A stretch of DNA of 64,000 bases from an uncultured virus (IMG/VR IMGVR_UViG_3300049744_000074) (IMGVR_UViG_3300049744_000074); one strand, 5' to 3'; counted from the stretch's first letter, positions 1-64,000 are shown. Notes: generated by a model not told the origin, from the letters alone. Numbers and translations: made by a program.

Positions 1-636
1 GACCTCCATATCATTGGCCACTGGACCTACCCCGCCGACACCAAGAAGACCATGTACGTGATTTCCAACACCAAGACTGTCGAACTGCTGCTCAACGGCC
101 AGTCGCTGGGCAAGAATTCCACACCTACGGATGGGTTTAATTTTGTCTTTCCCAATGTCGCGTTCCAGCCGGGCTCCCTGGTGGCTGTCGGTTATGATGC
201 GGCTAGCAAAAAAGTTGCCCGGCAGGAACTCCAGACCGCCGGCCCGGCCAAGAGCATCAAGCTGACGCCGCTGACGGCACCGGGCGGGATGCGCGCGGAT
301 GGGGAGGATATCGCGCTGATTGACTTTGAAGTGGTCGACGCCCAGGGGCGGCGTTGCCCAACGGATGATACGCGGGTGGATTTTACATGTGCGGGCCCGG
401 CAGTGTGGCGCGGCGGGATCAACTCGGGCAAGGAGGGCTCGACGAACAATCTTTACCTGAACACTGAGTGTGGCATCAACCGCGTGGCAGTACGGTCGAC
501 GACGAGTGCAGGGAAGATTGTGGTGACGGCCAAACGCGACGGCCTGGAATCCGCCGCCGTGGAGATCGAAACCAAACCTGTCGCTGTCACCGATGGCCTA
601 GCAAAAATTGATCCGGTCTATCTCCCCCTGAAGTAA
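1..636 (+). CDS. C-terminal part of a glycoside hydrolase family 2 (beta-galactosidase-like) protein; 5' partial
   Basis: Frame is open from base 1 (DLHIIGHWTYP...VELLLNGQSLG...ADGEDIALIDFEVVDAQGR), typical of GH2 C-terminal DUF4982/Ig-like domains. Confidence 0.8.
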   Translation, partial: DLHIIGHWTYPADTKKTMYVISNTKTVELLLNGQSLGKNSTPTDGFNFVFPNVAFQPGSLVAVGYDAASKKVARQELQTAGPAKSIKLTPLTAPGGMRADGEDIALIDFEVVDAQGRRCPTDDTRVDFTCAGPAVWRGGINSGKEGSTNNLYLNTECGINRVAVRSTTSAGKIVVTAKRDGLESAAVEIETKPVAVTDGLAKIDPVYLPLK

Positions 637-1463
637 TGGTATCACTCCCATCCGAGGTTCCATAACCGGCAAGCGAGGGGAAATCCCAAGTTTGGAGTCG
701 ATCCGCAAAATATGAACTGCAGAGCCGCCATTTAACTTCTCGCCGTTTGAGGGGCCGCCTTTTATCTGCCGGTGCCATTTGGCGAGGCTGTGCCGCAGTT
801 TGAAGATCCCAACCTCCTCCGCTCCGGCGAGCGGGACGACTTGAGCCCGCGACAGCCAAACTTGTCACTGCCGCTTTGAAGGAGATCGCTCCTCCACGCG
901 GAGAGGATCGGCCTGCGCCGGGAGAGGCACAGAGATCTGACATGGACAGTTTGGATACCCTCGCTTCGGCGGTTAATGAGGCTCGGTCACGTTGAAGTCT
1001 CTTCAACTGTTACTGAGACGCTCCATTTCACGCAAGGCCGCGAAAATCCCCTCAAAGTTTGGAACGGTTCCTCCTCGCAGTAGCATTCTCCAATTCATCA
1101 AGGCTCCGATCGCCCAAGTCCACGTACTCGCCATTGAATGCACTTTCTGGGAAAAGGTCCCGCTCTTGCACATGCGGCATCATGAGCCGCCGACCAAGCC
1201 AAGGGTGAGCGGCAGTCGAGGCATTATTATGACCTCTTCCAGTTTTACCAGCGCGGCCCCCGAAAGGCCGCAGTTAAGAACGATGGATTTGCGAGACTGA
1301 TCTCGGCTGTGTACGGTATAACACCTCCGTGACACAAGATTTTGGCTAAAGCTGATTCGCGAAGTATAACCAAAAACGCCAAAGCGTATTGCTGGTAGCA
1401 AAATGGGCGGCCTTATCGCTCGCAAAGGCGAGTTATGTGATTGTCGCCTATGGCATTGGTAGC

Positions 1464-1505
1464 AAAAAAATAGCTCAGCCACGCCATCCTATGGCGTAGC
1501 TGGGT
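1464..1505 (-). terminator. Putative intrinsic terminator for leftward transcription
   Basis: Hairpin ctcagc-cacgccat-cct-atggcgta-gctggg next to an A7 run (T7 on the minus strand). Confidence 0.5.
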
Positions 1506-1749
1506 CGCACTCTGCGCGGGCCGCAAAATAATTCCCTTATGGATGGATAATGCCGCCGATTGGAGGGGCGTAGCGAGTGATGAGAGTCCATGGGGTATCT
1601 AGGGTGGCCCAAGCAGATGATTCGGCCATCCCTTGGGCTTGGAAATGCGGATTTTGGGGATAGATGGCGGCGGGAAGACCCCCCAACCTATTGGATGCCA
1701 CTTTATAGTCACCCCCTGAACGGGTGAGGTTGGCTCACAGTGTGGCCGT

Positions 1750-1912
1750 TTATTCACAGAAACCCGCCGGGAGACTACAGGTAAGAATCTATAGGTTGTA
1801 CTACTATAGGTTTAGGGGGTGGTGATTCAGCGTACTCCAGGGGGTGGCAATTCAGCGTACCGGGGGTGGTGATTCAGCGTGGACAACTATTGAAATTCAT
1901 GACTTTTCCACA
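1750..1912. repeat. Putative plasmid oriV: three iterons flanked by DnaA-box-like sites
   Basis: GGGGGTGG(TG/CA)ATTCAGCGT at 1815, 1840 and 1862; TTATTCACA at 1750 and TTTTCCACA at 1904; immediately downstream of repA. Confidence 0.75.
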
Positions 1913-2856
1913 GGGCGGCTCGCGAGGGCGGGTTTCGTCACCATTGTCTTGCTCAATGGCGGGCGCGATTCATGGAGAATCAGCCCGCCGGGAGTTTCCT
2001 CGATCCCTGCGTCCGGGTAAACGACCTTGACCTGATGCAGCACGTGCCGGAATTCCTTCTTGAAATTCTTGGTGTTGCGGTATTCCTGGCCGAACTGATC
2101 GCGGAGGTTCTGCCAACTGAGCATCTCGCCCTGGGCCTTCTTCACCCGGCAAAGGCGGTGGGCCAGCCACGTATACACGTCCAAGGCAAGGGCGGAGTGT
2201 TTCAACGCCGCCAGTGCCCGGTAGTCCAAGGGCACGGCATGGTGCGTGAGTGTGTCAAAAAAGTCCTGAGAAAGTTCCAGTACGCCCGGCCATAGCGTTC
2301 GCTGTGTCCCGTCCTGTTGCAGCCATGCTTCAAAGCGTTTGATCGGCTTGGCGTCCACGGTGACCACTTTGCCCTGAGCCTGCATCCCAAGGGAGAGGCG
2401 GCAGGCGGCAAGGGCCTCCATCTGGCGTTTGAAAACCGTGTAGCCTCCCCGCTTCCCTCCGCTGGTCTGTATCCCGAGCATCGTCAGGAATTGACGCATG
2501 GAGTCGCCGATCTCGACGCTACGGTTTCGCGTGCGGATCGTTTCGCTGCTGACGTGCACCATGACGAGACGGGGCGTGGTTCCATAGGGCAAGGGCTGGT
2601 CAATCCATTCGCGGCCATTCCAGAGCTTGCCTGCTTCCAAGAGCACGCTGACGTGGCCGCTCTGACGCTCAAAGGTCTTGGCGACAGTGCTGCGGCGGGG
2701 CATTCCGACCTGGCACATGACGGTGTGCAAGTAGTCGGCCCGGTCGGGCGGATCGGAATAGATGCGGCCGCCGGCGTCGAGCAATCGGACGGCGGCACGG
2801 CCCAGCGGCTTACTGCCGCTGTTCTCGTTGGCCGTGGTGTCGTCGCTGTGCTGCAC
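1897..2856 (-). CDS. repA: Plasmid replication initiator RepA (IncW/pBBR1-like family)
   Basis: Motifs YLHTVMCQVGMP, LPYGTTPRL, HAVPLD and ALDVYTWLAHRL; adjacent iterons. Confidence 0.85.
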   Translation of the reverse strand: MQHSDDTTANENSGSKPLGRAAVRLLDAGGRIYSDPPDRADYLHTVMCQVGMPRRSTVAKTFERQSGHVSVLLEAGKLWNGREWIDQPLPYGTTPRLVMVHVSSETIRTRNRSVEIGDSMRQFLTMLGIQTSGGKRGGYTVFKRQMEALAACRLSLGMQAQGKVVTVDAKPIKRFEAWLQQDGTQRTLWPGVLELSQDFFDTLTHHAVPLDYRALAALKHSALALDVYTWLAHRLCRVKKAQGEMLSWQNLRDQFGQEYRNTKNFKKEFRHVLHQVKVVYPDAGIEETPGGLILHESRPPLSKTMVTKPALASRPVEKS

Positions 2857-2883
2857 CGTCCCCCCCAGCGTATTTACAGAAAG

Positions 2884-3168
2884 TTACAAAGTCGTATTTC
2901 CGGGGGTGGTCACGGGCGATGCCCCCTCCCCCGGCTTCTGTTGGTACTCCTCCGGGTAATTGATTTCAAGCAGTTTGCGGATTTCCTCGGCCATGTTCTC
3001 GCCCCGCATCGCACACTGGCTTTTGATCCGGGCGTGCAATTTCCGGGGCACGTCGATGGTAAGCCGTTTGGTTGGCTCGCCCGTGGCGGCATTCTTGTCG
3101 CCGATCCAATCCTCCGCCGACAGGCGGTTGGATGGCTTGGCAGCAATGTGGATTTTCTTGCCGCTCAT
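2884..3168 (-). CDS. Ribbon-helix-helix partition protein (ParG-like)
   Basis: TKRLTIDVPRKLHARIKSQCA RHH pattern; translationally coupled to parA. Confidence 0.75.
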   Translation of the reverse strand: MSGKKIHIAAKPSNRLSAEDWIGDKNAATGEPTKRLTIDVPRKLHARIKSQCAMRGENMAEEIRKLLEINYPEEYQQKPGEGASPVTTPGNTTL

Positions 3169-3797
3169 GGTTGGTACTCCAAGATGTCGTCCACCAGTGC
3201 CGCCAGTTCCTTCCCTGCCGGGTTGTCGGGGGCGGTCTCAAATACAGTCTGCCCTTGGGCTGCTGATTCGGCCAAAGCCACCCGCTGGCAGATGGCGGTT
3301 CTGAGTACCGGAATCGGATACTCGGCGAGTGCCTCGGCCACGTCGCGGCCAAGGGCCGTATTTACGATTTTACGATTAATTACAAATGCAGATTTCAGGT
3401 TGGGCTTGAACACGGAAGCCTCGCCGAGCAAGTCCACGATCTCCTTGGCTGCCCACACGTCGTAGGGCGAGGGCTGCACTGGAATGAGCACAAGGTCGCT
3501 GGCCATGATCGCCGACCGTGCCACTTCGTAGACGCGAGGCGGTCCGTCAATTAAGACAAATTCGTAGCCTTTGGCAAGTGCGGGCAGTTCTTTGTGGATG
3601 GATGGTCGCGGCAACCCTGCCACTGGAAAAAGCGGGTCGCCCTTCCGCGATGCCGCCCAATCGAGGGCCGAACCCTGCGGGTCGGCGTCCACGAGCAAGA
3701 CCCGCTTCTTCCTCCTGGCCAGTGCATCGGCGACGTGGACGGCGAGCGTGGTTTTGCCCACGCCGCCCTTCTGATTTAGGAACCCAATGATCATCAT
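3165..3797 (-). CDS. parA: ParA family partition ATPase (short, type Ib-like)
   Basis: Deviant Walker A NQKGGVGKTT, LVDADPQGS and LIDGPP. Confidence 0.95.
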   Translation of the reverse strand: MMIIGFLNQKGGVGKTTLAVHVADALARRKKRVLLVDADPQGSALDWAASRKGDPLFPVAGLPRPSIHKELPALAKGYEFVLIDGPPRVYEVARSAIMASDLVLIPVQPSPYDVWAAKEIVDLLGEASVFKPNLKSAFVINRKIVNTALGRDVAEALAEYPIPVLRTAICQRVALAESAAQGQTVFETAPDNPAGKELAALVDDILEYQP

Positions 3798-3807
3798 TCT
3801 CCCTCCC

Positions 3808-3915
3808 CTGATTTACGATTTTGCAGAATTAGGATTCCACGATTAGCACGATTTACGGAAAGGGTCAATTGCAGATTTGCAGAGACACGACGCGTCGTAA
3901 TTCTGCAAATACAGA
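3808..3915. promoter_or_regulatory. Putative centromere/operator repeats upstream of parA
   Basis: Short AT-rich repeats (ACGATT x3, TGCAGA x3) in the parA promoter region. Confidence 0.45.
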
Positions 3916-4058
3916 CTCCTAAGCACTGCTTAGGGGAGATGTCTGACAATAAAATTCTTATCCGCGGGGAACGTGTGAAAACGTTGCTCACGGTCGATTT
4001 CAACACCGTTGAACTCGTCGAAAACCGTCGTCCGAAGGTCGTCGGAATACGGGAATCG

Positions 4059-4337
4059 TCAATGCGATTCCGCGTGTGCGGCTTGCAGGATGAGGCCGCA
4101 AATCCACTCGGCGGTGTCGCGGCTGTCGAACTCGCCGATCATGTCGATCATGGGAACGCCGTCCACGCCCTCCGGCACTTCATGGAGGATAATCCAGCGG
4201 TTGGCGTGGGAGTCCGGCATGGGATAGAACGGCTGGCCGCCGATGTTCTGACGGAACGCGGCGGTCACGAAATAGGGGGCTCGCGACCCCTGCCAAAACT
4301 CAGCATGGGAGTAAGGACTCCGTTGTTTTGCATTCAT
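4059..4337 (-). CDS. Hypothetical protein, paralog of 4812..5081
   Basis: Shares AEFW...AAFR...AN.W.I..EV...GEF....AE.IC.LI with 4812..5081. Confidence 0.7.
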   Translation of the reverse strand: MNAKQRSPYSHAEFWQGSRAPYFVTAAFRQNIGGQPFYPMPDSHANRWIILHEVPEGVDGVPMIDMIGEFDSRDTAEWICGLILQAAHAESH

Positions 4338-4484
4338 GGTGCGGCTCCCTCGTTGGGCTTTCTAGGTGTGCCACGAAACCGCGTGAGTGGCAACCGGATT
4401 GTAAAAGAGGGAGCCGCTGCAACTTTCACTTGCCAGAAACCGGCGGAAAGTGCTACTGTTGGCGAGGGGATGAGGGGGCAACGG

Positions 4485-4790
4485 ATGGCCAGAAAGCCGG
4501 TGGACCTGGACAAGGCAAAGCAGGAAATGACCTCGCCTGCCCATGAGGTCATCGCCCATTTATATAAGGCACTCTTGAACATGGAGCCGTTCACCCTGAT
4601 GGACGGCACGCCTGTCCGCGTCGAAAAGTACGTGCCGCCGGAAATCAATGACGCCGGGGAAGCTGAGTGCGGCGTGGATGTCATCCTGCCGAACGGCCAT
4701 TTGGAATTCATGATGAGGAATACGGGCTGGGGCAAATCATTCGCCGGTGGAATCTCCAAGAAGCCACCGAAGCGGGGACACCAGCGATAA
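4485..4790 (+). CDS. Hypothetical protein (MARKPVDLDKAKQE...)
   Basis: GAGGGGG RBS upstream; plausible globular sequence. Confidence 0.6.
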   Translation: MARKPVDLDKAKQEMTSPAHEVIAHLYKALLNMEPFTLMDGTPVRVEKYVPPEINDAGEAECGVDVILPNGHLEFMMRNTGWGKSFAGGISKKPPKRGHQR

Positions 4791-4811
4791 GGCGGTGCCC
4801 CCGGAATCGTG

Positions 4812-5081
4812 TCAACGCTTGGCAGTGCCCTCGATCAATTCGCAAACCATCTCGGCAACGGTAACGTCTTCAAACTCGCCGACCATAAGACGGTCGGGCA
4901 TGTCGCCGAGTTCGCCTTGAACTTCGCGAACGATCACCCAGCAATTCGCCTTGGCCATTGGATAGGGATACATGAGAACTCCGCGGCCATTGTCACGAAA
5001 TGCCGCCTCGATGCGGTATTGATCGCGGTTGGCTCGCCAGAATTCAGCTTGTGTCGGTTCATTTGATGTTTCTACGCTCAT
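4812..5081 (-). CDS. Hypothetical protein, paralog of 4059..4337
   Basis: AAGGAG RBS; paralogy with 4059..4337. Confidence 0.7.
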   Translation of the reverse strand: MSVETSNEPTQAEFWRANRDQYRIEAAFRDNGRGVLMYPYPMAKANCWVIVREVQGELGDMPDRLMVGEFEDVTVAEMVCELIEGTAKR

Positions 5082-5110
5082 GGCACTTCTCCTTTGCTGA
5101 TTACATTCGA

Positions 5111-5267
5111 CCGCGACCCTCGCGGCCTGACGGCACCGCTCATAAAGCCGATGAAGCCGGGGCGAACGCTTGCGGGAGCGTACCGGGCAAGCGAAAGGCC
5201 GAAGGCTTCCACCCTACTTGGGGTGGAAAGCGGCCTTGGCAGCTTGCGCGGCCCCGGCGTCGGCTTT
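5111..5267. repeat. Conserved long hairpin element, copy 1
   Basis: Core CGAAAGGCCGAAGGCTTCC-[hairpin]-GGAAAGCGGCCTTGGCAG, identical to 10538-10584 in both flanking blocks; nested inverted repeats. Confidence 0.8.
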
Positions 5268-5374
5268 AAGGTGTCCGTCGAATCTGGCCGCATGTCGCGG
5301 GGCATGTCGGCAGAGTGGGAGACATGATGCGGTGACACTAAATAGGACCGATGTGGAATTCTGCGGATGTACGG

Positions 5375-5869
5375 TCAACGATGCCGTCCCTGATCGGTTC
5401 GGTCGGTTTCATCCAGCGATGACTGTCGGCGGGCATAGGCTTCGAGTTGACGGGCGGGCCGTTCCCCAAATTCAAGGGCATACATCTGGACCGCCTGGGT
5501 GAATTGCTCCTGCATGGCTTGCCGGGCGTTCTCCTGCGTGACCTCCCTCATGGCATCGAGCAAATCAATAAGGCGGTCCGCGAGCGATTCGGTAATCGCC
5601 CGAATTTCATCGGCTTCCGGGCGTATGGCCCTTCCATCCTCATCGTGACCAAAATGACCCGCAGCAACCGAGCCGGGCAGGGGACGCGGCACGGGCAACT
5701 TGGCCACAACGTCGGTGTGCCGCTTGCGAGGCGAGCATGTCTTGGGCCGTTGGGCCTCAATGCTGGCCGGTGGTGTCTCCGGTTCACGCGAGGCTGCTTC
5801 CCAATCCAGCGTAAGCTGATTGCGGTCCTGGGGTGTCGGGCCACGGTTCCCGCCGTGACGCTTCATCAC
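5375..5869 (-). CDS. Hypothetical protein
   Basis: Co-oriented in the leftward operon; ends in a ..DQGRHR tail typical of mobile-element proteins. Confidence 0.6.
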   Translation of the reverse strand: MMKRHGGNRGPTPQDRNQLTLDWEAASREPETPPASIEAQRPKTCSPRKRHTDVVAKLPVPRPLPGSVAAGHFGHDEDGRAIRPEADEIRAITESLADRLIDLLDAMREVTQENARQAMQEQFTQAVQMYALEFGERPARQLEAYARRQSSLDETDRTDQGRHR

Positions 5870-5891
5870 TACTTACCGGCGTCGGCGGGCG

Positions 5892-6251
5892 TCATCGGCT
5901 CATGGCCTGCTCGCCTGCGAATTCAGCGGCGAGCCTCTGGGCGATCTCCCGCGTTACCGGCGTCATGTTGACCGTCCATGCCTTCTGTTTGACATGGTAG
6001 AAATAGCCGTAGTATTTGAGCCGTTCCTTGACCTGATCGCCGGGGTCCTTGGCGAAATTGAAAACCATTTGATTCGCCAGCTTATTTTCGCCCATTTCAA
6101 ACCCGGCGGCTTTGTTAGTGACGAGCGGGCGATACGGCTCGGCCCATTTGGTTTCAGACGCCGGGCGCGGATTATCCGCGACCGGCGGCGGTGCCTCTGC
6201 GACCTGCACGGCGGCGGTCGGCTGGACTGGCGGCTGCTTTTTTCGTGGCAT
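5892..6251 (-). CDS. Hypothetical protein
   Basis: GGAGG RBS before MPRKKQPP. Confidence 0.6.
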   Translation of the reverse strand: MPRKKQPPVQPTAAVQVAEAPPPVADNPRPASETKWAEPYRPLVTNKAAGFEMGENKLANQMVFNFAKDPGDQVKERLKYYGYFYHVKQKAWTVNMTPVTREIAQRLAAEFAGEQAMSR

Positions 6252-6417
6252 ACATCTCCCTCCCTGTTGATGAATCCGCCCCGCAAGGCGGGGCGGATTC
6301 TCGATGATGGCACAAAAAGATTGCGGATTCGTAAACACTCCCCACCCCAAAAAACGAAAAAAGCGTCGCGGCGAACCGCAGACGCTTGAATCGTCACAAC
6401 AATATAGTGTGCCGGGA

Positions 6418-7290
6418 TTACTCCGGCGTCCCCCGTTGCCCACGAATCCAGTCGGCGGCTTTCTGTGCGGCTCCAGCGGCGGCGATCACCAGTTTCTTGT
6501 CGTTCTTCAACTGCTTGAGCCATCCGCCAATGTACGCGGCTTGGTTCTCGATCACGGCGGGTTTGATGCCGACTTCACCACAAAGGAATGCAGCGGCCAT
6601 TTCCGCAATCAGTTCCTCCTTGCCGTAGTCGGGCGAACCGAACGGCTTGGGGTTGCTGTCGAGTCCGCGATCCAATCGGGTGCTATGTCCGGTCGAATGG
6701 GCCAGCTCATGAAACAGGGTCGAATAATATTCCTCGGACGATGCAAACCGCGTCGCCTCCGGCATCTTCACCGTATCGGTGCCGGGCCGGTAGAACGCCT
6801 GCGATCCTCCTTGCTCGATGGCCGGTCCTGCCGCGTATCCCTTGGCCAACGTCTCGGCGGCGTCGATGGGCTTAAACTCGGTGGGCACAAACGGCACGGC
6901 GTCGGGTGCTTTGATGCCGTCGCATTGCTCCACGTTGAAAACGTTGTAATAGCGGAGCAAGGGAATTTTCTTGGCGTCGCCAGTGTCTTTGTCCGCCACG
7001 TCAAGCTGTTTCCAGAAAACCACCATCGAAGACTTTTCGCCCTTCTTGACCATTCCGCCTTTAGCTTTCGCCTGATTGACGGTGAGCCAAAACGATGAGC
7101 CATAGCCTTTGGCAAAGGCAGAGAATGCCAGCAAGAAAACATTCACGCCGCGATACGGTTTGGTGCTCTCCATGTTCTTGGGATGGCCAGCGGAAGAACG
7201 GCCAAGGATGGGGGAACGCCACGGCACTACGCCCTGATCGAGCATGGCCACGATTTGATTGGTCACTTCGGTGTAAAGATCGAACGTCAT
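6418..7290 (-). CDS. ardC: Antirestriction protein ArdC (ssDNA-binding N-domain plus zincin-like metallopeptidase)
   Basis: LYTEVTNQIVAML..GVVPW, YRGVN, YNVFNVEQ, HELAHSTGH..RLDR and Y..EELIAE. Confidence 0.92.
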   Translation of the reverse strand: MTFDLYTEVTNQIVAMLDQGVVPWRSPILGRSSAGHPKNMESTKPYRGVNVFLLAFSAFAKGYGSSFWLTVNQAKAKGGMVKKGEKSSMVVFWKQLDVADKDTGDAKKIPLLRYYNVFNVEQCDGIKAPDAVPFVPTEFKPIDAAETLAKGYAAGPAIEQGGSQAFYRPGTDTVKMPEATRFASSEEYYSTLFHELAHSTGHSTRLDRGLDSNPKPFGSPDYGKEELIAEMAAAFLCGEVGIKPAVIENQAAYIGGWLKQLKNDKKLVIAAAGAAQKAADWIRGQRGTPE

Positions 7291-7677
7291 AGAAACTACT
7301 CCTCTTTGGTTTTGAGGGAGGCGGTTGTGGAAACAACCACAAGGCACGCCTTTCCCTCGACGGAGAGGAGAGCGAAATGCCCGCGCGCAGCAGTCAATGG
7401 AGGAACCGTCGGAGAAGAGGCTCCATGTACGCATGGAGTAGTTCCTTGACGGCGAGCACGGGCATGTAGAATCAGTCGTCAGAGGGAAAGGCAGGCATGT
7501 ATTCGTCGTCGTCGGGCATTTGCACCAGGGGGCCGCAAGGGGCAGGGCCGTCGCGTACCCGCGACCGAGCGTATGCGGAGCCTGGAGTCACCCGGTCGCC
7601 CGCTGGCGGGGTGCCCAAAACATTGAAGCTCATGAAGTCTTTACGTTTGATTAACCCGTGAGCTGTATCTTTAAAAG

Positions 7678-8613
7678 ATGAGGAAAAACAGTCGGCAAGG
7701 CTTCACGCTCATCGAACTTTCCATTGTGCTGGTGATCATCGGCCTGATCGTGGGTGGTGTGCTGGTGGGACAGGATTTGATCAATGCTGCCGAAATCCGG
7801 GCAACCATTTCTCAAATCGAAAAGTACCGCACAGCCGTCAATGCGTTCCGCATCAAATACAACTGTCTCCCAGGCGATTGTGCCAATGCGGCAAATTATG
7901 GTTTCGCTGCCCGAGGCTCATATCCAGGAGAAGGCGACGGGGACGGAGTAATCGAAGGAATAACCGCAGATGCTGCAAGTATGAATATCGGCAAGCGGAT
8001 ATTTGGCGGGGAAACGGCCATTTTCTGGGAAGATTTAAGTCAGGCAGGACTGATCGATGGATATTTCAATACGGGAATCGCTACTAGCCCGCCTGCTTCT
8101 GTAACTACTCCGCAGGTGGCCAGTTATTTCCCGCGGGCGAAAATCGGACGCGGAAACTACGTGTATGTGTACAGCGGCGGCTGGATCGGGTGGTTTGGCG
8201 GATGGGGCTTTACCGATGGACTTAATTATTTTGCCCTTTCAGGAATACAGCAAAGCAAAGCGGGAACTTTCGGAATTGCATCCGGGCTGGCTTCCTTGAA
8301 AGTAATCGAAGCAAGTAATATCGACGGCAAAATGGATGATGGCTTTCCGCAATCAGGCAAAGTCATGGCAGCCTATCCTGCATTGATGGCGTATTGGGCC
8401 AAGGGTGGCACCATTGATCCAAATAACGGTTCAGCATTCCAGGGGGACTCTGATCCTTCCAATCATGGTCCAGTCCTGGCCGGAGACGGCGTGTCAACAG
8501 CGTCCTCAGCGACTACCTGTTACGACAATGGCGGCGTCGCGGGGGCAACCGAGCAATATTCGTTGGTCAGTGGTGGGTCAGGACTCAACTGTGCCCTCTC
8601 GTTTCAGTTTTGA
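7678..8613 (+). CDS. Prepilin-type N-terminal cleavage/methylation domain protein
   Basis: QG|FTLIELSIVLVIIGLIVGG; KY..LPGD; IDGKMDDG.P..G. Confidence 0.9.
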   Translation: MRKNSRQGFTLIELSIVLVIIGLIVGGVLVGQDLINAAEIRATISQIEKYRTAVNAFRIKYNCLPGDCANAANYGFAARGSYPGEGDGDGVIEGITADAASMNIGKRIFGGETAIFWEDLSQAGLIDGYFNTGIATSPPASVTTPQVASYFPRAKIGRGNYVYVYSGGWIGWFGGWGFTDGLNYFALSGIQQSKAGTFGIASGLASLKVIEASNIDGKMDDGFPQSGKVMAAYPALMAYWAKGGTIDPNNGSAFQGDSDPSNHGPVLAGDGVSTASSATTCYDNGGVAGATEQYSLVSGGSGLNCALSFQF

Positions 8614-8692
8614 CCGGTGATGTGCAGTGAGGCCAGTATGGCCTTGAAGTCGCATCCCGGAAATATCTCTTGGGAATGCAGGGCAAATTCTG

Positions 8693-9037
8693 TCATAGAA
8701 AAGTAGGCTGTTGGAGATGGCTGGCAATCTGCTGACGCAAATCAGCCAATTCGTGGAGCACACTTTGGGGTTCACCCTGTAAACCGCTGGGCCATGTCCG
8801 TAATAATTCTTCCAAGCCTGCGACTCTGGCATCGGCGAAAGAAACGTATCCTGGCGACTGAATAAAGATGGGGCCACAATGACCGCCATAGCAGTAAAGC
8901 AATTCGGTACTTTGACGATAAAGTCCATCGGCACACTGTGCTACACAAACCGAAGCGTAAGAACGGCCACGCCGTGCGACAATTTCCTCGGTGCCGCCAC
9001 TTATGGCATATTCGTTCGGAACTGGGAACTCGCTCAT
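8693..9037 (-). CDS. Hypothetical protein
   Basis: ATGA overlap with the methyltransferase stop; GGAGG RBS. Confidence 0.6.
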   Translation of the reverse strand: MSEFPVPNEYAISGGTEEIVARRGRSYASVCVAQCADGLYRQSTELLYCYGGHCGPIFIQSPGYVSFADARVAGLEELLRTWPSGLQGEPQSVLHELADLRQQIASHLQQPTFL

Positions 9038-9795
9038 GCCGCACCTCCTTTCTCGAATACCATGCACACGTCATGGAGGCCGGGAATGAAGCTGCTGCGA
9101 TACACCTTGCGGCTGCTGGATGCACCGTGACTGAATCTGATGATGTCGGTGCAACATTGGCGAAGCCCGCACTCAAAGGCCAATTGTTTGGTGTAGTAGG
9201 TGAGTGGAACGAAACCGGCGTCACGGTCGCAATAGTCACCCATGAGAATGGCGAGTTTGCCATTGGGTTCGAGCGAACCGGCACAGTTCGCGATCAATAG
9301 GCGGTAGCGTTCAAGGAACGCATCGAGCGTCGGCGTCCGCGAAAGGTCACGCGGATCGTTGGTGTAGAGTTTCTGCCGCCAGTATGGCGGATGAATCCAC
9401 GCGAACTCAAAGCAGCCACGGGGGAATTTCGTGGCATCGCACGCATCCACGTTCTCGTGCAAATCGCTCGACCAGCAATAGAGGGCCAGTTCTTTGCACA
9501 CGTCACGGCACGTGCCGCTGCCGGTCATGGGGTCAAAAATGCTGGCGGGTTTGTAATACCGGAGCAAGTCCTTGATGAGATTGCCGCCGCAATTGCCGGG
9601 ATAGCTGCGGTCGCCATATTCACCGGCTTTGCTGAAATGGTAGAGGCTGGTCAGGTGCGGAACCGGACTGGCATTGATCGGTGCCAGTGGCAGTTTCGCG
9701 TAACGAATCTGCGACGTGCTCGCGGGTACGAAGGAGCGTTTGCTCTGCCGTGCGGCAAAAAATGGATTGATGGCGTTGGAAATCATGGGTGTCAT
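9034..9795 (-). CDS. Orphan amino (N6A/N4C) DNA methyltransferase
   Basis: SAM-binding motif FDPMTGSGT and catalytic-type HPPY. Confidence 0.8.
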   Translation of the reverse strand: MTPMISNAINPFFAARQSKRSFVPASTSQIRYAKLPLAPINASPVPHLTSLYHFSKAGEYGDRSYPGNCGGNLIKDLLRYYKPASIFDPMTGSGTCRDVCKELALYCWSSDLHENVDACDATKFPRGCFEFAWIHPPYWRQKLYTNDPRDLSRTPTLDAFLERYRLLIANCAGSLEPNGKLAILMGDYCDRDAGFVPLTYYTKQLAFECGLRQCCTDIIRFSHGASSSRKVYRSSFIPGLHDVCMVFEKGGAA

Positions 9796-9823
9796 GGTGT
9801 CGATCCTTTCATGTGGTGTGAAT

Positions 9824-10159
9824 TCAAATGGCTTCTTCGATGATGGCGATGGCTCGCCTGTAGGCTTCGCCTTCCGAGCCGTCGGATTCGTCGTAATCGG
9901 CAAGTAGGTTGGCACACTCGATAAGCGACAAGAGCATTTCCGGGGCTGCCACGGCCAGTCGGGCGTTGGCTTCCTGAACCTCTTGGGGCGAATCTTCGTT
10001 GGTATCGAAGAGTTTGTTGCCGTCTGTATCGCAAATCTCAAACGCCGGGATTTCTGTGTCGGCTGCGGGATTGGCTTCGCGAACGGACTCGCTCATCGTG
10101 TAGGGGTTGTATTCGTAGCTCCACGGCGCGGGCGAGTATTTGATGCGAGTGATCGTCAT
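9824..10159 (-). CDS. Small mobile-element protein of the 'ANARLIAAAPE' type
   Basis: YSPAPW...EANARLAVAAPEML. Confidence 0.65.
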   Translation of the reverse strand: MTITRIKYSPAPWSYEYNPYTMSESVREANPAADTEIPAFEICDTDGNKLFDTNEDSPQEVQEANARLAVAAPEMLLSLIECANLLADYDESDGSEGEAYRRAIAIIEEAI

Positions 10160-10224
10160 AGTGTTGATCCTTCCTCCAAGATGGGCGGACCCTGCGGTCC
10201 GCCCGGTTGCTATTGTTGACACCG

Positions 10225-10434
10225 TTATTCTTTGACTTCGGAAAACACGCGGAGCGAGATCCGTCCGTCCAGGGGCACGCAGGCGACTTCGATATTGAAG
10301 CCTTTGCCATCCTTGTGCGGCCATGCCACACCGATGCGGTTGAAATGGCCTTTGCCCTTGTTTTCCCGCACGTGGTAAGCGATGTGCGAGGGCGATTTAC
10401 CGGAAGTCGAGGCGGTGGTTTGCGTATCAGTCAT
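10225..10434 (-). CDS. Small conserved plasmid protein (possible ssDNA binder)
   Basis: PSHIAYHVRE...RIGVAWPHKDGKGFNI...PLDGRISLR; AAGGAG RBS. Confidence 0.7.
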   Translation of the reverse strand: MTDTQTTASTSGKSPSHIAYHVRENKGKGHFNRIGVAWPHKDGKGFNIEVACVPLDGRISLRVFSEVKE

Positions 10435-10457
10435 GTGAGTTCTCCTTTTTGGTTGTA

Positions 10458-10637
10458 GGCCGCGACTATCGCGTCCTTGTGGAAAACGCCCCGAAGCCGC
10501 GAGAGGCGTGGCGACCCCTTGTCGCGAACCTGTCAACCGAAAGGCCGAAGGCTTCCGCCACTTAGCGGAAAGCGGCCTTGGCAGAGTTGACGGGCACGGC
10601 TGCGGCTTCAGTTTCCACAAGAAGGACGTGGTGCGGC
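10458..10637. repeat. Conserved long hairpin element, copy 2
   Basis: Same core as 5192-5242, with different but complementary outer stems. Confidence 0.8.
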
Positions 10638-10845
10638 CCTATGCCACTGGAGAACGTTTGACGTATTCAAATCACGGTGAGCAACGCCAGCCCGCTACTG
10701 AGCGATGCCCAAGCAACAAAAGAAGGGTAAGCCATGCAACAAAGGGTATCGCTGGCTGCAATCAATGGCAGAGGCTTCTTTGCTGAAGCTGCGTGTGTGG
10801 ACGGCGTGAAGCGTCCGCGATTGCCGTTCAAAAGGATGATTCCGT

Positions 10846-11262
10846 ATGTCGCAACAAGAGCAAGAGGCGTCCGAACCGATTGAAGTGGAAGTCACACGTG
10901 TCGATGGCCAGCCGTCCGGCAACATGACGCCGCCGGAACCGACGAAACTCTCCAAGGGACTGATGCAAATGTTCGGCCTCGATCCGCGTGCGGCGGTGCT
11001 GGTGACGCTGGTGGACCTGATGATGATCGCAATGGACGTGGTGAGCGGCGGCACGTTCATCCTGATCGGCATCGGCGTGGCGGCTTATGTCGCATTCCTG
11101 GTCTACAAGATGCAGCGGAAATTCTTCGGGGACGATCACGACGCCTCGCTTATCAAGGCGATGGTCGTCGGATTGCTCATGGCCATCCCTGTTCCGCTCA
11201 CGCCGATCCTGGCTGTGTTCTGCGGAATTACCGGGGCCGTTCAACTGGTTCGTCGCCGCTGA
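10846..11262 (+). CDS. Multi-pass membrane protein
   Basis: Three to four hydrophobic segments; AAGGA upstream. Confidence 0.7.
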   Translation: MSQQEQEASEPIEVEVTRVDGQPSGNMTPPEPTKLSKGLMQMFGLDPRAAVLVTLVDLMMIAMDVVSGGTFILIGIGVAAYVAFLVYKMQRKFFGDDHDASLIKAMVVGLLMAIPVPLTPILAVFCGITGAVQLVRRR

Positions 11263-11320
11263 GAGTCCGTTAACGGTCGTTAACGAATTGGCAGCTTTTG
11301 AGGCGTAAAATGGACGGACA

Positions 11321-13972
11321 ATGCTGCGGATTATTCAGAATTCATCCGCCGGTAGAGCCAAGAGCTATTACACGTCGCCGAGTACGGCGGACTACTACAC
11401 CGAAGGCCAAGAACTGGAAGGCACTTGGCGAGGGGAAGGTGCCGCCCGGTTGGGTCTGTCGGGCACGGTAGGCAAAGAGGCGTGGGATGCTCTGTGCGAT
11501 AACCGGCATCCGGTCACGGGACAAACACTGACGCTTCGGCGAAAGGATCAGCGTCGGGTGGGCTATGACTTCAACTTTCATGCCCCCAAGAGCCTTTCGG
11601 TGCTCTACGCCCATACCAAAGATGAGCGGCTCATGGACGCGTTCAAGGACGCGGTCGATGAAACGATGCGGGACATGGAATCGGAAATGAAAACCCGCGT
11701 AAGAACTGGAGGCAGCAATGGCGATAAGACCACGGCAAATATGGTCTGGGGCGAATTCGTTCACCTCACCGCAAGGCCCGTCGATGGAGTCCCCGACCCC
11801 CACCTCCACGCCCACTGCTTCGTGTTCAACGCCACATTCGATCCCACAGAAAACCGCTGGAAAGCCGGGCAATTCGGCGACATCAAGCGTGACGCGGGTT
11901 ATTTTGAGGCATCTTTTCATTCACGTCTGGCGGAGAATTTGGGCGAGCTTGGTCTCGCTGTGGACCGGACAAAGTCCGGCTGGGAAATCAAAGGCATCAA
12001 TCCCTCCGTCCTGGAAAAATTCTCCCGGCGGACCAGCCTGATCGAAGAGAAGGCGAAGGAAAAAGGAATCACCGACGCGAAGAAAAAAGCCGAGCTTGGT
12101 GCCAGCACGCGGGAACGCAAACAGAAAGATATGACGTTTGACGGGTTGCGGGCGATGTGGAAAGGCCGCATGTCGCCTGAAGAATTGGCCAGCGTCGAAA
12201 AAACCGCCGAGAGCATCGGCGGCAAGGCGCGGAAAGAAAATGAGCACGCAATTCGGGAGGCCGTCGATCTGGCGGTGGAGCACACGTTTGAACGCAAGTC
12301 GGTGCTCCCCGAACGTCAGCTATTTGCGGCGGCATTGAAACAGAGCGTCGGGAAGGGATCAATCGCATCGGTGCTACGGGAGGTCAACAAACGCGAGTTG
12401 CTTTCCGCCGAGCGGGACGGTCGCCGGTTTGTCACCACGTCCGGCGTCCTCGCCGAAGAAAAGAAGATGCTCGATTTTGCTCGTGCGGGCCGAGGCACGT
12501 GCACGCGACTCCACGGGGACGAGCACCGATTCCAGAATCTCGATCTCAATCGGGGTCAGGTGGCGGCGGTGCTGCACGTGCTGAATTCCCGTGATCGCGT
12601 GATCTTGGTAACCGGCAAGGCGGGTGTGGGCAAGACCTGGATGATGGAGGAAGCCGTCGCCGGAATTAAAGCCGGGGGACACGACGTGATGACCTTCGCA
12701 CCGTCGGCGGATGCCAGCCGGGGCGTGCTGCGTTCGGAAGGATTTGAGAATGCCGACACCGTGGCAAGGCTGCTGGCCGATCCTGCGATGCAGGAAGAAG
12801 CCAAGGGGAAAGTCTGGTGGATTGACGAGGCGGGCTTGATGGGGGTTCGCACGACCTCGCAAGTGTTCGACCTGGCTGAGAAGTTGGACGGGAGAATCGT
12901 ACTTTCCGGGGACCGCAAACAACACGGAAGTGTGGAACGCGGTGCCGCTCTTCGACTGCTGGAAACCGAAGCGGGCCTGATCCCGGCTGAAATCAAGGAA
13001 ATCCAGCGGCAGAAGGGAGCCTATAAGCAAGCGGTGGAAGCATTGTCGGAAGGACGGACGGAAGACGGTTTCGATCAGCTCGACAAACTCGGCTGGATTA
13101 AGGAAATCGACGGGCCTGACCGCTACAAGGTATTGGCCTCTGAATACGTCGCCACGGTCAACAGTGGCAAGTCCGCACTGGTCGTGTCGCCGACGCATTT
13201 GGAAGGCGAAGCGATCACCGATCAAATCCGTTCGGAACTTCGGGAGTCGGGGAAGCTGGGCAAGGAACAGCGGCAATTCATGGTGCTGGAAAATGCCGGT
13301 CTGACGACGGCTCAACGTCGCGACGCGGTGAATTACTCGACGGGCGACGTGCTGGTGTACCATCAAAACGCCAAGGGGCACCGGCGCGGCGAGAAGCTGG
13401 TGGTCGATGGCAAGACGCCGCTGCCGCTTGCCCAAGCGGACCGTTTTCAAGTCTACCACTCCGATGTGCTGTCTCTGTCGCGGGGCGATGTCGTGCGCGT
13501 GACGAAAAACGGTTTTGCGGCGGACGGCGAGCATCGTCTGAATAATGGGGCGCGATATACCGTGAGGGGGTTCGCGAAAAATGGCGACATTGAACTTTCC
13601 AACGGATGGACTGTCTCAAAGGACAATCCATTTTTGACCTATGGGTATGTTGTGACGAGCCACTCCAGCCAAGGAAAAACGGTGGACCGCGTATTCGTCG
13701 GGTCCTCGGCAGCGTCGTCGCCGGCAGCGTCGCGTGAACAGTTTTATGTGTCGGTGTCGCGGGGTCGCGAGCAAGCCGTGATTTTCACGGACGACAAAGA
13801 ATCGCTCCGCGAAGCGGTGGGTCATAGCGACGAACGTTTGTCGGCCACGGAAATGCTGGGACCCAGCGAGCGTCGCGAGCGGCACGCGACGATGGAGCGG
13901 CAGGCCGAACGGGAACAAAGGGAGTCCGTAAAACAAGAGAGAGGTCGAGAGGAGATGAATTATGAGCGATAG
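11321..13972 (+). CDS. MOBF (TrwC-type) relaxase-helicase
   Basis: SYY...DYY catalytic tyrosines, YDFNFHAPKSLS, PHLHAH HUH motif, GKAGVGKT Walker A, DEAG and HSSQGKT. Confidence 0.95.
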   Translation: MLRIIQNSSAGRAKSYYTSPSTADYYTEGQELEGTWRGEGAARLGLSGTVGKEAWDALCDNRHPVTGQTLTLRRKDQRRVGYDFNFHAPKSLSVLYAHTKDERLMDAFKDAVDETMRDMESEMKTRVRTGGSNGDKTTANMVWGEFVHLTARPVDGVPDPHLHAHCFVFNATFDPTENRWKAGQFGDIKRDAGYFEASFHSRLAENLGELGLAVDRTKSGWEIKGINPSVLEKFSRRTSLIEEKAKEKGITDAKKKAELGASTRERKQKDMTFDGLRAMWKGRMSPEELASVEKTAESIGGKARKENEHAIREAVDLAVEHTFERKSVLPERQLFAAALKQSVGKGSIASVLREVNKRELLSAERDGRRFVTTSGVLAEEKKMLDFARAGRGTCTRLHGDEHRFQNLDLNRGQVAAVLHVLNSRDRVILVTGKAGVGKTWMMEEAVAGIKAGGHDVMTFAPSADASRGVLRSEGFENADTVARLLADPAMQEEAKGKVWWIDEAGLMGVRTTSQVFDLAEKLDGRIVLSGDRKQHGSVERGAALRLLETEAGLIPAEIKEIQRQKGAYKQAVEALSEGRTEDGFDQLDKLGWIKEIDGPDRYKVLASEYVATVNSGKSALVVSPTHLEGEAITDQIRSELRESGKLGKEQRQFMVLENAGLTTAQRRDAVNYSTGDVLVYHQNAKGHRRGEKLVVDGKTPLPLAQADRFQVYHSDVLSLSRGDVVRVTKNGFAADGEHRLNNGARYTVRGFAKNGDIELSNGWTVSKDNPFLTYGYVVTSHSSQGKTVDRVFVGSSAASSPAASREQFYVSVSRGREQAVIFTDDKESLREAVGHSDERLSATEMLGPSERRERHATMERQAEREQRESVKQERGREEMNYER

Positions 13973-14369
13973 CATTCTGCAAAAGTACGCCGGTCGCAAC
14001 GGCGAGCAAGGGCCGGATGGAGCGGGCGAGGGCGAGGCCGCTGAGGATTTGGGAGCCTTCGGCTGGCTGCGGGGCCTGCGTGATCGCTCGATCATGCTGG
14101 AACTGAGGAAAAAATCCGGCAACGTCGTGGCCATTGGTTACGGCTGGATTGAGCGAGTCGAGTTTGACCCCTCCGAAGGGATCACGCTTCACGCCCTGGG
14201 CCAGAAGTTTCGTATCAAGGGCCGAAATCTCAATGCGGAAGTCCGTCCGACGATCCGTCTGTTTGAAGGCATCTGCCGTCACCGCGTGTCGTGGATTCGG
14301 GAAGCGGATGACGCGGGCGAAATCGCCAAGGGGAAGGGCGACACGGTGGTGGAGTCCATCGAAGGGTAG
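13962..14369 (+). CDS. Hypothetical protein coupled to the relaxase
   Basis: Overlaps the relaxase stop; GGAG RBS. Confidence 0.7.
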   Translation: MSDSILQKYAGRNGEQGPDGAGEGEAAEDLGAFGWLRGLRDRSIMLELRKKSGNVVAIGYGWIERVEFDPSEGITLHALGQKFRIKGRNLNAEVRPTIRLFEGICRHRVSWIREADDAGEIAKGKGDTVVESIEG

Positions 14370-14467
14370 GCACACAAAATTCCCTCTCGGTAGGAAACAT
14401 CGGGGTGCCGCCGCAGCAATAGGGTGTGTTGGTTGTTTTCATTCACCCCCTTTTCGGAGGATTCCAA

Positions 14468-14686
14468 ATGTCTGACCATACCAAACGCAAGGTTTTTGGG
14501 GCCGCGAAGCTGGTCGGCGGCGTGGCCCGCATAGCCAGCGGCGTTGCCACTGGATGCGGCGTCGGCATCCTGGGTTCGTTTATGAAGCACCACGGTATGC
14601 GGGTCGCGGCGGCCAAATTGGCGAACTACTCCATCAACGGCGGCAAGGAAATGTTCAAGAGCGGATTGCGAGACTTGCGGGAATAG
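14468..14686 (+). CDS. Small basic hypothetical protein
   Basis: GGAGG RBS before MSDHTKRK. Confidence 0.55.
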   Translation: MSDHTKRKVFGAAKLVGGVARIASGVATGCGVGILGSFMKHHGMRVAAAKLANYSINGGKEMFKSGLRDLRE

Positions 14687-14845
14687 TTCACGGAAAACAG
14701 GTGTTTTCCGTGAAGGCTGTGACAGGTGATGGGTCGAGTTGGCGTTTTCGCCGACTTCGACCCGTCACCGTTGACGAAAACCCTTGACGGAAACCTCGTC
14801 CTGTGATTTGGTCACGGAAACTACTTCGATAGATGGTTTTCGTGA
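14687..14845. promoter_or_regulatory. Putative res site (resolvase binding subsites)
   Basis: Palindrome TTCACGGAAAAC-AGGT-GTTTTCCGTGAA at 14687-14714; related half-sites at 14771-14794 and 14812-14845. Confidence 0.7.
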
Positions 14846-14846
14846 A

Positions 14847-15419
14847 ATGCTGGTGGGCTATGTGAGGGTATCGACGGCGGATGATCGGCAAAGCACCGAT
14901 CTGCAACGCGACGCGTTGCGATCTGCCCGAGTCGATGAGCGGAATATTCATGAAGATCGAGCGTCGGGGGCGCGGGATGGCCGACCCGGCCTAAAGGCGT
15001 GCCTGGAATATCTGCACCGGGGCGACGTGCTGGTGGTCTGGAAGCTGGATCGCCTCGGTCGCTCCCTCTCGCACCTGATGCAAATCGTGGACGATCTGCG
15101 AGTGCGTGGCGTCGGCCTCCGGTCGCTGACGGAGACTATCGACACGACGACCTCGATGGGCGAGTTGATGTTTCATTTCTTTGGGGCACTGGCCCAATAT
15201 GAGCGGTCACTGATTCAGGAACGGGTCAATGCCGGATTAGTCGCGGCGGCTCGCCGGGGCCGGTTCGGGGGACGCCCACGGAAATTGAATCCGGAGAAAA
15301 TCGACGCGGCACAAGCTCTCATTGCAGGCGGGATGACGCCTTCGGGCGCGGCCCGGTCGCTTGGCGTCCCTCGATCCACCCTTGTCGATTCACTGCGGCG
15401 GGTTTTGTCCGATGGATGA
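14847..15419 (+). CDS. Small serine resolvase/invertase
   Basis: GYVRVST, LVVWKLDRLGRSL, GGRP and a C-terminal HTH. Confidence 0.95.
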   Translation: MLVGYVRVSTADDRQSTDLQRDALRSARVDERNIHEDRASGARDGRPGLKACLEYLHRGDVLVVWKLDRLGRSLSHLMQIVDDLRVRGVGLRSLTETIDTTTSMGELMFHFFGALAQYERSLIQERVNAGLVAAARRGRFGGRPRKLNPEKIDAAQALIAGGMTPSGAARSLGVPRSTLVDSLRRVLSDG

Positions 15420-15747
15420 TCTGCTGAATATCACGTTGGAAGCCCATCATGCCGCTGGCAATCATCATCGGTGGTACAGCGTGTCGGTCGGGATCGACCT
15501 TCTGCACCATTGGTCGGTCCGCATCCGGTACGGAAGATGCGGCACTCGGGGACAGGAGCGGCATTTTGCCGGGGCGGAAATTGCCTCGATGCGACAGGTC
15601 GTGCGGAAGCATCTACATCGGCGACTTTCCGCCCGGAAGCGGATCGGATGTGCCTACCGGATCACTGCATTGACCATGCAACCGGGATTCGATGCCGCTT
15701 CTTGGCTGCCAGACGATCTGCTGGCGAGATTCTACTCCGGGAATTGA
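15412..15747 (+). CDS. WGR-domain protein
   Basis: RWYSVSVGIDLL..WSVRIRYGRCGTRG. Confidence 0.75.
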   Translation: MDDLLNITLEAHHAAGNHHRWYSVSVGIDLLHHWSVRIRYGRCGTRGQERHFAGAEIASMRQVVRKHLHRRLSARKRIGCAYRITALTMQPGFDAASWLPDDLLARFYSGN

Positions 15748-15913
15748 AGCGAACGGATTGCCGCACAGTCACGCCCCATTTCATGGTGACGGCGAGAATG
15801 CCGTCTATGCAGCATAAAGGACCGAAGCGAATATAATCGCGGGCCTTGCGGGCGTAGCTTTGAGGAACGCGAGAACCGGCACGCCTGCTTTACGTCGTGA
15901 ATGAGGTGGCAAC

Positions 15914-17872
15914 TTGGCTACCGCGAGTCGTGCGAATTACCCTTTCGGCATTGGTGAGATTGTCTCGGCGAGGGCACGCAAGGGGATTCGTGAATTCCTG
16001 GCCTCACTGGATGACGATGAAGGGTTTTTGGGCAAATTCCCAAGGGCCATTGCGGAGCTTGCGAAGGTAAGTGAGGAAGGCGTCGCGGCCATGACGGAGC
16101 ACCTGGATTCCGAGAAGCCGCGGCATCGCCTGATGGCGTCATATATGCTGTTGTCGATGTCGCAACAACGTCCGGCATCGGTAACGCGGGCGGCATTCGA
16201 GCGGGCCGAAGCCGTCATGCTCGATGCACTCAACAGTAAGGACGAAGATACGTGCCCACTGGCCGCTGCGTTGATTTCCAACGGCGGCGTGACGCCTAAG
16301 GTTGCTGCGGTGCTGGAAGAATTCTTGAGGGATGAGTCACAACCCTTCCTGAGGGTATTCGCCGCTGTGGGGCTGCTTCGGAAACGGGACGGGCAGACTC
16401 CAAATAAAAAAGCGGAGACGGTTTTGCAAGCGGCCCTCTATGGCAAGACTGAAATTTTGGCGGGTCTCGCGGGCGCCACGATGCTGCAACTGAACATCGC
16501 AGGCAGCCCTGACCGAAGGAAGGTCATCGAACAATTGCCGCTGATCGGTGAGAACGGACAATTTCAGATCCTCGTCACGCTGAAACATTTTGGCGGTGAG
16601 ACGGAAGACTTTTACGATGTGCTGGTCGAATTGCTGGAAAATCGTTCCGTACATAAAGCCGTGCGGCAGGAAGCCGCGTTGCTTCTGGGCCGCATGAGTC
16701 GGTCGAGCGATAAGGCGATGCCTTTACTGCTGGAGTCCCTTCGTAGCAAACTTTGGGAAGTCGTGACGGGCGCGGTGCAAGGGCTTGAAGAAAGCCAGCG
16801 GATACCGGATGACAAAAATGCCACTAAAGCCGTGGCCCATCTGATCACGTTGCTGTCCCATGCCGAACCGGAAATGCGGAGTGCCGCTGCACACGGGATT
16901 CCGCTCATGGGTGATGCCCGCAATGAAGGGATTCCCGCGTTAGTCGCACGGTTGCGTGAGGAACGCAACGGCGACGTTTGCGTGGAGATTGTGATGGCAT
17001 TGAGTGGCATCGGCGAGCCTGCGATCCCCGCCTTGATTGGTGCAATACAGGAAGGCGAAGCCTGGAACGTAGAACACCTTGTGAGGGCGTTAGGAAACAT
17101 TGGCGAGAAAGCCGCCATCACAATTGCCGAGTTGCTTCCGAAAACTGTGGGCCGGGTAAGTGAAATGTTGGTGGGTGTTCTGATGTCGTTGGGGTCGGAA
17201 GCAAAGTCTGCCGTGGGGCTGCTGGCCCGGATGCTCGATGAAACGGAAGAACAAGCTGCGGCGATCACCGTTGCGATGGCGATCTTCTTCTGCGGGCGAT
17301 CTGCTGGGGAGGCCATTCCAGCCCTAATTCGTTGTATAGCGGGGCGGGAAGCGAACGATCAGGTGGTGCTGTGGGCAGAACGTTCACTCTGGTGCATGCG
17401 TGAGGAATCACTTCCTGCACTCAAACTCGCGGTTGCGGGAACGGATGGAGACGAGAGAGATCGTCTTGAGCGTGTGGTGGCAGGGATGGAAACGCCGATC
17501 ACCAACGGTTTCTCACGGCTGGACGATCTGCAATGTGATGAATTGATCGAACTATTCGTTGCCATCGGCGGGGCGTTGGAAGGTGACGCACGAATGAACT
17601 GGCCAAAGATTACGACGGTCATCGCGGGAAAGTCCAAACGAAAGGAATTCCAGTATCCACAAAAGGGGCTTGGCGAGCGAAATCTGCAAAATAAGATGAA
17701 ATCATTGGAGGGGTTGCTCGCAAAGTATTATGGCAAGAAGGTCATCCTGACCACGCAAGGTCGCAATCGGCCCTGTACCCTGACTGCCGAAGGCAAGGCA
17801 TTTTTGGGTGAGGGCCGGGAATATTTGCAGCTCAAGGCGTCGCTGCGGAAGCAAGAGCGAAAGAAAGGTTGA
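15914..17872 (+). CDS. HEAT-repeat protein with C-terminal winged-helix-like region
   Basis: Repeated VRQEAALLLG, MRSAAAHGI and AIPALI helices; C-terminal ..KMKSLEGLL...LTAEGKAFL resembles a LysR-type HTH. Confidence 0.7.
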   Translation: MATASRANYPFGIGEIVSARARKGIREFLASLDDDEGFLGKFPRAIAELAKVSEEGVAAMTEHLDSEKPRHRLMASYMLLSMSQQRPASVTRAAFERAEAVMLDALNSKDEDTCPLAAALISNGGVTPKVAAVLEEFLRDESQPFLRVFAAVGLLRKRDGQTPNKKAETVLQAALYGKTEILAGLAGATMLQLNIAGSPDRRKVIEQLPLIGENGQFQILVTLKHFGGETEDFYDVLVELLENRSVHKAVRQEAALLLGRMSRSSDKAMPLLLESLRSKLWEVVTGAVQGLEESQRIPDDKNATKAVAHLITLLSHAEPEMRSAAAHGIPLMGDARNEGIPALVARLREERNGDVCVEIVMALSGIGEPAIPALIGAIQEGEAWNVEHLVRALGNIGEKAAITIAELLPKTVGRVSEMLVGVLMSLGSEAKSAVGLLARMLDETEEQAAAITVAMAIFFCGRSAGEAIPALIRCIAGREANDQVVLWAERSLWCMREESLPALKLAVAGTDGDERDRLERVVAGMETPITNGFSRLDDLQCDELIELFVAIGGALEGDARMNWPKITTVIAGKSKRKEFQYPQKGLGERNLQNKMKSLEGLLAKYYGKKVILTTQGRNRPCTLTAEGKAFLGEGREYLQLKASLRKQERKKG

Positions 17873-17931
17873 CAGGTTGCAAAGTGTATGACATTGAAAC
17901 AAGAGTACATTATCAACCCTCGTATATTGGC

Positions 17932-18288
17932 ATGGCACAGAAGCCCGCTCTTGATTTGAGTCTCATACCGTTTCCAAGCGATCAAATCACTGTTGGACAG
18001 ATTCGGCGCGAGCAGCCGGACCTATTCGAGGATGCTTTGGAGTTTTCCCGCAGCCATCTGGACGCGTTCAATGCGGGTGCCACGATTCGCGATGAATTAA
18101 TGTTGGTGAATAATGCCTTTGCTGGGAGTCAGGACCGGCAGACGGAAGACGAACGCCGGGAAATCCTGCATCGGCTCAATGATGATTATTGCCGTTATGG
18201 AATCAGCAGCGGTTTGCAACAAACCCAGCAGTTGGTGCGGGAAATGGAAGCGGCAGCGGAGCGGCAAGCGGGCACCGGGCGGGCCTAA
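17932..18288 (+). CDS. Hypothetical protein
   Basis: ORF downstream of the HEAT gene; start uncertain. Confidence 0.5.
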   Translation: MAQKPALDLSLIPFPSDQITVGQIRREQPDLFEDALEFSRSHLDAFNAGATIRDELMLVNNAFAGSQDRQTEDERREILHRLNDDYCRYGISSGLQQTQQLVREMEAAAERQAGTGRA

Positions 18289-18477
18289 CTTTCTTCGCAA
18301 TTTCCCCATTTTTCCTGCGATTTAGCTCACTTTTTCATTCGGCTGAAATGATTCCGCAAGAAGTTTGCGGAATGTGCCGATTTTTCCGCCATCAATAAAA
18401 CAAGAAGGGTCACGGTCGTTTGGGTTCCCACTCACGGCGAGGGGAATCAAGCACCGCCTTGAAAAAGGAACCCTTCC

Positions 18478-19116
18478 ATGCGTCAGTCATTCTTAGCGTC
18501 GGGTGCCCACGGGTCAAATGGAAATAGCAGCTTTTGCTGGATGGAGCCGGGCACGCTCCAGTGCGGCCAGCTATTTCCGCATGTTCAGCCCTCGGCAAAG
18601 GAGCCACTGCAACGCGTTGCGTTGAAGGAACTGCGGGACCGCGTGGCGGCAGTGCTGCGGCGGATGGACTTTCACGATCCGAATGTGATCGAGGAAGCGA
18701 CGCAACGCGTCGCGTGCCGTCTGGATCATCTGCTTGCGAAATACGATTCGAGCAAAGGCACGCTTGACCATTATCTCTACCGCTGCATCCGGCTGGTCGC
18801 CTTCGAGGGCTTCCGCTTTGAGCACGGGCCGGTTCTCAAGAAACGGAAGGTCGAGCGACTCGGGGACTCAGCGGATATTTCGTTGGAACGGTTGGGGCTG
18901 CCCAGCGATTCGGTAGAGATCGAAGAACTCTTTGAATTGGTGCTTACCTGGATCAAGGAACTGCCCGAGTGCGAACGCGAAGCGGTGACTCTGTGGTTTC
19001 TGTGTCCGGCCAAAAGTCCCGAGAGTCCTGAGGTGGCGGCTCGCCACCGCACGAACCGATGCCGTGGCCTTAAGAAACTGCGGACGCGTGCGGAAGCCTG
19101 GCTGCGGTCGCTCTAA
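18478..19116 (+). CDS. ECF-like sigma factor (degenerate); start uncertain
   Basis: EEATQ...KYDSSKGTLDHYLYR (region 2); IKELPECEREAVTL...RCRGLKKLR (region 4). Confidence 0.65.
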   Translation: MRQSFLASGAHGSNGNSSFCWMEPGTLQCGQLFPHVQPSAKEPLQRVALKELRDRVAAVLRRMDFHDPNVIEEATQRVACRLDHLLAKYDSSKGTLDHYLYRCIRLVAFEGFRFEHGPVLKKRKVERLGDSADISLERLGLPSDSVEIEELFELVLTWIKELPECEREAVTLWFLCPAKSPESPEVAARHRTNRCRGLKKLRTRAEAWLRSL

Positions 19117-19142
19117 CGGCAAATCATGTCCTGAGTATTCAG

Positions 19143-19180
19143 GTCCGGGTCCGGCGTCGGCCCCGGACTTTTTTCTTTTT
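19143..19180 (+). terminator. Intrinsic terminator
   Basis: gtccgggtccgg..cggccccggac hairpin followed by a T run. Confidence 0.6.
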
Positions 19181-19193
19181 AAGGAGTCGAATC

Positions 19194-20693
19194 ATGCTCA
19201 AACTCTGGCCCTTTGGATCACGCCGTCGTAAGCAGCAACTTGCTGAAGCGTGGTCGCTGTCATTGCCGCTGATGAACTTTTCGCGAGACGACACCTGGAC
19301 CATCGGAAACGCGTGCGAGGGGACGCTGGTGCTGGGCGCGACGGGATCGGGCAAGTCCAGCGGCAGCGGACGGCAGATAGCCTTGTCGTTCCTGCAAAGC
19401 GGCTTCGGCGGGATCGTTTTGACGGCCAAAGCCGAAGAACGAGGGCTATGGGAAAATTATGCGGAAGTCGCGGGACGATTGAATGATTTGATTTGTTTCG
19501 GGCCGGGCGACCCGTGGCGTTTCAATTTTTTGGACTCAGAACTTCGCTTCCGCACCTCCGTGCTGCTCACGGACAATATCGTCAGCTACTTCATGACTGT
19601 CGTGGAAATTGCCGAGCGGGGACAAGGGCAGGGTGGCGGTCGGGAAGACGAGGGCTACTGGCGGAAGGCACTAAAGCAGCTCTTAAGAAACGCCGTCGAT
19701 CTGCTCGTGTTCGCCACCGGAAGCGTGTCGGTGCCTGAACTCTATCGCATTGTGATTAGTGCGGCCAAGAGTCTGGAAAAAGCTGGTAGCGAAGAATGGA
19801 AAGCGTCCTCGTTCTGTTATCAGTGCCTGGGCAAGGCGGATAAGGCATCGAAGTCGGCGTCTCAGAAATCCGATTTCGGAATCGTGGCCGACTACTTCCT
19901 ATTGGAGTTCCCCGCTCTGTCGGAAAAGACTCGGTCGGTCATCGTTTCGACGTTCACCTCCTGCATTGATGTTCTCAATCGTGGTGTGCTGCGTGAATTA
20001 TTTTGCACCACCACCAATCTGACGCCCAACGCGACCGAAGAGGGCAAGATCATTCTGATCGATCTGTCAGTGAAAGAATTTCGGGAAGTCGGCCAGTTCG
20101 CTCAAGTGCTCTGGAAGTACGCATTTCAACGCTCCATCGAACGCCGCGATGTGCGGGCGAATCCTCGGCCCGTGTTCCTGTGGGCTGATGAGGCTCAAAA
20201 TTTTCTCACGTCCTATGACTTTCAATTCCAGACCACGTGCCGATCATCCCGCGTGGCGGTCGTTCTCCTGAGTCAGAATATTTCCAACTTCTATGCCGCA
20301 CTCGGCGGCAATGAAAAGGCTCGCGTCGAAACGGATTCCTTGGCTGGCAACCTAAATACGAAAATTTTGCACGCCAATGGAGACGCCGTCAGCAATGAGT
20401 GGGCATCGCGGATGATCGGTCGGTGCCGCCAGTTCTTCATGAACTCTAATAATTCCGAACAGCAGCCCGACAACGAAATGGCTTACTGGCTTGGCTTCAA
20501 TCAACCCGGACAGAACAGTGCGGGCCTCAGCGAGCAATACGAGTTTGAGGTTCAGCCGTCGGTATTTACGACTCTCCGCACAGGTGGCCTGCAACACAAG
20601 GGCCTCATCGATGCAATAGTCTTTCAGAACGGGAAGCGGTTTCGGGCGTCGGGCCGGACGTGGCTACAAACCACTTTCCAGCAGCAGTTTTGA
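19194..20693 (+). CDS. Coupling-protein-type (TraD/VirD4-like) P-loop ATPase
   Basis: LGATGSGKS Walker A, WADEAQNF Walker B, LSQN and NLNTKI. Confidence 0.8.
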   Translation: MLKLWPFGSRRRKQQLAEAWSLSLPLMNFSRDDTWTIGNACEGTLVLGATGSGKSSGSGRQIALSFLQSGFGGIVLTAKAEERGLWENYAEVAGRLNDLICFGPGDPWRFNFLDSELRFRTSVLLTDNIVSYFMTVVEIAERGQGQGGGREDEGYWRKALKQLLRNAVDLLVFATGSVSVPELYRIVISAAKSLEKAGSEEWKASSFCYQCLGKADKASKSASQKSDFGIVADYFLLEFPALSEKTRSVIVSTFTSCIDVLNRGVLRELFCTTTNLTPNATEEGKIILIDLSVKEFREVGQFAQVLWKYAFQRSIERRDVRANPRPVFLWADEAQNFLTSYDFQFQTTCRSSRVAVVLLSQNISNFYAALGGNEKARVETDSLAGNLNTKILHANGDAVSNEWASRMIGRCRQFFMNSNNSEQQPDNEMAYWLGFNQPGQNSAGLSEQYEFEVQPSVFTTLRTGGLQHKGLIDAIVFQNGKRFRASGRTWLQTTFQQQF

Positions 20694-20783
20694 CTTTCGG
20701 GTTTCAGATGTGAATTCGCGGCGGCGGCGTACCCCTCGTGTGAGCGGTGCGCCCCCGCTGCACCCAAATACAGGAGTCGCAAG

Positions 20784-21377
20784 ATGCAGGAACAAGAACA
20801 ATCAGAGCAACAGGGAGGCAAGGGCAATGGCGTTGGTTTCAATATCGTCGTGCTGGTGCTTCGCTCCATCGCGGTCACCGTAGAAGTATTTTTGCACCGT
20901 CGCTTCGGATCACGCTACGTTGGCCTCCAAGGTGCCTTGGGCATCATCATGATTCTGTTGTTCGCCGCGATCATTCCGGCACCGGGCACGTGGGGCCTGA
21001 TCCTGTTTCTCTTTGCCTATCTAAAGGCGTGCCTGTACGCACGGGCCGGTGTCCTGTGGCGGAAACTCCACGGGCAGGAATTCGACCACACGCTCTATTC
21101 CGGCATGCCCTACCTGATGAAGGTGCTGCCCCGCTGGAACGAGCTGACCGTCAAGCGGTTCGTGGAACCGGCCCTCGTGTTCCTTGTGGGCTGTGCCATC
21201 GCTCATTTCATTCCCGCCCTCGCTCTCTATCTGTTCATGGCGGCAGGAGCACTGTTCATGACCGTCAACCAAGCCGAAGCGAATGAGCGTCGGCGTGCCG
21301 AAACCATGCGGGATTCAATGATCGAAGCCCAGCAGCGGGCGGAACGTGTCCGCTCGATGTGGAATCACCGCAATTAA
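20784..21377 (+). CDS. Membrane protein associated with the coupling ATPase
   Basis: Four hydrophobic segments; FGSRY and YSG.P motifs; AGGAG RBS. Confidence 0.7.
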   Translation: MQEQEQSEQQGGKGNGVGFNIVVLVLRSIAVTVEVFLHRRFGSRYVGLQGALGIIMILLFAAIIPAPGTWGLILFLFAYLKACLYARAGVLWRKLHGQEFDHTLYSGMPYLMKVLPRWNELTVKRFVEPALVFLVGCAIAHFIPALALYLFMAAGALFMTVNQAEANERRRAETMRDSMIEAQQRAERVRSMWNHRN

Positions 21378-21407
21378 GTCGGGCGTCCCTTTCATAAGGA
21401 GTCGTGT

Positions 21408-21662
21408 ATGGCAAAGAAGTTTGGAACGGATTTCGCCAAAGACATGCTGGATCGCGGCAGACGCGAACTTGGTGGCGCGTTGTTCACCGATTCCAACGTG
21501 GCACAACCGATGTACCCGCTTCACGCTAGGGACTCGGCTAAAGAAGCGGAGCCGCCGACTGTGCAAGAGGAAAAAGGTTCGATCCTCGAAAGTCGGATGA
21601 AGGAAGTCGAAGCGTCCAAGGAAGATCCCGGTCGGGAGGACCGGGGAATGGACCGCGAGTGA
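21408..21662 (+). CDS. Hypothetical protein
   Basis: AAGGAG RBS; ..EDRGMDRE tail; followed by a terminator hairpin at about 21679-21712. Confidence 0.65.
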   Translation: MAKKFGTDFAKDMLDRGRRELGGALFTDSNVAQPMYPLHARDSAKEAEPPTVQEEKGSILESRMKEVEASKEDPGREDRGMDRE

Positions 21663-21746
21663 TTTGGCGTCGGTTTAAGCAGGCGGGGCGGACGGCCCCG
21701 CCTGCCTTTTTTGTCTTGCGATGCGTTTTTACAGTGCGAGGTTTCA

Positions 21747-22025
21747 ATGAAGAGGATTTTGATCGACAGAGGGGGGATTCTTTTTGTGCTGCTGATGGCG
21801 GGGATCGCCGCGTTTTATATCTACGACAGTGCCCACCCCGAACTGTGGGGCGATTTTAAGCACAATCCATGCATCTATGGTCCATTGGCTCTGGTGGTGG
21901 CAGTGGTGGGAGTGGGCATCTTCATCTCCGGTGAACGTATGGAGAGACGCCATGAGCGATTCATGGAATCCCACAAACGCAAAATGCAAGAGTTGGAAGC
22001 CCTCCGAAAAATGAACAGAAAGTGA
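21747..22025 (+). CDS. Small two-TM membrane protein
   Basis: GAGG RBS, two hydrophobic segments and a downstream terminator at about 22033-22077. Confidence 0.6.
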   Translation: MKRILIDRGGILFVLLMAGIAAFYIYDSAHPELWGDFKHNPCIYGPLALVVAVVGVGIFISGERMERRHERFMESHKRKMQELEALRKMNRK

Positions 22026-22076
22026 GGTACGCGGGCGTGTGGCGGTAAAATTTCGTGCCGCCCACGCCCCTTTTTT

Positions 22077-22292
22077 ATGCTCATCCCGCCTGACCATTCT
22101 CCCGATCACTGCGATGCGGCTCAAACACCTCAGCCGGTTGCCGTGCCGCATTGGGTCACGGATGATCTGATTCGCCGGACGCTGGAAATCTGGAATCCTC
22201 GCTATGGCTTCACGCTCACGCGTGACGATGCCATTGCGATGATCCTCAACGTGAGTCGATTGTACGGCGTGCTAAAGAATGCCGGGGCGTAA
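22077..22292 (+). CDS. Small hypothetical protein upstream of the recombinase
   Basis: PHWVTDDLIRRTLEIWNPRYG..LT.DDA..M; position suggests a recombination accessory factor (inference). Confidence 0.55.
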   Translation: MLIPPDHSPDHCDAAQTPQPVAVPHWVTDDLIRRTLEIWNPRYGFTLTRDDAIAMILNVSRLYGVLKNAGA

Positions 22293-22475
22293 GGGGATAA
22301 CTCCCGCACAGGTCACGCGGCCCTTCGGGCCGACGATTGCACAACACTCGTCTATGCAGGACTTTCAATAATTTTCAAAAATCTGACCGGAATTAATTCG
22401 CGCGCCGCTCGGTGCGGCGGTAAAATTGTCCGTTGTAAGTCGGGAAAGTCAGGCACTTACTACGGAGAGTAAATC

Positions 22476-23966
22476 ATGAAACGCTTCGTCGCTTTGGCCC
22501 GCGTCTCCAGCCGCGAACAGGAACGGGAGGGCTTCTCGCTGGAAGTCCAGGAAGACGCACTTAAGCGTTACGCCATCCAAAATGGCGGCGAACTCGTCCG
22601 TCTGTTCCGCGTGGCCGAAACGGCAAGCAAATCAGACGAGCGGAAAACATTCAAAGAAATGATCATCTATGCAAAGAAGCACGCCCTCGAACTCGATGGG
22701 ATGCTTTTCTACAAGGTGGATCGGGCCTGTCGTAATATTTTCGATATGGTGGAGTTGGAACGGCTCGAATCGGAACACAACGTGCCGTTCATCTCCGTTT
22801 CGCAACCCACTGAGAGCAATCCTGCGGGCCGTATGATGCGGCGGACGCTGGCGAATATGGCCAGCTACTACACCGAACAGCAAAGCCTCGATGTCAGAGA
22901 GGGCCTTGCACGGCGCGTGCAAGAGGGATGGTTCGTTGGCCATGCTCCTTACGGCTACAAAAACATCCGCAAGGATGGCCGGGGCCTCGTGGTCCTCGAT
23001 CCCATTCCTGCCGCGAACGTGCGGCGGATGTTCCATCTGTTCGCCTATGAACCGCTCACGCTCGATGCCGTGGTGGAACGTCTGCACACCGAAGGCTTGT
23101 CCTTCCGCACGTCCACCCCGCGATTTCCGAAAAGCTCAGTGCACAACATCCTTACCGACCGGGCATACATTGGCGAGATTGAATTCCGGGGTCAGTGGTA
23201 TCCCGGCAAACATGAACCGTTGATTGATCGGAGTACCTGGGACCGGGTTCAAGCCCTCTTGGGCGGGCACGTCTATCACTCGCATCAAATGACCTATGCG
23301 GGCGAGTTCATCACCTGCTCCCACTGCGGGCACCCGATCACCGGCGAGCGGAAAACCAAGAAAACCAAAACAGGCGAACGGCATTATGTGTACTACCGCT
23401 GCGGGTATTACAACGTTGGTGGCCACGCCCGCACCCGCGTCACCGAAGCCGATCTGGATCGGCAAGTCCTGGCGGTCTTTGATCGCATCCGTATTCAGGA
23501 CGCCGACGTGCGGGAATGGTTCCGGGAAGTGCTGCGGTCGCAAACACGCGATTCGCAACAGGAATCCCTCGCTCAACGGGAGGAACTGCTTCGCCAGCAA
23601 TCGCTGGTCATCGGACAACAGGATCGCTTGGTCAATATGCGGATGGACAACCTAATCGACGATGCGACGTTCGCCCGCAAAAGCACGGAACTGCGAGATA
23701 AGCTCGCGGGAGTCAAGCTGCAATTGGATGTGATCGACCGCTCCCACGACGAAACCGCCGAACTTGCGGTCAAGGTTTTTGAACTTTCTCAAACCCTGCG
23801 GGAGCAATGGCTTAACGCCGACTACGCCGCTAAACGCCGGATTCTCGAAATCGTCTTTTTGAACTGCCGCCTCGATGACGTAACTCTTGTGCCCACAATA
23901 AGAAAGCCCTTCGATGTGCTCACCGAAGGGCTTCTTACTAAAACAAATCGGGGCGACAGGATTTGA
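22476..23966 (+). CDS. Large serine recombinase (integrase)
   Basis: ARVSSREQ catalytic serine, YKVDR..RN, PYGY, GKHEPLI and CSHCG...YYRC zinc ribbon; ends RGDRI inside the tRNA fragment. Confidence 0.95.
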   Translation: MKRFVALARVSSREQEREGFSLEVQEDALKRYAIQNGGELVRLFRVAETASKSDERKTFKEMIIYAKKHALELDGMLFYKVDRACRNIFDMVELERLESEHNVPFISVSQPTESNPAGRMMRRTLANMASYYTEQQSLDVREGLARRVQEGWFVGHAPYGYKNIRKDGRGLVVLDPIPAANVRRMFHLFAYEPLTLDAVVERLHTEGLSFRTSTPRFPKSSVHNILTDRAYIGEIEFRGQWYPGKHEPLIDRSTWDRVQALLGGHVYHSHQMTYAGEFITCSHCGHPITGERKTKKTKTGERHYVYYRCGYYNVGGHARTRVTEADLDRQVLAVFDRIRIQDADVREWFREVLRSQTRDSQQESLAQREELLRQQSLVIGQQDRLVNMRMDNLIDDATFARKSTELRDKLAGVKLQLDVIDRSHDETAELAVKVFELSQTLREQWLNADYAAKRRILEIVFLNCRLDDVTLVPTIRKPFDVLTEGLLTKTNRGDRI

Positions 23967-23993
23967 ACCTGCGACCCCCAGACCCCCAGTCTG
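23948..23993 (-). tRNA. 3' fragment of tRNA-Pro(GGG): anticodon arm to acceptor strand; att site
   Basis: Minus strand CAGA-CTGGGGG-TCTGG-GGGTC-GCAGGTTCAAATCCTGT-CGCCCCGA; the 5' half and D arm are absent. Confidence 0.9.
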
Positions 23994-24182
23994 CATTCTG
24001 AAAACGGTATGTGTCGCTGGATTCTCACTTTGCGTGCTCCTTAAAAATGCTGGTCACACCGGCGCAACACTTTTTATTCTTGATTGCTGGGCTGAGTAAA
24101 GCTACCCTCCGGCTCAGCCATTGTATGCGCGTCGGCGGTCGCTTTAAACATCCCCGCCCCGCCGCGTGCGGTGTGTCGGCTC

Positions 24183-24872
24183 ATGGACGGAGCACCGGTG
24201 TCAAGGACGAGACAGACCCGCAGGGCGGCGGGGTGGGACTTAGAGCGCGTGCAGCCGGTTTGCGAATCTGTGGCCCGCTGCACCTTGCGGACCTTCCGCG
24301 GGCTGCGGGCGTTCGACCTCGACGACCTGATCTCTGAGAGCATCCGCATCAGCCTGGAAGAGCACGGGGATTTTCGCGAGGGGGGCATGGCCTACGAGCG
24401 GTGGCTCTGGCGGCGGGTGCGCTCCCGGCTGCTCGACCTGTTCCGGTCGGCCGCCGAGGACCTCTCCAGGAGCAGGGCCCTGGCGCGGGCTGCGGCCGCC
24501 GAGGATTTCGAGTTGCTCGCGGTCCAGTTTGGGATGCATTTTGGAGGTGTTTCCATGGTGGACGTTTCGCTGGTCGATGTGTTCCCCCACAAGCTGGGCG
24601 CGGCAGTCGTCGGCCAGCTGGTGAGCGGGGATTTCCGGGCGCCGGTTCTCGTGTGGGTGGGCCGGTGCCGCGCGGAGTACCTCCGCAGCAAGAGCGTAGG
24701 CACGGAACTGCGGCGAGCGCTTGCGGATGCGGCGGCCGTGCTGGTGGGGAAATTTCCCGCGGGCACGGCCGATGGGCCGTCGATCGTCGAGGCGGTGCTG
24801 CCGCAGCTGTCGGCCAAGCTCGAGGAGCTGGGCGTGATGGCGTCGGTGGCGCGGCCGGCGAGGGGCAAGTGA
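24183..24872 (+). CDS. Phage sigma-70 region-2-like regulator
   Basis: DLDDLISES...DFREG...YERWLWRRVRSRLLDLFRS. Confidence 0.5.
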   Translation: MDGAPVSRTRQTRRAAGWDLERVQPVCESVARCTLRTFRGLRAFDLDDLISESIRISLEEHGDFREGGMAYERWLWRRVRSRLLDLFRSAAEDLSRSRALARAAAAEDFELLAVQFGMHFGGVSMVDVSLVDVFPHKLGAAVVGQLVSGDFRAPVLVWVGRCRAEYLRSKSVGTELRRALADAAAVLVGKFPAGTADGPSIVEAVLPQLSAKLEELGVMASVARPARGK

Positions 24873-24885
24873 AAGGCGCGAGCAC

Positions 24886-25611
24886 GTGAGCAAGAAAAAG
24901 CCAAAATCTGCGCGGTCCCCCCGATCGACAAAACGAGCGCCCAAAAAAACGCGGGCGAAGGCGCCGCCGGCGGAGGCCGCGGCCGCGAAGGAGGAGGCGG
25001 CGCGGGAGAAGGATGCAGACCAGGACCTGCTGGACGTCGAGACCAGGCGGAAAGCGAAGGAGCTCGATCGACTGATGCGGGGAATGACGGTAAGCCCCTT
25101 CCGCCGGCTGCTGGCGTCGGCGCTGAAGCCCAGCACCGCGCGCAATCGCGATGGCGGGTGGCGCGAGCGGTTCCTGGAGGCCCTGGCGGCGACCTGCAAC
25201 GTCACGGTGGCCTGCAAGGTCGCCGGCGTCGACCGCACGACCGTGTACATGCACAAGGAGAAGGATCCGGAGTTCGACGCGGCCTGGCAGAAGGCGCTGG
25301 AGACGGCCATCGAGCTCATGGAAGCGGAGATGCACCGCCGGGCGTTCGAGGGGACGCTGCGCCCGGTCTTCCAGGGGGGCGAGCTGGCGGGCGTAGTCAC
25401 CGAGTATTCGGACACCCTGGCGATCTTCCTTGCCAAGGCGCACCGGCCGGAGAAGTACCGCGAGAGGATCAGTGTGAAGGATGAAAGCCCCCGACGCCCC
25501 ATCAACGCAGCTGCGGTCGCAAATGCAATCGCTGGTTTCCTGGGTGAGGTCGAACAAGGAACGCCTGGAGAAGGATCCGGCGCTGGCGGCCAAGGCCCAG
25601 GCGCTGATTGA
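24886..25611 (+). CDS. Terminase small subunit
   Basis: ERFLEALAATCNVTVACKVAGVDRTTVY...DPEFDAAW...YSDTLAIFLAKAHRPEKYRE. Confidence 0.8.
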   Translation: MSKKKPKSARSPRSTKRAPKKTRAKAPPAEAAAAKEEAAREKDADQDLLDVETRRKAKELDRLMRGMTVSPFRRLLASALKPSTARNRDGGWRERFLEALAATCNVTVACKVAGVDRTTVYMHKEKDPEFDAAWQKALETAIELMEAEMHRRAFEGTLRPVFQGGELAGVVTEYSDTLAIFLAKAHRPEKYRERISVKDESPRRPINAAAVANAIAGFLGEVEQGTPGEGSGAGGQGPGAD

Positions 25612-26956
25612 CCAGCTGGTCGCGTACCGCATCGAGCTCAAGGAGGCCCGGGCCAGCGACAAGCAGCTGGCGTTCCAGGAAGATTTCTTCGCCCGCCGGC
25701 ACCGCACCTACGCGGCGCTGGGCGGCAACCGGTCGGGCAAGTCGATCGTCGCCGGCGTGATGTGCTTCGCCAAGTGGATCCGGGACGTGGCGGCCGACGG
25801 CGATGTCTACTGGTGCAGCGCCCCGACCAGCGAGAAGAGCCTCGGCCAGCAGAAGCTGCTCTGGGAGACTCTGCCGCGGTGGATGTTCGGCAAATTCTCC
25901 TTTGACAACAAGAACGGATTCGACGGCCAGCGGCCGATCGTCACGATGCAGCTGCCCAACGACCGCGGCCGCTGCGTCATTAACTTCAAGAACTCCGAGC
26001 AGTCCGCCTCCACCTACGAGCAGGATGCCATCAATGGCGTCTGGGCCGACGAGGCCCTGCCCTATGAATACTTCCAGCGGCTAATCCCGCGCTGCATCGA
26101 CCGCCGCGGGTGGATCCTCTACTCCGACATCCCAGAGCAGGACTGGCATTACCTGGAACTGTTCAACGCGCCCAAGGAGGCGCTGGTCTACTGCCAGGTC
26201 TTCGCCATGCACGACAACGCCGCCAACCTGCCGGAGGGGGAGATCGAGCTGGCCAGCGCCCGCATGAGCGATGACGAACGGCAGATGCGCATCTTCGGGA
26301 AGTTCCGCCGGCTCTCGGGCGTGGTGTTCCGGGAATACGACCGCAGCCGGCACCGCATCCCGCCTTTCAAGATCCCCAGCGTGGGCCCGTATCCGTCCGA
26401 GACCAACTGGCCGCGGTGGCGCATGCTCGACTACGGCGGATCCAGCCCGACCGCGTGCTCCTGGTTGACCATCGCACCGAATGAGCGGGCGTATGTGTAT
26501 CGGGAGTACTACCAGCGGTATGGCAACGTGAAGAGCCACGCCGCGGCGATCAAGGAGATGAGCATCGGCGTCGATGGAAAGCCGGAGCAATACGTGCAGA
26601 ACTTCCTGGATCCGCACGCCTGGGACACCTCGCCGGCGAACGATCTCAACATCGCCGCGCAGTACGCGCTCGAGGGCCTGGAGTTTCATCCGTGGCCGTA
26701 CATGAACGTCTTCGGCGAGCGGGCCGCGGTGGAAATCCTCAAGCGGCGCTTTGAGGTCGACCAGCTCATGGTCTTCAATCACTGCATCGAATTGGACCGC
26801 GAGCTGGGGCGCTGGAAATACAACCTCGATAAGAACGGCAACCCGGTCGCCGGCGACACCTACGAGAAGGCCAACAATCACCTGATCGACGGGATTAAGG
26901 GGCTCTTTGCCACGCGGCCGGCGTTCGCCATTTCCGAGATCCGGAGACGGCGATGA
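25481..26956 (+). CDS. Terminase large subunit
   Basis: GGNRSGKS Walker A, VWADE Walker B, LDYG nuclease motif and NHLID. Confidence 0.92.
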   Translation: MKAPDAPSTQLRSQMQSLVSWVRSNKERLEKDPALAAKAQALIDQLVAYRIELKEARASDKQLAFQEDFFARRHRTYAALGGNRSGKSIVAGVMCFAKWIRDVAADGDVYWCSAPTSEKSLGQQKLLWETLPRWMFGKFSFDNKNGFDGQRPIVTMQLPNDRGRCVINFKNSEQSASTYEQDAINGVWADEALPYEYFQRLIPRCIDRRGWILYSDIPEQDWHYLELFNAPKEALVYCQVFAMHDNAANLPEGEIELASARMSDDERQMRIFGKFRRLSGVVFREYDRSRHRIPPFKIPSVGPYPSETNWPRWRMLDYGGSSPTACSWLTIAPNERAYVYREYYQRYGNVKSHAAAIKEMSIGVDGKPEQYVQNFLDPHAWDTSPANDLNIAAQYALEGLEFHPWPYMNVFGERAAVEILKRRFEVDQLMVFNHCIELDRELGRWKYNLDKNGNPVAGDTYEKANNHLIDGIKGLFATRPAFAISEIRRRR

Positions 26957-27222
26957 ATCCGCTCGAGGAGGTCCGGGATCTGGGGCGGGCGCTGGCGATC
27001 GCGGCCGAGGGGGGGGAGTCTGCCGGCGTCGATTGGCGGGCGCTGGTGGCCGAGTCAATCGACGCCGGCAACGTGGCCCGCTGGGCGAAATACTTCGCGC
27101 AGTCCCAGGCAGTGGTGGACGTCGATTGCGAGTCGGTGGCGCGGCCGGAAAAGGCGCGGGCCAGAGCGGCCGCCTGGAAAAATCCGGGGGTCAGCCTCAG
27201 CTCTGCTTCGGATAGTAGGTGA
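26953..27222 (+). CDS. Hypothetical phage protein
   Basis: ATGA coupling with terL. Confidence 0.5.
   Translation: MNPLEEVRDLGRALAIAAEGGESAGVDWRALVAESIDAGNVARWAKYFAQSQAVVDVDCESVARPEKARARAAAWKNPGVSLSSASDSR
27176..27219 (+). promoter_or_regulatory. Putative phage late-promoter motif, copy 1
   Basis: GGAAAAAT-N21-GCTTCGGATAGTAGG, repeated at 45273-45317. Confidence 0.6.
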
Positions 27223-27257
27223 AGCCCAAGAGGTTCCCTTACTTTCAGGAGCAAGCC

Positions 27258-27830
27258 ATGCGTTTCTCTTTCCTCCGGCGATCGCCCGTCGCCCTGGTCG
27301 CCGTCCTCGTCGCCCTCACTGTATTTTTCGCCGCCTCTGTCCCCGTGCGGGCGGCGGCGAGCCCGGACCTGGTCCAGGCTTCCCCGGTTGCCACAAGCAG
27401 CCAGGTGCAGGCCCCGGACCAGGTTCTCCGGGCTGCTCCCCCCATCTCCAGCCACGACACCTCGCATCGCGCCATCGGCGTGCTCTGCGTGCTGGGCGTG
27501 GCGGCCGCCATGCTCTACGCCATGAGCTTTGCGAGCACTACCTGCAACACCAGCGGGGAGTGGGATGTCGCCGGCAACTGGTCCAATGGAGTGCCGACCG
27601 CGTCGCTGTCGGCGATCGTCAGCACCACCGGGGGCATTCCCGTACTTCCGGCGCTGACGTCCGCCGCGGCCGCCCAGGTGTATGGCGGCGGCAAGGTGGG
27701 TCTCTGCGGGGGCAACGTCAACAAGCTCAAGCTCGCCGCCCAGCCGGCCAATCAAACCATCACCTTCTGCTGCGTCGACGTGATGGAGCACAACTCCGCG
27801 AACAGCGACACGCCGCGGGGTCACGGCTGA
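27258..27830 (+). CDS. Signal-peptide/membrane protein
   Basis: AGGAG RBS; N-terminal hydrophobic helix, a second TM and a WDVAGNWSNGVP motif. Confidence 0.6.
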   Translation: MRFSFLRRSPVALVAVLVALTVFFAASVPVRAAASPDLVQASPVATSSQVQAPDQVLRAAPPISSHDTSHRAIGVLCVLGVAAAMLYAMSFASTTCNTSGEWDVAGNWSNGVPTASLSAIVSTTGGIPVLPALTSAAAAQVYGGGKVGLCGGNVNKLKLAAQPANQTITFCCVDVMEHNSANSDTPRGHG

Positions 27831-27833
27831 ACG

Positions 27834-28178
27834 ATGTCGGAGCAGCTGGTCCAACTTCTGACACTGGGCGTCATTCTCGCAGCTTGCGGGATCGCCGCCC
27901 TCGGCGCGGTGGCCATCGGTGCCTGCGTGGCCGCCGCGTCGATCCTCCTGGGGATCCAGGTGGGGGTCCGTACCCGCATGGGCCTCAACCCGATTCCGAC
28001 GATGCCGGAGCTCCGGGGTTTCCTGGAGCGCTACGTCACCGGGCGGGAACAGACGGCCGCGGCCGTCCGCCAGCAGCCCGCGCGCAGCGAAGCGCCGGCC
28101 GCGGCGGCCGCCGGCAAGCAGGACCTGGCGGGGGATGCCAAGAAGGAAGAGGCCGCGCCCAAGGCCCGGTATTTCTAA
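27834..28178 (+). CDS. Small membrane protein
   Basis: Long N-terminal hydrophobic stretch. Confidence 0.6.
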   Translation: MSEQLVQLLTLGVILAACGIAALGAVAIGACVAAASILLGIQVGVRTRMGLNPIPTMPELRGFLERYVTGREQTAAAVRQQPARSEAPAAAAAGKQDLAGDAKKEEAAPKARYF

Positions 28179-28216
28179 CCCCCCCACCCCCATCCCCTTT
28201 TTTCGAGGATTCGCGA

Positions 28217-28636
28217 GTGATTCGATCCCTGCAAGAAACAAAGGGCGGCCTTGGCCGCCTCACCCTGCGGCCGGAGAGCAACGAGGAGATCGCCGAGCTG
28301 GCGCGCGTCTGCCCGCGCGAGGTGCCCAAGGGCGTCCGCTGCCGGCACCAGTGGGAAGGTGATCACCTGCACCTGATCTCCGAGATCGACCCCGACTACG
28401 TGCCCGAGCCCGAGACGACCACGCCGCGCACCGACAGCAACCTGATCATCCCGCCGCCCTCCATCGAGAAGCTGGTCGACTGGAGCAAGGCCGACCTGCT
28501 GACCAAGGCCGCGGAGCTGGGGCTCGAGGTCGACAAAGACTTCAAGGCCGACGAGGTCAAGGCCTCGCTGGCTCCCAAGATCCGCAACGCCTGGATCGCC
28601 CACAACAAGAAACTGGACGCGGCGCCGCCGAAGTAA
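28217..28636 (+). CDS. Hypothetical phage protein
   Basis: GAGG RBS with GTG start; GC3-rich frame. Confidence 0.6.
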   Translation: MIRSLQETKGGLGRLTLRPESNEEIAELARVCPREVPKGVRCRHQWEGDHLHLISEIDPDYVPEPETTTPRTDSNLIIPPPSIEKLVDWSKADLLTKAAELGLEVDKDFKADEVKASLAPKIRNAWIAHNKKLDAAPPK

Positions 28637-28660
28637 CCGCGCCCGCTGCCTTGAGGAACC

Positions 28661-30871
28661 ATGGCCGACGACTTCACGCTACCGGATCCGCCGCCGATCG
28701 ACCCTGCTACGGGCCGGTCGCTGCGGCACAATCCCGCCGACGAGGCGCGCGTGATCAACTACGTCAACGGCCTGATGCAGGAGGCGTACGAGGACCGCCG
28801 CGAGCTCGACGACCAGGCGGACCGCAACGCGCAGCTGTACCTGGGACGGGCGCAGCTGTGCCGGCCCAAGAACGGCATGACGGCCCACCAGGTGAACCGC
28901 ATCCGCAACGTGGTCATTGCCCACGTGCAGGTGCAGACCGAGGAAACGCCGCGGGTGAAGCTGGGCGCCCGCGAGACCGCCGAGCCGGCGCTGGCCTACT
29001 TGAACACGCAGGCCAGCATCGGGCTCAACGGCCCGGCCGCCGGCGCGATCAAGACGCTCCTGCTCAACGTCCGGCCCGAGTGCTACCAGACCACGGGCGC
29101 CGACGGCAGTCCCGTGGATCCCGTGCCCCTCGATGATGCCGAGCAGGCCGCGGTGCAGGCGGCGATCGACGCGGGCATCCTGCCGGCCGAGTCGCTGATC
29201 ATGATTAACGATCGATCGGCCGCCGATGCCATGCAGACGGTCTTCGACATCATGTGGGACGAGTGCCGCGCGGATTTCTACAACCGCGAGACCACGTTCC
29301 TCAAGACCGACATCGGCTGGCAGTTCCAGCTCTACGGCTTCGACGATCAGCGCAAGCAGCACACGCTCTCCAATCCGTCGCATCTGCTGGTCTTCATCGA
29401 TCCCAACTGCACCGACATCGGGGACGCGGCCCACGCCGAGCTGGCGCAGTTCGTCGATCTCAACCGCGCCAAGGCCCGCTATCCCGGGTACGCCCAGCAG
29501 CTGCAGGATTCCTCCACCGTGGGGCGCGGGCCCCAGGGGAGTATCGGGGATTTCCCGTTCCGGCTGCCGCGAACGCTGGAGCACACCGACTTCCGGCGCC
29601 GCATGGTGCCGGTGCGGCATTGCTGGATCCGTGACTGGCCCTTTCCGATGACGCCCGACGAGGCCGTCGAGGCCGGCCACGTCCACCAGGCCCTCGAGGA
29701 AACCTCGCCGGCCGTGCCAGCCGTGCTCGATGACGACGGGAACGAGCTGCAGCCGGCCGCTGAGGCGCAGACCCAGGCCGTGCTGCAGCTGGGCGCACCC
29801 GGAAGCGTCGCGACGAAAATCCAGCCGGGAGATCAGGGCTGGCCAACGCGCCCGGGCATCCGCGAGATCTGCATCGTCGGCAATGTCGTGGTATCCGATC
29901 GGGAGACCGAATACGGCGACATCCCGCTGCCGCACTACGTCAACCTTCCCAAGCCGCAGTCTCCCTACGGGATGGGCGAGCCCGAGGCCCTGGAGCCGCT
30001 GCAGACCGCCCTGGATTGCCTGCTCACCGACGTGATGAATTATTTCCATCACTTCGGCGCGCCGTCGGTGGCAATGCCGCTGTCGGTCTCGCAGCGCATG
30101 CCCGGCTTTGCGGAGGGAGCCTACTCCGCTCCCTTCGGCGAGATCTGGGACATTCCCGACGACCTGGTCCAGAAGTACGGCATCGCCAACCTGGTGGGCT
30201 TCATCCCGCCGCCGCCGCTGCCGGCGGACTTCTGGCGGTTCTTCGAGATGCTGCTCGACCTGCTCGACAAGGAAGGGCAGGTGACGGAGGCCCTCGAGGG
30301 CGAGGGGAAGGCGCACTGGTCGGGGGATCTCGCCGCACGGCTGCAGGAAGCGGCCCGCGGCCTGATCGCCTGGAAATCCCAGCGCATGGAGGAGGGGATC
30401 CAATACCTCGCGCGGCTGATGCTGCACACCATCAACACGCGCCTGAGCATCGACGACCTCACGCGCATGTGCAGCAAGTACCCCCGCCATGTCTGGGCCG
30501 CGATCCGCGAACGCCGCAAGGGCGTCGACACCGACATCACCGTCGAGATCGTCTCGGGATCCGGCCAGCTCCGCGAGAAGGGCAAGCAGGATGCCATGGT
30601 CCTCTGGTCCGGCGGGAAAGGCCCGCTCTCGGAGACGACCCTCCTGGAGCGCTTCGGCGAAGACCCGAAGCTTGAACTGCAGAACAAAGTGACCGAGGCC
30701 CAGGACAAAGCCAAGGCCGCGTCACAGATCCAGCAAGTTGCCCCGGCCCTCCTTCCACCGCCCGGACCGGGCGCACCTCCAGGTGCGCCGGTCCAGGCGG
30801 CTGGCGGAGCGCCGGCACCGATACCCGCGGGCACTGTGCCCGCGCCTGTCGCCGCCCCCGTGGCCGCGTAA
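28661..30871 (+). CDS. Portal protein (P22-like, with insertions)
   Basis: Position after terminase; VNRIRNVV, VFIDP and PYGMGEPEALEPLQ. Confidence 0.8.
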   Translation: MADDFTLPDPPPIDPATGRSLRHNPADEARVINYVNGLMQEAYEDRRELDDQADRNAQLYLGRAQLCRPKNGMTAHQVNRIRNVVIAHVQVQTEETPRVKLGARETAEPALAYLNTQASIGLNGPAAGAIKTLLLNVRPECYQTTGADGSPVDPVPLDDAEQAAVQAAIDAGILPAESLIMINDRSAADAMQTVFDIMWDECRADFYNRETTFLKTDIGWQFQLYGFDDQRKQHTLSNPSHLLVFIDPNCTDIGDAAHAELAQFVDLNRAKARYPGYAQQLQDSSTVGRGPQGSIGDFPFRLPRTLEHTDFRRRMVPVRHCWIRDWPFPMTPDEAVEAGHVHQALEETSPAVPAVLDDDGNELQPAAEAQTQAVLQLGAPGSVATKIQPGDQGWPTRPGIREICIVGNVVVSDRETEYGDIPLPHYVNLPKPQSPYGMGEPEALEPLQTALDCLLTDVMNYFHHFGAPSVAMPLSVSQRMPGFAEGAYSAPFGEIWDIPDDLVQKYGIANLVGFIPPPPLPADFWRFFEMLLDLLDKEGQVTEALEGEGKAHWSGDLAARLQEAARGLIAWKSQRMEEGIQYLARLMLHTINTRLSIDDLTRMCSKYPRHVWAAIRERRKGVDTDITVEIVSGSGQLREKGKQDAMVLWSGGKGPLSETTLLERFGEDPKLELQNKVTEAQDKAKAASQIQQVAPALLPPPGPGAPPGAPVQAAGGAPAPIPAGTVPAPVAAPVAA

Positions 30872-30991
30872 CGCTCGCTCTGTCGCCGAGCTCCAGGCTC
30901 CGCCCCTGCTGTGCCTGCCCCGCTCGAAGCGCCCGACAAGAAAACGAGCTTCGCGATCTCCCCCGAGGCCGGCTGCTCATGAAAGGTTGCC

Positions 30992-32044
30992 ATGTTCCCG
31001 AGCTTCTCCATCCGTCGTCACCGTTCCGGCCTGCTGGGCGCCGCCATTGGGGCTGCGCTGTGCAAGTTTGGGTGCTACCAGCACGCCCCGGACGATGCCG
31101 GTGGAGCTGCTCCCGCAACTCCCCCTCCCACTCCCGCCGCCCCCGCCGCTCCGGCTGCTACCGCTACGGCCGTGGATGCCGACGAGCGCGTCCTGGTCCG
31201 GGAAACTCCCGAGGCCACGCCGGCCGAGCCCGCCGCCCCTGCGGCGCCAGCTGCCGAAGCTCCACCCGCGGAGACGCCGGCCGAAACGCCGGCCGAGCCG
31301 CAGACGCCCGCGCCTGTCGCGCCGCCTGAGCAAGGCACGATGCTGCAGCTGCAGCAGGAGCTGGTCCAACTTCGCGAGGCGATCGCCGAACTGCGCCAGC
31401 CCGCCGCCCCATCCACCAATCCGGCCACACCGCCGGCAGATCCGGCCGCGGCGGCTGCCAAGGCGGCCGAGCTCCAGGCGCAGGCCGACGAGCTCGATCG
31501 CATGCTGGCCCCCGACTACGAGGTCGACCTGGCCCAGGACGCAAAGACGATCGCCAAGGCCGTCAAGTCGCTGCAGCAGTCGCTTGCCCAGGAAGTCAAA
31601 CGCCTGCGCGAAGAGACCACGCTCGACCGATCGGCGCGCGAGGAGAACGAACGCCGGCAGGCGTTCCAGCAGCTCGACTCCCAGGTGAAAGCCCGGGATC
31701 CCAAGGCGGATCTCAAGAGCCTTTACAACCAGGCGGCGCAGCAGGCCCGCCAGGAAGGGTACGCGGACCTGGGCCCCAAGGCCTTCGAGCACCGCACCGG
31801 CCAGCTCCTGCAGGCCCGCATCGATGCCCTGGCACCAGCTGCGCCACCGGCCGCACCCGCGGCCCCCGCGGCGGTCCCCAAGCCTGCCACCCCCACCCCG
31901 CAAGCACCCAAACCGCCAGTAGCGCCGATCACGCCGAACGGCGCCAACGCGCGAATCCCCGCTGTCGGCGGTAATCCCCGCGTCACCAATCCCGTGCTGA
32001 CCGAAGACGAAATCTACGAGAAGCACAGCAACCTGGTGCGCTGA
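30992..32044 (+). CDS. Scaffolding protein
   Basis: Pro/Ala-rich with coiled coil; located between portal and capsid. Confidence 0.65.
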   Translation: MFPSFSIRRHRSGLLGAAIGAALCKFGCYQHAPDDAGGAAPATPPPTPAAPAAPAATATAVDADERVLVRETPEATPAEPAAPAAPAAEAPPAETPAETPAEPQTPAPVAPPEQGTMLQLQQELVQLREAIAELRQPAAPSTNPATPPADPAAAAAKAAELQAQADELDRMLAPDYEVDLAQDAKTIAKAVKSLQQSLAQEVKRLREETTLDRSAREENERRQAFQQLDSQVKARDPKADLKSLYNQAAQQARQEGYADLGPKAFEHRTGQLLQARIDALAPAAPPAAPAAPAAVPKPATPTPQAPKPPVAPITPNGANARIPAVGGNPRVTNPVLTEDEIYEKHSNLVR

Positions 32045-32085
32045 ACTGACTTTGAAAGGCCGCCGCGCCTGCGGCGGAAAAGCAT

Positions 32086-33240
32086 ATGGCTCTCGACTAC
32101 GTCCGTGAAGGCCTGCACGTGTTCGCGCAGGACCTCATTCTCCCCTACATCTGCTCCAACGCCTTCGGCCGGCTGCCGCTCTTGTACTTCATGGCGCTGC
32201 GCTCCGGGCAGACCAGCAAGACCAGCACCACCCTGGGCCGGCCCGGCATGCAGCCGATCCTCTCGGGCGCCAGCCTCTCCAAGGCCCGCCAGGAGGAGCT
32301 CTCGGGCTTCTCGGTCAAGGTGAACATCCACACCGGGACCAGCGACAACACCAAGGAAATGGGCGCCCGCGACACCCGCCCCACCGTCACTACCAGCCAG
32401 GACCAGAACTACGCGGAGGCGGAGTTCCGCCGCGCCCGCATCATCACGCCGATCAAGATCAGCCACATGGCGATGAACCTGGCCATGGGGAGCGGCAACG
32501 GCGATGCCCGGTCGGCCAACCGCGCCGTGCTCAACCTCGTGCGCAACGCTACGGACGAGGCCATGGGCGTGCACGCCACCTTCCAGGCCACGCGCATGTG
32601 GTTCGGCGGGTCGATCAACCCGACCGACAGCGTCGACTACACCTTCAATCAGAACGTGTTCCCCTGGACGCGATACCTGGGGATCCTCTCGGCGATGAAC
32701 ACCGACAACACGTACGGCCGCGTCCCGCGGTCGGCGCTGCCGTCGGGCGCCGCGTGGAAGGGCAAGCGCATCACCAGCCCTTTCGCGTGCGACATCTTCG
32801 AGCTCATCGACGAGATGAACATTGCCCAGGGCTGCGCCGATTCCGGCATCGGCGACGGCGGCATCACGCTGCTCCTCTGCACCAAAAAGCAGTTCCGTAA
32901 ATACAAGCGGCAGGCCCGCAAGGAAGGCATGAAGTACTGGCCCGAGGGCGTGCCGGAGATGGCGGAGCTGGGATTCAAGCGCGAGGTGATCCTGGTGGAC
33001 AACACCTACGTCACCTACGACCCGCTCTGCCCCGCGGGCTACGCGGCCGGCTTCAACCTGGGCACGTGGGCCTTCGCCGCGGACAAGAAGGACAACTTCC
33101 GCGTCACCGAGTTCAAGAGCATGGCCGACAACGGCCAGTCCGCCGGCGAGGAAGCCGACCAGGCCTTCGTCATCACCGAGGCCTCCCTGATCAACTGGTC
33201 GCCGTACGCCAACTGCCTGGCGACGGCGATTTCCGAATAG
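32086..33240 (+). CDS. Major capsid protein
   Basis: 384 aa, follows the scaffold gene; YLGILSAM..NTYGRV.R and VTYDP.CP motifs; strong codon bias. Confidence 0.75.
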   Translation: MALDYVREGLHVFAQDLILPYICSNAFGRLPLLYFMALRSGQTSKTSTTLGRPGMQPILSGASLSKARQEELSGFSVKVNIHTGTSDNTKEMGARDTRPTVTTSQDQNYAEAEFRRARIITPIKISHMAMNLAMGSGNGDARSANRAVLNLVRNATDEAMGVHATFQATRMWFGGSINPTDSVDYTFNQNVFPWTRYLGILSAMNTDNTYGRVPRSALPSGAAWKGKRITSPFACDIFELIDEMNIAQGCADSGIGDGGITLLLCTKKQFRKYKRQARKEGMKYWPEGVPEMAELGFKREVILVDNTYVTYDPLCPAGYAAGFNLGTWAFAADKKDNFRVTEFKSMADNGQSAGEEADQAFVITEASLINWSPYANCLATAISE

Positions 33241-33337
33241 TGCTCTCACGCGGCCGGGACCGTGGGGACGTCCAACCCCACGGCTCCCCGCCGTTTTTTC
33301 GTTCCTCTGACCCCCGCACATATTTCTGGAGAAAGCC

Positions 33338-33628
33338 ATGGCTTTCACTGCACAGACCCTCGACACGCCCACGCGGCCGCCCGAGGTGCATTTCGTTCCT
33401 TTCGTCACGACCGGCGCGACCGTCGAAGTCGCCACCCAGCTCAAAGTGATCACCGGCTTTGGATTCGGCCACGTCGGCAGCCCCACCGTCGACGAGGTCC
33501 TCTCGATCGACGAGACCGTCAGCGACTTCGGGCAGATCGTCGTGCCCGACGGCGGGTTCATCACCGTCAAGCGCGCCGCTACCACGACCTCCGGCCTGGT
33601 CGTCTCGCTGATCCTCTTCGGATATTGA
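33338..33628 (+). CDS. Small virion (decoration-like) protein
   Basis: GGAG RBS; beta-rich; follows the capsid gene. Confidence 0.55.
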   Translation: MAFTAQTLDTPTRPPEVHFVPFVTTGATVEVATQLKVITGFGFGHVGSPTVDEVLSIDETVSDFGQIVVPDGGFITVKRAATTTSGLVVSLILFGY

Positions 33629-33690
33629 CCGCCCCCCCCTTCGGCGCGGCACACAAACCGCCGCCACGCGCGGCAGAAAAGGAGTCTCCC

Positions 33691-34338
33691 GTGAGACTGC
33701 GATTACTTCCCCTGATCCTGGCGGTGCTCGCCCTCGTGAGCTGCGCGCTGGGCGGCTGCAACCTGCCGGCCGGGCCCACGATCTCCGAGCAGCAGAACAT
33801 CGCCCAGGCGATGGTCGACGCGGCCACCAGCTCCAAGCAGGCGGCGGCCGACGCGAGCCAGGCCCTGGCGACCGTCAAGGCCGCGGCGGCCGCTGCGACC
33901 CAGCCGATCGTCGTGGTGCCGGCGACACCCACCACGCCGGCGACGACAGCACCGGCGCCCCAGCCGATCGTGCAGGCGGCGACGTCCGTCAGCGCTGCGG
34001 TGGCCAAAGCCGAGCCCGTGCTGGCCGCCGCCAACACCGCCACCACCATCGCCACCGAGCTGGCCACCCAGTACCGCGACCAGATGGCGGCCGCCAAGAC
34101 CCAGCAGGATGCCCAGATCGCGCAACTCACTGCGGCCCTGAACGCGGCGAAGGCGATCACGGCCGTCGCGGCGCCCCAGTACTCGCCGTACGTCGATGTC
34201 GCGGCGCTGGTCGTCTCGCTGCTGGTCGGCCTCGCCGGCGTCTACAAGGGCCACCAGACTGCCGCCCTGGCGATCACCACGCCCGGTACCACACCGTCGC
34301 CCGCTTCCTCCCCCCCCACCGCCGCCTCCAGCTCGTAG
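33691..34338 (+). CDS. Lipoprotein with C-terminal TM helix (u-spanin-like topology)
   Basis: AAGGAG RBS, signal peptide with LGGC lipobox, Ala-rich helices and a VAALVVSLLVGLAGVY TM. Confidence 0.6.
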   Translation: MRLRLLPLILAVLALVSCALGGCNLPAGPTISEQQNIAQAMVDAATSSKQAAADASQALATVKAAAAAATQPIVVVPATPTTPATTAPAPQPIVQAATSVSAAVAKAEPVLAAANTATTIATELATQYRDQMAAAKTQQDAQIAQLTAALNAAKAITAVAAPQYSPYVDVAALVVSLLVGLAGVYKGHQTAALAITTPGTTPSPASSPPTAASSS

Positions 34339-34345
34339 GGATCCG

Positions 34346-34921
34346 ATGATCGCAACCTTTGTCAGCGGGTTCACCGAGAAGGTCGACGACGGCTCGCCGA
34401 TCTGGGCGATCGCCGATCGCGTCGAGATCCTCGAGGGCGTCGAGCAGGTCAGCCGCCGCACCTGGCAGGATGACCTGGTGAAGTCAATCACGGATCCGCC
34501 GGTCGAGGGACCGAAGCCCAAGCGGCTGGTCGTGGTCTACTCCTACGGCTGCGCGGACCTCTTCCGCGCCATCGCCGCGGCGGAGCGGCTCGGCCTCACG
34601 GTGCGGATCGATTTCCTGGTGATCATCGTCGGTGTGCCGCGCTGGGCCGATGGGCAGTTTCAGCCCGACTGCTGGGTCATCCCCGACTCGGTCCGCTCCT
34701 GCATCTGCTTTTCCACCGATAGCTCGGTCTTCCCGGCCTGCAGCCCCATCCGCAACCCGTCAGCCAAGTGGCTCAATTACTCGGTCGCCTGGCAGGGCGT
34801 CGACCACAGCAACGTCGTCGCCCTCCCCGTCGTGATGGAGACCGTCCTCGATGCCGCGGCCCGCCTGGTCTCGGCCGAGCGCAAGCCTGTCCCCGCCGCT
34901 GCGCCCCCCGCGTCGGTTTGA
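34346..34921 (+). CDS. Minimal alpha/beta-hydrolase-like protein
   Basis: VVVYSYGC nucleophile elbow, IDFLVII and a late DH. Confidence 0.55.
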   Translation: MIATFVSGFTEKVDDGSPIWAIADRVEILEGVEQVSRRTWQDDLVKSITDPPVEGPKPKRLVVVYSYGCADLFRAIAAAERLGLTVRIDFLVIIVGVPRWADGQFQPDCWVIPDSVRSCICFSTDSSVFPACSPIRNPSAKWLNYSVAWQGVDHSNVVALPVVMETVLDAAARLVSAERKPVPAAAPPASV

Positions 34922-34975
34922 ATTCCTCCCCGCACGCGGGACGCCCGGCGGGGGCTTTTTTCTTTCGGAGCATGC

Positions 34976-36505
34976 ATGACCACGACGCTGAAATGGACGC
35001 CGGAGACCGGAGCCACCGCCCAGACCCTGATCTGCGGGGGCCAGACCCTGGTGCTTGCGCCTGGCGTGGACAGTGTGACGATCGACGCCGTGATGCCCCC
35101 ACCGCCTCCGCCTCCCCCCCCGCCGCCCCCGCCGCCCCCGCCCGGCGTCCTGCTTGCCGATGGCAGCTTTGAGGGCGTCGATGCCAAAGGGTACACCTAC
35201 CGCCCGCAGGGCATGCGCTGGGCGTTCACCGGCAACGCCGGCATCCAGGCCAACGGCAGCGCGTGGGGCGGGGCGCCCTCGCCGGCAGGGCCGCAGTCGG
35301 CGTTCCTGCAAAGCGGTGGCGGCGACCCGCATATGGCCGGCAGCATCCTGCAGGTCTTCGAGATCGCCACCGCCGGCTCCTACGTGCTGTCGTTCCGGGC
35401 GGCGCTGCGGGCGTATCGCTCGGGCACGACCCAACCGCAGGCGATCGCGGTCATGGTCGATGGCGTGCAGGAGACGATTGCCCGGCCGAGCAGCTCGGCG
35501 GCGTGGGACACCTGCCAGCTGTCGCTGCAGCTGTCGGCCGGCCAGCACACCCTGACCTTCGCGGCGACGGTGACACTCAATGACACCAGCGCCTTTATCG
35601 ATGATGCGCAGCTGTTCGGCGAGGCCGTTGACGCTCCCGCTGATCCGCCGCCCGTCTCCACCACCCCACCGCCGCCCCCTGCGGACCCTGCGGCGATCGT
35701 TGCGCCGATCGTTTACGACGGCCGCAGCATCACCCAACCGGACGGCTCGATCGACTGGTACATGCCGGACTCGGCGATCCCGGACCTGGGCGCGACCTAT
35801 GCCGCCGACACCGGCAACCTCTACGGCCCGGATGGCGTGCCGGACCCCGGCGATCTCAAGCAGGGGCTGCTGGCCAACTGCTTTGTGATCGCGCCCTCCC
35901 AGCAGCTGGCGCGGCAGCATCCCGACCTGGCGGCCGCGATGGTTCACGCTGAGCCCGGGGGTGTCGTAGTCTCCCTGCAGTACACGCCGGATATGTCCGT
36001 GGTCTCGACCTACACCCGCTCGGTGACGCGCCGAATCCACATGACCAACCTGCTTCCCAAGGCTGATCCCGCGGGACCGGGCGGGGCGACGTGGGGCCAG
36101 TTCATCGATAAAGCGATGGCGGGACTGCTGGGCGGAGGGTTTGCGGCGGCCATGAACCGCGGCTCCTCGGTGCTGACGGCGTGGCTGGAATCGTTCAAGG
36201 CGATTGCCAACGTGACGCTCAACGTCGCATCCCCGCAGGCGGCGGCGGACAAGATCAATGCCGCGCTGGCGGCGGGAGCAGTGGGATTCTTCAATGACCT
36301 GGGCGCGCCTTTGGCGACGAATCACTGTTACGGGATCGAGGGGGCATCCGTGGTCAATGGGGTCGGGTTTCTCAAGCTGCGCAACCCCTGGGGCATCGAC
36401 GGTCCCGGCTCGACCGATGGCGTGAACGATGGACTGCTGACGGTGAGCTTCGCGGATGTGGTGGCGGCGATGGCGATGCCGGTGGTTTTCATGGCGACGA
36501 GGTGA
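34976..36505 (+). CDS. Calpain-like (C2/papain-fold) cysteine protease with N-terminal carbohydrate-binding-like domain
   Basis: DLKQGLLANCF (Cys), NHCYGI (His) and LRNPWG (Asn); poly-Pro linkers. Confidence 0.75.
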   Translation: MTTTLKWTPETGATAQTLICGGQTLVLAPGVDSVTIDAVMPPPPPPPPPPPPPPPPGVLLADGSFEGVDAKGYTYRPQGMRWAFTGNAGIQANGSAWGGAPSPAGPQSAFLQSGGGDPHMAGSILQVFEIATAGSYVLSFRAALRAYRSGTTQPQAIAVMVDGVQETIARPSSSAAWDTCQLSLQLSAGQHTLTFAATVTLNDTSAFIDDAQLFGEAVDAPADPPPVSTTPPPPPADPAAIVAPIVYDGRSITQPDGSIDWYMPDSAIPDLGATYAADTGNLYGPDGVPDPGDLKQGLLANCFVIAPSQQLARQHPDLAAAMVHAEPGGVVVSLQYTPDMSVVSTYTRSVTRRIHMTNLLPKADPAGPGGATWGQFIDKAMAGLLGGGFAAAMNRGSSVLTAWLESFKAIANVTLNVASPQAAADKINAALAAGAVGFFNDLGAPLATNHCYGIEGASVVNGVGFLKLRNPWGIDGPGSTDGVNDGLLTVSFADVVAAMAMPVVFMATR

Positions 36506-36707
36506 TCAGATGCCCCGATCCATGCGTTCGTCGTCGGTCTCCAGCGGAATGGGGCTCTTTCGGGAGGCCAAGGCCAAAAGGGTCCACACGATGGCGGCCC
36601 CAAGAACCGCTAAACCCACGATGTAGAGCAACGGTGCTTCTCCCATTAGGAAATACTAAGAACCGAACTCTACACCGTCCTTTTAGGGAAGCAAGAGGAA
36701 AAATCTA

Positions 36708-38654
36708 ATGAGCACGGTAACCCTCGGGTCTAATACTTCGCCGATCGAGAACCTCGGATGGGTTGACAATAACCCGGGCCCCCCAGGCACCCGGAAATCA
36801 TTCAAGATTCACGGCGATACCCTCGAAATCTCTGTTTTTTCTTTTGCCACTGGCACCGCAAGTGCCTTGGTCTACGTAGACGGCGTGGCCCAAACGAGAA
36901 TGGATATTACGCACAGTGGCAGCTTCGACTATTACACGTTTTGGACCGGCACAGATGGGGATCACGATGTCGAGATCATCTATGACGGCGCCGGCACCAC
37001 GCCGTATTTTTGGACGCAAAATGTTCGAGTCACTTCCACGGGCGGCACGGCCGCTATCACCGCGTTTTACGATCAGGTGATGCCGCTCGTTCCTGGCGGG
37101 TCTCTCGATACCACAAATTTCCAGCATGAGGGCCCCACCACTACCGGCAGCAATAAAGTATTGAACTGCCATCGCCCGAACGCCACTATCCGCATTAAAG
37201 GGGCCATCACCGCGATTCAGGCGTTCATCTACTTTTTTGGTAGTGACACTGCCTATTTCCGCATCCACAAGAAGAATGGTGGGGGCACCTACGACATCAT
37301 CAGCGGAGACGATCCAATTGCGTGCGAGGCCACGCTGGGCAACGGATTCAACCTCCTGCCTGTCATGAGCGGCTTGGACGGAACAACCCAAGAATACTTG
37401 ATCGAGTACTATGTTTGCACGAACACGAGCGGATGCGGGATCAATGCCTTTGTGTTCTCGGGTAGTGGGATCGTAGCCCACGGATACGGCAGCACCTATC
37501 GGGACGCATATGCCTATCTGGGGGATTCCCTTGGGTCGCCTGATTCCGGATTGGCCAACGGCGAACTCTGGCCGTCCCTGATTTCCCGCCGCAACAACGC
37601 CGCTTGCGTTAACCTCTGCGTCGGCGGCACAAAAATTGGGGACATCGCCTCGACTGCGGAGTCCCTGCTGGGATCGTGCCCACAGACGATTACAAAAGTT
37701 TTTGGAGTCGGCGGTCGGAATGATGTATTTGGCGCGGTGGCCACTTCCACCACGCGCACCAACATGGGCACCTTGATAACGAACGTCCTGGGGGCCGTGA
37801 GTTGTGACTTTTACTTCCTGCTGATGCCCTATACGGGCGATTCGGCACAGAACGGTTCGGACGACACCTATATCCTCGCGGAGGAAAATGGTGTGGCCGA
37901 TATCGGTGATTCCCGAGTTCACACCTACGATCCCCGGCCGGTGCTGGTGCAGCCTGACGATTTTACGGTCGGCTTCACTGCCCATCTTGTGGCTTCGGGG
38001 AATCTGCACATCGCCGATCTCATCTCGCCGCTGGCCGATCCTGTCATCCCCACCGGCCTCGAGGCCACGGCCGCCAGCTCCTCGCAGATCGACCTGACCT
38101 ACGACGAGGACCCGGCCAATACTGCCTTCAAGGTCTACGGCTCGGACACGGAAGGCGGCAGCTACACGCTGCTCGACACCGTCGACCCCGGCGACTTCTA
38201 CAGCGAGACCGGCCTGAGCGCCAGCCAGACCCGCTGGTACAAGCTCAAGGGGAGCAACGCGCAGGGAGACTCCGATTTCTCGGATGCGGCCAGCGCCACC
38301 ACCGACAGCGACGGCGGCGACAGCGGCGGTGGCGGATCCGCGCCCCCCACGCCCACCGGCCTGGTCGTCTCGCCGCGTAACACGGGCCTGGGCGTCTCCT
38401 GGTCCGCCTCCGCGGGCGCCCAGGAATACGACCTCTACGTGAACGGCGTGCTCAATAAGACCGTCACCAGCACCTTCACGCGCGTCACCGGCCTGACCAA
38501 CGGCGTCAGCTACGCCATCACCGTCGTGGCGGTGAATGCCGACGGCGAGTCGGATCCAACCAGCGCCGTCAACGGCACCCCGGCGGCGCCCGCCGGCGGA
38601 GCGGCCGTCCGCATCGAAGAAAGCCCGGGCCTGGGCCTGGGCGTGATTGACTGA
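36708..38654 (+). CDS. SGNH/GDSL esterase plus two fibronectin-III domains (tail-associated)
   Basis: YLGDSL, NLCVGG, GGRND and ..AHL; PTGLEATA..YSETGL and PTGLVV..LTNGVSYAITVVAVN. Confidence 0.75.
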   Translation: MSTVTLGSNTSPIENLGWVDNNPGPPGTRKSFKIHGDTLEISVFSFATGTASALVYVDGVAQTRMDITHSGSFDYYTFWTGTDGDHDVEIIYDGAGTTPYFWTQNVRVTSTGGTAAITAFYDQVMPLVPGGSLDTTNFQHEGPTTTGSNKVLNCHRPNATIRIKGAITAIQAFIYFFGSDTAYFRIHKKNGGGTYDIISGDDPIACEATLGNGFNLLPVMSGLDGTTQEYLIEYYVCTNTSGCGINAFVFSGSGIVAHGYGSTYRDAYAYLGDSLGSPDSGLANGELWPSLISRRNNAACVNLCVGGTKIGDIASTAESLLGSCPQTITKVFGVGGRNDVFGAVATSTTRTNMGTLITNVLGAVSCDFYFLLMPYTGDSAQNGSDDTYILAEENGVADIGDSRVHTYDPRPVLVQPDDFTVGFTAHLVASGNLHIADLISPLADPVIPTGLEATAASSSQIDLTYDEDPANTAFKVYGSDTEGGSYTLLDTVDPGDFYSETGLSASQTRWYKLKGSNAQGDSDFSDAASATTDSDGGDSGGGGSAPPTPTGLVVSPRNTGLGVSWSASAGAQEYDLYVNGVLNKTVTSTFTRVTGLTNGVSYAITVVAVNADGESDPTSAVNGTPAAPAGGAAVRIEESPGLGLGVID

Positions 38655-38690
38655 ACCCTCACCCCCCGTCCTCCTTCCAGGAGCCATTCC

Positions 38691-39020
38691 ATGAGCACCC
38701 TCTGCGGAACCGGTGGCGTCGCCACACTCCCCGACGGCGGCGCCGGCAACACGGAAACCACGATCTTCGACTCGTCGCAAAACGGCGGATCGATCGCCGG
38801 CTACCACGTCAAAAACCTCTCGGACACCGACGACATCAAGATCCGCGTCGGCGGGATGCACCTCGACGAGACGGCCGACGGCGGAACCGACGGCATGGCG
38901 GTGCTCGGGCCAGGTGAGGAGCTGCTCTTCGCCTGGGAAGGAAACTGCATCGATAAGGTCAGCGGCTACGGCGACGGCGCCGACGTGCAGATCCGCTGCT
39001 TTGTCCAGTCGCGCCGCTAA
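38691..39020 (+). CDS. Small structural protein
   Basis: AGGAG RBS; VKN....I.L.PGE pattern. Confidence 0.55.
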   Translation: MSTLCGTGGVATLPDGGAGNTETTIFDSSQNGGSIAGYHVKNLSDTDDIKIRVGGMHLDETADGGTDGMAVLGPGEELLFAWEGNCIDKVSGYGDGADVQIRCFVQSRR

Positions 39021-39032
39021 CGGAGTCGCCCC

Positions 39033-39734
39033 ATGACCATCCTCGAGGCCCGCGGCTGGGTCGGACAATTCGCGCGGAACCCCGGCATCTACGATGACGA
39101 GGAACGCGACCGCGCCATCCAGGTCCTGGGCAATGACTTCATCCTGCACACCCTCATGCCGCGTATCACCGGCGACATCACCGTCACCGCCGGCAGTGCG
39201 GCGATCGACGACTTCACGGCCGACGCCGGCGATCTCACCGGCTTCCGGCCGGAGCGGCTGCTGCGGGCCTACCTGCCCAGCCTCGACGCCGGCAGCCCCG
39301 ATCGGGCCTGGCTGGACGTCTCCGACTACGCGCGGATCCTCGAGGAGCGCACCCGCTGCCCACGCGATGGGATCCCGACGGCGATCGGCTTCGAATCGTC
39401 GTCGTCGGCGCTGGTCAATGCCGCGCCCACGGCCGACCTGGTCATCCGGTTTCTGTGGGTGCCGCCGTTTACCCCCTGGACCGCCGGCAGCAGCGACGGC
39501 GACGTGCTGGCCACCGAGCTCAACATCCCCACCGACCAGCTGCAGCAGGCGCTGACCTACGGCGCCACGGCGTTCCTGCAGCACAACGAGCCCGAGAGCC
39601 AGTATGCGGTCGCCAGCTGGCAGAAATATATCGCTTACCGCGACGACGCGGCGGCCAAGGCGGGCGGCCTCGGCGGCGGCCGCACCCGGATGTCCTCGCG
39701 CTTTGTGTGGCCGGACCGCCACCGGGGAAGGTGA
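39033..39734 (+). CDS. Head-tail adaptor-like protein
   Basis: G.P..I...APTAD...IP......L.YGA pattern of podovirus adaptors. Confidence 0.6.
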   Translation: MTILEARGWVGQFARNPGIYDDEERDRAIQVLGNDFILHTLMPRITGDITVTAGSAAIDDFTADAGDLTGFRPERLLRAYLPSLDAGSPDRAWLDVSDYARILEERTRCPRDGIPTAIGFESSSSALVNAAPTADLVIRFLWVPPFTPWTAGSSDGDVLATELNIPTDQLQQALTYGATAFLQHNEPESQYAVASWQKYIAYRDDAAAKAGGLGGGRTRMSSRFVWPDRHRGR

Positions 39735-39737
39735 GCC

Positions 39738-41780
39738 ATGGGCGCGAGGTCCGGCAGGAATTACGGCACGACGGGGATCATCGACCTGGATCCCAGCCCG
39801 ATCGGCACCATGCAGATCGAGGTCGACGTCTTTGGCCTGGCCGCGGCCCTGGCGGCGTCCATCGTCGACGTCACCGGTCCGGGCGCTAACTTCGCCAACA
39901 AGGTCTATGGCTCGAACGTGGGGGGCGGGGGAACGGTCACGGGAAAGGTCCAGGCCAACCAGCGACCCTTCCCCATCACCATGCGCAACCTGCAGGGCAC
40001 CCTGACCCACACCCTGCACGACAGCTGCACGATCGCCTTCCCGGTCCTGATCAAGGTCGTGAGCGTCAAAAAGGACAAGCGCAGCGCGGATATCTGGAAC
40101 GTCGAGGCGGAGTGGGTCAAGAACGGCGCGGAGACCGTCAACTGGGCGGGAACGGCGCCCACCTATGTCCAGCCTTCGCTGACCGCCGGCCAGCTCAACG
40201 CCGGCAGCGACCGCACCTCCGACCCGCGCGACCTGGCCCAGTCGGCGACCGTCAAGTACTTCCTCCCCACGCCGGCGGCCGGCACCAACTCCGGGTACAC
40301 GGATTTTGCGACGATCGCCGCGATCGACACCTTTATCTCCACCGCCGTGGCGCCGCGCGACGGGCTTAAGGCGGTCTCCTCGAGCTTCGTCCGCTTGGAT
40401 GATGCCGCCGGGATCCTGCTGGTCCGCTGGGCCTTCAACGACACCGTCGACAATTACCAGCTGCCCAACACCTGGACGTCGATCGATGACCAGGGCCTGC
40501 AGAGCGCGGCGAGCATCGGCGTGGTCAACGGCACGGGCAACACGCCCAGCGGGTTTGTGCTGCGCGCCGAAACCGTGCGCACCATCACCAACGGCACCGG
40601 CACGCACAGCAGCTACCTCACCGTCTCCCAGTTCGGGCTGCGCAACACCGTTGAGGATCTCGAGTTCCCCGGGACCTATACCGACATCGACGACAACGGC
40701 CTGCGCACCAGCGGCCGCAAAACCACCGTCCACGACACCAGCACGCCGCCTTCGGATCCCACGCCGCCCTCGGGCACCAAGATCGTCGGCAAGACGACGT
40801 TTAAGCTGACCAGCGCCGGCACCGCCAAGAGCTACACGGTCTGGGAATTCGGCACGCGCGACAGCAAGGACGAGTATGAGCTCTCCAACACCTGGGAGCA
40901 GGTGGATCCGCAGGGACTCGACAGCGCCGCGATGACCGCCACGGTCGACGCCGACCCGTCGCTGCCCGCCGGCTACGTCTCGCGCGGGCTGCGCACCAGC
41001 ACGATCACCGGGGTGGGCGGGCACGTGCTCAAGATCATCAGCGGCGGACTCTCCAGCACCGCCGACGACGTGCTCAACGCCGGCAACGTTTCCACTCGCT
41101 CGGCGCTGGAGGCCTTCACGCGCGTCACCCTGGAGCTCGTCGACACCACCGACTCGACCGAGGATGTCGCGGTCGACAACTGGGCGGCCTTCCAGGCCAC
41201 CGCGTTCGCCTACCGCATGACCGTCCGCAAGATCCGGCCGGGCAAGGCCCTGATTACCCGCGAGTTCCTGGATCCGGGCGTCGGCGTGGTCTCCGATGTC
41301 TACGGGCTGCCCCAGTACCAGGTCGCGCGCAACAATGACGGGACGGTCGAGGTCTTCGTCCGCCAGGTCCTCACGCGGGGCTCGGGCCTCAGCTGGCTGC
41401 GCCTGGGCCGGTCGAACCGCCGGCGGGTGGCGCGCGAGTTCACCCTGTCGCGCCTGTTCAGCGGCACGACCGTGCCCGATCACCAGGACCTGGTCGAGAC
41501 GTGCAACAACGCGACCTTCCTGGGTTTGCCCGAGGGCAGCGTGATGTACCTCTCCGGCAAGGTCCGCACCAATATTGCGCTCTCGGGCACTTACCCCTTC
41601 TGGATGGATTACCGGTTCCTCTGGATCTCCGGCGGGCATTACTCGATCGACGGGTGGGGCCCGGTCATCCACACCAGCGCCTCGATTAGCGCGGGCTGGG
41701 TGGACGCCTCGACCCTCACCGGCTCGGGCATCGTCGCGTCGGTTCCGGACGAAAGCGACTTTTCCCCTTTTCTGAGCTGA
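39738..41780 (+). CDS. Putative tail structural protein
   Basis: Thr/Gly-rich, with internal repeats (NTWTSIDDQGLQS / GTYTDIDDNGLRT / NTWEQVDPQGLDS). Confidence 0.55.
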   Translation: MGARSGRNYGTTGIIDLDPSPIGTMQIEVDVFGLAAALAASIVDVTGPGANFANKVYGSNVGGGGTVTGKVQANQRPFPITMRNLQGTLTHTLHDSCTIAFPVLIKVVSVKKDKRSADIWNVEAEWVKNGAETVNWAGTAPTYVQPSLTAGQLNAGSDRTSDPRDLAQSATVKYFLPTPAAGTNSGYTDFATIAAIDTFISTAVAPRDGLKAVSSSFVRLDDAAGILLVRWAFNDTVDNYQLPNTWTSIDDQGLQSAASIGVVNGTGNTPSGFVLRAETVRTITNGTGTHSSYLTVSQFGLRNTVEDLEFPGTYTDIDDNGLRTSGRKTTVHDTSTPPSDPTPPSGTKIVGKTTFKLTSAGTAKSYTVWEFGTRDSKDEYELSNTWEQVDPQGLDSAAMTATVDADPSLPAGYVSRGLRTSTITGVGGHVLKIISGGLSSTADDVLNAGNVSTRSALEAFTRVTLELVDTTDSTEDVAVDNWAAFQATAFAYRMTVRKIRPGKALITREFLDPGVGVVSDVYGLPQYQVARNNDGTVEVFVRQVLTRGSGLSWLRLGRSNRRRVAREFTLSRLFSGTTVPDHQDLVETCNNATFLGLPEGSVMYLSGKVRTNIALSGTYPFWMDYRFLWISGGHYSIDGWGPVIHTSASISAGWVDASTLTGSGIVASVPDESDFSPFLS

Positions 41781-41781
41781 C

Positions 41782-42636
41782 ATGGACTCGATCCCCGAAA
41801 CCTCCTCCGCGCCCGCGACGCCGGCGGCCCCCGAATCCGCCCCGCCCCCCCCACCCCCCCCACCGCCGCCGACCGCCACTTCGCCGGCGGCGCCGGACGT
41901 GGGAGGGGGAGATGGGGAGCTGCTCCGCCGGCTGGCGCTCCGGCTGGCGCTCCTGGGGGCCCAGCTGCTCGAGCAGAAGGCGGCGATCGCCGCGGCGCAG
42001 CGCAGGATCGAGGAGCAGCGCGCTGCCGCGGCGGCCGCGGGCAAGGAGCTGGGGGAACTGCGGGCCACGGTGCGCGAATCGGGGGAGAGCGTCTTCCGAA
42101 ATTTCCGGCAGCTGGCGGGGCGGGTGGAGGAACTCGACGGCGACGAGGAGCTGCCCAGCGACGAGGTCCTGCCGCGCGTGTTCGTGGCCGATGTCGACGC
42201 CGATGGGACTTTCACGGAGATGACCGTTGTCGGCGGCAGCCTGGTGAACTACACGGATGGCCGCGTCTGCAGCGATGTCGGAGATCCGTCCAAGGTGATC
42301 GACCTCGCCGGCAGCCAGGCGGTCCTCCTGGAAGTCGTCGATCCGCCGGACCATCGCTACGTGCGGATCCGCGGCGGCGAGCCGCTTATTGAGGTGTACC
42401 TGGACAAGGTGGGCGGAGCGGATGGCGATGGCACTACGGCGGCCACCTGGACCTATGACGCGTTTTCCGATGCGGCCATGACAGACCTGATTGAAGCGGC
42501 CGTGTCGCTGGCCACCCCCCGCGCCATGGCAGCGCCCTGCACGCCCGCCACTTCGGGGATCGGCCGGCGCACGGAAAGCGGGTTCCGGCTGCTCATCGCC
42601 TTCGAAGTCTTCCAGATGGGCTGCGACGACGAATGA
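41782..42636 (+). CDS. Hypothetical structural protein (coiled coil plus beta domain)
   Basis: Operon position; coiled coil. Confidence 0.55.
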   Translation: MDSIPETSSAPATPAAPESAPPPPPPPPPPTATSPAAPDVGGGDGELLRRLALRLALLGAQLLEQKAAIAAAQRRIEEQRAAAAAAGKELGELRATVRESGESVFRNFRQLAGRVEELDGDEELPSDEVLPRVFVADVDADGTFTEMTVVGGSLVNYTDGRVCSDVGDPSKVIDLAGSQAVLLEVVDPPDHRYVRIRGGEPLIEVYLDKVGGADGDGTTAATWTYDAFSDAAMTDLIEAAVSLATPRAMAAPCTPATSGIGRRTESGFRLLIAFEVFQMGCDDE

Positions 42637-44801
42637 GCAAGATCCAAAAGACCGCCAGCGGCAAGATCGTGCGAACGCCCAGCGGCAAGATCGCGCCTTG
42701 CGGCTGCATCAACTGCTTATCGGCTCCCACGTGCTCGGATTGCCCCGCCACCCTGTGGGTGACCTTCAAAGATGTGCAGGTCGCGCTGAGTGATTGTGAG
42801 TGCCAGCAGTTCGGCTTCATCGATCTAGGGGTCGGGATCGGGGGCGGCACCCACTGGCAGAATTATCAGTTCCGCGTGAACGCTCTCACGATCAATGGCG
42901 TGCCGTACCAGCTGACATTCGATGAAGCCAGTTCCGGGGGCGACCTGTGTTTTTGGCGTGGGGAAATCCCGTGCGACATCGATCTGTGGGGGCCGCGTCA
43001 GTATGACGATGAATCCGAGTTTGACGGGACTTGCGCATCCGACCCGGCCGCGAACTACGGGGTGAACATCACGGCGGTGCAGATCACGCTGATCAAGTCG
43101 CGGTCGACGGGAGGGGCGACGATCCGCGTCATGGCCACCGCCAGGAATGTCCCGGTCATCTACCGCATCCTGGGCGTCAATCATTTCGACGGGGTGCGCG
43201 ATATCAACTTCCCGCATCCGAATGGATTCTTTTTCGGTGTGGCCGGGCCCACCAGCTGCTTTGAAGATACCCTGATCTGCAACACGGTCATCCCCTACGA
43301 TCAGCCCTACGTCAATATCGGCGGCGAAAGCGGGATTCCTTTTGGCCCTGATTTCGGTCTGGAGTGCCACGATGTGGACCTGCAGACGATCGGCATCGGC
43401 GACGGCTGCGCGCTGATCAAGACCACCTCTGACGAAATCCTGGACATGGACTGCAGCTCGTGCGGGTTCCTGCCGTTCATGCAGGCGCGGGATTGCCACA
43501 CGGGCGAACTTATCGATGTCTGGATGTTCACCTGGGATGCCCTGGGGCGCTATGCCAGCTTCCACGTGATCGGCTCCTCGCCGGTTATCTGCGGTTACTT
43601 CGACCCGGCGGATACTCCGACCCTCACCCTTGGCGGTACGTACTATTCCCACTTCCAGGTCAGCCCGCAGCGGGGATGCGGCAACTGCCCCGAGTACCGG
43701 CAGGCCCGCAGGTGCGACACCGGCGAGCTGGGGGACGTGTGGATGGGCAACCTCGATGCCCTCCTCGCCGGAGTCTTTTACCTGCCGACCGCTCCCTATG
43801 ACTGCTTTCGCTTCGATGCGTCCGATCCGACGCACGACGCCCCGGGCGGGACGATGTATTCCCCCGAGACGGTTGTACCCTCGCTCTTTCCCTGTAATCG
43901 CTGCCCCGGCTACCTGCAGGCATTGAAGTGTTCTGACAATTCCCCGGTCGATTGGTGGATGAAGCTTCCGGAAGCCAATGCCATCGGCTTCAATGAGTCG
44001 TTTACCGTCAACACGGGCGCCGGCGGGGACGGGGTGACTTGTTACCACTTCCGCAGTGGTGAGACGATCGAAGCGATCCCCGGCACGCTCATTGACCCCA
44101 CCACCGACATCACGCTCCGCGGCCCCTGTTCCGATTGCCTCAAATACTGCTATGCGGAATTCATCTGCATTTTCAGTTGCACCACCAACACCTGGGGCGA
44201 TGTCACGCTCAGCGCCATGCACTGCTACACGGCAGCAGACGCGCCGCCAGTTCTGGACACGTGGGATGTAGGCAGCGCATCGGGCGGTGTGGCTGCCGCA
44301 ACGTACTGGCGAAAGCTGGACACGGAATGTCAGGCGGACGGGGACTGTCCGGAAGATGCGGGCGATCCGCCCTCCGCGCCGATCGTCGTGCCGGGCGGAT
44401 GCGAACCGACCGACCCTGGGGACTGCCCCACCGCCGAGGAGGAGAACACCAACTGCCCGCACTACCTGACGATCACGTTCAGCGGGACCGGCACCTCCAA
44501 CTGGGACGGGCAGACCTTCTTCGCCTTTCAGGACATCGACTGTGACTGGTTTGCCGAGAACAACGACCCCGACTTCGACCTTGTCGCCGTGGATGTGTTC
44601 TGTGGCGGGTGCGGCGATCTTGGCGGCGACTCCGACCATTGGTATTGGAACGTCTCGTCGGAGGATGGCAACAGCGTGGCGTTGATCGCGGATCGCACTT
44701 CGACCAACGCGGAATGCCCGCCGACCGACCCCGGCCTATGGACGGTGGTGTCCTCCACCTTCTCGCCGGGCTTCACCTTCGGCATGGGGAGTCATTCGTG
44801 A
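42633..44801 (+). CDS. Cysteine-rich repeat protein (possible fibre/receptor-binding protein)
   Basis: Many CxxC; three repeats QARDCHTGELIDVWM / QARRCDTGELGDVWM / QALKCSDNSPVDWWM. Confidence 0.6.
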   Translation: MSKIQKTASGKIVRTPSGKIAPCGCINCLSAPTCSDCPATLWVTFKDVQVALSDCECQQFGFIDLGVGIGGGTHWQNYQFRVNALTINGVPYQLTFDEASSGGDLCFWRGEIPCDIDLWGPRQYDDESEFDGTCASDPAANYGVNITAVQITLIKSRSTGGATIRVMATARNVPVIYRILGVNHFDGVRDINFPHPNGFFFGVAGPTSCFEDTLICNTVIPYDQPYVNIGGESGIPFGPDFGLECHDVDLQTIGIGDGCALIKTTSDEILDMDCSSCGFLPFMQARDCHTGELIDVWMFTWDALGRYASFHVIGSSPVICGYFDPADTPTLTLGGTYYSHFQVSPQRGCGNCPEYRQARRCDTGELGDVWMGNLDALLAGVFYLPTAPYDCFRFDASDPTHDAPGGTMYSPETVVPSLFPCNRCPGYLQALKCSDNSPVDWWMKLPEANAIGFNESFTVNTGAGGDGVTCYHFRSGETIEAIPGTLIDPTTDITLRGPCSDCLKYCYAEFICIFSCTTNTWGDVTLSAMHCYTAADAPPVLDTWDVGSASGGVAAATYWRKLDTECQADGDCPEDAGDPPSAPIVVPGGCEPTDPGDCPTAEEENTNCPHYLTITFSGTGTSNWDGQTFFAFQDIDCDWFAENNDPDFDLVAVDVFCGGCGDLGGDSDHWYWNVSSEDGNSVALIADRTSTNAECPPTDPGLWTVVSSTFSPGFTFGMGSHS

Positions 44802-45259
44802 GCATGCCCCTGATCTTCCAGATCCCCGGCCTGGAGAAGGCCGCTCCTCTCTGGCGCAACGCTCTGGAGGACTGGGTGAGCAATCACGGGGCGGTGGTGA
44901 CTGAAACGACGATCACCTTCCCCGACGGCTACAACCCCCTCAGCTTCATCAGGGGCAGGACGGCCGCTGCAGCAGCTCGACAGATGGCGGCGAGGGTCGG
45001 CTCTCCGCCCCCATCCGCGCCCGCCCTGGTTCGCGCGAAAGCGCCGCCTCCGCCGCGCATCTTCTCGCCGGAAGAGATGGACCTGGCTGCCGGCCGTGCG
45101 GCCATCTGCCGCGCCTGTGACCAGGTCCGGAGCGTGAAGCCCCCCGAGTACTTCGTGGCGGGAAAGAAATTCGTCTCCTGCATCGTCGGCTGCAACCGCT
45201 GCGGGTGCGGCGGCCTCGACCTGCTGGGCAAGGGAAACTGCCCGCTGGGGAAGTGGTAG
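44798..45259 (+). CDS. Small Cys-rich protein
   Basis: R.AICRAC...CNRCGC...CPLGKW; GTGA coupling. Confidence 0.6.
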   Translation: MSMPLIFQIPGLEKAAPLWRNALEDWVSNHGAVVTETTITFPDGYNPLSFIRGRTAAAAARQMAARVGSPPPSAPALVRAKAPPPPRIFSPEEMDLAAGRAAICRACDQVRSVKPPEYFVAGKKFVSCIVGCNRCGCGGLDLLGKGNCPLGKW

Positions 45260-45272
45260 GAGGATGGGCGCC

Positions 45273-45317
45273 GGAAAAATTCGCGGCATTCGGTAGAGCT
45301 CAGCTTCGGATAGTAGG
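45273..45317 (+). promoter_or_regulatory. Putative phage late-promoter motif, copy 2
   Basis: GGAAAAAT-N22-GCTTCGGATAGTAGG. Confidence 0.6.
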
Positions 45318-45326
45318 GGAAAGGCG

Positions 45327-46604
45327 GTGAGCTCCATGGCCAGAAACAGCCCTCCCTATGGGTCCAGCGGTCCCCAGGACGAGGCAGACATTCCGATGGG
45401 AGTGCTGCAGCAGGTCGGCGCGGGAGGCGGGGCGGCCGTGGCTCCGCGGCCGATGGTCAACTCCGGCGGCGGGTTCGGGGTGAACCGGATCGCCGGCGGC
45501 GGCGCGTACAACCCGGCGGTCGCCAACACCGCCGGCGACGTGCAGTCCTACCGGCGCAACTTCGGCCATCAATGGCTCAAGGCCAACCCCGGCGGTGATC
45601 CGGGCGATTTCGAATCCGCCCTCCAAGCCGATCCCACCTTCCAGAAGCTCACCACGGCCAGCCGCGGGGCCCAGCAGGCTCACGTGGAAGGGACCAGCCA
45701 GCCGGCCTATGACCAGCTGCAGGCGGCGATCCAGTACCTCACCAACTCCGCCGGGGCGGTCAGCACCGACGCCGGCAGCCGGCGGGTCGCGGCCCAGGGG
45801 ACGGCGGCGCGCGACGTGGGCCAGGGGAACCTGTACAACGCCCAGGCCTATGACACCTCCATGCTCACCGGCGCCAAGCGGGGGGCCCTCGAGGCCGACA
45901 CCGCGCGCAACCTCGCCACGACGCCCGGCGCGGCGCGGCAGGCGAATGCCCAGGGGGCACTGACCGAGGCCCAGGCCGGGAACGTCGCGGCCCTCACGCC
46001 CGCCCAGGTGGCGGCGCAGCAGGCTCAGGCCAGCGCCGCCCAGGCCGGCGCCGATCGCACGCGGGCACTCATCCAGCCGGAGGCGGCCGGCGCCGCGGCG
46101 GTTGCCGGCAAAACCCGGGCGGAAACCGGAGCGATCGAGCAGGACACGAAACTCCGCCCGGAGATCGTCCGCGCTACCCAGGCCCTCGCCGGCCAGGACC
46201 GCGACCTGCAACAGCAAAAGACCCGGTCGGAAATCGTGAAGAACCTGCGCGATCCGATCACCGGGGAAGTGAGCTCGATCGCCGCTTCCTCGCCGGCGGG
46301 AAGTGCCGGCGCTACCGCGCCCGCGGCGGCCGCCCCGGCTCCGCCCGATCGCGGAATGTTCGGCAGGGTGATGGACTCGCTTGCCGGGGCTTACCGCGTG
46401 GGCGGCGCGGCCCCCGTCGCTGAGCGGGTGATGAACGCGCTTACCGGGGGCGGCGCGGCCCCGGTCTCGGCGCCGATGGCGCAGGCGCCCACGCTGCAGC
46501 GCCGCCAGCTCCCCGACGGCCGCATTATCGAAGTCAGCCCGGACGGCAGCGTCAACCAGGTGATGCCCGATGGGACCCGCCGGCTCCTGAAGGTGACCCA
46601 GTAA
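45327..46604 (+). CDS. Internal virion / DNA-ejection-like protein
   Basis: Ala/Gln/Gly-rich helical protein directly before the giant gene. Confidence 0.55.
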   Translation: MSSMARNSPPYGSSGPQDEADIPMGVLQQVGAGGGAAVAPRPMVNSGGGFGVNRIAGGGAYNPAVANTAGDVQSYRRNFGHQWLKANPGGDPGDFESALQADPTFQKLTTASRGAQQAHVEGTSQPAYDQLQAAIQYLTNSAGAVSTDAGSRRVAAQGTAARDVGQGNLYNAQAYDTSMLTGAKRGALEADTARNLATTPGAARQANAQGALTEAQAGNVAALTPAQVAAQQAQASAAQAGADRTRALIQPEAAGAAAVAGKTRAETGAIEQDTKLRPEIVRATQALAGQDRDLQQQKTRSEIVKNLRDPITGEVSSIAASSPAGSAGATAPAAAAPAPPDRGMFGRVMDSLAGAYRVGGAAPVAERVMNALTGGGAAPVSAPMAQAPTLQRRQLPDGRIIEVSPDGSVNQVMPDGTRRLLKVTQ

Positions 46605-46605
46605 C

Positions 46606-49600
46606 ATGGTGCGAATCGGTGACATCGACCCGGGGTCGCTGCTGACGGTGTCGGCCGCCGATCTCGCTGCGGCCCAGCCGATCGCCCCGGCCGCGGCCGC
46701 TCCGGGAATCGCTCCGGTACAAATGTATAATACATCTGTACCTTCCGGCGGCACGGTCAGCATGCGGGACCTGCAGGCGGCGCCGACGATCAACGCGTGG
46801 GGCGGTGGCGGGGACTCGATCTCCCTGGCGGACCTGCACGCCGCGGCGCCGCTCAACCTCGACCAGCAGCTGGACGTCGAAGGGCGCAGCTACTGGAAGA
46901 ACCGCATCGATCCGATGGCCGCCCTGCCCGACGACCAGGCCAAGGCGCTCACGCCCGACCTCTCCCTCTACGTCCATCACTTTTCCAACGCGCCCGACGC
47001 GGACCAGGCGTTTGGCGCCCTGGGCACGCGCGGAATCGCGCTTTCAGAGGCCGACAAGCAGTCGCTGCTCCACCAGCTGCAGCGGGCGAATGCGGCGTTC
47101 GATCTGGCAGCCATCCAACAGGGGCGCGGACCCACTGCTGAAGCGGCCAGGGCGCAGCTACGCGCAGCCTCTGCGGCCGGCGAGGCTCAGACAGAATCTC
47201 CCGTGGGAATCGCCGCGTCCCAGCTTGCGCACGGCATCTCCAACGTTGCCGCGAAATTCGTTGTCAATCCGGCACTGCAGGCGCTTGGCGTGGAGACCGC
47301 TGACGCACAGCGAGAGCGCGTGCTCCAGGACCAGGCCCTCCAGGAAGCCCAGGCGCAGCAGTACCCGATCACCGCCGCGGCGGCCAAGGGGGTCGGATCG
47401 GTGGCATCGCCCGAATCGCTCGCGGGCATAGCGATCACCGGGGGGCTCGGGGAGCTGGCGGGGCCCGCGACGCGCCTGGGCCGCGCGGCGCTGACCGCGG
47501 CCGAGGGCGGGGGATACGGCGCCGGCGTGATGCCCGTGCAGCAGGCGGCCGAGGGGCAGACGGTCACGCCGGCCGACGTGGCGCGGGATTTCGCGGTGGG
47601 GGCGGGCGGGGCGCTGGCCGGCAAGGCCGGGGGCAAGCTCGTTGAGGGGCTCGCGGGCGGCACGGCCCCGGCGGTGCAGGCGGGCGCGAAGTTCGTGGGC
47701 GGAGCGGCCACGTCCGGCGCGGTGAACGTCGGCGCGGGTGCCGGGATCGCCGCGAGCCAGGGACGCGCGTATTCCTCTGCCGACGCGGTGCGCGATTTCA
47801 TCTCCGGCGCGGCCATGCATGTGCCTGGCGGGCTGCCGGAAGCCCTGGCGACCCTGCGCGCGGCCCGCGACCGCGTGCGGTCGATCGACCCCAACAACTC
47901 GCTGGTGGTGCGGCTCGACAGTGAGATCGCCCGCCACGCGCTGGAGACCGGCCATGGTGATCAAGCAGGCGGCGGCGCCGTTCCTGAAAGTGCTGGACGA
48001 GGAGGACCAGGACCGGCGCCTGGGGGAAATCCCGACGCTGCTCGAGGTGCGGAACAATCCCCGCTGGCATCGCCCGCGGCGGAAGCTGACGCTGGAGGAG
48101 ATCATCGAGATCTGCCGTCCGTACCCGCGCCGCAAGCCTTCACGCCGGAGCAAGAAGCGCATAGCGCGTTGAAGAACGGGCCCGCGTCGCTCCCGCCGGT
48201 ACCGGCGGGCATGGTCCGTTTCTTCCACGGCGGAGTGCCCGGCGACGGCCCGCGGTGGCTCACGCCCGATTATCGCTACGCCCTGGGCTATGCCGAGAAG
48301 AGCGGTCACGGCGCGGGCGTGCAGTACATCGACGTGCCGGAGAATCATCCGAGCTTGTCCAAGGAATATGACGACACCGGCACCAACATGCCGGCGCCGT
48401 TCGCTTCGTTCGAGGCCCCCAGCGAGCTTACCCACGGGCTCAAGCCGGTGGCGGAGTCGACGCCGCGGCTGTCGATCGCGCGTAAGACCGGGCTGACGCC
48501 CGAGCAGACGCGCGTCCAGGATGAGCTGATCGACCGCGTGAATTCCCCCGAGGCCGACGCGATCTACGACCAGATCCCCGACGCGTACGGCGGCAAGGTG
48601 ATCGGCACTGACATTGCCCGCTTCATGCACCCCGCCTACCACACCGTCGAAGGGCGGCGCGAGTTCACGGCTGCAACTTCCCGCGCCGCGAGCGTGTATG
48701 CATTTGACCGGCTGCGCCGCGCGATCGAGAAGCCTCCGGTCAGGCCCGACGGCGAGCGGCCGCTCCTGATGTTCACGGCCGGCGGCGTCGCCTCCGGCAA
48801 GAGCTCCGCGATCGGGCCCGAGACCCTCGAGCGCGCCGACCTGGTTTCCGACGGACAGATGAAGAACCCGGCGCAGGCGATCAAGGAGATCAACCTGGCG
48901 CTGCAGCACGGCTGGGACGTCGACGTCCGCTACGTGCACCGGCCTTTCCCCCTGGTCGTCGAGGGAGCCATCCATCGCGGAATCACCACCGGCCGGTGGG
49001 GCCCGCTCTCCGAGCTACCGGACCTGCACATGCAGGCGCAGGATTCCTTTGACCAGGTCGCGCGGCATTTCGCCGGCAATCCGCACGTCGATTCCAAGAT
49101 CGTCGTGAACGAGGGAACGGCCCAGACGCCGGCGGCGCCGCGGCTGGCCAATCGGTCGGACCTCGCAAAATCGGGCGTTTTACGCTATAGTGACAGAAGT
49201 GCTCTCGAAAGGTCGGTCCATGAAAAGTACGCCCAAGCCCGCGCCTCCGGCAAATACCCCGCCGAACTTCTCGACCGGCTCGGCCAAGGCCTCCATGACG
49301 CCGGAGCAGCTGCACCGGCGCCGGCAGCGCAGCCAGCAGCTCGACCAGGCGATCTTGAACACGCTGGCCCGGACCAGCAAGGCCCAGTAAGCCAGGAATC
49401 CAGCCATGGCAGCCAAGCAATCGAAGCAGGCCCCCCCGCCGCCGCCGAGCAAATCGGTGCTGGCGGTCTACCGCCACGAGCCCAACGATCCCCAGGGCAA
49501 CCAGAAGCGGTCCAGCCAGGCCCTGTCGCGGATGATGGAGCACGTCGTGCAGCAGAACGCCGCGCCCGCAGCGTCGCCGGGATCCAAGAAGCCCTCAAGT

Positions 49601-52600
49601 CCTTCGGCGGAGTAACTCTCCACGACGATGGGCAGAACCTCCACCTGGTGATGCCCAACCGGACGCGAATCCCCTGGCATCTCACCGAGCGCATCGAGCC
49701 GGCCGCCGACGAAATCCACAACTATCTGCAGAGCGCCCGCGTCGCCAATGACGGCAAAGCGGAATTTACGGCCAACGACGGCCGCACGCTGTCGCTGCCG
49801 GGTGATGACGCCGGCTGGAAGGCGCTGCCGGAAGCTGACCGCGCCGCAATCCTCGACAAGTTCATCGTCCGCGGCCGCTATGACGGCAACACCCGCGCGA
49901 TCACCACCACCCACCGCGTCGGCGAGGATCACACCGTCGGCGCCGAGGAAGTCTTCCACGCTGAAGCGCACGGTCTCAAGGATGCCGATCGCCAGACGTA
50001 CATCCGCATGATCAACCGCTACGACAACGAGGATGCCGCGTTCCACGCGTTCATGCGGAGCCGCGGTAGCCGCGCCAAGTACTTCAAACGCATGCGCGAG
50101 GGGACGATCTACCTGCCGCCGGCGTTCGACCGCTATTTCACGCCGCGCGAGCGTGCGGCCGGCAAGCTGCTCGAGGCCGCCCAGAGCGAGGGCGTGCTGA
50201 TGTCGGATGCGGAGTTCGAGCAGTTCCGCAATGATATGGGCGGGCTGCATCCCGACGTGCTCAAGGATTACCAGGTGCGGGGGAAAAACGGCAAGCTGGT
50301 GCTGGAGAAGGACGGCACCCCCAAGCTCACGCGAGAAGGGAAGCTGCTGGCGGAGTTTGTGGACGAGGATGGCTACTCCAATGCGACCGCAGACATGGAT
50401 CCGGCGAAGGTCGACCGGTACCAGGACCGCGTGATCCGCGAGCTGCTGATGACCAAGGAACAGAAGATCCAGGCGGCGGCCGAGCACTACATGGATCCTC
50501 AGGCCCCGCCGGAGCTTCGCGAAGCCGCGGCCCAGGTGCTGGGGCGTCCCCTGGACGAGGATATCCCTTTCGCGGTGCGCAAGCGCGGCGAGGAGGAAGG
50601 CGGCGAGCAGCTCACCCTCGCCGGCGAGGCCCAGGGGCGGGAGACCGTGGGGGGCACGGGCAAGCTCTTCGAGACGCGGGCCGAGCGGCCGCGGCAGCCG
50701 GTCTACCGGGAATCCGCCGCGCCGATCGGCGCGGAGCGCTTCGGCGTCGACGCCCACGATATCCGAGTCGCATCGGCCTTCAGCGAGGAGGATCCGTCGC
50801 CGGCTTTTGCCTATGGGGTCAAGCAGGCGCTTGCGGGGAAGCGTGTGACGGCGGTGAAGGGCATGACGCCGGCGGAGGGCCGCGAGGCGCTGACGGGCGC
50901 TAAGGCCGCGGCCGAGGGAATGTCGCCGGTGCAGCGCGAGCATGCGGCGCAGCCGGCCGGAGAGGCGCCGGTCCAGGGGCAGGCCCGGATGTTCGCCGTG
51001 CGCAAGGATGGAACGGAAGGGCCCAGCGACGAAACGAAAGGCCCGGAATCCGAGACGAAGGTAGCGCCCAACGTGACGCGCTCCGCGGCGATCCTGGCGG
51101 CGGTGAAGACCCTGAAGTCGGCCGACCCGGAGATCTTCGATGCGCCGCCGCAGACCTCGGAGGTGCCAATGCGCGTGTCGGCCGCGGACATGCAGGCGGC
51201 GATCGACCAGGTGGGGACGGACTGGGCACTGGATCCGGCGGCCATGGAAAAGTACCGGCTGCCGGTCGACCAGCTGGCGCGCAAGCTGCTGTCGATCGCC
51301 CGCCGGCAGGGATCGTTCGATGCCGCGCTCGATTACCTCCACGATCCGCCGGCGCGCGACACGGGCATCAAGTCGCGGATCCGCTCCATCACCGAATCGC
51401 GCGACCCCGAGAAAATCATCCTCTCGGCCAAGGATGCCATCCGGCAGGCCATGCGGCAGCGCGAGCAGGGTCGGACCGAAGGCCTGCGGGAAGCGGTGAA
51501 GCTCCGCCAGCAGTTCCTGGAGGAGGCCTCCAGGTACCTGACGCCCGAGGAACGCGGGCCGCTGATGCGGGACCTGGCGTCGATCGGCAATGAGTCGGAC
51601 CTGTACGCGCGGCTGGAAAAGGTCTATTCGGCGTTCGACCGCGCCCAGAAGCGGCAGGCGGTTAACGATGTGCGCGACCTGATCCGCGGCGCCGACACCA
51701 AGCACCTGCGGCCGGAATTCAAGTCGGCGATGGAGGCCCTCACCGGCGAGCTCGACGATGCGAACATGTCCGAACGCACCCGCGCCCGCGCGGAGAGCCT
51801 GGCCAGCCACGTGCAGAGCCTGAGCGACGAGGAACGGGCGGGGCTGCCCGCCCGGACCCAGGCGCTCCTGGAGCGGATGGGCAAGGAGGCCCTCGATACC
51901 TTCTCGGTCGAGGAGCTCCACCAGTTGGGGGATTCCATCCGCGCCATCGTCACCCAGAACCAGCTGAAGAATCGCCTGATCGTCGGCAAGCACCTGCGGG
52001 CGATCGCCAAGGTCGAGAAGTCGGTCGTCGACGAGGTGATGAAGCACAACAAGCCGCTGGGCCTGGTGGGTGAGGAGGGGAGCCGCAAGGAGCTGGCGGA
52101 CAAGGGACTTGCCTCCCGGCTGGTGGAATTCACCGATTCGCCGGAGGTGCTGGCGGTCAGTGCCGGCGGCGAGGGCGGGGAGTTGCACAGCCATCTCTAC
52201 GAGCAGCTGCGGCACGCCGAGAACGGGCACCTGGGTATGCTTCGCAAATACCGCGGAGAGATGCAGGAGCTGCTGGCCAAGCACAAGATGACCCCGCAGC
52301 AGATCATCGACTGGCGGGAGAAGACGCGCAAGGTGGAGCTCTCCGACCTGCCGGCGAAACCGGTCAAGCGCCCCGCGGGCCGCGGCGGGCTCGATGCCCT
52401 GGACCAGGCGCAGCAGGCGGCGCAGGAGCGCGCCGACATGCTGGAGACCTTCGGCGCGTCGCCGGAGGAGCTGGCGAAGGAAGGGGCCGCAGCGGCCGCG
52501 GCCGAGTCGGTGGAGCCGCCGGCGGCCGCCGAGCCGCGCACGCTGGAGATCACCGGGCCCGAGGCCCTCTCCGCGTGGCTCTACGACCAGAACCCCGACG

Positions 52601-54558
52601 CCCGCGAGAAGCTGCTGGCCAACCCGGTGAACCTGGAGCGATTCGCGGGCCAGTCGACGCTGAATCGCACGCTGATGCCGGTGGACCTGCGCGCGATCGA
52701 GGCGACGCTTACCCCGTTCGAGCGCGAGCTGGGCGAGACGATCCTGCGCCAGAACCGGGAGCTGGGCGAGGAAATCGGGAAGATCCACGTGCTGCTCAAG
52801 GGCTACGACATCACGCGCGAGGAGAACTATTTCCCGCTGCTGACCGACCAGAAGCAGAAGCGGCGCGTGCTCGACGAGCTGGCCACCCAATACGCGGATA
52901 AATGGCTGGAGCAATCGGGCTTCCTGAAAGAACGCGTGCTGCATAACGTGCCGATACTGCTCTCCGACGCCCTGGACACGCACCTGTGGCATCTCCGGCA
53001 GTCGGTCAGTTTCGTCAACAAGGCCATTCCGGTGCGCAATGCCCGCGTGCTGCTGGGGGCGCCCAAGGTGCGTGAGGTGATCGACGGCCACATCGGGCGG
53101 ACCTGGACGCCGCGGATGGAGCGGCTGCTGAAGGATTTCTCCGGGGCGGAGCTGGGCGCCCGCACCGAGGCGGAAATGCTGGCGGCCAAGATCGCGCGCA
53201 ACGCGGCCGCGGCGACGCTGGGGCTGCGGCCGACGACGGTGGCCACCAACTTCATCGGGGCGCCGCTGGGGCTCATGACGCAGATGACGCCCCAGGAATC
53301 GCGCACCCTGGTGAAAAAGTGGATCAACCTCAAGGCCAACACGATCGACGCCGGCAAGTACTTCGCCGATCGGATCGCGCCCCACAATGCCTATCTGGCG
53401 GATCGGTACGATCCCCAGGGCGCGGTGCACCGGGTGGCGGTGATCGCCGGCGAGGAGGCGGCCGCCGGCGCCGGCGGATCCGCGCCCGGGATCCCGGGCG
53501 CCAAGACCGTCGCCGGGCAGCGCTGGCGCGACTTCCAGGAATGGTCCCTCTCCTGGATGAACCATGCGGAGCGGGCGTCGGTGGTGGCGGCGCATCGGGC
53601 GATCAGCGAGCTCAACCCCGAGTGGAGCGACGCGGAGGTCAGCGACCACGTCGAGAAGATGGTGCGGCGCACGCAGAATGCGATCAGCTCCCTGGACATG
53701 TCCGAGTTTCTGCGGCAGACCAAGCGGCAGCCCTTCCTCGGGCTGGCCTTCATGTTCACCAACCAGGCGGCCAAGCTCAGGGACACGCTGCGGCTGGCGG
53801 CGCTGCGCTACACGCACTCGCATCGGACCCCGGCCGACAAGGCCCGGATCTCGGCGACGGCGGGCCTGGTCTTTTCCTCGGCCGTGGTGATGCCGGCGGT
53901 GGTGCGGGCGCTGTGGGGGCAGGTGCGGCAGGGATTCCGGGACCAGGAGGACGCCAAGACGCGCTCGGCCGGGCAGCTGCTCGCCGGCGGCGTGGCGGAC
54001 CTGGCGGATGTCGCCCATCCGGTGATCGGGGACCTGGCGCGGGTGCTGACGCGCGGGGATGTCGGTGACTCGGTCAACAGCCGGGCGCTTGCGCAGATTG
54101 CCCAGGCCCTGCAGGGCACTTATTCGGCAGTCGCCAATCTGGGGGAACCGGACCAGCGGCGGCAGCGGCAGGTCCTCCCGGCGATCTACCGGGTGATCTC
54201 GAACCTGTCGCGCGGTGTGGCGACGTTCGCCGGCATTCCCCTGGATGCCCCGCTGACGGCCGCCGAGGGGGTGGGCCGGGCGATTACCGGGCGGCCCCCG
54301 GAGTTCGCCCTGCAGCAGGAGCTGCACCGCCTCCAGAAGCGGACCTATCCGGGCGCGGTGGATCCGCGGAGCCGCTACGGGGACCTGTCGCCGCAGGAGA
54401 TCCGCCGGCTGCGGACGCTGACGGCGATTACCGGGCAGATCGGCCGCGTGCGGCAGGCGGCCGCGTCGGGGCGCATCGACCAGGGGCGGGCGGAGAAGTC
54501 GATCGAGCAGCTGCTCGCCGCGGCGGGGCGGTCCCCCGTAATTTCAACCGGGAGTTGA
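46606..54558 (+). CDS. Giant polyvalent internal virion protein (ART-like, zeta-toxin-like kinase and degenerate metallopeptidase domains)
   Basis: RFFHGG..WLTPDYRYALGYA..YIDVP; MFTAGGVASGKSS..DG..VRYVHRP..R...GR; RGRYDG..EEVFH; long helical C-terminus. Confidence 0.8.
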   Translation: MVRIGDIDPGSLLTVSAADLAAAQPIAPAAAAPGIAPVQMYNTSVPSGGTVSMRDLQAAPTINAWGGGGDSISLADLHAAAPLNLDQQLDVEGRSYWKNRIDPMAALPDDQAKALTPDLSLYVHHFSNAPDADQAFGALGTRGIALSEADKQSLLHQLQRANAAFDLAAIQQGRGPTAEAARAQLRAASAAGEAQTESPVGIAASQLAHGISNVAAKFVVNPALQALGVETADAQRERVLQDQALQEAQAQQYPITAAAAKGVGSVASPESLAGIAITGGLGELAGPATRLGRAALTAAEGGGYGAGVMPVQQAAEGQTVTPADVARDFAVGAGGALAGKAGGKLVEGLAGGTAPAVQAGAKFVGGAATSGAVNVGAGAGIAASQGRAYSSADAVRDFISGAAMHVPGGLPEALATLRAARDRVRSIDPNNSLVVRLDSEIARHALETGHGDQAGGGAVPESAGRGGPGPAPGGNPDAARGAEQSPLASPAAEADAGGDHRDLPSVPAPQAFTPEQEAHSALKNGPASLPPVPAGMVRFFHGGVPGDGPRWLTPDYRYALGYAEKSGHGAGVQYIDVPENHPSLSKEYDDTGTNMPAPFASFEAPSELTHGLKPVAESTPRLSIARKTGLTPEQTRVQDELIDRVNSPEADAIYDQIPDAYGGKVIGTDIARFMHPAYHTVEGRREFTAATSRAASVYAFDRLRRAIEKPPVRPDGERPLLMFTAGGVASGKSSAIGPETLERADLVSDGQMKNPAQAIKEINLALQHGWDVDVRYVHRPFPLVVEGAIHRGITTGRWGPLSELPDLHMQAQDSFDQVARHFAGNPHVDSKIVVNEGTAQTPAAPRLANRSDLAKSGVLRYSDRSALERSVHEKYAQARASGKYPAELLDRLGQGLHDAGAAAPAPAAQPAARPGDLEHAGPDQQGPVSQESSHGSQAIEAGPPAAAEQIGAGGLPPRAQRSPGQPEAVQPGPVADDGARRAAERRARSVAGIQEALKSFGGVTLHDDGQNLHLVMPNRTRIPWHLTERIEPAADEIHNYLQSARVANDGKAEFTANDGRTLSLPGDDAGWKALPEADRAAILDKFIVRGRYDGNTRAITTTHRVGEDHTVGAEEVFHAEAHGLKDADRQTYIRMINRYDNEDAAFHAFMRSRGSRAKYFKRMREGTIYLPPAFDRYFTPRERAAGKLLEAAQSEGVLMSDAEFEQFRNDMGGLHPDVLKDYQVRGKNGKLVLEKDGTPKLTREGKLLAEFVDEDGYSNATADMDPAKVDRYQDRVIRELLMTKEQKIQAAAEHYMDPQAPPELREAAAQVLGRPLDEDIPFAVRKRGEEEGGEQLTLAGEAQGRETVGGTGKLFETRAERPRQPVYRESAAPIGAERFGVDAHDIRVASAFSEEDPSPAFAYGVKQALAGKRVTAVKGMTPAEGREALTGAKAAAEGMSPVQREHAAQPAGEAPVQGQARMFAVRKDGTEGPSDETKGPESETKVAPNVTRSAAILAAVKTLKSADPEIFDAPPQTSEVPMRVSAADMQAAIDQVGTDWALDPAAMEKYRLPVDQLARKLLSIARRQGSFDAALDYLHDPPARDTGIKSRIRSITESRDPEKIILSAKDAIRQAMRQREQGRTEGLREAVKLRQQFLEEASRYLTPEERGPLMRDLASIGNESDLYARLEKVYSAFDRAQKRQAVNDVRDLIRGADTKHLRPEFKSAMEALTGELDDANMSERTRARAESLASHVQSLSDEERAGLPARTQALLERMGKEALDTFSVEELHQLGDSIRAIVTQNQLKNRLIVGKHLRAIAKVEKSVVDEVMKHNKPLGLVGEEGSRKELADKGLASRLVEFTDSPEVLAVSAGGEGGELHSHLYEQLRHAENGHLGMLRKYRGEMQELLAKHKMTPQQIIDWREKTRKVELSDLPAKPVKRPAGRGGLDALDQAQQAAQERADMLETFGASPEELAKEGAAAAAAESVEPPAAAEPRTLEITGPEALSAWLYDQNPDAREKLLANPVNLERFAGQSTLNRTLMPVDLRAIEATLTPFERELGETILRQNRELGEEIGKIHVLLKGYDITREENYFPLLTDQKQKRRVLDELATQYADKWLEQSGFLKERVLHNVPILLSDALDTHLWHLRQSVSFVNKAIPVRNARVLLGAPKVREVIDGHIGRTWTPRMERLLKDFSGAELGARTEAEMLAAKIARNAAAATLGLRPTTVATNFIGAPLGLMTQMTPQESRTLVKKWINLKANTIDAGKYFADRIAPHNAYLADRYDPQGAVHRVAVIAGEEAAAGAGGSAPGIPGAKTVAGQRWRDFQEWSLSWMNHAERASVVAAHRAISELNPEWSDAEVSDHVEKMVRRTQNAISSLDMSEFLRQTKRQPFLGLAFMFTNQAAKLRDTLRLAALRYTHSHRTPADKARISATAGLVFSSAVVMPAVVRALWGQVRQGFRDQEDAKTRSAGQLLAGGVADLADVAHPVIGDLARVLTRGDVGDSVNSRALAQIAQALQGTYSAVANLGEPDQRRQRQVLPAIYRVISNLSRGVATFAGIPLDAPLTAAEGVGRAITGRPPEFALQQELHRLQKRTYPGAVDPRSRYGDLSPQEIRRLRTLTAITGQIGRVRQAAASGRIDQGRAEKSIEQLLAAAGRSPVISTGS
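47954..48172 (+). CDS. Nested +1-frame ORF A (72 aa)
   Basis: GGAG 7 nt upstream; GC3 bias switches to this frame. Confidence 0.65.
   Translation: MVIKQAAAPFLKVLDEEDQDRRLGEIPTLLEVRNNPRWHRPRRKLTLEEIIEICRPYPRRKPSRRSKKRIAR
49220..49390 (+). CDS. Nested +1-frame ORF B (56 aa)
   Basis: GAAAGG RBS; TATAGT -10 at 49186; GC3 bias. Confidence 0.55.
   Translation: MKSTPKPAPPANTPPNFSTGSAKASMTPEQLHRRRQRSQQLDQAILNTLARTSKAQ
49406..49615 (+). CDS. Nested +1-frame ORF C (69 aa)
   Basis: AGGA RBS; starts 15 nt after the ORF B stop; GC3 bias. Confidence 0.55.
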   Translation: MAAKQSKQAPPPPPSKSVLAVYRHEPNDPQGNQKRSSQALSRMMEHVVQQNAAPAASPGSKKPSSPSAE

Positions 54559-54561
54559 GTC

Positions 54562-54858
54562 GTGGAACAGCGGCAGGAGAAGATGATCCAGGAGACCCAC
54601 GACACGGTGGTGCGGATCGACGAGCGGTTGAAGGCCGGGGATGAGAGGTTCGATCGCCTGGAGGAGGACCAGGAGAAGCACGCACGTGTGCTCTTTGGGT
54701 CGGGCAAGACGCCGGGCCTCATCGACGACGTGCGCGGCCTGACTCAATGGAAGAAATTCTGGGAGCGGGTGGCCTGGGCGGCCGTCGGTGCGCTGGCGCC
54801 GGTGCTGGCGGCCGCGTCGTGCGCGGCGGCCTGGTGGGCGGTCAAGCATTTGCCGTGA
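54562..54858 (+). CDS. Coiled-coil plus C-terminal TM protein (holin/XhlA-like)
   Basis: VRIDERLKAGDERFDRLE...hydrophobic C-terminus. Confidence 0.55.
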   Translation: MEQRQEKMIQETHDTVVRIDERLKAGDERFDRLEEDQEKHARVLFGSGKTPGLIDDVRGLTQWKKFWERVAWAAVGALAPVLAAASCAAAWWAVKHLP

Positions 54859-54863
54859 CGGGC

Positions 54864-55232
54864 TTATCTTCCCCGCTCAGCATCTAGGATTGTCTTGTTG
54901 GGGGCCTTCGAGGTGCCGCCGCCTGGCGTAATCAGCGGCGCGACCATCGGCGTTGACGGGTCAGAGTTGAGAAATACCGCTGGCGTCAGTGTCATGAAAT
55001 CCATGCTCTTGGGATCAACCCGGACGTTCCACATCTGTCTCGCCGCGGTGTCGAAAACGAACATACGGCCGTCGGACGCCACCAGCTGGTACCGGCCGGC
55101 GGAAGTCGCCGTAACCCTGGCCGCCCCGCCAGACCCGGCCGGCGCTGGGGCGTACTGTCCCATGGCGAGCGCTGCCCCAATTCCGAGAACGAGCCCGATC
55201 GTGGCGCTCCGCAGGTCCAGCGTAACCTTCAT
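54864..55232 (-). CDS. Exported/membrane moron-like protein
   Basis: AAAGGA RBS, signal-like IGLVLGIGAALAMG and GRYQL..FVFDT..W; TACAAT -10 upstream. Confidence 0.65.
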   Translation of the reverse strand: MKVTLDLRSATIGLVLGIGAALAMGQYAPAPAGSGGAARVTATSAGRYQLVASDGRMFVFDTAARQMWNVRVDPKSMDFMTLTPAVFLNSDPSTPMVAPLITPGGGTSKAPNKTILDAERGR

Positions 55233-55394
55233 TTGGGGATCCTTTCCTGTTTGCGTGGGGGATTTGACTCCGTTTTTATATTGTAGGTTTGTTAGCATTC
55301 GGTGAGAAGGTGGAGGTCTCCATGGCAGACACCAGCGCGTTTCAACTTTCGGATCCGCAACGAGTAGACCCGATCCTGGTGCTGGTGCTGGCAC

Positions 55395-55763
55395 TCAGCC
55401 AGCTTTCTTGCGGCCAGTCGATCGCGCGCCACCTTTGCCGGACGATTGTTCAGGATCCTTCCCTCGCTCCACAGCTCGACTCACAGCTTCTCCAACTGAT
55501 GCAGGCATTTCCTCCGCCGGAGCTGCACCTGACGTCGGAGCGTTGAGCCGCCCGGCCAGCAGACGCAGCAGGTCGCTATTAGCGCCGTCGATTTGGCCCA
55601 GGACAATGGCGCGGCCTACGTCGTCGAGTCGCAGGAAGAATTCCGCCAAACCACTCATTCCCTCGACCTGCGAGACCCGGGAGCGCCTGAAGGCGTCAAT
55701 CAGGTCCTCCCGGAGCTGCTCGGGTAGCCGCACGCGAAAATCCGCATCTTTCTTTTCATCCAT
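55395..55763 (-). CDS. Arc/RHH-type repressor
   Basis: DADFRVRLPEQLREDL; divergent from the early operon. Confidence 0.6.
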   Translation of the reverse strand: MDEKKDADFRVRLPEQLREDLIDAFRRSRVSQVEGMSGLAEFFLRLDDVGRAIVLGQIDGANSDLLRLLAGRLNAPTSGAAPAEEMPASVGEAVSRAVERGKDPEQSSGKGGARSTGRKKAG

Positions 55764-55799
55764 AACTACAGCGTAAGTGGTCACATGTAGTACCATCTA

Positions 55800-55890
55800 C
55801 GGAACATTTGGGAATATTTGGGAGTTTTCATTGACAGCAGACCCTCGTTTCGTACGATATTCCCAAAAGGTACTATTTGGGAATTAAAGG
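55800..55890. promoter_or_regulatory. Divergent promoter/operator region (lysis-lysogeny switch)
   Basis: TTGACA (55831)-N16-TACGAT; TTTGGGA(AT) repeats at 55807, 55817 and 55876, and inverted ATTCCCAAA at 55859. Confidence 0.7.
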
Positions 55891-55897
55891 GAGTCAT

Positions 55898-56110
55898 ATG
55901 CTGGCCACACATCGCAAACCCTCGGCGCGCCGGGCGAGGACCTCGTCCAGCGACACGTCTGTGCACGTGCGGCTGTCGCCGCCGCTGCTCGAATCCATCG
56001 ACCAGCTCGCGGTGCGTGAGAACCGTACGCGAACCAATCTCTGCCGGGTGCTGCTGGAAGAGGCCGTTGCGGCGCGCGCTCCTGCCGACTCTGAAGCCAT
56101 CCGTGAGTGA
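55898..56110 (+). CDS. CopG/RHH regulator (Cro-like position)
   Basis: SVHVRLSPPLLESIDQLAVRENRTRTNLCRVLLEEA. Confidence 0.75.
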   Translation: MLATHRKPSARRARTSSSDTSVHVRLSPPLLESIDQLAVRENRTRTNLCRVLLEEAVAARAPADSEAIRE

Positions 56111-56191
56111 AGTGGGATTCCGTCCCCGAACGCCAACCTTACTACAGCTCAGCAGTTTGTCAAAGGAATTTCCCCTTGCAGGGAGGATCTC

Positions 56192-56647
56192 ATGAGGCCC
56201 ATTGAGCGGAATGCAGCCTGGGCGGACGCGTGCGGCGTCCCGTTGGTGATGTCGGGCCAACTCCCGAAATCCCGCATTTATCCAGACCATCTCCTGTCGC
56301 GGCGCGTGCCGCCGGTGCACCGGCCGGGGCGCGCTGGCGACCCGCCGCCGCGCGAGCCGCTCATGGGTGGAATCGACCCCGTCTGCGTGCGCTGCAGCCA
56401 TTCGTGCGACGAACGCTGCGGGGAATGCGGCACCCTCATCCATCGCCAGTGCGCGATCAAGGGCTGCCCCGGCTGTGAAATCGAAGCCGCCCGCAGGGAG
56501 CGCGAAGCGCTGCTAGCTAAGGGGCTGCCGGCCGAGGACGTGCCGCTGCTTCGACCGCGGTTCCTGGGAGCGGCGTCGGTGGCGTTCTTCGCCGGCTTCG
56601 TGTGTGCCGCGATCCTGTTTGCCATGTTCTTGCGCGCGTGGAGGTGA
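56192..56647 (+). CDS. Zinc-finger plus C-terminal TM protein; start uncertain
   Basis: CVRC..C..CGEC..H..C..CPGC; hydrophobic tail. Confidence 0.5.
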   Translation: MRPIERNAAWADACGVPLVMSGQLPKSRIYPDHLLSRRVPPVHRPGRAGDPPPREPLMGGIDPVCVRCSHSCDERCGECGTLIHRQCAIKGCPGCEIEAARREREALLAKGLPAEDVPLLRPRFLGAASVAFFAGFVCAAILFAMFLRAWR

Positions 56648-56650
56648 ACG

Positions 56651-57007
56651 GTGAACGAGATCGCCAACAGCGTGCGGAAATGCCGCGAGTGCGGATGCAC
56701 TGAGGAGAAGGACTGCCCGCTGCTCAAGCAACGTCATTGGGCAGCGCAGGACTGGTGCAGCGCCTGCCGCGACCGTCACCCCGGGCACCGCATGGTGCTG
56801 CGGCAGCAGACCTCTGGGCTGCGGCATTACGTGGATGAAAAGCCTGTCAAATGCGACGCGTGGCTGGAAGTGCGGATCGACAGAGCGTGGGTGCTGGTTC
56901 GTTACGAATGGACCTGCCACCGCAACGATAGCCCCCTGCTGTACACGGGCGCCGGGAAGCTTCTCCCCAATCCTGACGCCCGCTACCGCTGGCCGGAGGA
57001 CGCATGA
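56651..57007 (+). CDS. Zinc-finger phage protein
   Basis: CRECGCT...C...W...WCSAC. Confidence 0.6.
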   Translation: MNEIANSVRKCRECGCTEEKDCPLLKQRHWAAQDWCSACRDRHPGHRMVLRQQTSGLRHYVDEKPVKCDAWLEVRIDRAWVLVRYEWTCHRNDSPLLYTGAGKLLPNPDARYRWPEDA

Positions 57008-57225
57008 GCCGCCTCCTGGCCAATCCGGAAATTCTCGAACGCGCGCGGCATGACGCGGCGGTGTACCAGGCGATGCAGTACCTCCAGTCGGGCTCTTACG
57101 ACGAGGTGCAGGTTTTGATGGGCCTGGTGGTCTATCTGTCGCGGGATCGCGAGCGCCTGCGCGGCGAGCTGGTGCGGGCGCGGCGGCTCGATGCCTGCCC
57201 GCCCTCCTTCTCGCTTTTTCCCTAG
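57004..57225 (+). CDS. Hypothetical phage protein
   Basis: GGAGG RBS; ATGA coupling. Confidence 0.55.
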   Translation: MSRLLANPEILERARHDAAVYQAMQYLQSGSYDEVQVLMGLVVYLSRDRERLRGELVRARRLDACPPSFSLFP

Positions 57226-57376
57226 GTCCTTTCCTTCGCGGCCTCGTGGGCCGCGGAAGTCCGGGCCGGCGGTGTGTACTCCCCGCCGGCTTTTTCCCTT
57301 GTCCTTCTCCCAGGGCCCGGCGCCGGGTGTGTTCCCCCCGGCGCCGCCTCCCTTTTTTCTTGCAAAGGAGTCCCCC

Positions 57377-58144
57377 GTGCCCGAGCCGTTTCGATCCCCC
57401 TTCGTCAAACCCAGCCGCGAAGACCTGGTCAACCGCTTTTCCTACCACGCGCCGCGCGGCGACCAGCCCAGCCGGTTCAACCGGATCCGGACGACGATCC
57501 TGGTGGCGGCGATCGATATCGTCGACCTCACGCCCTGCTCCCCGGAGCAGACGCGGGCGCTCAACGCGCTGGATGAGGCGATGTGCCTGGCCAATGCCGC
57601 GATCGCGCGCGGGGAAATGTCCGTGCACGAGCCGGCCGGGAGCACGGCACCAAGTGGTGGCGGACGCCCGCTGACGACGCGCAGCCGCGTGATGATCTGC
57701 GAGGGAGGCCTGCGAGGATGCGATGGCCGGATCCTCTCGGACAAGACGGGCATCGCTGGCGTCTGGTGGGTGGGTGTTGATAGGGATCCGGCGGGCCGGC
57801 CGTGGCGTTCCGGGCCTCCGCAGATGTTCCGGGAGTACGAGCTGCACGTTCTGCCCGAGGAATCGGATGAGGAATTCGAGATCTCGGTCAATGACTGGCT
57901 GGTCGCGCGGGCGATCGGCCAGACGGCCGCATCTCCCGCCACGCCTGCACCGGTGCAGCTCACGCCGGCCACACCGCTCAACAGCGACGTGGCGGCCGGC
58001 GACATGGACCTGCCCAACGCCTGCGGGGCGCTCACCGAGCCAGCGGCCGCCGTCGAGACGCTTGCGTCGACCTCTCCGGCCATCGAAGACCCCGCCCCCG
58101 CCCCCGAACAGGCCGCCCCCGCGGCAGAGGGTGGTGCCGCTTGA
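57377..58144 (+). CDS. Acb2/Tad1-like helical-hairpin protein with C-terminal extension
   Basis: AAGGAG RBS; NRFSYHAPRGDQ..F..IR...P.SPEQTRALNALDEAMCLANAAIAR. Confidence 0.6.
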   Translation: MPEPFRSPFVKPSREDLVNRFSYHAPRGDQPSRFNRIRTTILVAAIDIVDLTPCSPEQTRALNALDEAMCLANAAIARGEMSVHEPAGSTAPSGGGRPLTTRSRVMICEGGLRGCDGRILSDKTGIAGVWWVGVDRDPAGRPWRSGPPQMFREYELHVLPEESDEEFEISVNDWLVARAIGQTAASPATPAPVQLTPATPLNSDVAAGDMDLPNACGALTEPAAAVETLASTSPAIEDPAPAPEQAAPAAEGGAA

Positions 58145-58479
58145 AGGACGAGACCCCCACCACCCCCACCCCCGCCACCCACCTGCCGGCCCACCCGCTC
58201 GAAGCGCAGATGCGCGATCCGTCGATCCTGCTGCCGCACGCGATCGAGCTGGCGATGTCCAAGGCCCGCGACCTGCAGGACCAGCTCGAGACGATGGACC
58301 CGGAGACCGGCGCCCCGCTGGGCGAGATCTCGCAGGTCCTGGTGAAGCTGACCGAGGCGGGCCAGTGGTGCCGGACCCTGGGCGACATCATGGCGCATCT
58401 CCAGTCGCTGCGCAACCGCGGGCCGGCGGGGGGGGGAATTGTCATCGCCAAGAGCATGCCGCGGGACCTGGAGAGCTGA
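58141..58479 (+). CDS. Hypothetical phage protein
   Basis: Coupled ORF; GC3-rich. Confidence 0.55.
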   Translation: MKDETPTTPTPATHLPAHPLEAQMRDPSILLPHAIELAMSKARDLQDQLETMDPETGAPLGEISQVLVKLTEAGQWCRTLGDIMAHLQSLRNRGPAGGGIVIAKSMPRDLES

Positions 58480-58499
58480 TCGTGGTGACACGCAAGGAA

Positions 58500-58814
58500 A
58501 TGGAGGCCCGCCTGGTCAAGCACGGGACGATGCTCGCCGCCTGGGGCACGACGGTGCTGGTGGGGTTCCTGCGGTCGGCCGAGACGCTCTATCCGACGTC
58601 CGTCCGCCGGCTGGAGATCTGGGACCAGGCGCGGATCCTGGCGATGGTGGTCGGCGATCGTGTGCAGGTGCGCCTCGCCCAGGAGCCGGTGCCCGACGTG
58701 ATGGACGAGCGGCAATTCCTGGTGCAGCTGCAGGCGGTCGACCGGGCCTATGCCCTGGAGCTGCTCAAGGAAGGGGACCGGATCACCGGCCGCGACAAGG
58801 CGCGGCGCAACTGA
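58500..58814 (+). CDS. Hypothetical phage protein
   Basis: GC3-rich frame; start uncertain. Confidence 0.5.
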   Translation: MEARLVKHGTMLAAWGTTVLVGFLRSAETLYPTSVRRLEIWDQARILAMVVGDRVQVRLAQEPVPDVMDERQFLVQLQAVDRAYALELLKEGDRITGRDKARRN

Positions 58815-58844
58815 CATGTCTGTTTTTCGAGCAGGGAGGCTCAG

Positions 58845-59069
58845 GTGGAGCAATTTCAGAAAGGGCAGCGGGTGGTGGTGACGGCCGAGGATCATGCGTG
58901 CGCCGGCAAGGCCGGCACGGTGGCCCGGGCGATCGACGGGGGCGTGCGCGCGTGGGTGGACCTGGATGAAGCGCCGCCGGAGCGGGTGCGGGCGTTTTCG
59001 CCCGAGGATGCCCTGCGGTCGCATTGGGTGAAGCTGTTTCCCGAGGACTGCGAACTGGAGAGATCATGA
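58845..59069 (+). CDS. Small SH3/KOW-like protein
   Basis: FQKGQRVVV......GKAGTV......WVDLD; GGAGG RBS. Confidence 0.55.
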   Translation: MEQFQKGQRVVVTAEDHACAGKAGTVARAIDGGVRAWVDLDEAPPERVRAFSPEDALRSHWVKLFPEDCELERS

Positions 59070-59461
59070 CCGAGGAAGAACTGGCCAAGTTGAAATCGCG
59101 GGCGGGGACGCCGGCCATCCAGCTGCGCGTCGAGATCGCGCCACTGGACAAGTGGGAAATCTGCAAATGCGGGTGCGGGGCGCCCAATCCGGATGTGAAC
59201 GCGGTGAGCCATGCTGATTTTCGCTCCCTGCCATTAGCCACGGCGGCCTGCTGCCTGGCCGCTGCGTATGCACGAATCAATCAGCTGCTGGGCGATCTGC
59301 TAAGCCGACTGCCGGCGGAAGCACGCGCGGGCTTCGTGGCGATCCTCCAGGAGCAGGCCCGCGAGTACAGCCAGGTGGAGGCTGCCGCGATCCCGCGCGA
59401 GCAGATCGGTCAGGCGGAGGCATGCTTTTTTCCACCGGCGCGAGCGCCCGGCGTCGGGTGA
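59066..59461 (+). CDS. CxCGC-motif protein, tandem paralog 1
   Basis: RVEIAP.DKWEICKCGCG...RSLP...FPPAR.PG. Confidence 0.6.
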   Translation: MTEEELAKLKSRAGTPAIQLRVEIAPLDKWEICKCGCGAPNPDVNAVSHADFRSLPLATAACCLAAAYARINQLLGDLLSRLPAEARAGFVAILQEQAREYSQVEAAAIPREQIGQAEACFFPPARAPGVG

Positions 59462-59507
59462 CTCATGCGCGGGCGTTGCGACTGTTTCCTGATGAACTGG
59501 AGAAATC

Positions 59508-59897
59508 ATGAGCGAAGTGGCCAAGCCAACCCCCCGGCCGATCATCGAGGTGCGCGTCGAGCTGGGGCCCCCGGACGCTTGGGAGAAATGCGACTGTGGA
59601 TGCGGCTCACCCGTGTGCACCTTCCGGTCTGCCAATCTGTTCGACACGCGGTCATTGCCAAACGCCGACGCCGTCGCCGACGCGATTGCGATCCTGATCT
59701 GTGAAATGCGGGCGCTCCACCAGCAGGCCTTGGAGAGCGTGGAGCCTGGGAGGCGGGCGAAGATGGCGGCGCGGATCGCGCAGCAGTCGGCCCAACGCTG
59801 GGAAGTCCGGCAGGTGGCCTCCGGGTTCGAAGGAGCGGCCGCGGTGGCGGTGCGCGATGCGATCTTCCCGCCGGCCCGCATGCCGGGGAAAGGCTGA
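59508..59897 (+). CDS. CxCGC-motif protein, tandem paralog 2
   Basis: RVELGP.DAWEKCDCGCG...RSLP...FPPAR.PG. Confidence 0.6.
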   Translation: MSEVAKPTPRPIIEVRVELGPPDAWEKCDCGCGSPVCTFRSANLFDTRSLPNADAVADAIAILICEMRALHQQALESVEPGRRAKMAARIAQQSAQRWEVRQVASGFEGAAAVAVRDAIFPPARMPGKG

Positions 59898-59900
59898 CCC

Positions 59901-60194
59901 ATGCGCGAGCGCCGGGAGCATCGCGAGGACCTGTTCGGCGTCGACGCCGCGGCGGACCGCGAGCTGGTCGACACCGAGGAAGCGGCGCGGATCGCCGGCG
60001 AGACGGTCAACGCGTTCCTCACCGGCGTGGAGACCGGCCTGTACCCCAAGTGGCACGGCTGGCCGGACGTGAAGCGGCAGTACGTGTGGACCCCGCGGGG
60101 GTGGAAGAAATACCCCCGCTGGCGGCGCGGCGATGTGATCGCGGCCGTCGCCCGGCGCAACGAGCGGTCCCCCTTCGGCCGCCGACGGGATTGA
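59901..60194 (+). CDS. Excisionase/AlpA-like winged-HTH protein
   Basis: LVDTEEAARIAG...GLYPK...RWRRGDV. Confidence 0.55.
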   Translation: MRERREHREDLFGVDAAADRELVDTEEAARIAGETVNAFLTGVETGLYPKWHGWPDVKRQYVWTPRGWKKYPRWRRGDVIAAVARRNERSPFGRRRD

Positions 60195-60213
60195 CCTCAG
60201 GAGACCACGGACG

Positions 60214-60984
60214 GTGTCGGAAGAGGATGACAGTTATTTCGGCCGCAAGCGGGCACTGGTCCGCAATGCGCTCGCCGAGATGAAAGGATTGGCGTCCAAG
60301 GTGATGCACGTGCTGGAACTCAGACAGGACACCCGCACCGCGCTGGTGGAGATCGGCACCGCCGAACTGGCGGCGGCCGCCGGCAGCGATCGCCGCGACG
60401 TGGCACGGGCGCTCCAGGACCTGGTGGAGCTGCGCACCATCGAGATCCTCGACGAGGGGGGCGGCTTCGGCCACAAGAAACGCATCCGCCTCCTGGTCAC
60501 TCCGCCCCCCGCCTCCCGCCCCTCCTCGCCCCAACAACAGGGGGAAAATCCCCCGGAACTACAGGGGGATTTTCCCACATCTACTGGGGGAATTTCTTCA
60601 GCTACTGGGGGATTTACCACAGGCTACGGGGGGAAATTCCCCCCCCGATCTCTACAACTGCAATCTACACACACTACAGGGAACGGGCCGGCCGACTACG
60701 GGGGGAAATTCCCCCCCTTTCAGAATGGCACCGCCCCGTCCTCCCCACCCCCCCACCGACGCCCCCCCCACCCACCGGGTTCTTCGGAAGAACGGGAGGA
60801 GTTTTTGCGCGGCAAGGGGATCTATCCCAAGTCGGCGCGCAAGTACGCCCGGCTCTTCACGCTCAAGCGGTTGTGCGAGTTGTGGCGCGAGGTCGACGGC
60901 AATCCCCGGCTCAAAGGAGCGAAGCGTGCGGCGGCGTTCGCCGTCGTGCTCAAGGAACACGCCCCGGAACGTCCGGGCGAATGA
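60214..60984 (+). CDS. Phage replication initiator (wHTH) with internal origin
   Basis: AELAAAAGSDRRDVARALQDLVE HTH; iterons in the linker. Confidence 0.7.
   Translation: MSEEDDSYFGRKRALVRNALAEMKGLASKVMHVLELRQDTRTALVEIGTAELAAAAGSDRRDVARALQDLVELRTIEILDEGGGFGHKKRIRLLVTPPPASRPSSPQQQGENPPELQGDFPTSTGGISSATGGFTTGYGGKFPPRSLQLQSTHTTGNGPADYGGKFPPFQNGTAPSSPPPHRRPPHPPGSSEEREEFLRGKGIYPKSARKYARLFTLKRLCELWREVDGNPRLKGAKRAAAFAVVLKEHAPERPGE
60535..60717 (+). repeat. Replication-origin iterons
   Basis: CTACNGGGGGAWWT at 60559, 60581, 60602, 60624 and 60696, plus a variant at 60535. Confidence 0.75.
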
Positions 60985-61008
60985 ACTTTTTCGAGAGAGG
61001 AATTCCCC

Positions 61009-62922
61009 ATGCCCACCAAAACGGCAAAGCGCCCATCTCCCCCCACCCCGCGGAACCTGCGCGCGGCGGCCGACGCCGTCGACCACGCGCTCCAGGGCGC
61101 CGCGGCTTCGCGGTACCCGGTCCAGGATGTGCCCTGCGCGGAGATCGTCGACGACGGACACAATCACCGCGAGAACATCAAGGCCGACGACGCGGCGATC
61201 GCGGAGCTGGCCAAGTCGATGGGCGAGGGCGGGCAGCTGCAGGCGGTGCGCGTGTTCCGCGGGGCCGACGGGAAATATCACCTGATCTTCGGGTTCCGCC
61301 GGCTGCAGGCGGGCCGGAAATTAAAGTGGCCGACGATCCGGGCGGAAGTGGTGCCGATCGTGGTCAGTGACGCCGAGCGCCACCGCCAGCGGGCCGAGGA
61401 GAACCTCAAGCGGCGCAACCTGACGCCCGCGGAGGAGACCATCGCGGTGCACGAGCTGGTGGAGGCCAACGCCCCGATGCACGGCCTGGAGAAGGCGATC
61501 GACAAGGCGGCGGCGGACCTGGGCCAGTCGCGCAAGTGGGTCGATGACCGCTACCGCGTCTTTGAGAAACTCTGCAAGGCCGGGCGCATCCTGCTGGGGG
61601 AAGGGAAGCTCAACCTGGGCCAGGCGCGGGCGCTGATCAAGATCGGCGACGGCGACGTCCAGGAGATGCACGCGAAAGATATCGCCCGATCGTTCGACCG
61701 CGGCGCGATGATCAGCGTGCAGCAGGTGGAAGGGTTTGTCCAGGATCACAAGCACTCGCTGAAGGTGGTGCCCTGGGACGTCGGGGCATCGATGAAGACC
61801 GGCGTGAAGGGATGCGACCGCTGCATCGGCTGCGCGCACAACACGGCCACCAACCCGACCTTTTTCGATGTGGGCAAGGACGAGGCGAAGGACGGCGTCG
61901 GGAGCTGCACGCTGTCGCTGGGCTTCGAGGCCAAGGAGCAGATGACGGCCAAGGCGCAGCAGGAGGCGGTCAAGAAGATCCGGAAGCAGGTGCAGAGCAA
62001 GCAGGTCGAGAAATCGAGCGCGGCGTCGGCGCCGGTGGTGCGCGAGGCCGTCGAGGAGTATGTGCGGCCGGAGACGGTGCAGCGGCTGGTGAAAAAGGAG
62101 ATGGGGGCGCCCAAGGAAGCCGCGGGCAAGGGGACGAAGGGGGCGAAGGGGGGGGCGGCCAAGCCGGCGAAAAAGGAGACCGAGAAGGATCGGCGCTGCA
62201 AGGCGCAGGCGAAGTGGGCCAACGCCTTCGGGGAGTGGCGCAGGCAGCTGGACCAGGAAGTCGACCGTGTTCTGCAGAAGGATCCGCACCTTCTGCTGGC
62301 GATGGCCGCGATCAACCTTTCCGCGGCCGCAGATTCGCATGAGCAGTACCTGCTTTACTACTGGGAAGGGTCCGGCTTTGCCGAGCCCAAGCCGGAGAAG
62401 GCGGTCTCGCCCAAGCTGGCGGCGATGCTGGATCGCGTGCAGACGCGCAGCTACGAGTCGCTGCTGGCGTTGGCCGCGGAGCCGCACCCCGATCTGATGT
62501 TTAACAGCCTCGTCACCCACGGCGGTCCCGAGTTCTGCAGCCGGATCGCGAAGGCGTTCGGGGTGACGCCCAAGAAGCCGCAGCCGGTGTTCGAGGATTT
62601 CCTGCCCGAGGATCTGCGGCCCACGAAGCCCGAGACGAAACCCACTGAAGCGAAGGCCGCGGCCGCGGGCAAGTCCATTCCGTTTCCCGACGGCGCTGTC
62701 GTGGCGCTCCGCATGGGCGGCGACGTGGGCCACGTCGTCGGCCACACCGGCAACCAGCTGAGCGTCAAGTGGCTAGACGGGTCGGAGTCGACGGTGGCGC
62801 AATCGAAACTGCGAATCGCGACCCTGACCGAAGTCGAGGAATACCACGGTCGGCGCAACACCAAACCTGACGATTTCGAGGACGAGGACGAGGGCCGCGC
62901 GGGCGACTCTCGCGACGAGTAA
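61009..62922 (+). CDS. ParB/Srx N-terminal domain protein
   Basis: IAELAKSM...GQLQAV...LIFGFRRLQA, ENLKRRNLTPAEE. Confidence 0.85.
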   Translation: MPTKTAKRPSPPTPRNLRAAADAVDHALQGAAASRYPVQDVPCAEIVDDGHNHRENIKADDAAIAELAKSMGEGGQLQAVRVFRGADGKYHLIFGFRRLQAGRKLKWPTIRAEVVPIVVSDAERHRQRAEENLKRRNLTPAEETIAVHELVEANAPMHGLEKAIDKAAADLGQSRKWVDDRYRVFEKLCKAGRILLGEGKLNLGQARALIKIGDGDVQEMHAKDIARSFDRGAMISVQQVEGFVQDHKHSLKVVPWDVGASMKTGVKGCDRCIGCAHNTATNPTFFDVGKDEAKDGVGSCTLSLGFEAKEQMTAKAQQEAVKKIRKQVQSKQVEKSSAASAPVVREAVEEYVRPETVQRLVKKEMGAPKEAAGKGTKGAKGGAAKPAKKETEKDRRCKAQAKWANAFGEWRRQLDQEVDRVLQKDPHLLLAMAAINLSAAADSHEQYLLYYWEGSGFAEPKPEKAVSPKLAAMLDRVQTRSYESLLALAAEPHPDLMFNSLVTHGGPEFCSRIAKAFGVTPKKPQPVFEDFLPEDLRPTKPETKPTEAKAAAAGKSIPFPDGAVVALRMGGDVGHVVGHTGNQLSVKWLDGSESTVAQSKLRIATLTEVEEYHGRRNTKPDDFEDEDEGRAGDSRDE

Positions 62923-62943
62923 TCCGCCGCCAGGGAGGGCGCC

Positions 62944-64000
62944 ATGTCCAAACGCATGATCAGAGCGCGGGGTGCGGGCGACGGTGTGCTGAAACACCAG
63001 CCGCCGTCGCTCGGTTTCTGCACGGAAACCGGGTGCCTCGAATTTGCCCAGGTGTCCGATCCGGAATGCCCCGACACGCTCAAGTTCAAATGCGCGAAGC
63101 ACGAGATCGCGGCCCGGGCCCGCGGCGAGACCGGGATCCGGGCGCCGGTGCTCAGCGAGTTCCAGGAGCTCGCCGGCAGCAACGCCCGCTTCAACGGCCA
63201 GATCTCGACCCCGGACAACCCGGCGCAAGTCTTCCGCACGCCGCCCGCCTGGGGCCGGCCGGTGGTGGAGCTCGACGACGCCGGCGGGCTGGTGCAGCGG
63301 TGGGAGACGGCGGCCGCCGCGGCCGAGGCCCTGGACGTGGCGCGGGCGGCGCTCTCGGAATCGCTGCGCAAGGGCTATCGCTCGGGCGGCCGCCGCGTCG
63401 CCTGGGAGGACGAGTGGAAGCGGTCCCGGGAACTATCAGCAGGAAAGGAGCCAGCATGTACAGCGGAACCGATACCGGCGGAGCTGGAGATCTCCCCACC
63501 GAGTGCAATCCCGAGCGAGGCAGTTACCGCGGAAGAGAATATGCCCTCTGGTTCAACGGACGTCACTGGATCGGAACCCTCAGCCCCACCGGGCAGGGAT
63601 GGTCCGCCACCCGCGACGGATTGCTCACACTCATTCGATACGCCATCGATCGAAGCAACGCCGGCGGAGTTGTCGGCGATTGACCCCCCACCCCCCCCCA
63701 CCCCCAACCCCAAAAGGAAAGAGAGGATTCCCGTGAAACCACCCAAACCCATCGAGGCGATCGACGAGGAGGGCAAGCGGCACGCGTTCCCCACCGCGAT
63801 CGAGGCCGCCGCATTTACCGGCGTTGCCGCATCGGCGGCGCGCAAATGCGCCCACACTGACGGCAAGTGGGTGAAGTGCCGCGCCACCGGCAAGCGCTGG
63901 ACGTTCGCGTTCGTCGATGGGCAGGCGAGCAAGCAGGCGCTGGTGAAAGCCTCCGCGGAGACCCTGCGGGTGCGTGGGGAGCTGCCGGCGGCGCCGATGG
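62944..64000 (+). CDS. Protein with two NUMOD1-like HTH modules; 3' partial, absent from the ORF track
   Basis: GGAGG RBS; frame open to the window end; RPVVELDDAG.LVQRWETAAAAAEAL and KPIEAIDEEG..F.TAIEAA. Confidence 0.6.
   Translation, partial: MSKRMIRARGAGDGVLKHQPPSLGFCTETGCLEFAQVSDPECPDTLKFKCAKHEIAARARGETGIRAPVLSEFQELAGSNARFNGQISTPDNPAQVFRTPPAWGRPVVELDDAGGLVQRWETAAAAAEALDVARAALSESLRKGYRSGGRRVAWEDEWKRSRELSAGKEPACTAEPIPAELEISPPSAIPSEAVTAEENMPSGSTDVTGSEPSAPPGRDGPPPATDCSHSFDTPSIEATPAELSAIDPPPPPTPNPKRKERIPVKPPKPIEAIDEEGKRHAFPTAIEAAAFTGVAASAARKCAHTDGKWVKCRATGKRWTFAFVDGQASKQALVKASAETLRVRGELPAAPM
63456..63683 (+). CDS. Small ORF nested in the linker of 62944..>64000
   Basis: GAAAGGAG RBS; globular-looking GSYRGREYALWFNGRHWIG. 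Confidence 0.5.
   Translation: MYSGTDTGGAGDLPTECNPERGSYRGREYALWFNGRHWIGTLSPTGQGWSATRDGLLTLIRYAIDRSNAGGVVGD

Follow-up and report, generated by a model that had tools for sequence, protein, structure and literature searches.

Small phage genes lying wholly within a larger one are known from the lambda-type Rz/Rz1 spanins, where, in the excerpted text of a spanin survey, the inner gene is read in the +1 frame of the same strand from its own start and is usually missed by gene callers; the embedded form was counted in 182 of 677 phages (PMC6139136). In Bacillus subtilis, comS is a small protein gene in a distinct frame inside the giant multi-domain gene srfAB (excerpted text of PMC12915044). Polyvalent proteins are multi-domain proteins with enzymatic "weapon" domains such as ART, which are late or virion-encoded and thought to be packaged and injected. 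In the main text of the paper describing them, "overlapping" and "linker" occur 0 times and "zeta" once, and nested genes are not described there (Iyer et al. 2017, PMC5512222).

In the window analysed here, a whole stretch of 64,000 nucleotides of DNA from an uncultured virus, three small ORFs (A, B, and C) lie wholly within a giant ORF, on the same strand and in its +1 frame, and they are very probably real overlapping genes, one DNA encoding two proteins. The arrangement resembles Rz/Rz1 in the features named above, comS/srfAB in placing a small gene in another frame inside a giant multi-domain gene, and polyvalent proteins in that the giant ORF is multi-domain, carries effector-type domains, and stands among late or virion genes. 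However, the spanin pair, one a membrane protein and the other a lipoprotein, cooperates in lysis, whereas neither a lipobox nor a signal sequence was found in A, B, or C; moreover, three genes are nested here, in a 2650-codon virion polyvalent gene. In addition, the frame that hosts them is a featureless linker. comS, which encodes a competence regulator, sits in a gene for a bacterial non-ribosomal peptide synthetase, whereas A, B, and C sit in a phage virion gene. As in epsilon/zeta and PezAT, a zeta-type P-loop kinase domain (PF06414; PDB 6eph) is tied to a small neighboring gene, but in this locus the kinase belongs to a giant protein as one of its domains, the small ORF runs in another frame across the 3' end of the kinase-coding stretch, no family match makes A, B, or C an epsilon or PezA homologue, and B and C, at or past the 3' end of the domain, show no antitoxin similarity.

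The giant ORF and its exchanged cargo

The features of the locus are as follows.

46606..54558, + strand: giant ORF, polyvalent protein gene of the virion gene block, 2650 aa
46606..47949, + strand: conserved N-terminal block, ending ...EIARHALE (alignment A1)
47954..48172, + strand: nested +1 ORF A, 72 aa, pI 11.1; occupies the left linker beside the cargo, with SD-like GGAG at 47943-47946
48184..48450, + strand: conserved domain of ~90 aa with weak ART-superfamily fold likeness (structural model matches)
48550..49290, + strand: zeta-toxin-like P-loop kinase domain (PF06414, PDB 6eph)
49163..49191, + strand: promoter candidate TCGCAA-N17-TATAGT (8/12 consensus positions), located where GC is lowest in the giant ORF
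49220..49390, + strand: nested +1 ORF B, 56 aa, pI 11.8; SD-like GAAAGG at 49207-49212
49406..49615, + strand: nested +1 ORF C, 69 aa, pI 10.1; SD-like AGGAA at 49393-49397
49558..54558, + strand: conserved C-terminal block, beginning RRARSVAGI (orthologue alignment)

The giant ORF matched phrog_28077 (1.7e-24). A portal-like gene (28661..30871) and a tail-like gene (36708..38654) lie upstream on the same strand; together with zeta-like and ART-like domains between conserved blocks, these are the marks of a polyvalent protein. Two orthologues, P0006 (60% identity) and P0007 (52%), retain the N and C blocks but differ in the middle. Therefore, the zones 47950-48136 and 49195-49564 are linkers on both sides of a swapped cargo that consists of one ART-like and one zeta-like domain. 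In the main frame, a weaker similarity to P0006 already starts at about 49456, before the C-terminal block. Because the main-frame linkers bear some similarity to P0006 (p = 0.01 and 0.001), the giant frame may not be wholly free of constraint there.

The zeta-like assignment is well founded: PF06414 scored 31 bits against a cutoff of 22.3 in a sub-sequence search, the Zeta_1 toxin structure PDB 6eph matched at 4.4e-7, the Walker A motif GGVASGKS is present, and homologues were found (P0001-P0004). The ART-like domain is 47-57% identical in two other loci (L001 and L002), with no Pfam or PDB sequence match. Its model reached pLDDT 65; Foldseek returned nothing at E<=0.001 (top row PARP16, E 1.2), and among the VIA matches, whose top rows were mostly ART-superfamily members, the best was Arr (Z 4.5, rmsd 4.0, 81 residues aligned). 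Residues H19, Y36/Y40, and E81/E85, invariant across alignment A3, might form the catalytic triad of the predicted ART fold, and the label "ART-like" reflects these weak fold matches only. Both kinds of domain normally occur inside giant ORFs, not in operons of small genes.

The sequence itself was found repeatedly. Five sequencing runs hold every sampled word of it, contigs of four other runs showed 0 differences over 47925-48255 and 49563-50221 and 1 over 49414-49752, and no variants were seen in the runs holding this phage. Since independent runs yield the same sequence, the nested frames are not an assembly error.

Start signals and codon usage of the nested ORFs

Each of the three ORFs is preceded by a Shine-Dalgarno-like (SD-like) motif similar to those before real genes in the window, spaced as GGAG-7nt-ATG (A), AAAGG-7nt-ATG (B), and AGGAA-8nt-ATG (C). 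Such a motif precedes 6 of the 39 +1-frame ATGs of the giant ORF, 4 of these 6 within the zones, while the main-frame methionines M536 and M1016 are without one. ORF A ends 12 nt upstream of the ART-like domain; the first ~24 codons of B, which would have 66 aa if started at GTG 49190, cover the helix conserved at the C-terminus of the zeta-like domain, and C extends into the conserved C block with its last ~17 codons. The earlier note had placed three +1 ORFs with these ATGs and stops, each led by a ribosome-binding site 7-8 nt upstream, in linkers beside the two cargo domains of a 2650-aa ORF and had expected ordinary annotation to miss them, all of which is borne out. Its mini-operon of B and C following the zeta-like domain stands in part: C does start 15 nt beyond the stop of B, but the start of B overlaps the 3' end of the domain. 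The promoter proposed ahead of B is likewise a partial case. The sequence is present in a low-GC patch (GC = 0.56 at 49150-49249), but it is weak and was not called by a sigma-70 scan; under relaxed rules, the giant ORF had no + strand site other than 49163-49191, which was counted in two registers, whereas shuffles gave 1.3 +/- 1.3.

The lengths of A, B, and C alone are not beyond chance: when the main-frame peptide was fixed, resampling left the +1 frame free of stops in 99%, 96%, and 33% of cases, respectively, and 19% of the +1 stop-to-stop stretches in real genes reach at least 70 codons. Codon usage, on the other hand, is strongly frame-specific. The giant ORF as a whole has GC1/2/3 of.73/.49/.85; in the zones, its GC3 drops to.35-.57, and GC at its position 1 (the third codon position in the +1 frame) climbs to.85-.97. 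G/C-ending codons make up 63/72 (A), 51/56 (B), and 60/69 (C) in the +1 frame, in contrast to 32/72, 32/56, and 37/69 in the main frame (binomial P against 0.853: 1e-15, 4e-7, and 4e-10). By codon log-likelihood, +1 minus main, the best segments were 47950-48136 (82 bits) and 49195-49564 (109 bits), while the best value in a control of 11 gene segments (~6900 codons) was 20.9 bits. The signature begins at 47950, beside ATG 47954, and stops at 49564, beside the C-block start at 49558. The GC3 shift reported in the earlier note is thus real in both zones by frame-wise GC3 and codon likelihood. Its picture of genes hidden in linkers needs turning around: rather than genes being squeezed into a pre-optimized linker, the zone sequence appears shaped wholly by the +1 frame, the giant frame being only stop-free.

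Could the signature be an artefact of assembly indels, of a Gly/Ala/Pro-rich linker composition, or of chance? Linker amino-acid make-up does account for the high main-frame GC1 and GC2, ORF length is unremarkable as seen above, and two low-depth, low-confidence contig rows disagree with the sequence (a 2-nt insertion after 48113 in one X20 contig; 49264-49310 skipped in one X11 contig). Against this stand the identical independent runs, the margin of 82 and 109 bits over the control maximum, and a test on synonymous codons only, which takes amino-acid composition out of the comparison. In this test, A, B, and C scored 0.63, 0.62, and 0.46 bits per codon in the +1 frame (true frames 0.61 +/- 0.20) and -0.66, -0.39, and -0.54 in the main frame (off-frame -0.68 +/- 0.28); on synonymous codons alone, the nested ORFs resemble real genes of this phage, whereas in the same stretches the giant frame resembles a noncoding one. 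Moreover, the signature is not a general linker property, because other Gly/Ala-rich parts of the giant ORF retain high GC3, and a related ART-bearing giant ORF (L005) shows no such shift except in its first codons. An artefact is therefore largely refuted and hardly credible any longer.

Programmed +1 frameshifting near 47950 or 49200, giving truncated isoforms that end at the +1 stops, would also place +1 codons in the zones without separate initiation. The open +1 frame reaches back to 47738, ahead of ATG 47954, and in the second case to about 49108, and an SD-like motif lies just 5' of each switch. However, no frame-0 stop and no obvious slippery or hungry codon occurs at the switch, an Rfam search found nothing, each site has a full SD-spacer-ATG, and C begins right past the stop of B. 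We consider frameshifting very improbable.

Recurrence of B-type ORFs in other zeta-like loci

Database searches revealed little about the nested peptides. ORF A had 0 matches among 1.84 billion representatives, and the sole match of ORF C was itself (P0005). None of the three belongs to a family in Pfam, PHROG, NCBIfam, or PADLOC, none matched epsilon/PezA-like or any other antitoxin or immunity family, and no similarity to them was found near related domains; A and C were not seen in any relative. All three peptides are hydrophilic and basic, with fairly low sequence complexity, and look largely disordered; a single-sequence model of A was weak (pLDDT 69.5, pTM 0.23).

The position of ORF B, on the other hand, recurs. 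We compared six loci from four lineages (L006 and L012-L016) whose zeta-like domains are 40-47% identical, leaving out 8 further weak or partial zeta matches. In 6 of 6, a +1 ATG lies in the 3' end of the domain, arising from TAT-G in a conserved ..GG.YSY(D/A) motif, and in 5 of 6, GGAGG or GAGGGAG stands 10-11 nt upstream of it. This start is built from rare codons: 27 of 30 codons there are A/T-ending, where about 28% would be expected (P = 2e-12; 2e-6 if three lineages are counted). As judged from these alignments, a B-type +1 gene recurs in other zeta-like modules, which is newly found here.

There are signs that selection acts on both frames in these relatives. Between L013 and L014, over a nested ORF of 75 codons, dN/dS in the +1 frame is 0.35, versus 1.5 when the +1 frame is taken over the zeta domain, and main-frame dS drops from 1.05 to 0.43; constraint on the two frames looks equal. 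Position-1 to position-3 differences in relatives were 16:13 in the nested segment versus 35:100 in the zeta domain (Fisher p = 0.0035), while a Fisher test of segment against rest was not significant (p = 0.12). The nested ORF of L006 has a free-standing tandem paralogue; between the copies, dN/dS is 0.28 in the +1 frame (7 synonymous and 14 nonsynonymous codons), the main frame has 2 synonymous and 21 nonsynonymous codons, and the position bias is based on 30 substitutions. Between L015 and L016, 1 of 47 nt differs in part of the nested ORF versus 27% across the zeta domain (alignment count). ORF B itself has the start context GA(A/G)AGG-N7-ATG in common with L012, and past the domain, the two have a weak common motif (p = 0.016); in the next linker of L012, there is an SD-led +1 ORF of 137 aa (39.6 bits; GC3.80 vs.47 in the main frame). 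Across lineages, no similarity among the nested peptides was found beyond that forced by the shared main frame. This comparative support applies to the class of ORF B.

The same data bear on whether the ORFs are relics, that is, whether a cargo cassette was captured with neighboring small genes or gene ends, the +1 ORFs now being unexpressed and not yet decayed. With the +1 peptides fixed, 26%, 59%, and 36% of resamplings left the main frame open by chance, so read-through would be cheap, and the spanin literature, in its excerpted text, suggests a similar stop-loss path to embedded genes (PMC6139136). The cargo was truly swapped between orthologues, and A and C are orphans. Nevertheless, none of the three ORFs is broken, each retains its SD and ATG, their codon scores equal those of live genes, B-type ORFs persist in lineages just 40-47% identical, and the cargo domains usually reside within giant ORFs rather than beside small genes in operons. 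Part of zone C, in DNA apparently orthologous to P0006, still has main-frame GC3 of ~0.4. We regard relics as unlikely.

Proposed expression and possible roles

So, the reading we prefer, and consider fairly probable, is one of true gene overlap on a single strand: A, B, and C would be translated in the +1 frame, maintained by selection on the small proteins, and co-inherited with the cargo. We infer that the small genes, each with its own Shine-Dalgarno site and ATG, would be translated off the late mRNA of the giant gene, B and C being laid out as a two-gene operon. Ribosomes making the 2650-aa polyvalent protein would read the same zones in frame 0, where the sequence encodes an acidic, disordered, Gly/Ala/Pro-rich linker. 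Selection in the zones would act on the small proteins, and the giant frame would merely have to stay stop-free, because the blocks downstream of them lack separate start signals. The small genes would fill both linkers around a swappable ART-like and zeta-toxin-like kinase cargo, and, since they flank it and B overlaps the zeta-like end, small genes and cargo would be inherited and exchanged as one unit. The physical part of an earlier proposal, that the small genes and the toxin domains move as a joint module, holds in that A, B, and C are tied to a cargo module that differs in P0006 and P0007.

As to function, an accessory protein restraining or escorting the zeta-like kinase until packaging is a tentative guess, possible but on the improbable side. 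A built-in antitoxin is a special case of the overlapping-gene reading, in which A would neutralize the ART-like domain and B and C the zeta-like kinase in the producing cell. In epsilon/zeta and PezAT, small cognate proteins keep the zeta kinases in check; here, profile and structure matches make the zeta-like assignment sound, A ends just before the ART-like domain, and B overlaps the zeta-like end, as does a +1 ORF in six other loci. However, known epsilon genes are separate and upstream, A, B, and C resemble no antitoxin or immunity family, their peptides look mostly disordered and basic, and the nested peptides are not conserved across lineages whereas the kinase domain is. We therefore hold this special case to be doubtful. 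In its bolder form, to which we give equally little credence, the zeta-like kinase cargo would bring its own cognate inhibitor, whose +1-frame gene spans the 3' end of the domain, with A and C as further cargo-specific partners. If that were true, toxin and antidote would be welded into the same nucleotides, inseparable by the recombination that shuffles cargo, a toxin-antitoxin pair in one ORF.

Setting and cargo of the giant ORF

The small +1-frame ORFs analyzed here lie inside a gene for a polyvalent protein, in a window whose GC content is 63%.

46606-54558, + strand: giant ORF, a single ORF of 2650 aa
28661..30871, upstream of the giant ORF: portal-like gene (phrog_156 at 1.4e-10)
36708..38654, upstream of the giant ORF: tail-like gene (phrog_7440 at 1.1e-8)
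47954-48172, +1 frame within the giant ORF: ORF A
49220-49390, +1 frame within the giant ORF: ORF B
49406-49615, +1 frame within the giant ORF: ORF C

The C-terminal part of the giant ORF matched phrog_28077 (function unknown) at 1.7e-24, and nothing like the giant-ORF region was returned from cultured phages by blastn. The stretch was present in 24 rhizosphere or soil runs, none of them listed as an RNA run, and every sampled word was found in five runs. Fragmentary contigs from four further runs (X11, X15, X17, and X20) were identical to the window over 47925-48255, 47924-48179, 47588-47965, and 49563-50221, while one contig had a single-letter difference over 49414-49752. These independent runs rule against an assembly error in the zones, that is, the stretches holding ORF A and ORFs B and C. 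One X20 contig of low depth carried a 2-nt insertion after 48113, inside ORF A, and one X11 contig, also of low depth and with only 21 letters on one side, skipped 45 nt (49264-49310) inside ORF B, in frame for both reading frames. Both were single contigs at 85% likeness, flagged as unreliable at that threshold, and they probably do not belong to this phage.

Two orthologues of the giant protein were found, P0006 (2487 aa, 60% identity) and P0007 (2311 aa, 52%). Common to all three proteins were an N block, running through ...EIARHALE (nt ~47950), and a C block, starting with RRA.S..GI (nt 49558); the middles of P0006 and P0007 were unrelated to that of the window. The window's middle is a two-domain cargo composed of a ~90-aa domain, which is kept in the loci L001 and L002, and a zeta-toxin-like kinase (PF06414 at 31 bits; PDB 6eph at 4.4e-7). 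No sequence family was found for the ~90-aa domain, and its weak structural matches were mostly entries of the ART superfamily, the best being Arr (Z 4.5). The N block and the ~90-aa domain are joined by a linker that zone A occupies, and zones B and C take up the one joining the kinase to the C block. The first ~24 codons of ORF B overlap the conserved C-terminal helix of the kinase, and the last ~17 codons of ORF C run into the C block. In the main frame the linkers are acidic, with 85-88% G/A/P/S/E/Q/D/R, and peptides A, B, and C are basic (pI 10-12). Around the zones, terminal repeats and target-site duplications amounted to chance-length matches only, and Rfam gave no match.

Codon signature and start signals of the zones

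The earlier note had described three +1 ORFs in the giant ORF marked by a frame-specific shift in GC3, and the computation bore this out. The giant ORF had GC1/2/3 of.73/.49/.85. Its main-frame GC3 fell to.35-.57 in 47926-48165 and ~49216-49635, and GC at main position 1, equivalent to position 3 of the +1 reading, climbed to.85-.97 in the zones. By a codon log-likelihood model trained on the window's confident genes, the +1 frame was the best of six frames in most windows across 47926-48165 and 49246-49605. The top segments favoring the +1 over the main frame were 47950-48136 (82 bits) and 49195-49564 (109 bits), against a control maximum of 20.9 bits in 11 gene segments (~6900 codons). An antisense gene was rejected as the source of the signature, as the minus-strand frames scored below +1 in most zone windows. 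To remove amino-acid composition as a cause, synonymous-codon scores were then computed conditional on the encoded residues.

Synonymous-codon scores of the nested ORFs (bits per codon)
ORF A: +1 frame 0.63, main frame -0.66
ORF B: +1 frame 0.62, main frame -0.39
ORF C: +1 frame 0.46, main frame -0.54
References: true frames 0.61 +/- 0.20, off-frame -0.68 +/- 0.28

Thus, synonymous usage in the +1 frame is that of true frames, and the main frame behaves like a frame offset one base upstream from that of a real gene. The length of the ORFs does not in itself speak for nested genes. In resamplings, chance alone left the +1 frame open in 99%, 96%, and 33% of cases (A, B, and C) and kept the main frame open over the +1 peptides in 26%, 59%, and 36%.

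The other frame switches in the window fall at stop codons and are ordinary neighboring genes with chance-open shadow frames. Two weaker +1-over-main segments were recorded, 47122-47209 (16.8 bits) in a variable stretch of the N block and 30752-30848 (20.9 bits) where the portal-like gene overlaps, at its 3' end, with ORF 30738..31688. Three very long minus-strand ORFs, 36798-42215 (1805 aa), 47158-48975 (605 aa), and 49468-54327 (1619 aa), had poor codon-model scores and are antisense shadow frames of + strand genes. The 358-aa ORF at 33262-34338 is a chance upstream extension: its frame-0 gene starts only near 33700, and within the ORF the codon model placed another gene, in the +1 frame, that occupies ~33320-33640 and terminates at a stop.

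The ribosome-binding sites claimed 7-8 nt before each +1 ATG were confirmed as SD-like motifs like those of the window's genes: GGAG-7-ATG (A), AAAGG-7-ATG (B), and AGGAA-8-ATG (C). Such a motif precedes 6 of the 39 +1-frame ATGs of the giant ORF, and 4 of these 6 lie in the zones; no such motif precedes the main-frame Met codons at 48211 and 49651. The promoter candidate reported before ORF B is present, but it matched only 8 of 12 positions, was not called by the scan, and did not exceed shuffles.

Nested +1 ORFs in other zeta-like loci

Six loci 40-47% identical in the zeta-like domain (L006 and L012-L016), representing four lineages, were compared; eight other zeta-like matches, partial or at most 35% identical (L007: 60% over only 35 aa), were left out of this set. 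In all six, the codons of a conserved main-frame motif, ..GG.YSY(D/A), create a +1 ATG at TAT-G, with GGAGG or GAGGGAG 10-11 nt upstream in five. At the +1 start site 27 of 30 codons end in A/T (P=2e-12; 2e-6 counting three lineages), while the main-frame GC3 of these loci is.63-.81. The +1 ORFs that follow are 60-92 aa long, and in the four tabulated loci their GC3 was.71-.73 versus.42-.56 in the main frame. In L006, L013, and L014, the nested ORF holds the best or second-best +1-over-main segment of the entire ORF.

L013 and L014 share 72% aa identity, and a search for more members of their clade returned only these two. Between them, dN/dS was 0.35 (+1 frame) and 0.40 (main frame) in the nested ORF, versus 1.5 (+1) and 0.15 (main) in the adjacent zeta domain, and main-frame dS dropped from 1.05 in the zeta domain to 0.43 in the nested ORF. 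Differences at main positions 1 and 3 stood at 16:13 in the segment versus 35:100 in the domain (p=0.0035); the same test of the segment versus the rest of the gene was not significant (p=0.12).

In L006 (3530-3964), the zeta-like-domain ORF has its 3' end duplicated in tandem over 224 nt (offset 211). The nested +1 ORF (3526..3717) thereby has a paralogue standing on its own (3731..3928, 65 aa), and the TTG start of this paralogue overlaps the TGA stop of the main ORF. The two copies differ by 7 synonymous and 14 non-synonymous codons in the +1 frame (dN/dS 0.28), versus 2 synonymous and 21 non-synonymous codons, one of them a stop, in the main frame. L015 carries an internal tandem repeat at 3170-3330 (..AFLHIGKEKSS.. 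in +1, ..AYWQ.EVE.A.. in the main frame) that is absent from L016; duplications of the dual-coding stretch seem to recur (L015 and L006). As counted on the alignment, one part of the nested ORF, 47 nt long, holds a single difference between L015 and L016, versus 163 of 600 across the zeta domain. Near 2920, inside the zeta-like domain, L016 has a 1-nt deletion relative to L015, through which the nested ORF continues the reading frame of the giant ORF's N-terminal part. The deletion could stem from an error in sequencing, or the locus could be a pseudogene or a natural fusion.

L012 is the locus closest in layout to the window, its giant ORF being open across the whole 5.9-kb locus (>1950 codons). 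It has the start context of ORF B, GA(G/A)AGG-N7-ATG, formed from an AGG Arg codon and a CAT His codon. Beyond the domain, L012 and B share a co-linear motif, LDQAILNTLA against IDKTVLAAMA (p=0.016), where the main frame is not similar (p=0.21). The next linker of L012, Gly/Ala/Arg-rich and located after the zeta-like domain, contains an SD-led +1 ORF of 137 aa (3684-4097, 39.6 bits), with a GC3 of.80 against a main-frame value of.47. Its product looks helical, has a high content of W, Y, and E, and matched no Pfam or PHROG family. The ART-bearing giant ORF of L005, a distant locus, had no comparable shift outside its first codons.

Reading and meaning of the nested ORFs

In overlapping genes, the frame whose codon usage is nearer that of the genome is the constrained or the ancestral one, as stated by Pavesi et al. 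(2013, PMC3744397). By this rule, constraint in the zones falls on the small ORFs, and the giant frame is the passenger. Nevertheless, the giant frame must stay open, given that its continuity is ancestral according to the orthologues and that the downstream blocks lack start signals. We regard as fairly probable that the zones are truly dual coding, with predicted small genes A, B, and C in addition to the giant frame. The main rival, which we consider rather unlikely, is that the small genes are relics, recently captured and no longer expressed. The main-frame linkers resembled P0006 slightly above shuffles (left p=0.01, right p=0.001), so the stretch just before the C block is probably old, and its main-frame GC3 of ~0.4, counted from the sequence, is difficult to account for without continuing constraint on the +1 frame. 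A compensated frameshift in a once in-frame segment is also unlikely: it needs two indel pairs 220-330 nt apart, would not explain the SD and ATG at the switch points, and would put the stop of ORF B inside the supposed ancestral frame.

A candidate antitoxin role of A, B, and C fits their positions and co-inheritance. As for the idea in the earlier note of immunity or regulatory genes hidden in toxin-domain linkers, the codon signature and the placement of the zones in the cargo linkers agree with hidden genes, but no antitoxin or immunity family was matched. ORFs A, B, and C had no homologues or family hits, antitoxin families included: none in cultured phages (tblastn), in the window itself, or in 11 related loci, and no similarity to them was seen near related domains. 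In the protein Atlas, ORF A met only unnamed clusters with recognition below the mark, and ORF C met nothing. The nested peptides are not conserved across the zeta-like lineages, and cultured phages gave no match for the 137-aa nested protein of L012, the small protein of L006, or the window's zeta domain. No close DNA relatives were found by blastn against phages, in viral_contigs (queries: the C block, the portal protein, and alignment A1), or in genome_contigs (query A1), and metagenome_contigs gave only the distant ART-bearing loci L003-L005. Complex prediction of ORF A against an ART-like plus zeta-like construct scored 0.00, which speaks neither way.

Genes embedded in the +1 frame are established in phages, as with Rz1 in Rz (PMC6139136), and comS in srfAB is an example in a giant bacterial gene (PMC12915044). 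The main text of the paper defining polyvalent proteins (PMC5512222) makes no mention of overlapping genes or linkers. Among the literature matches listed for an antitoxin gene in the alternative frame of a toxin gene, there was no natural case, only synthetic designs or unrelated work; none of those listed for overlapping or alternative frames included 'zeta toxin'.

Giant polyvalent proteins are thought to be the phage's injected payload for disarming the host. If it is routine for the linkers of these proteins to conceal small genes that are translated on their own, phage gene counts would be too low, gene callers would systematically miss a class of proteins, and 'linkers' would be more than mere spacers. 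The small gene overlapping the end of the zeta-type kinase recurs in several lineages, which makes it a candidate for keeping toxic cargo harmless during synthesis, and the zeta-linked nested gene would offer a clean natural system for two proteins sharing one stretch of DNA.
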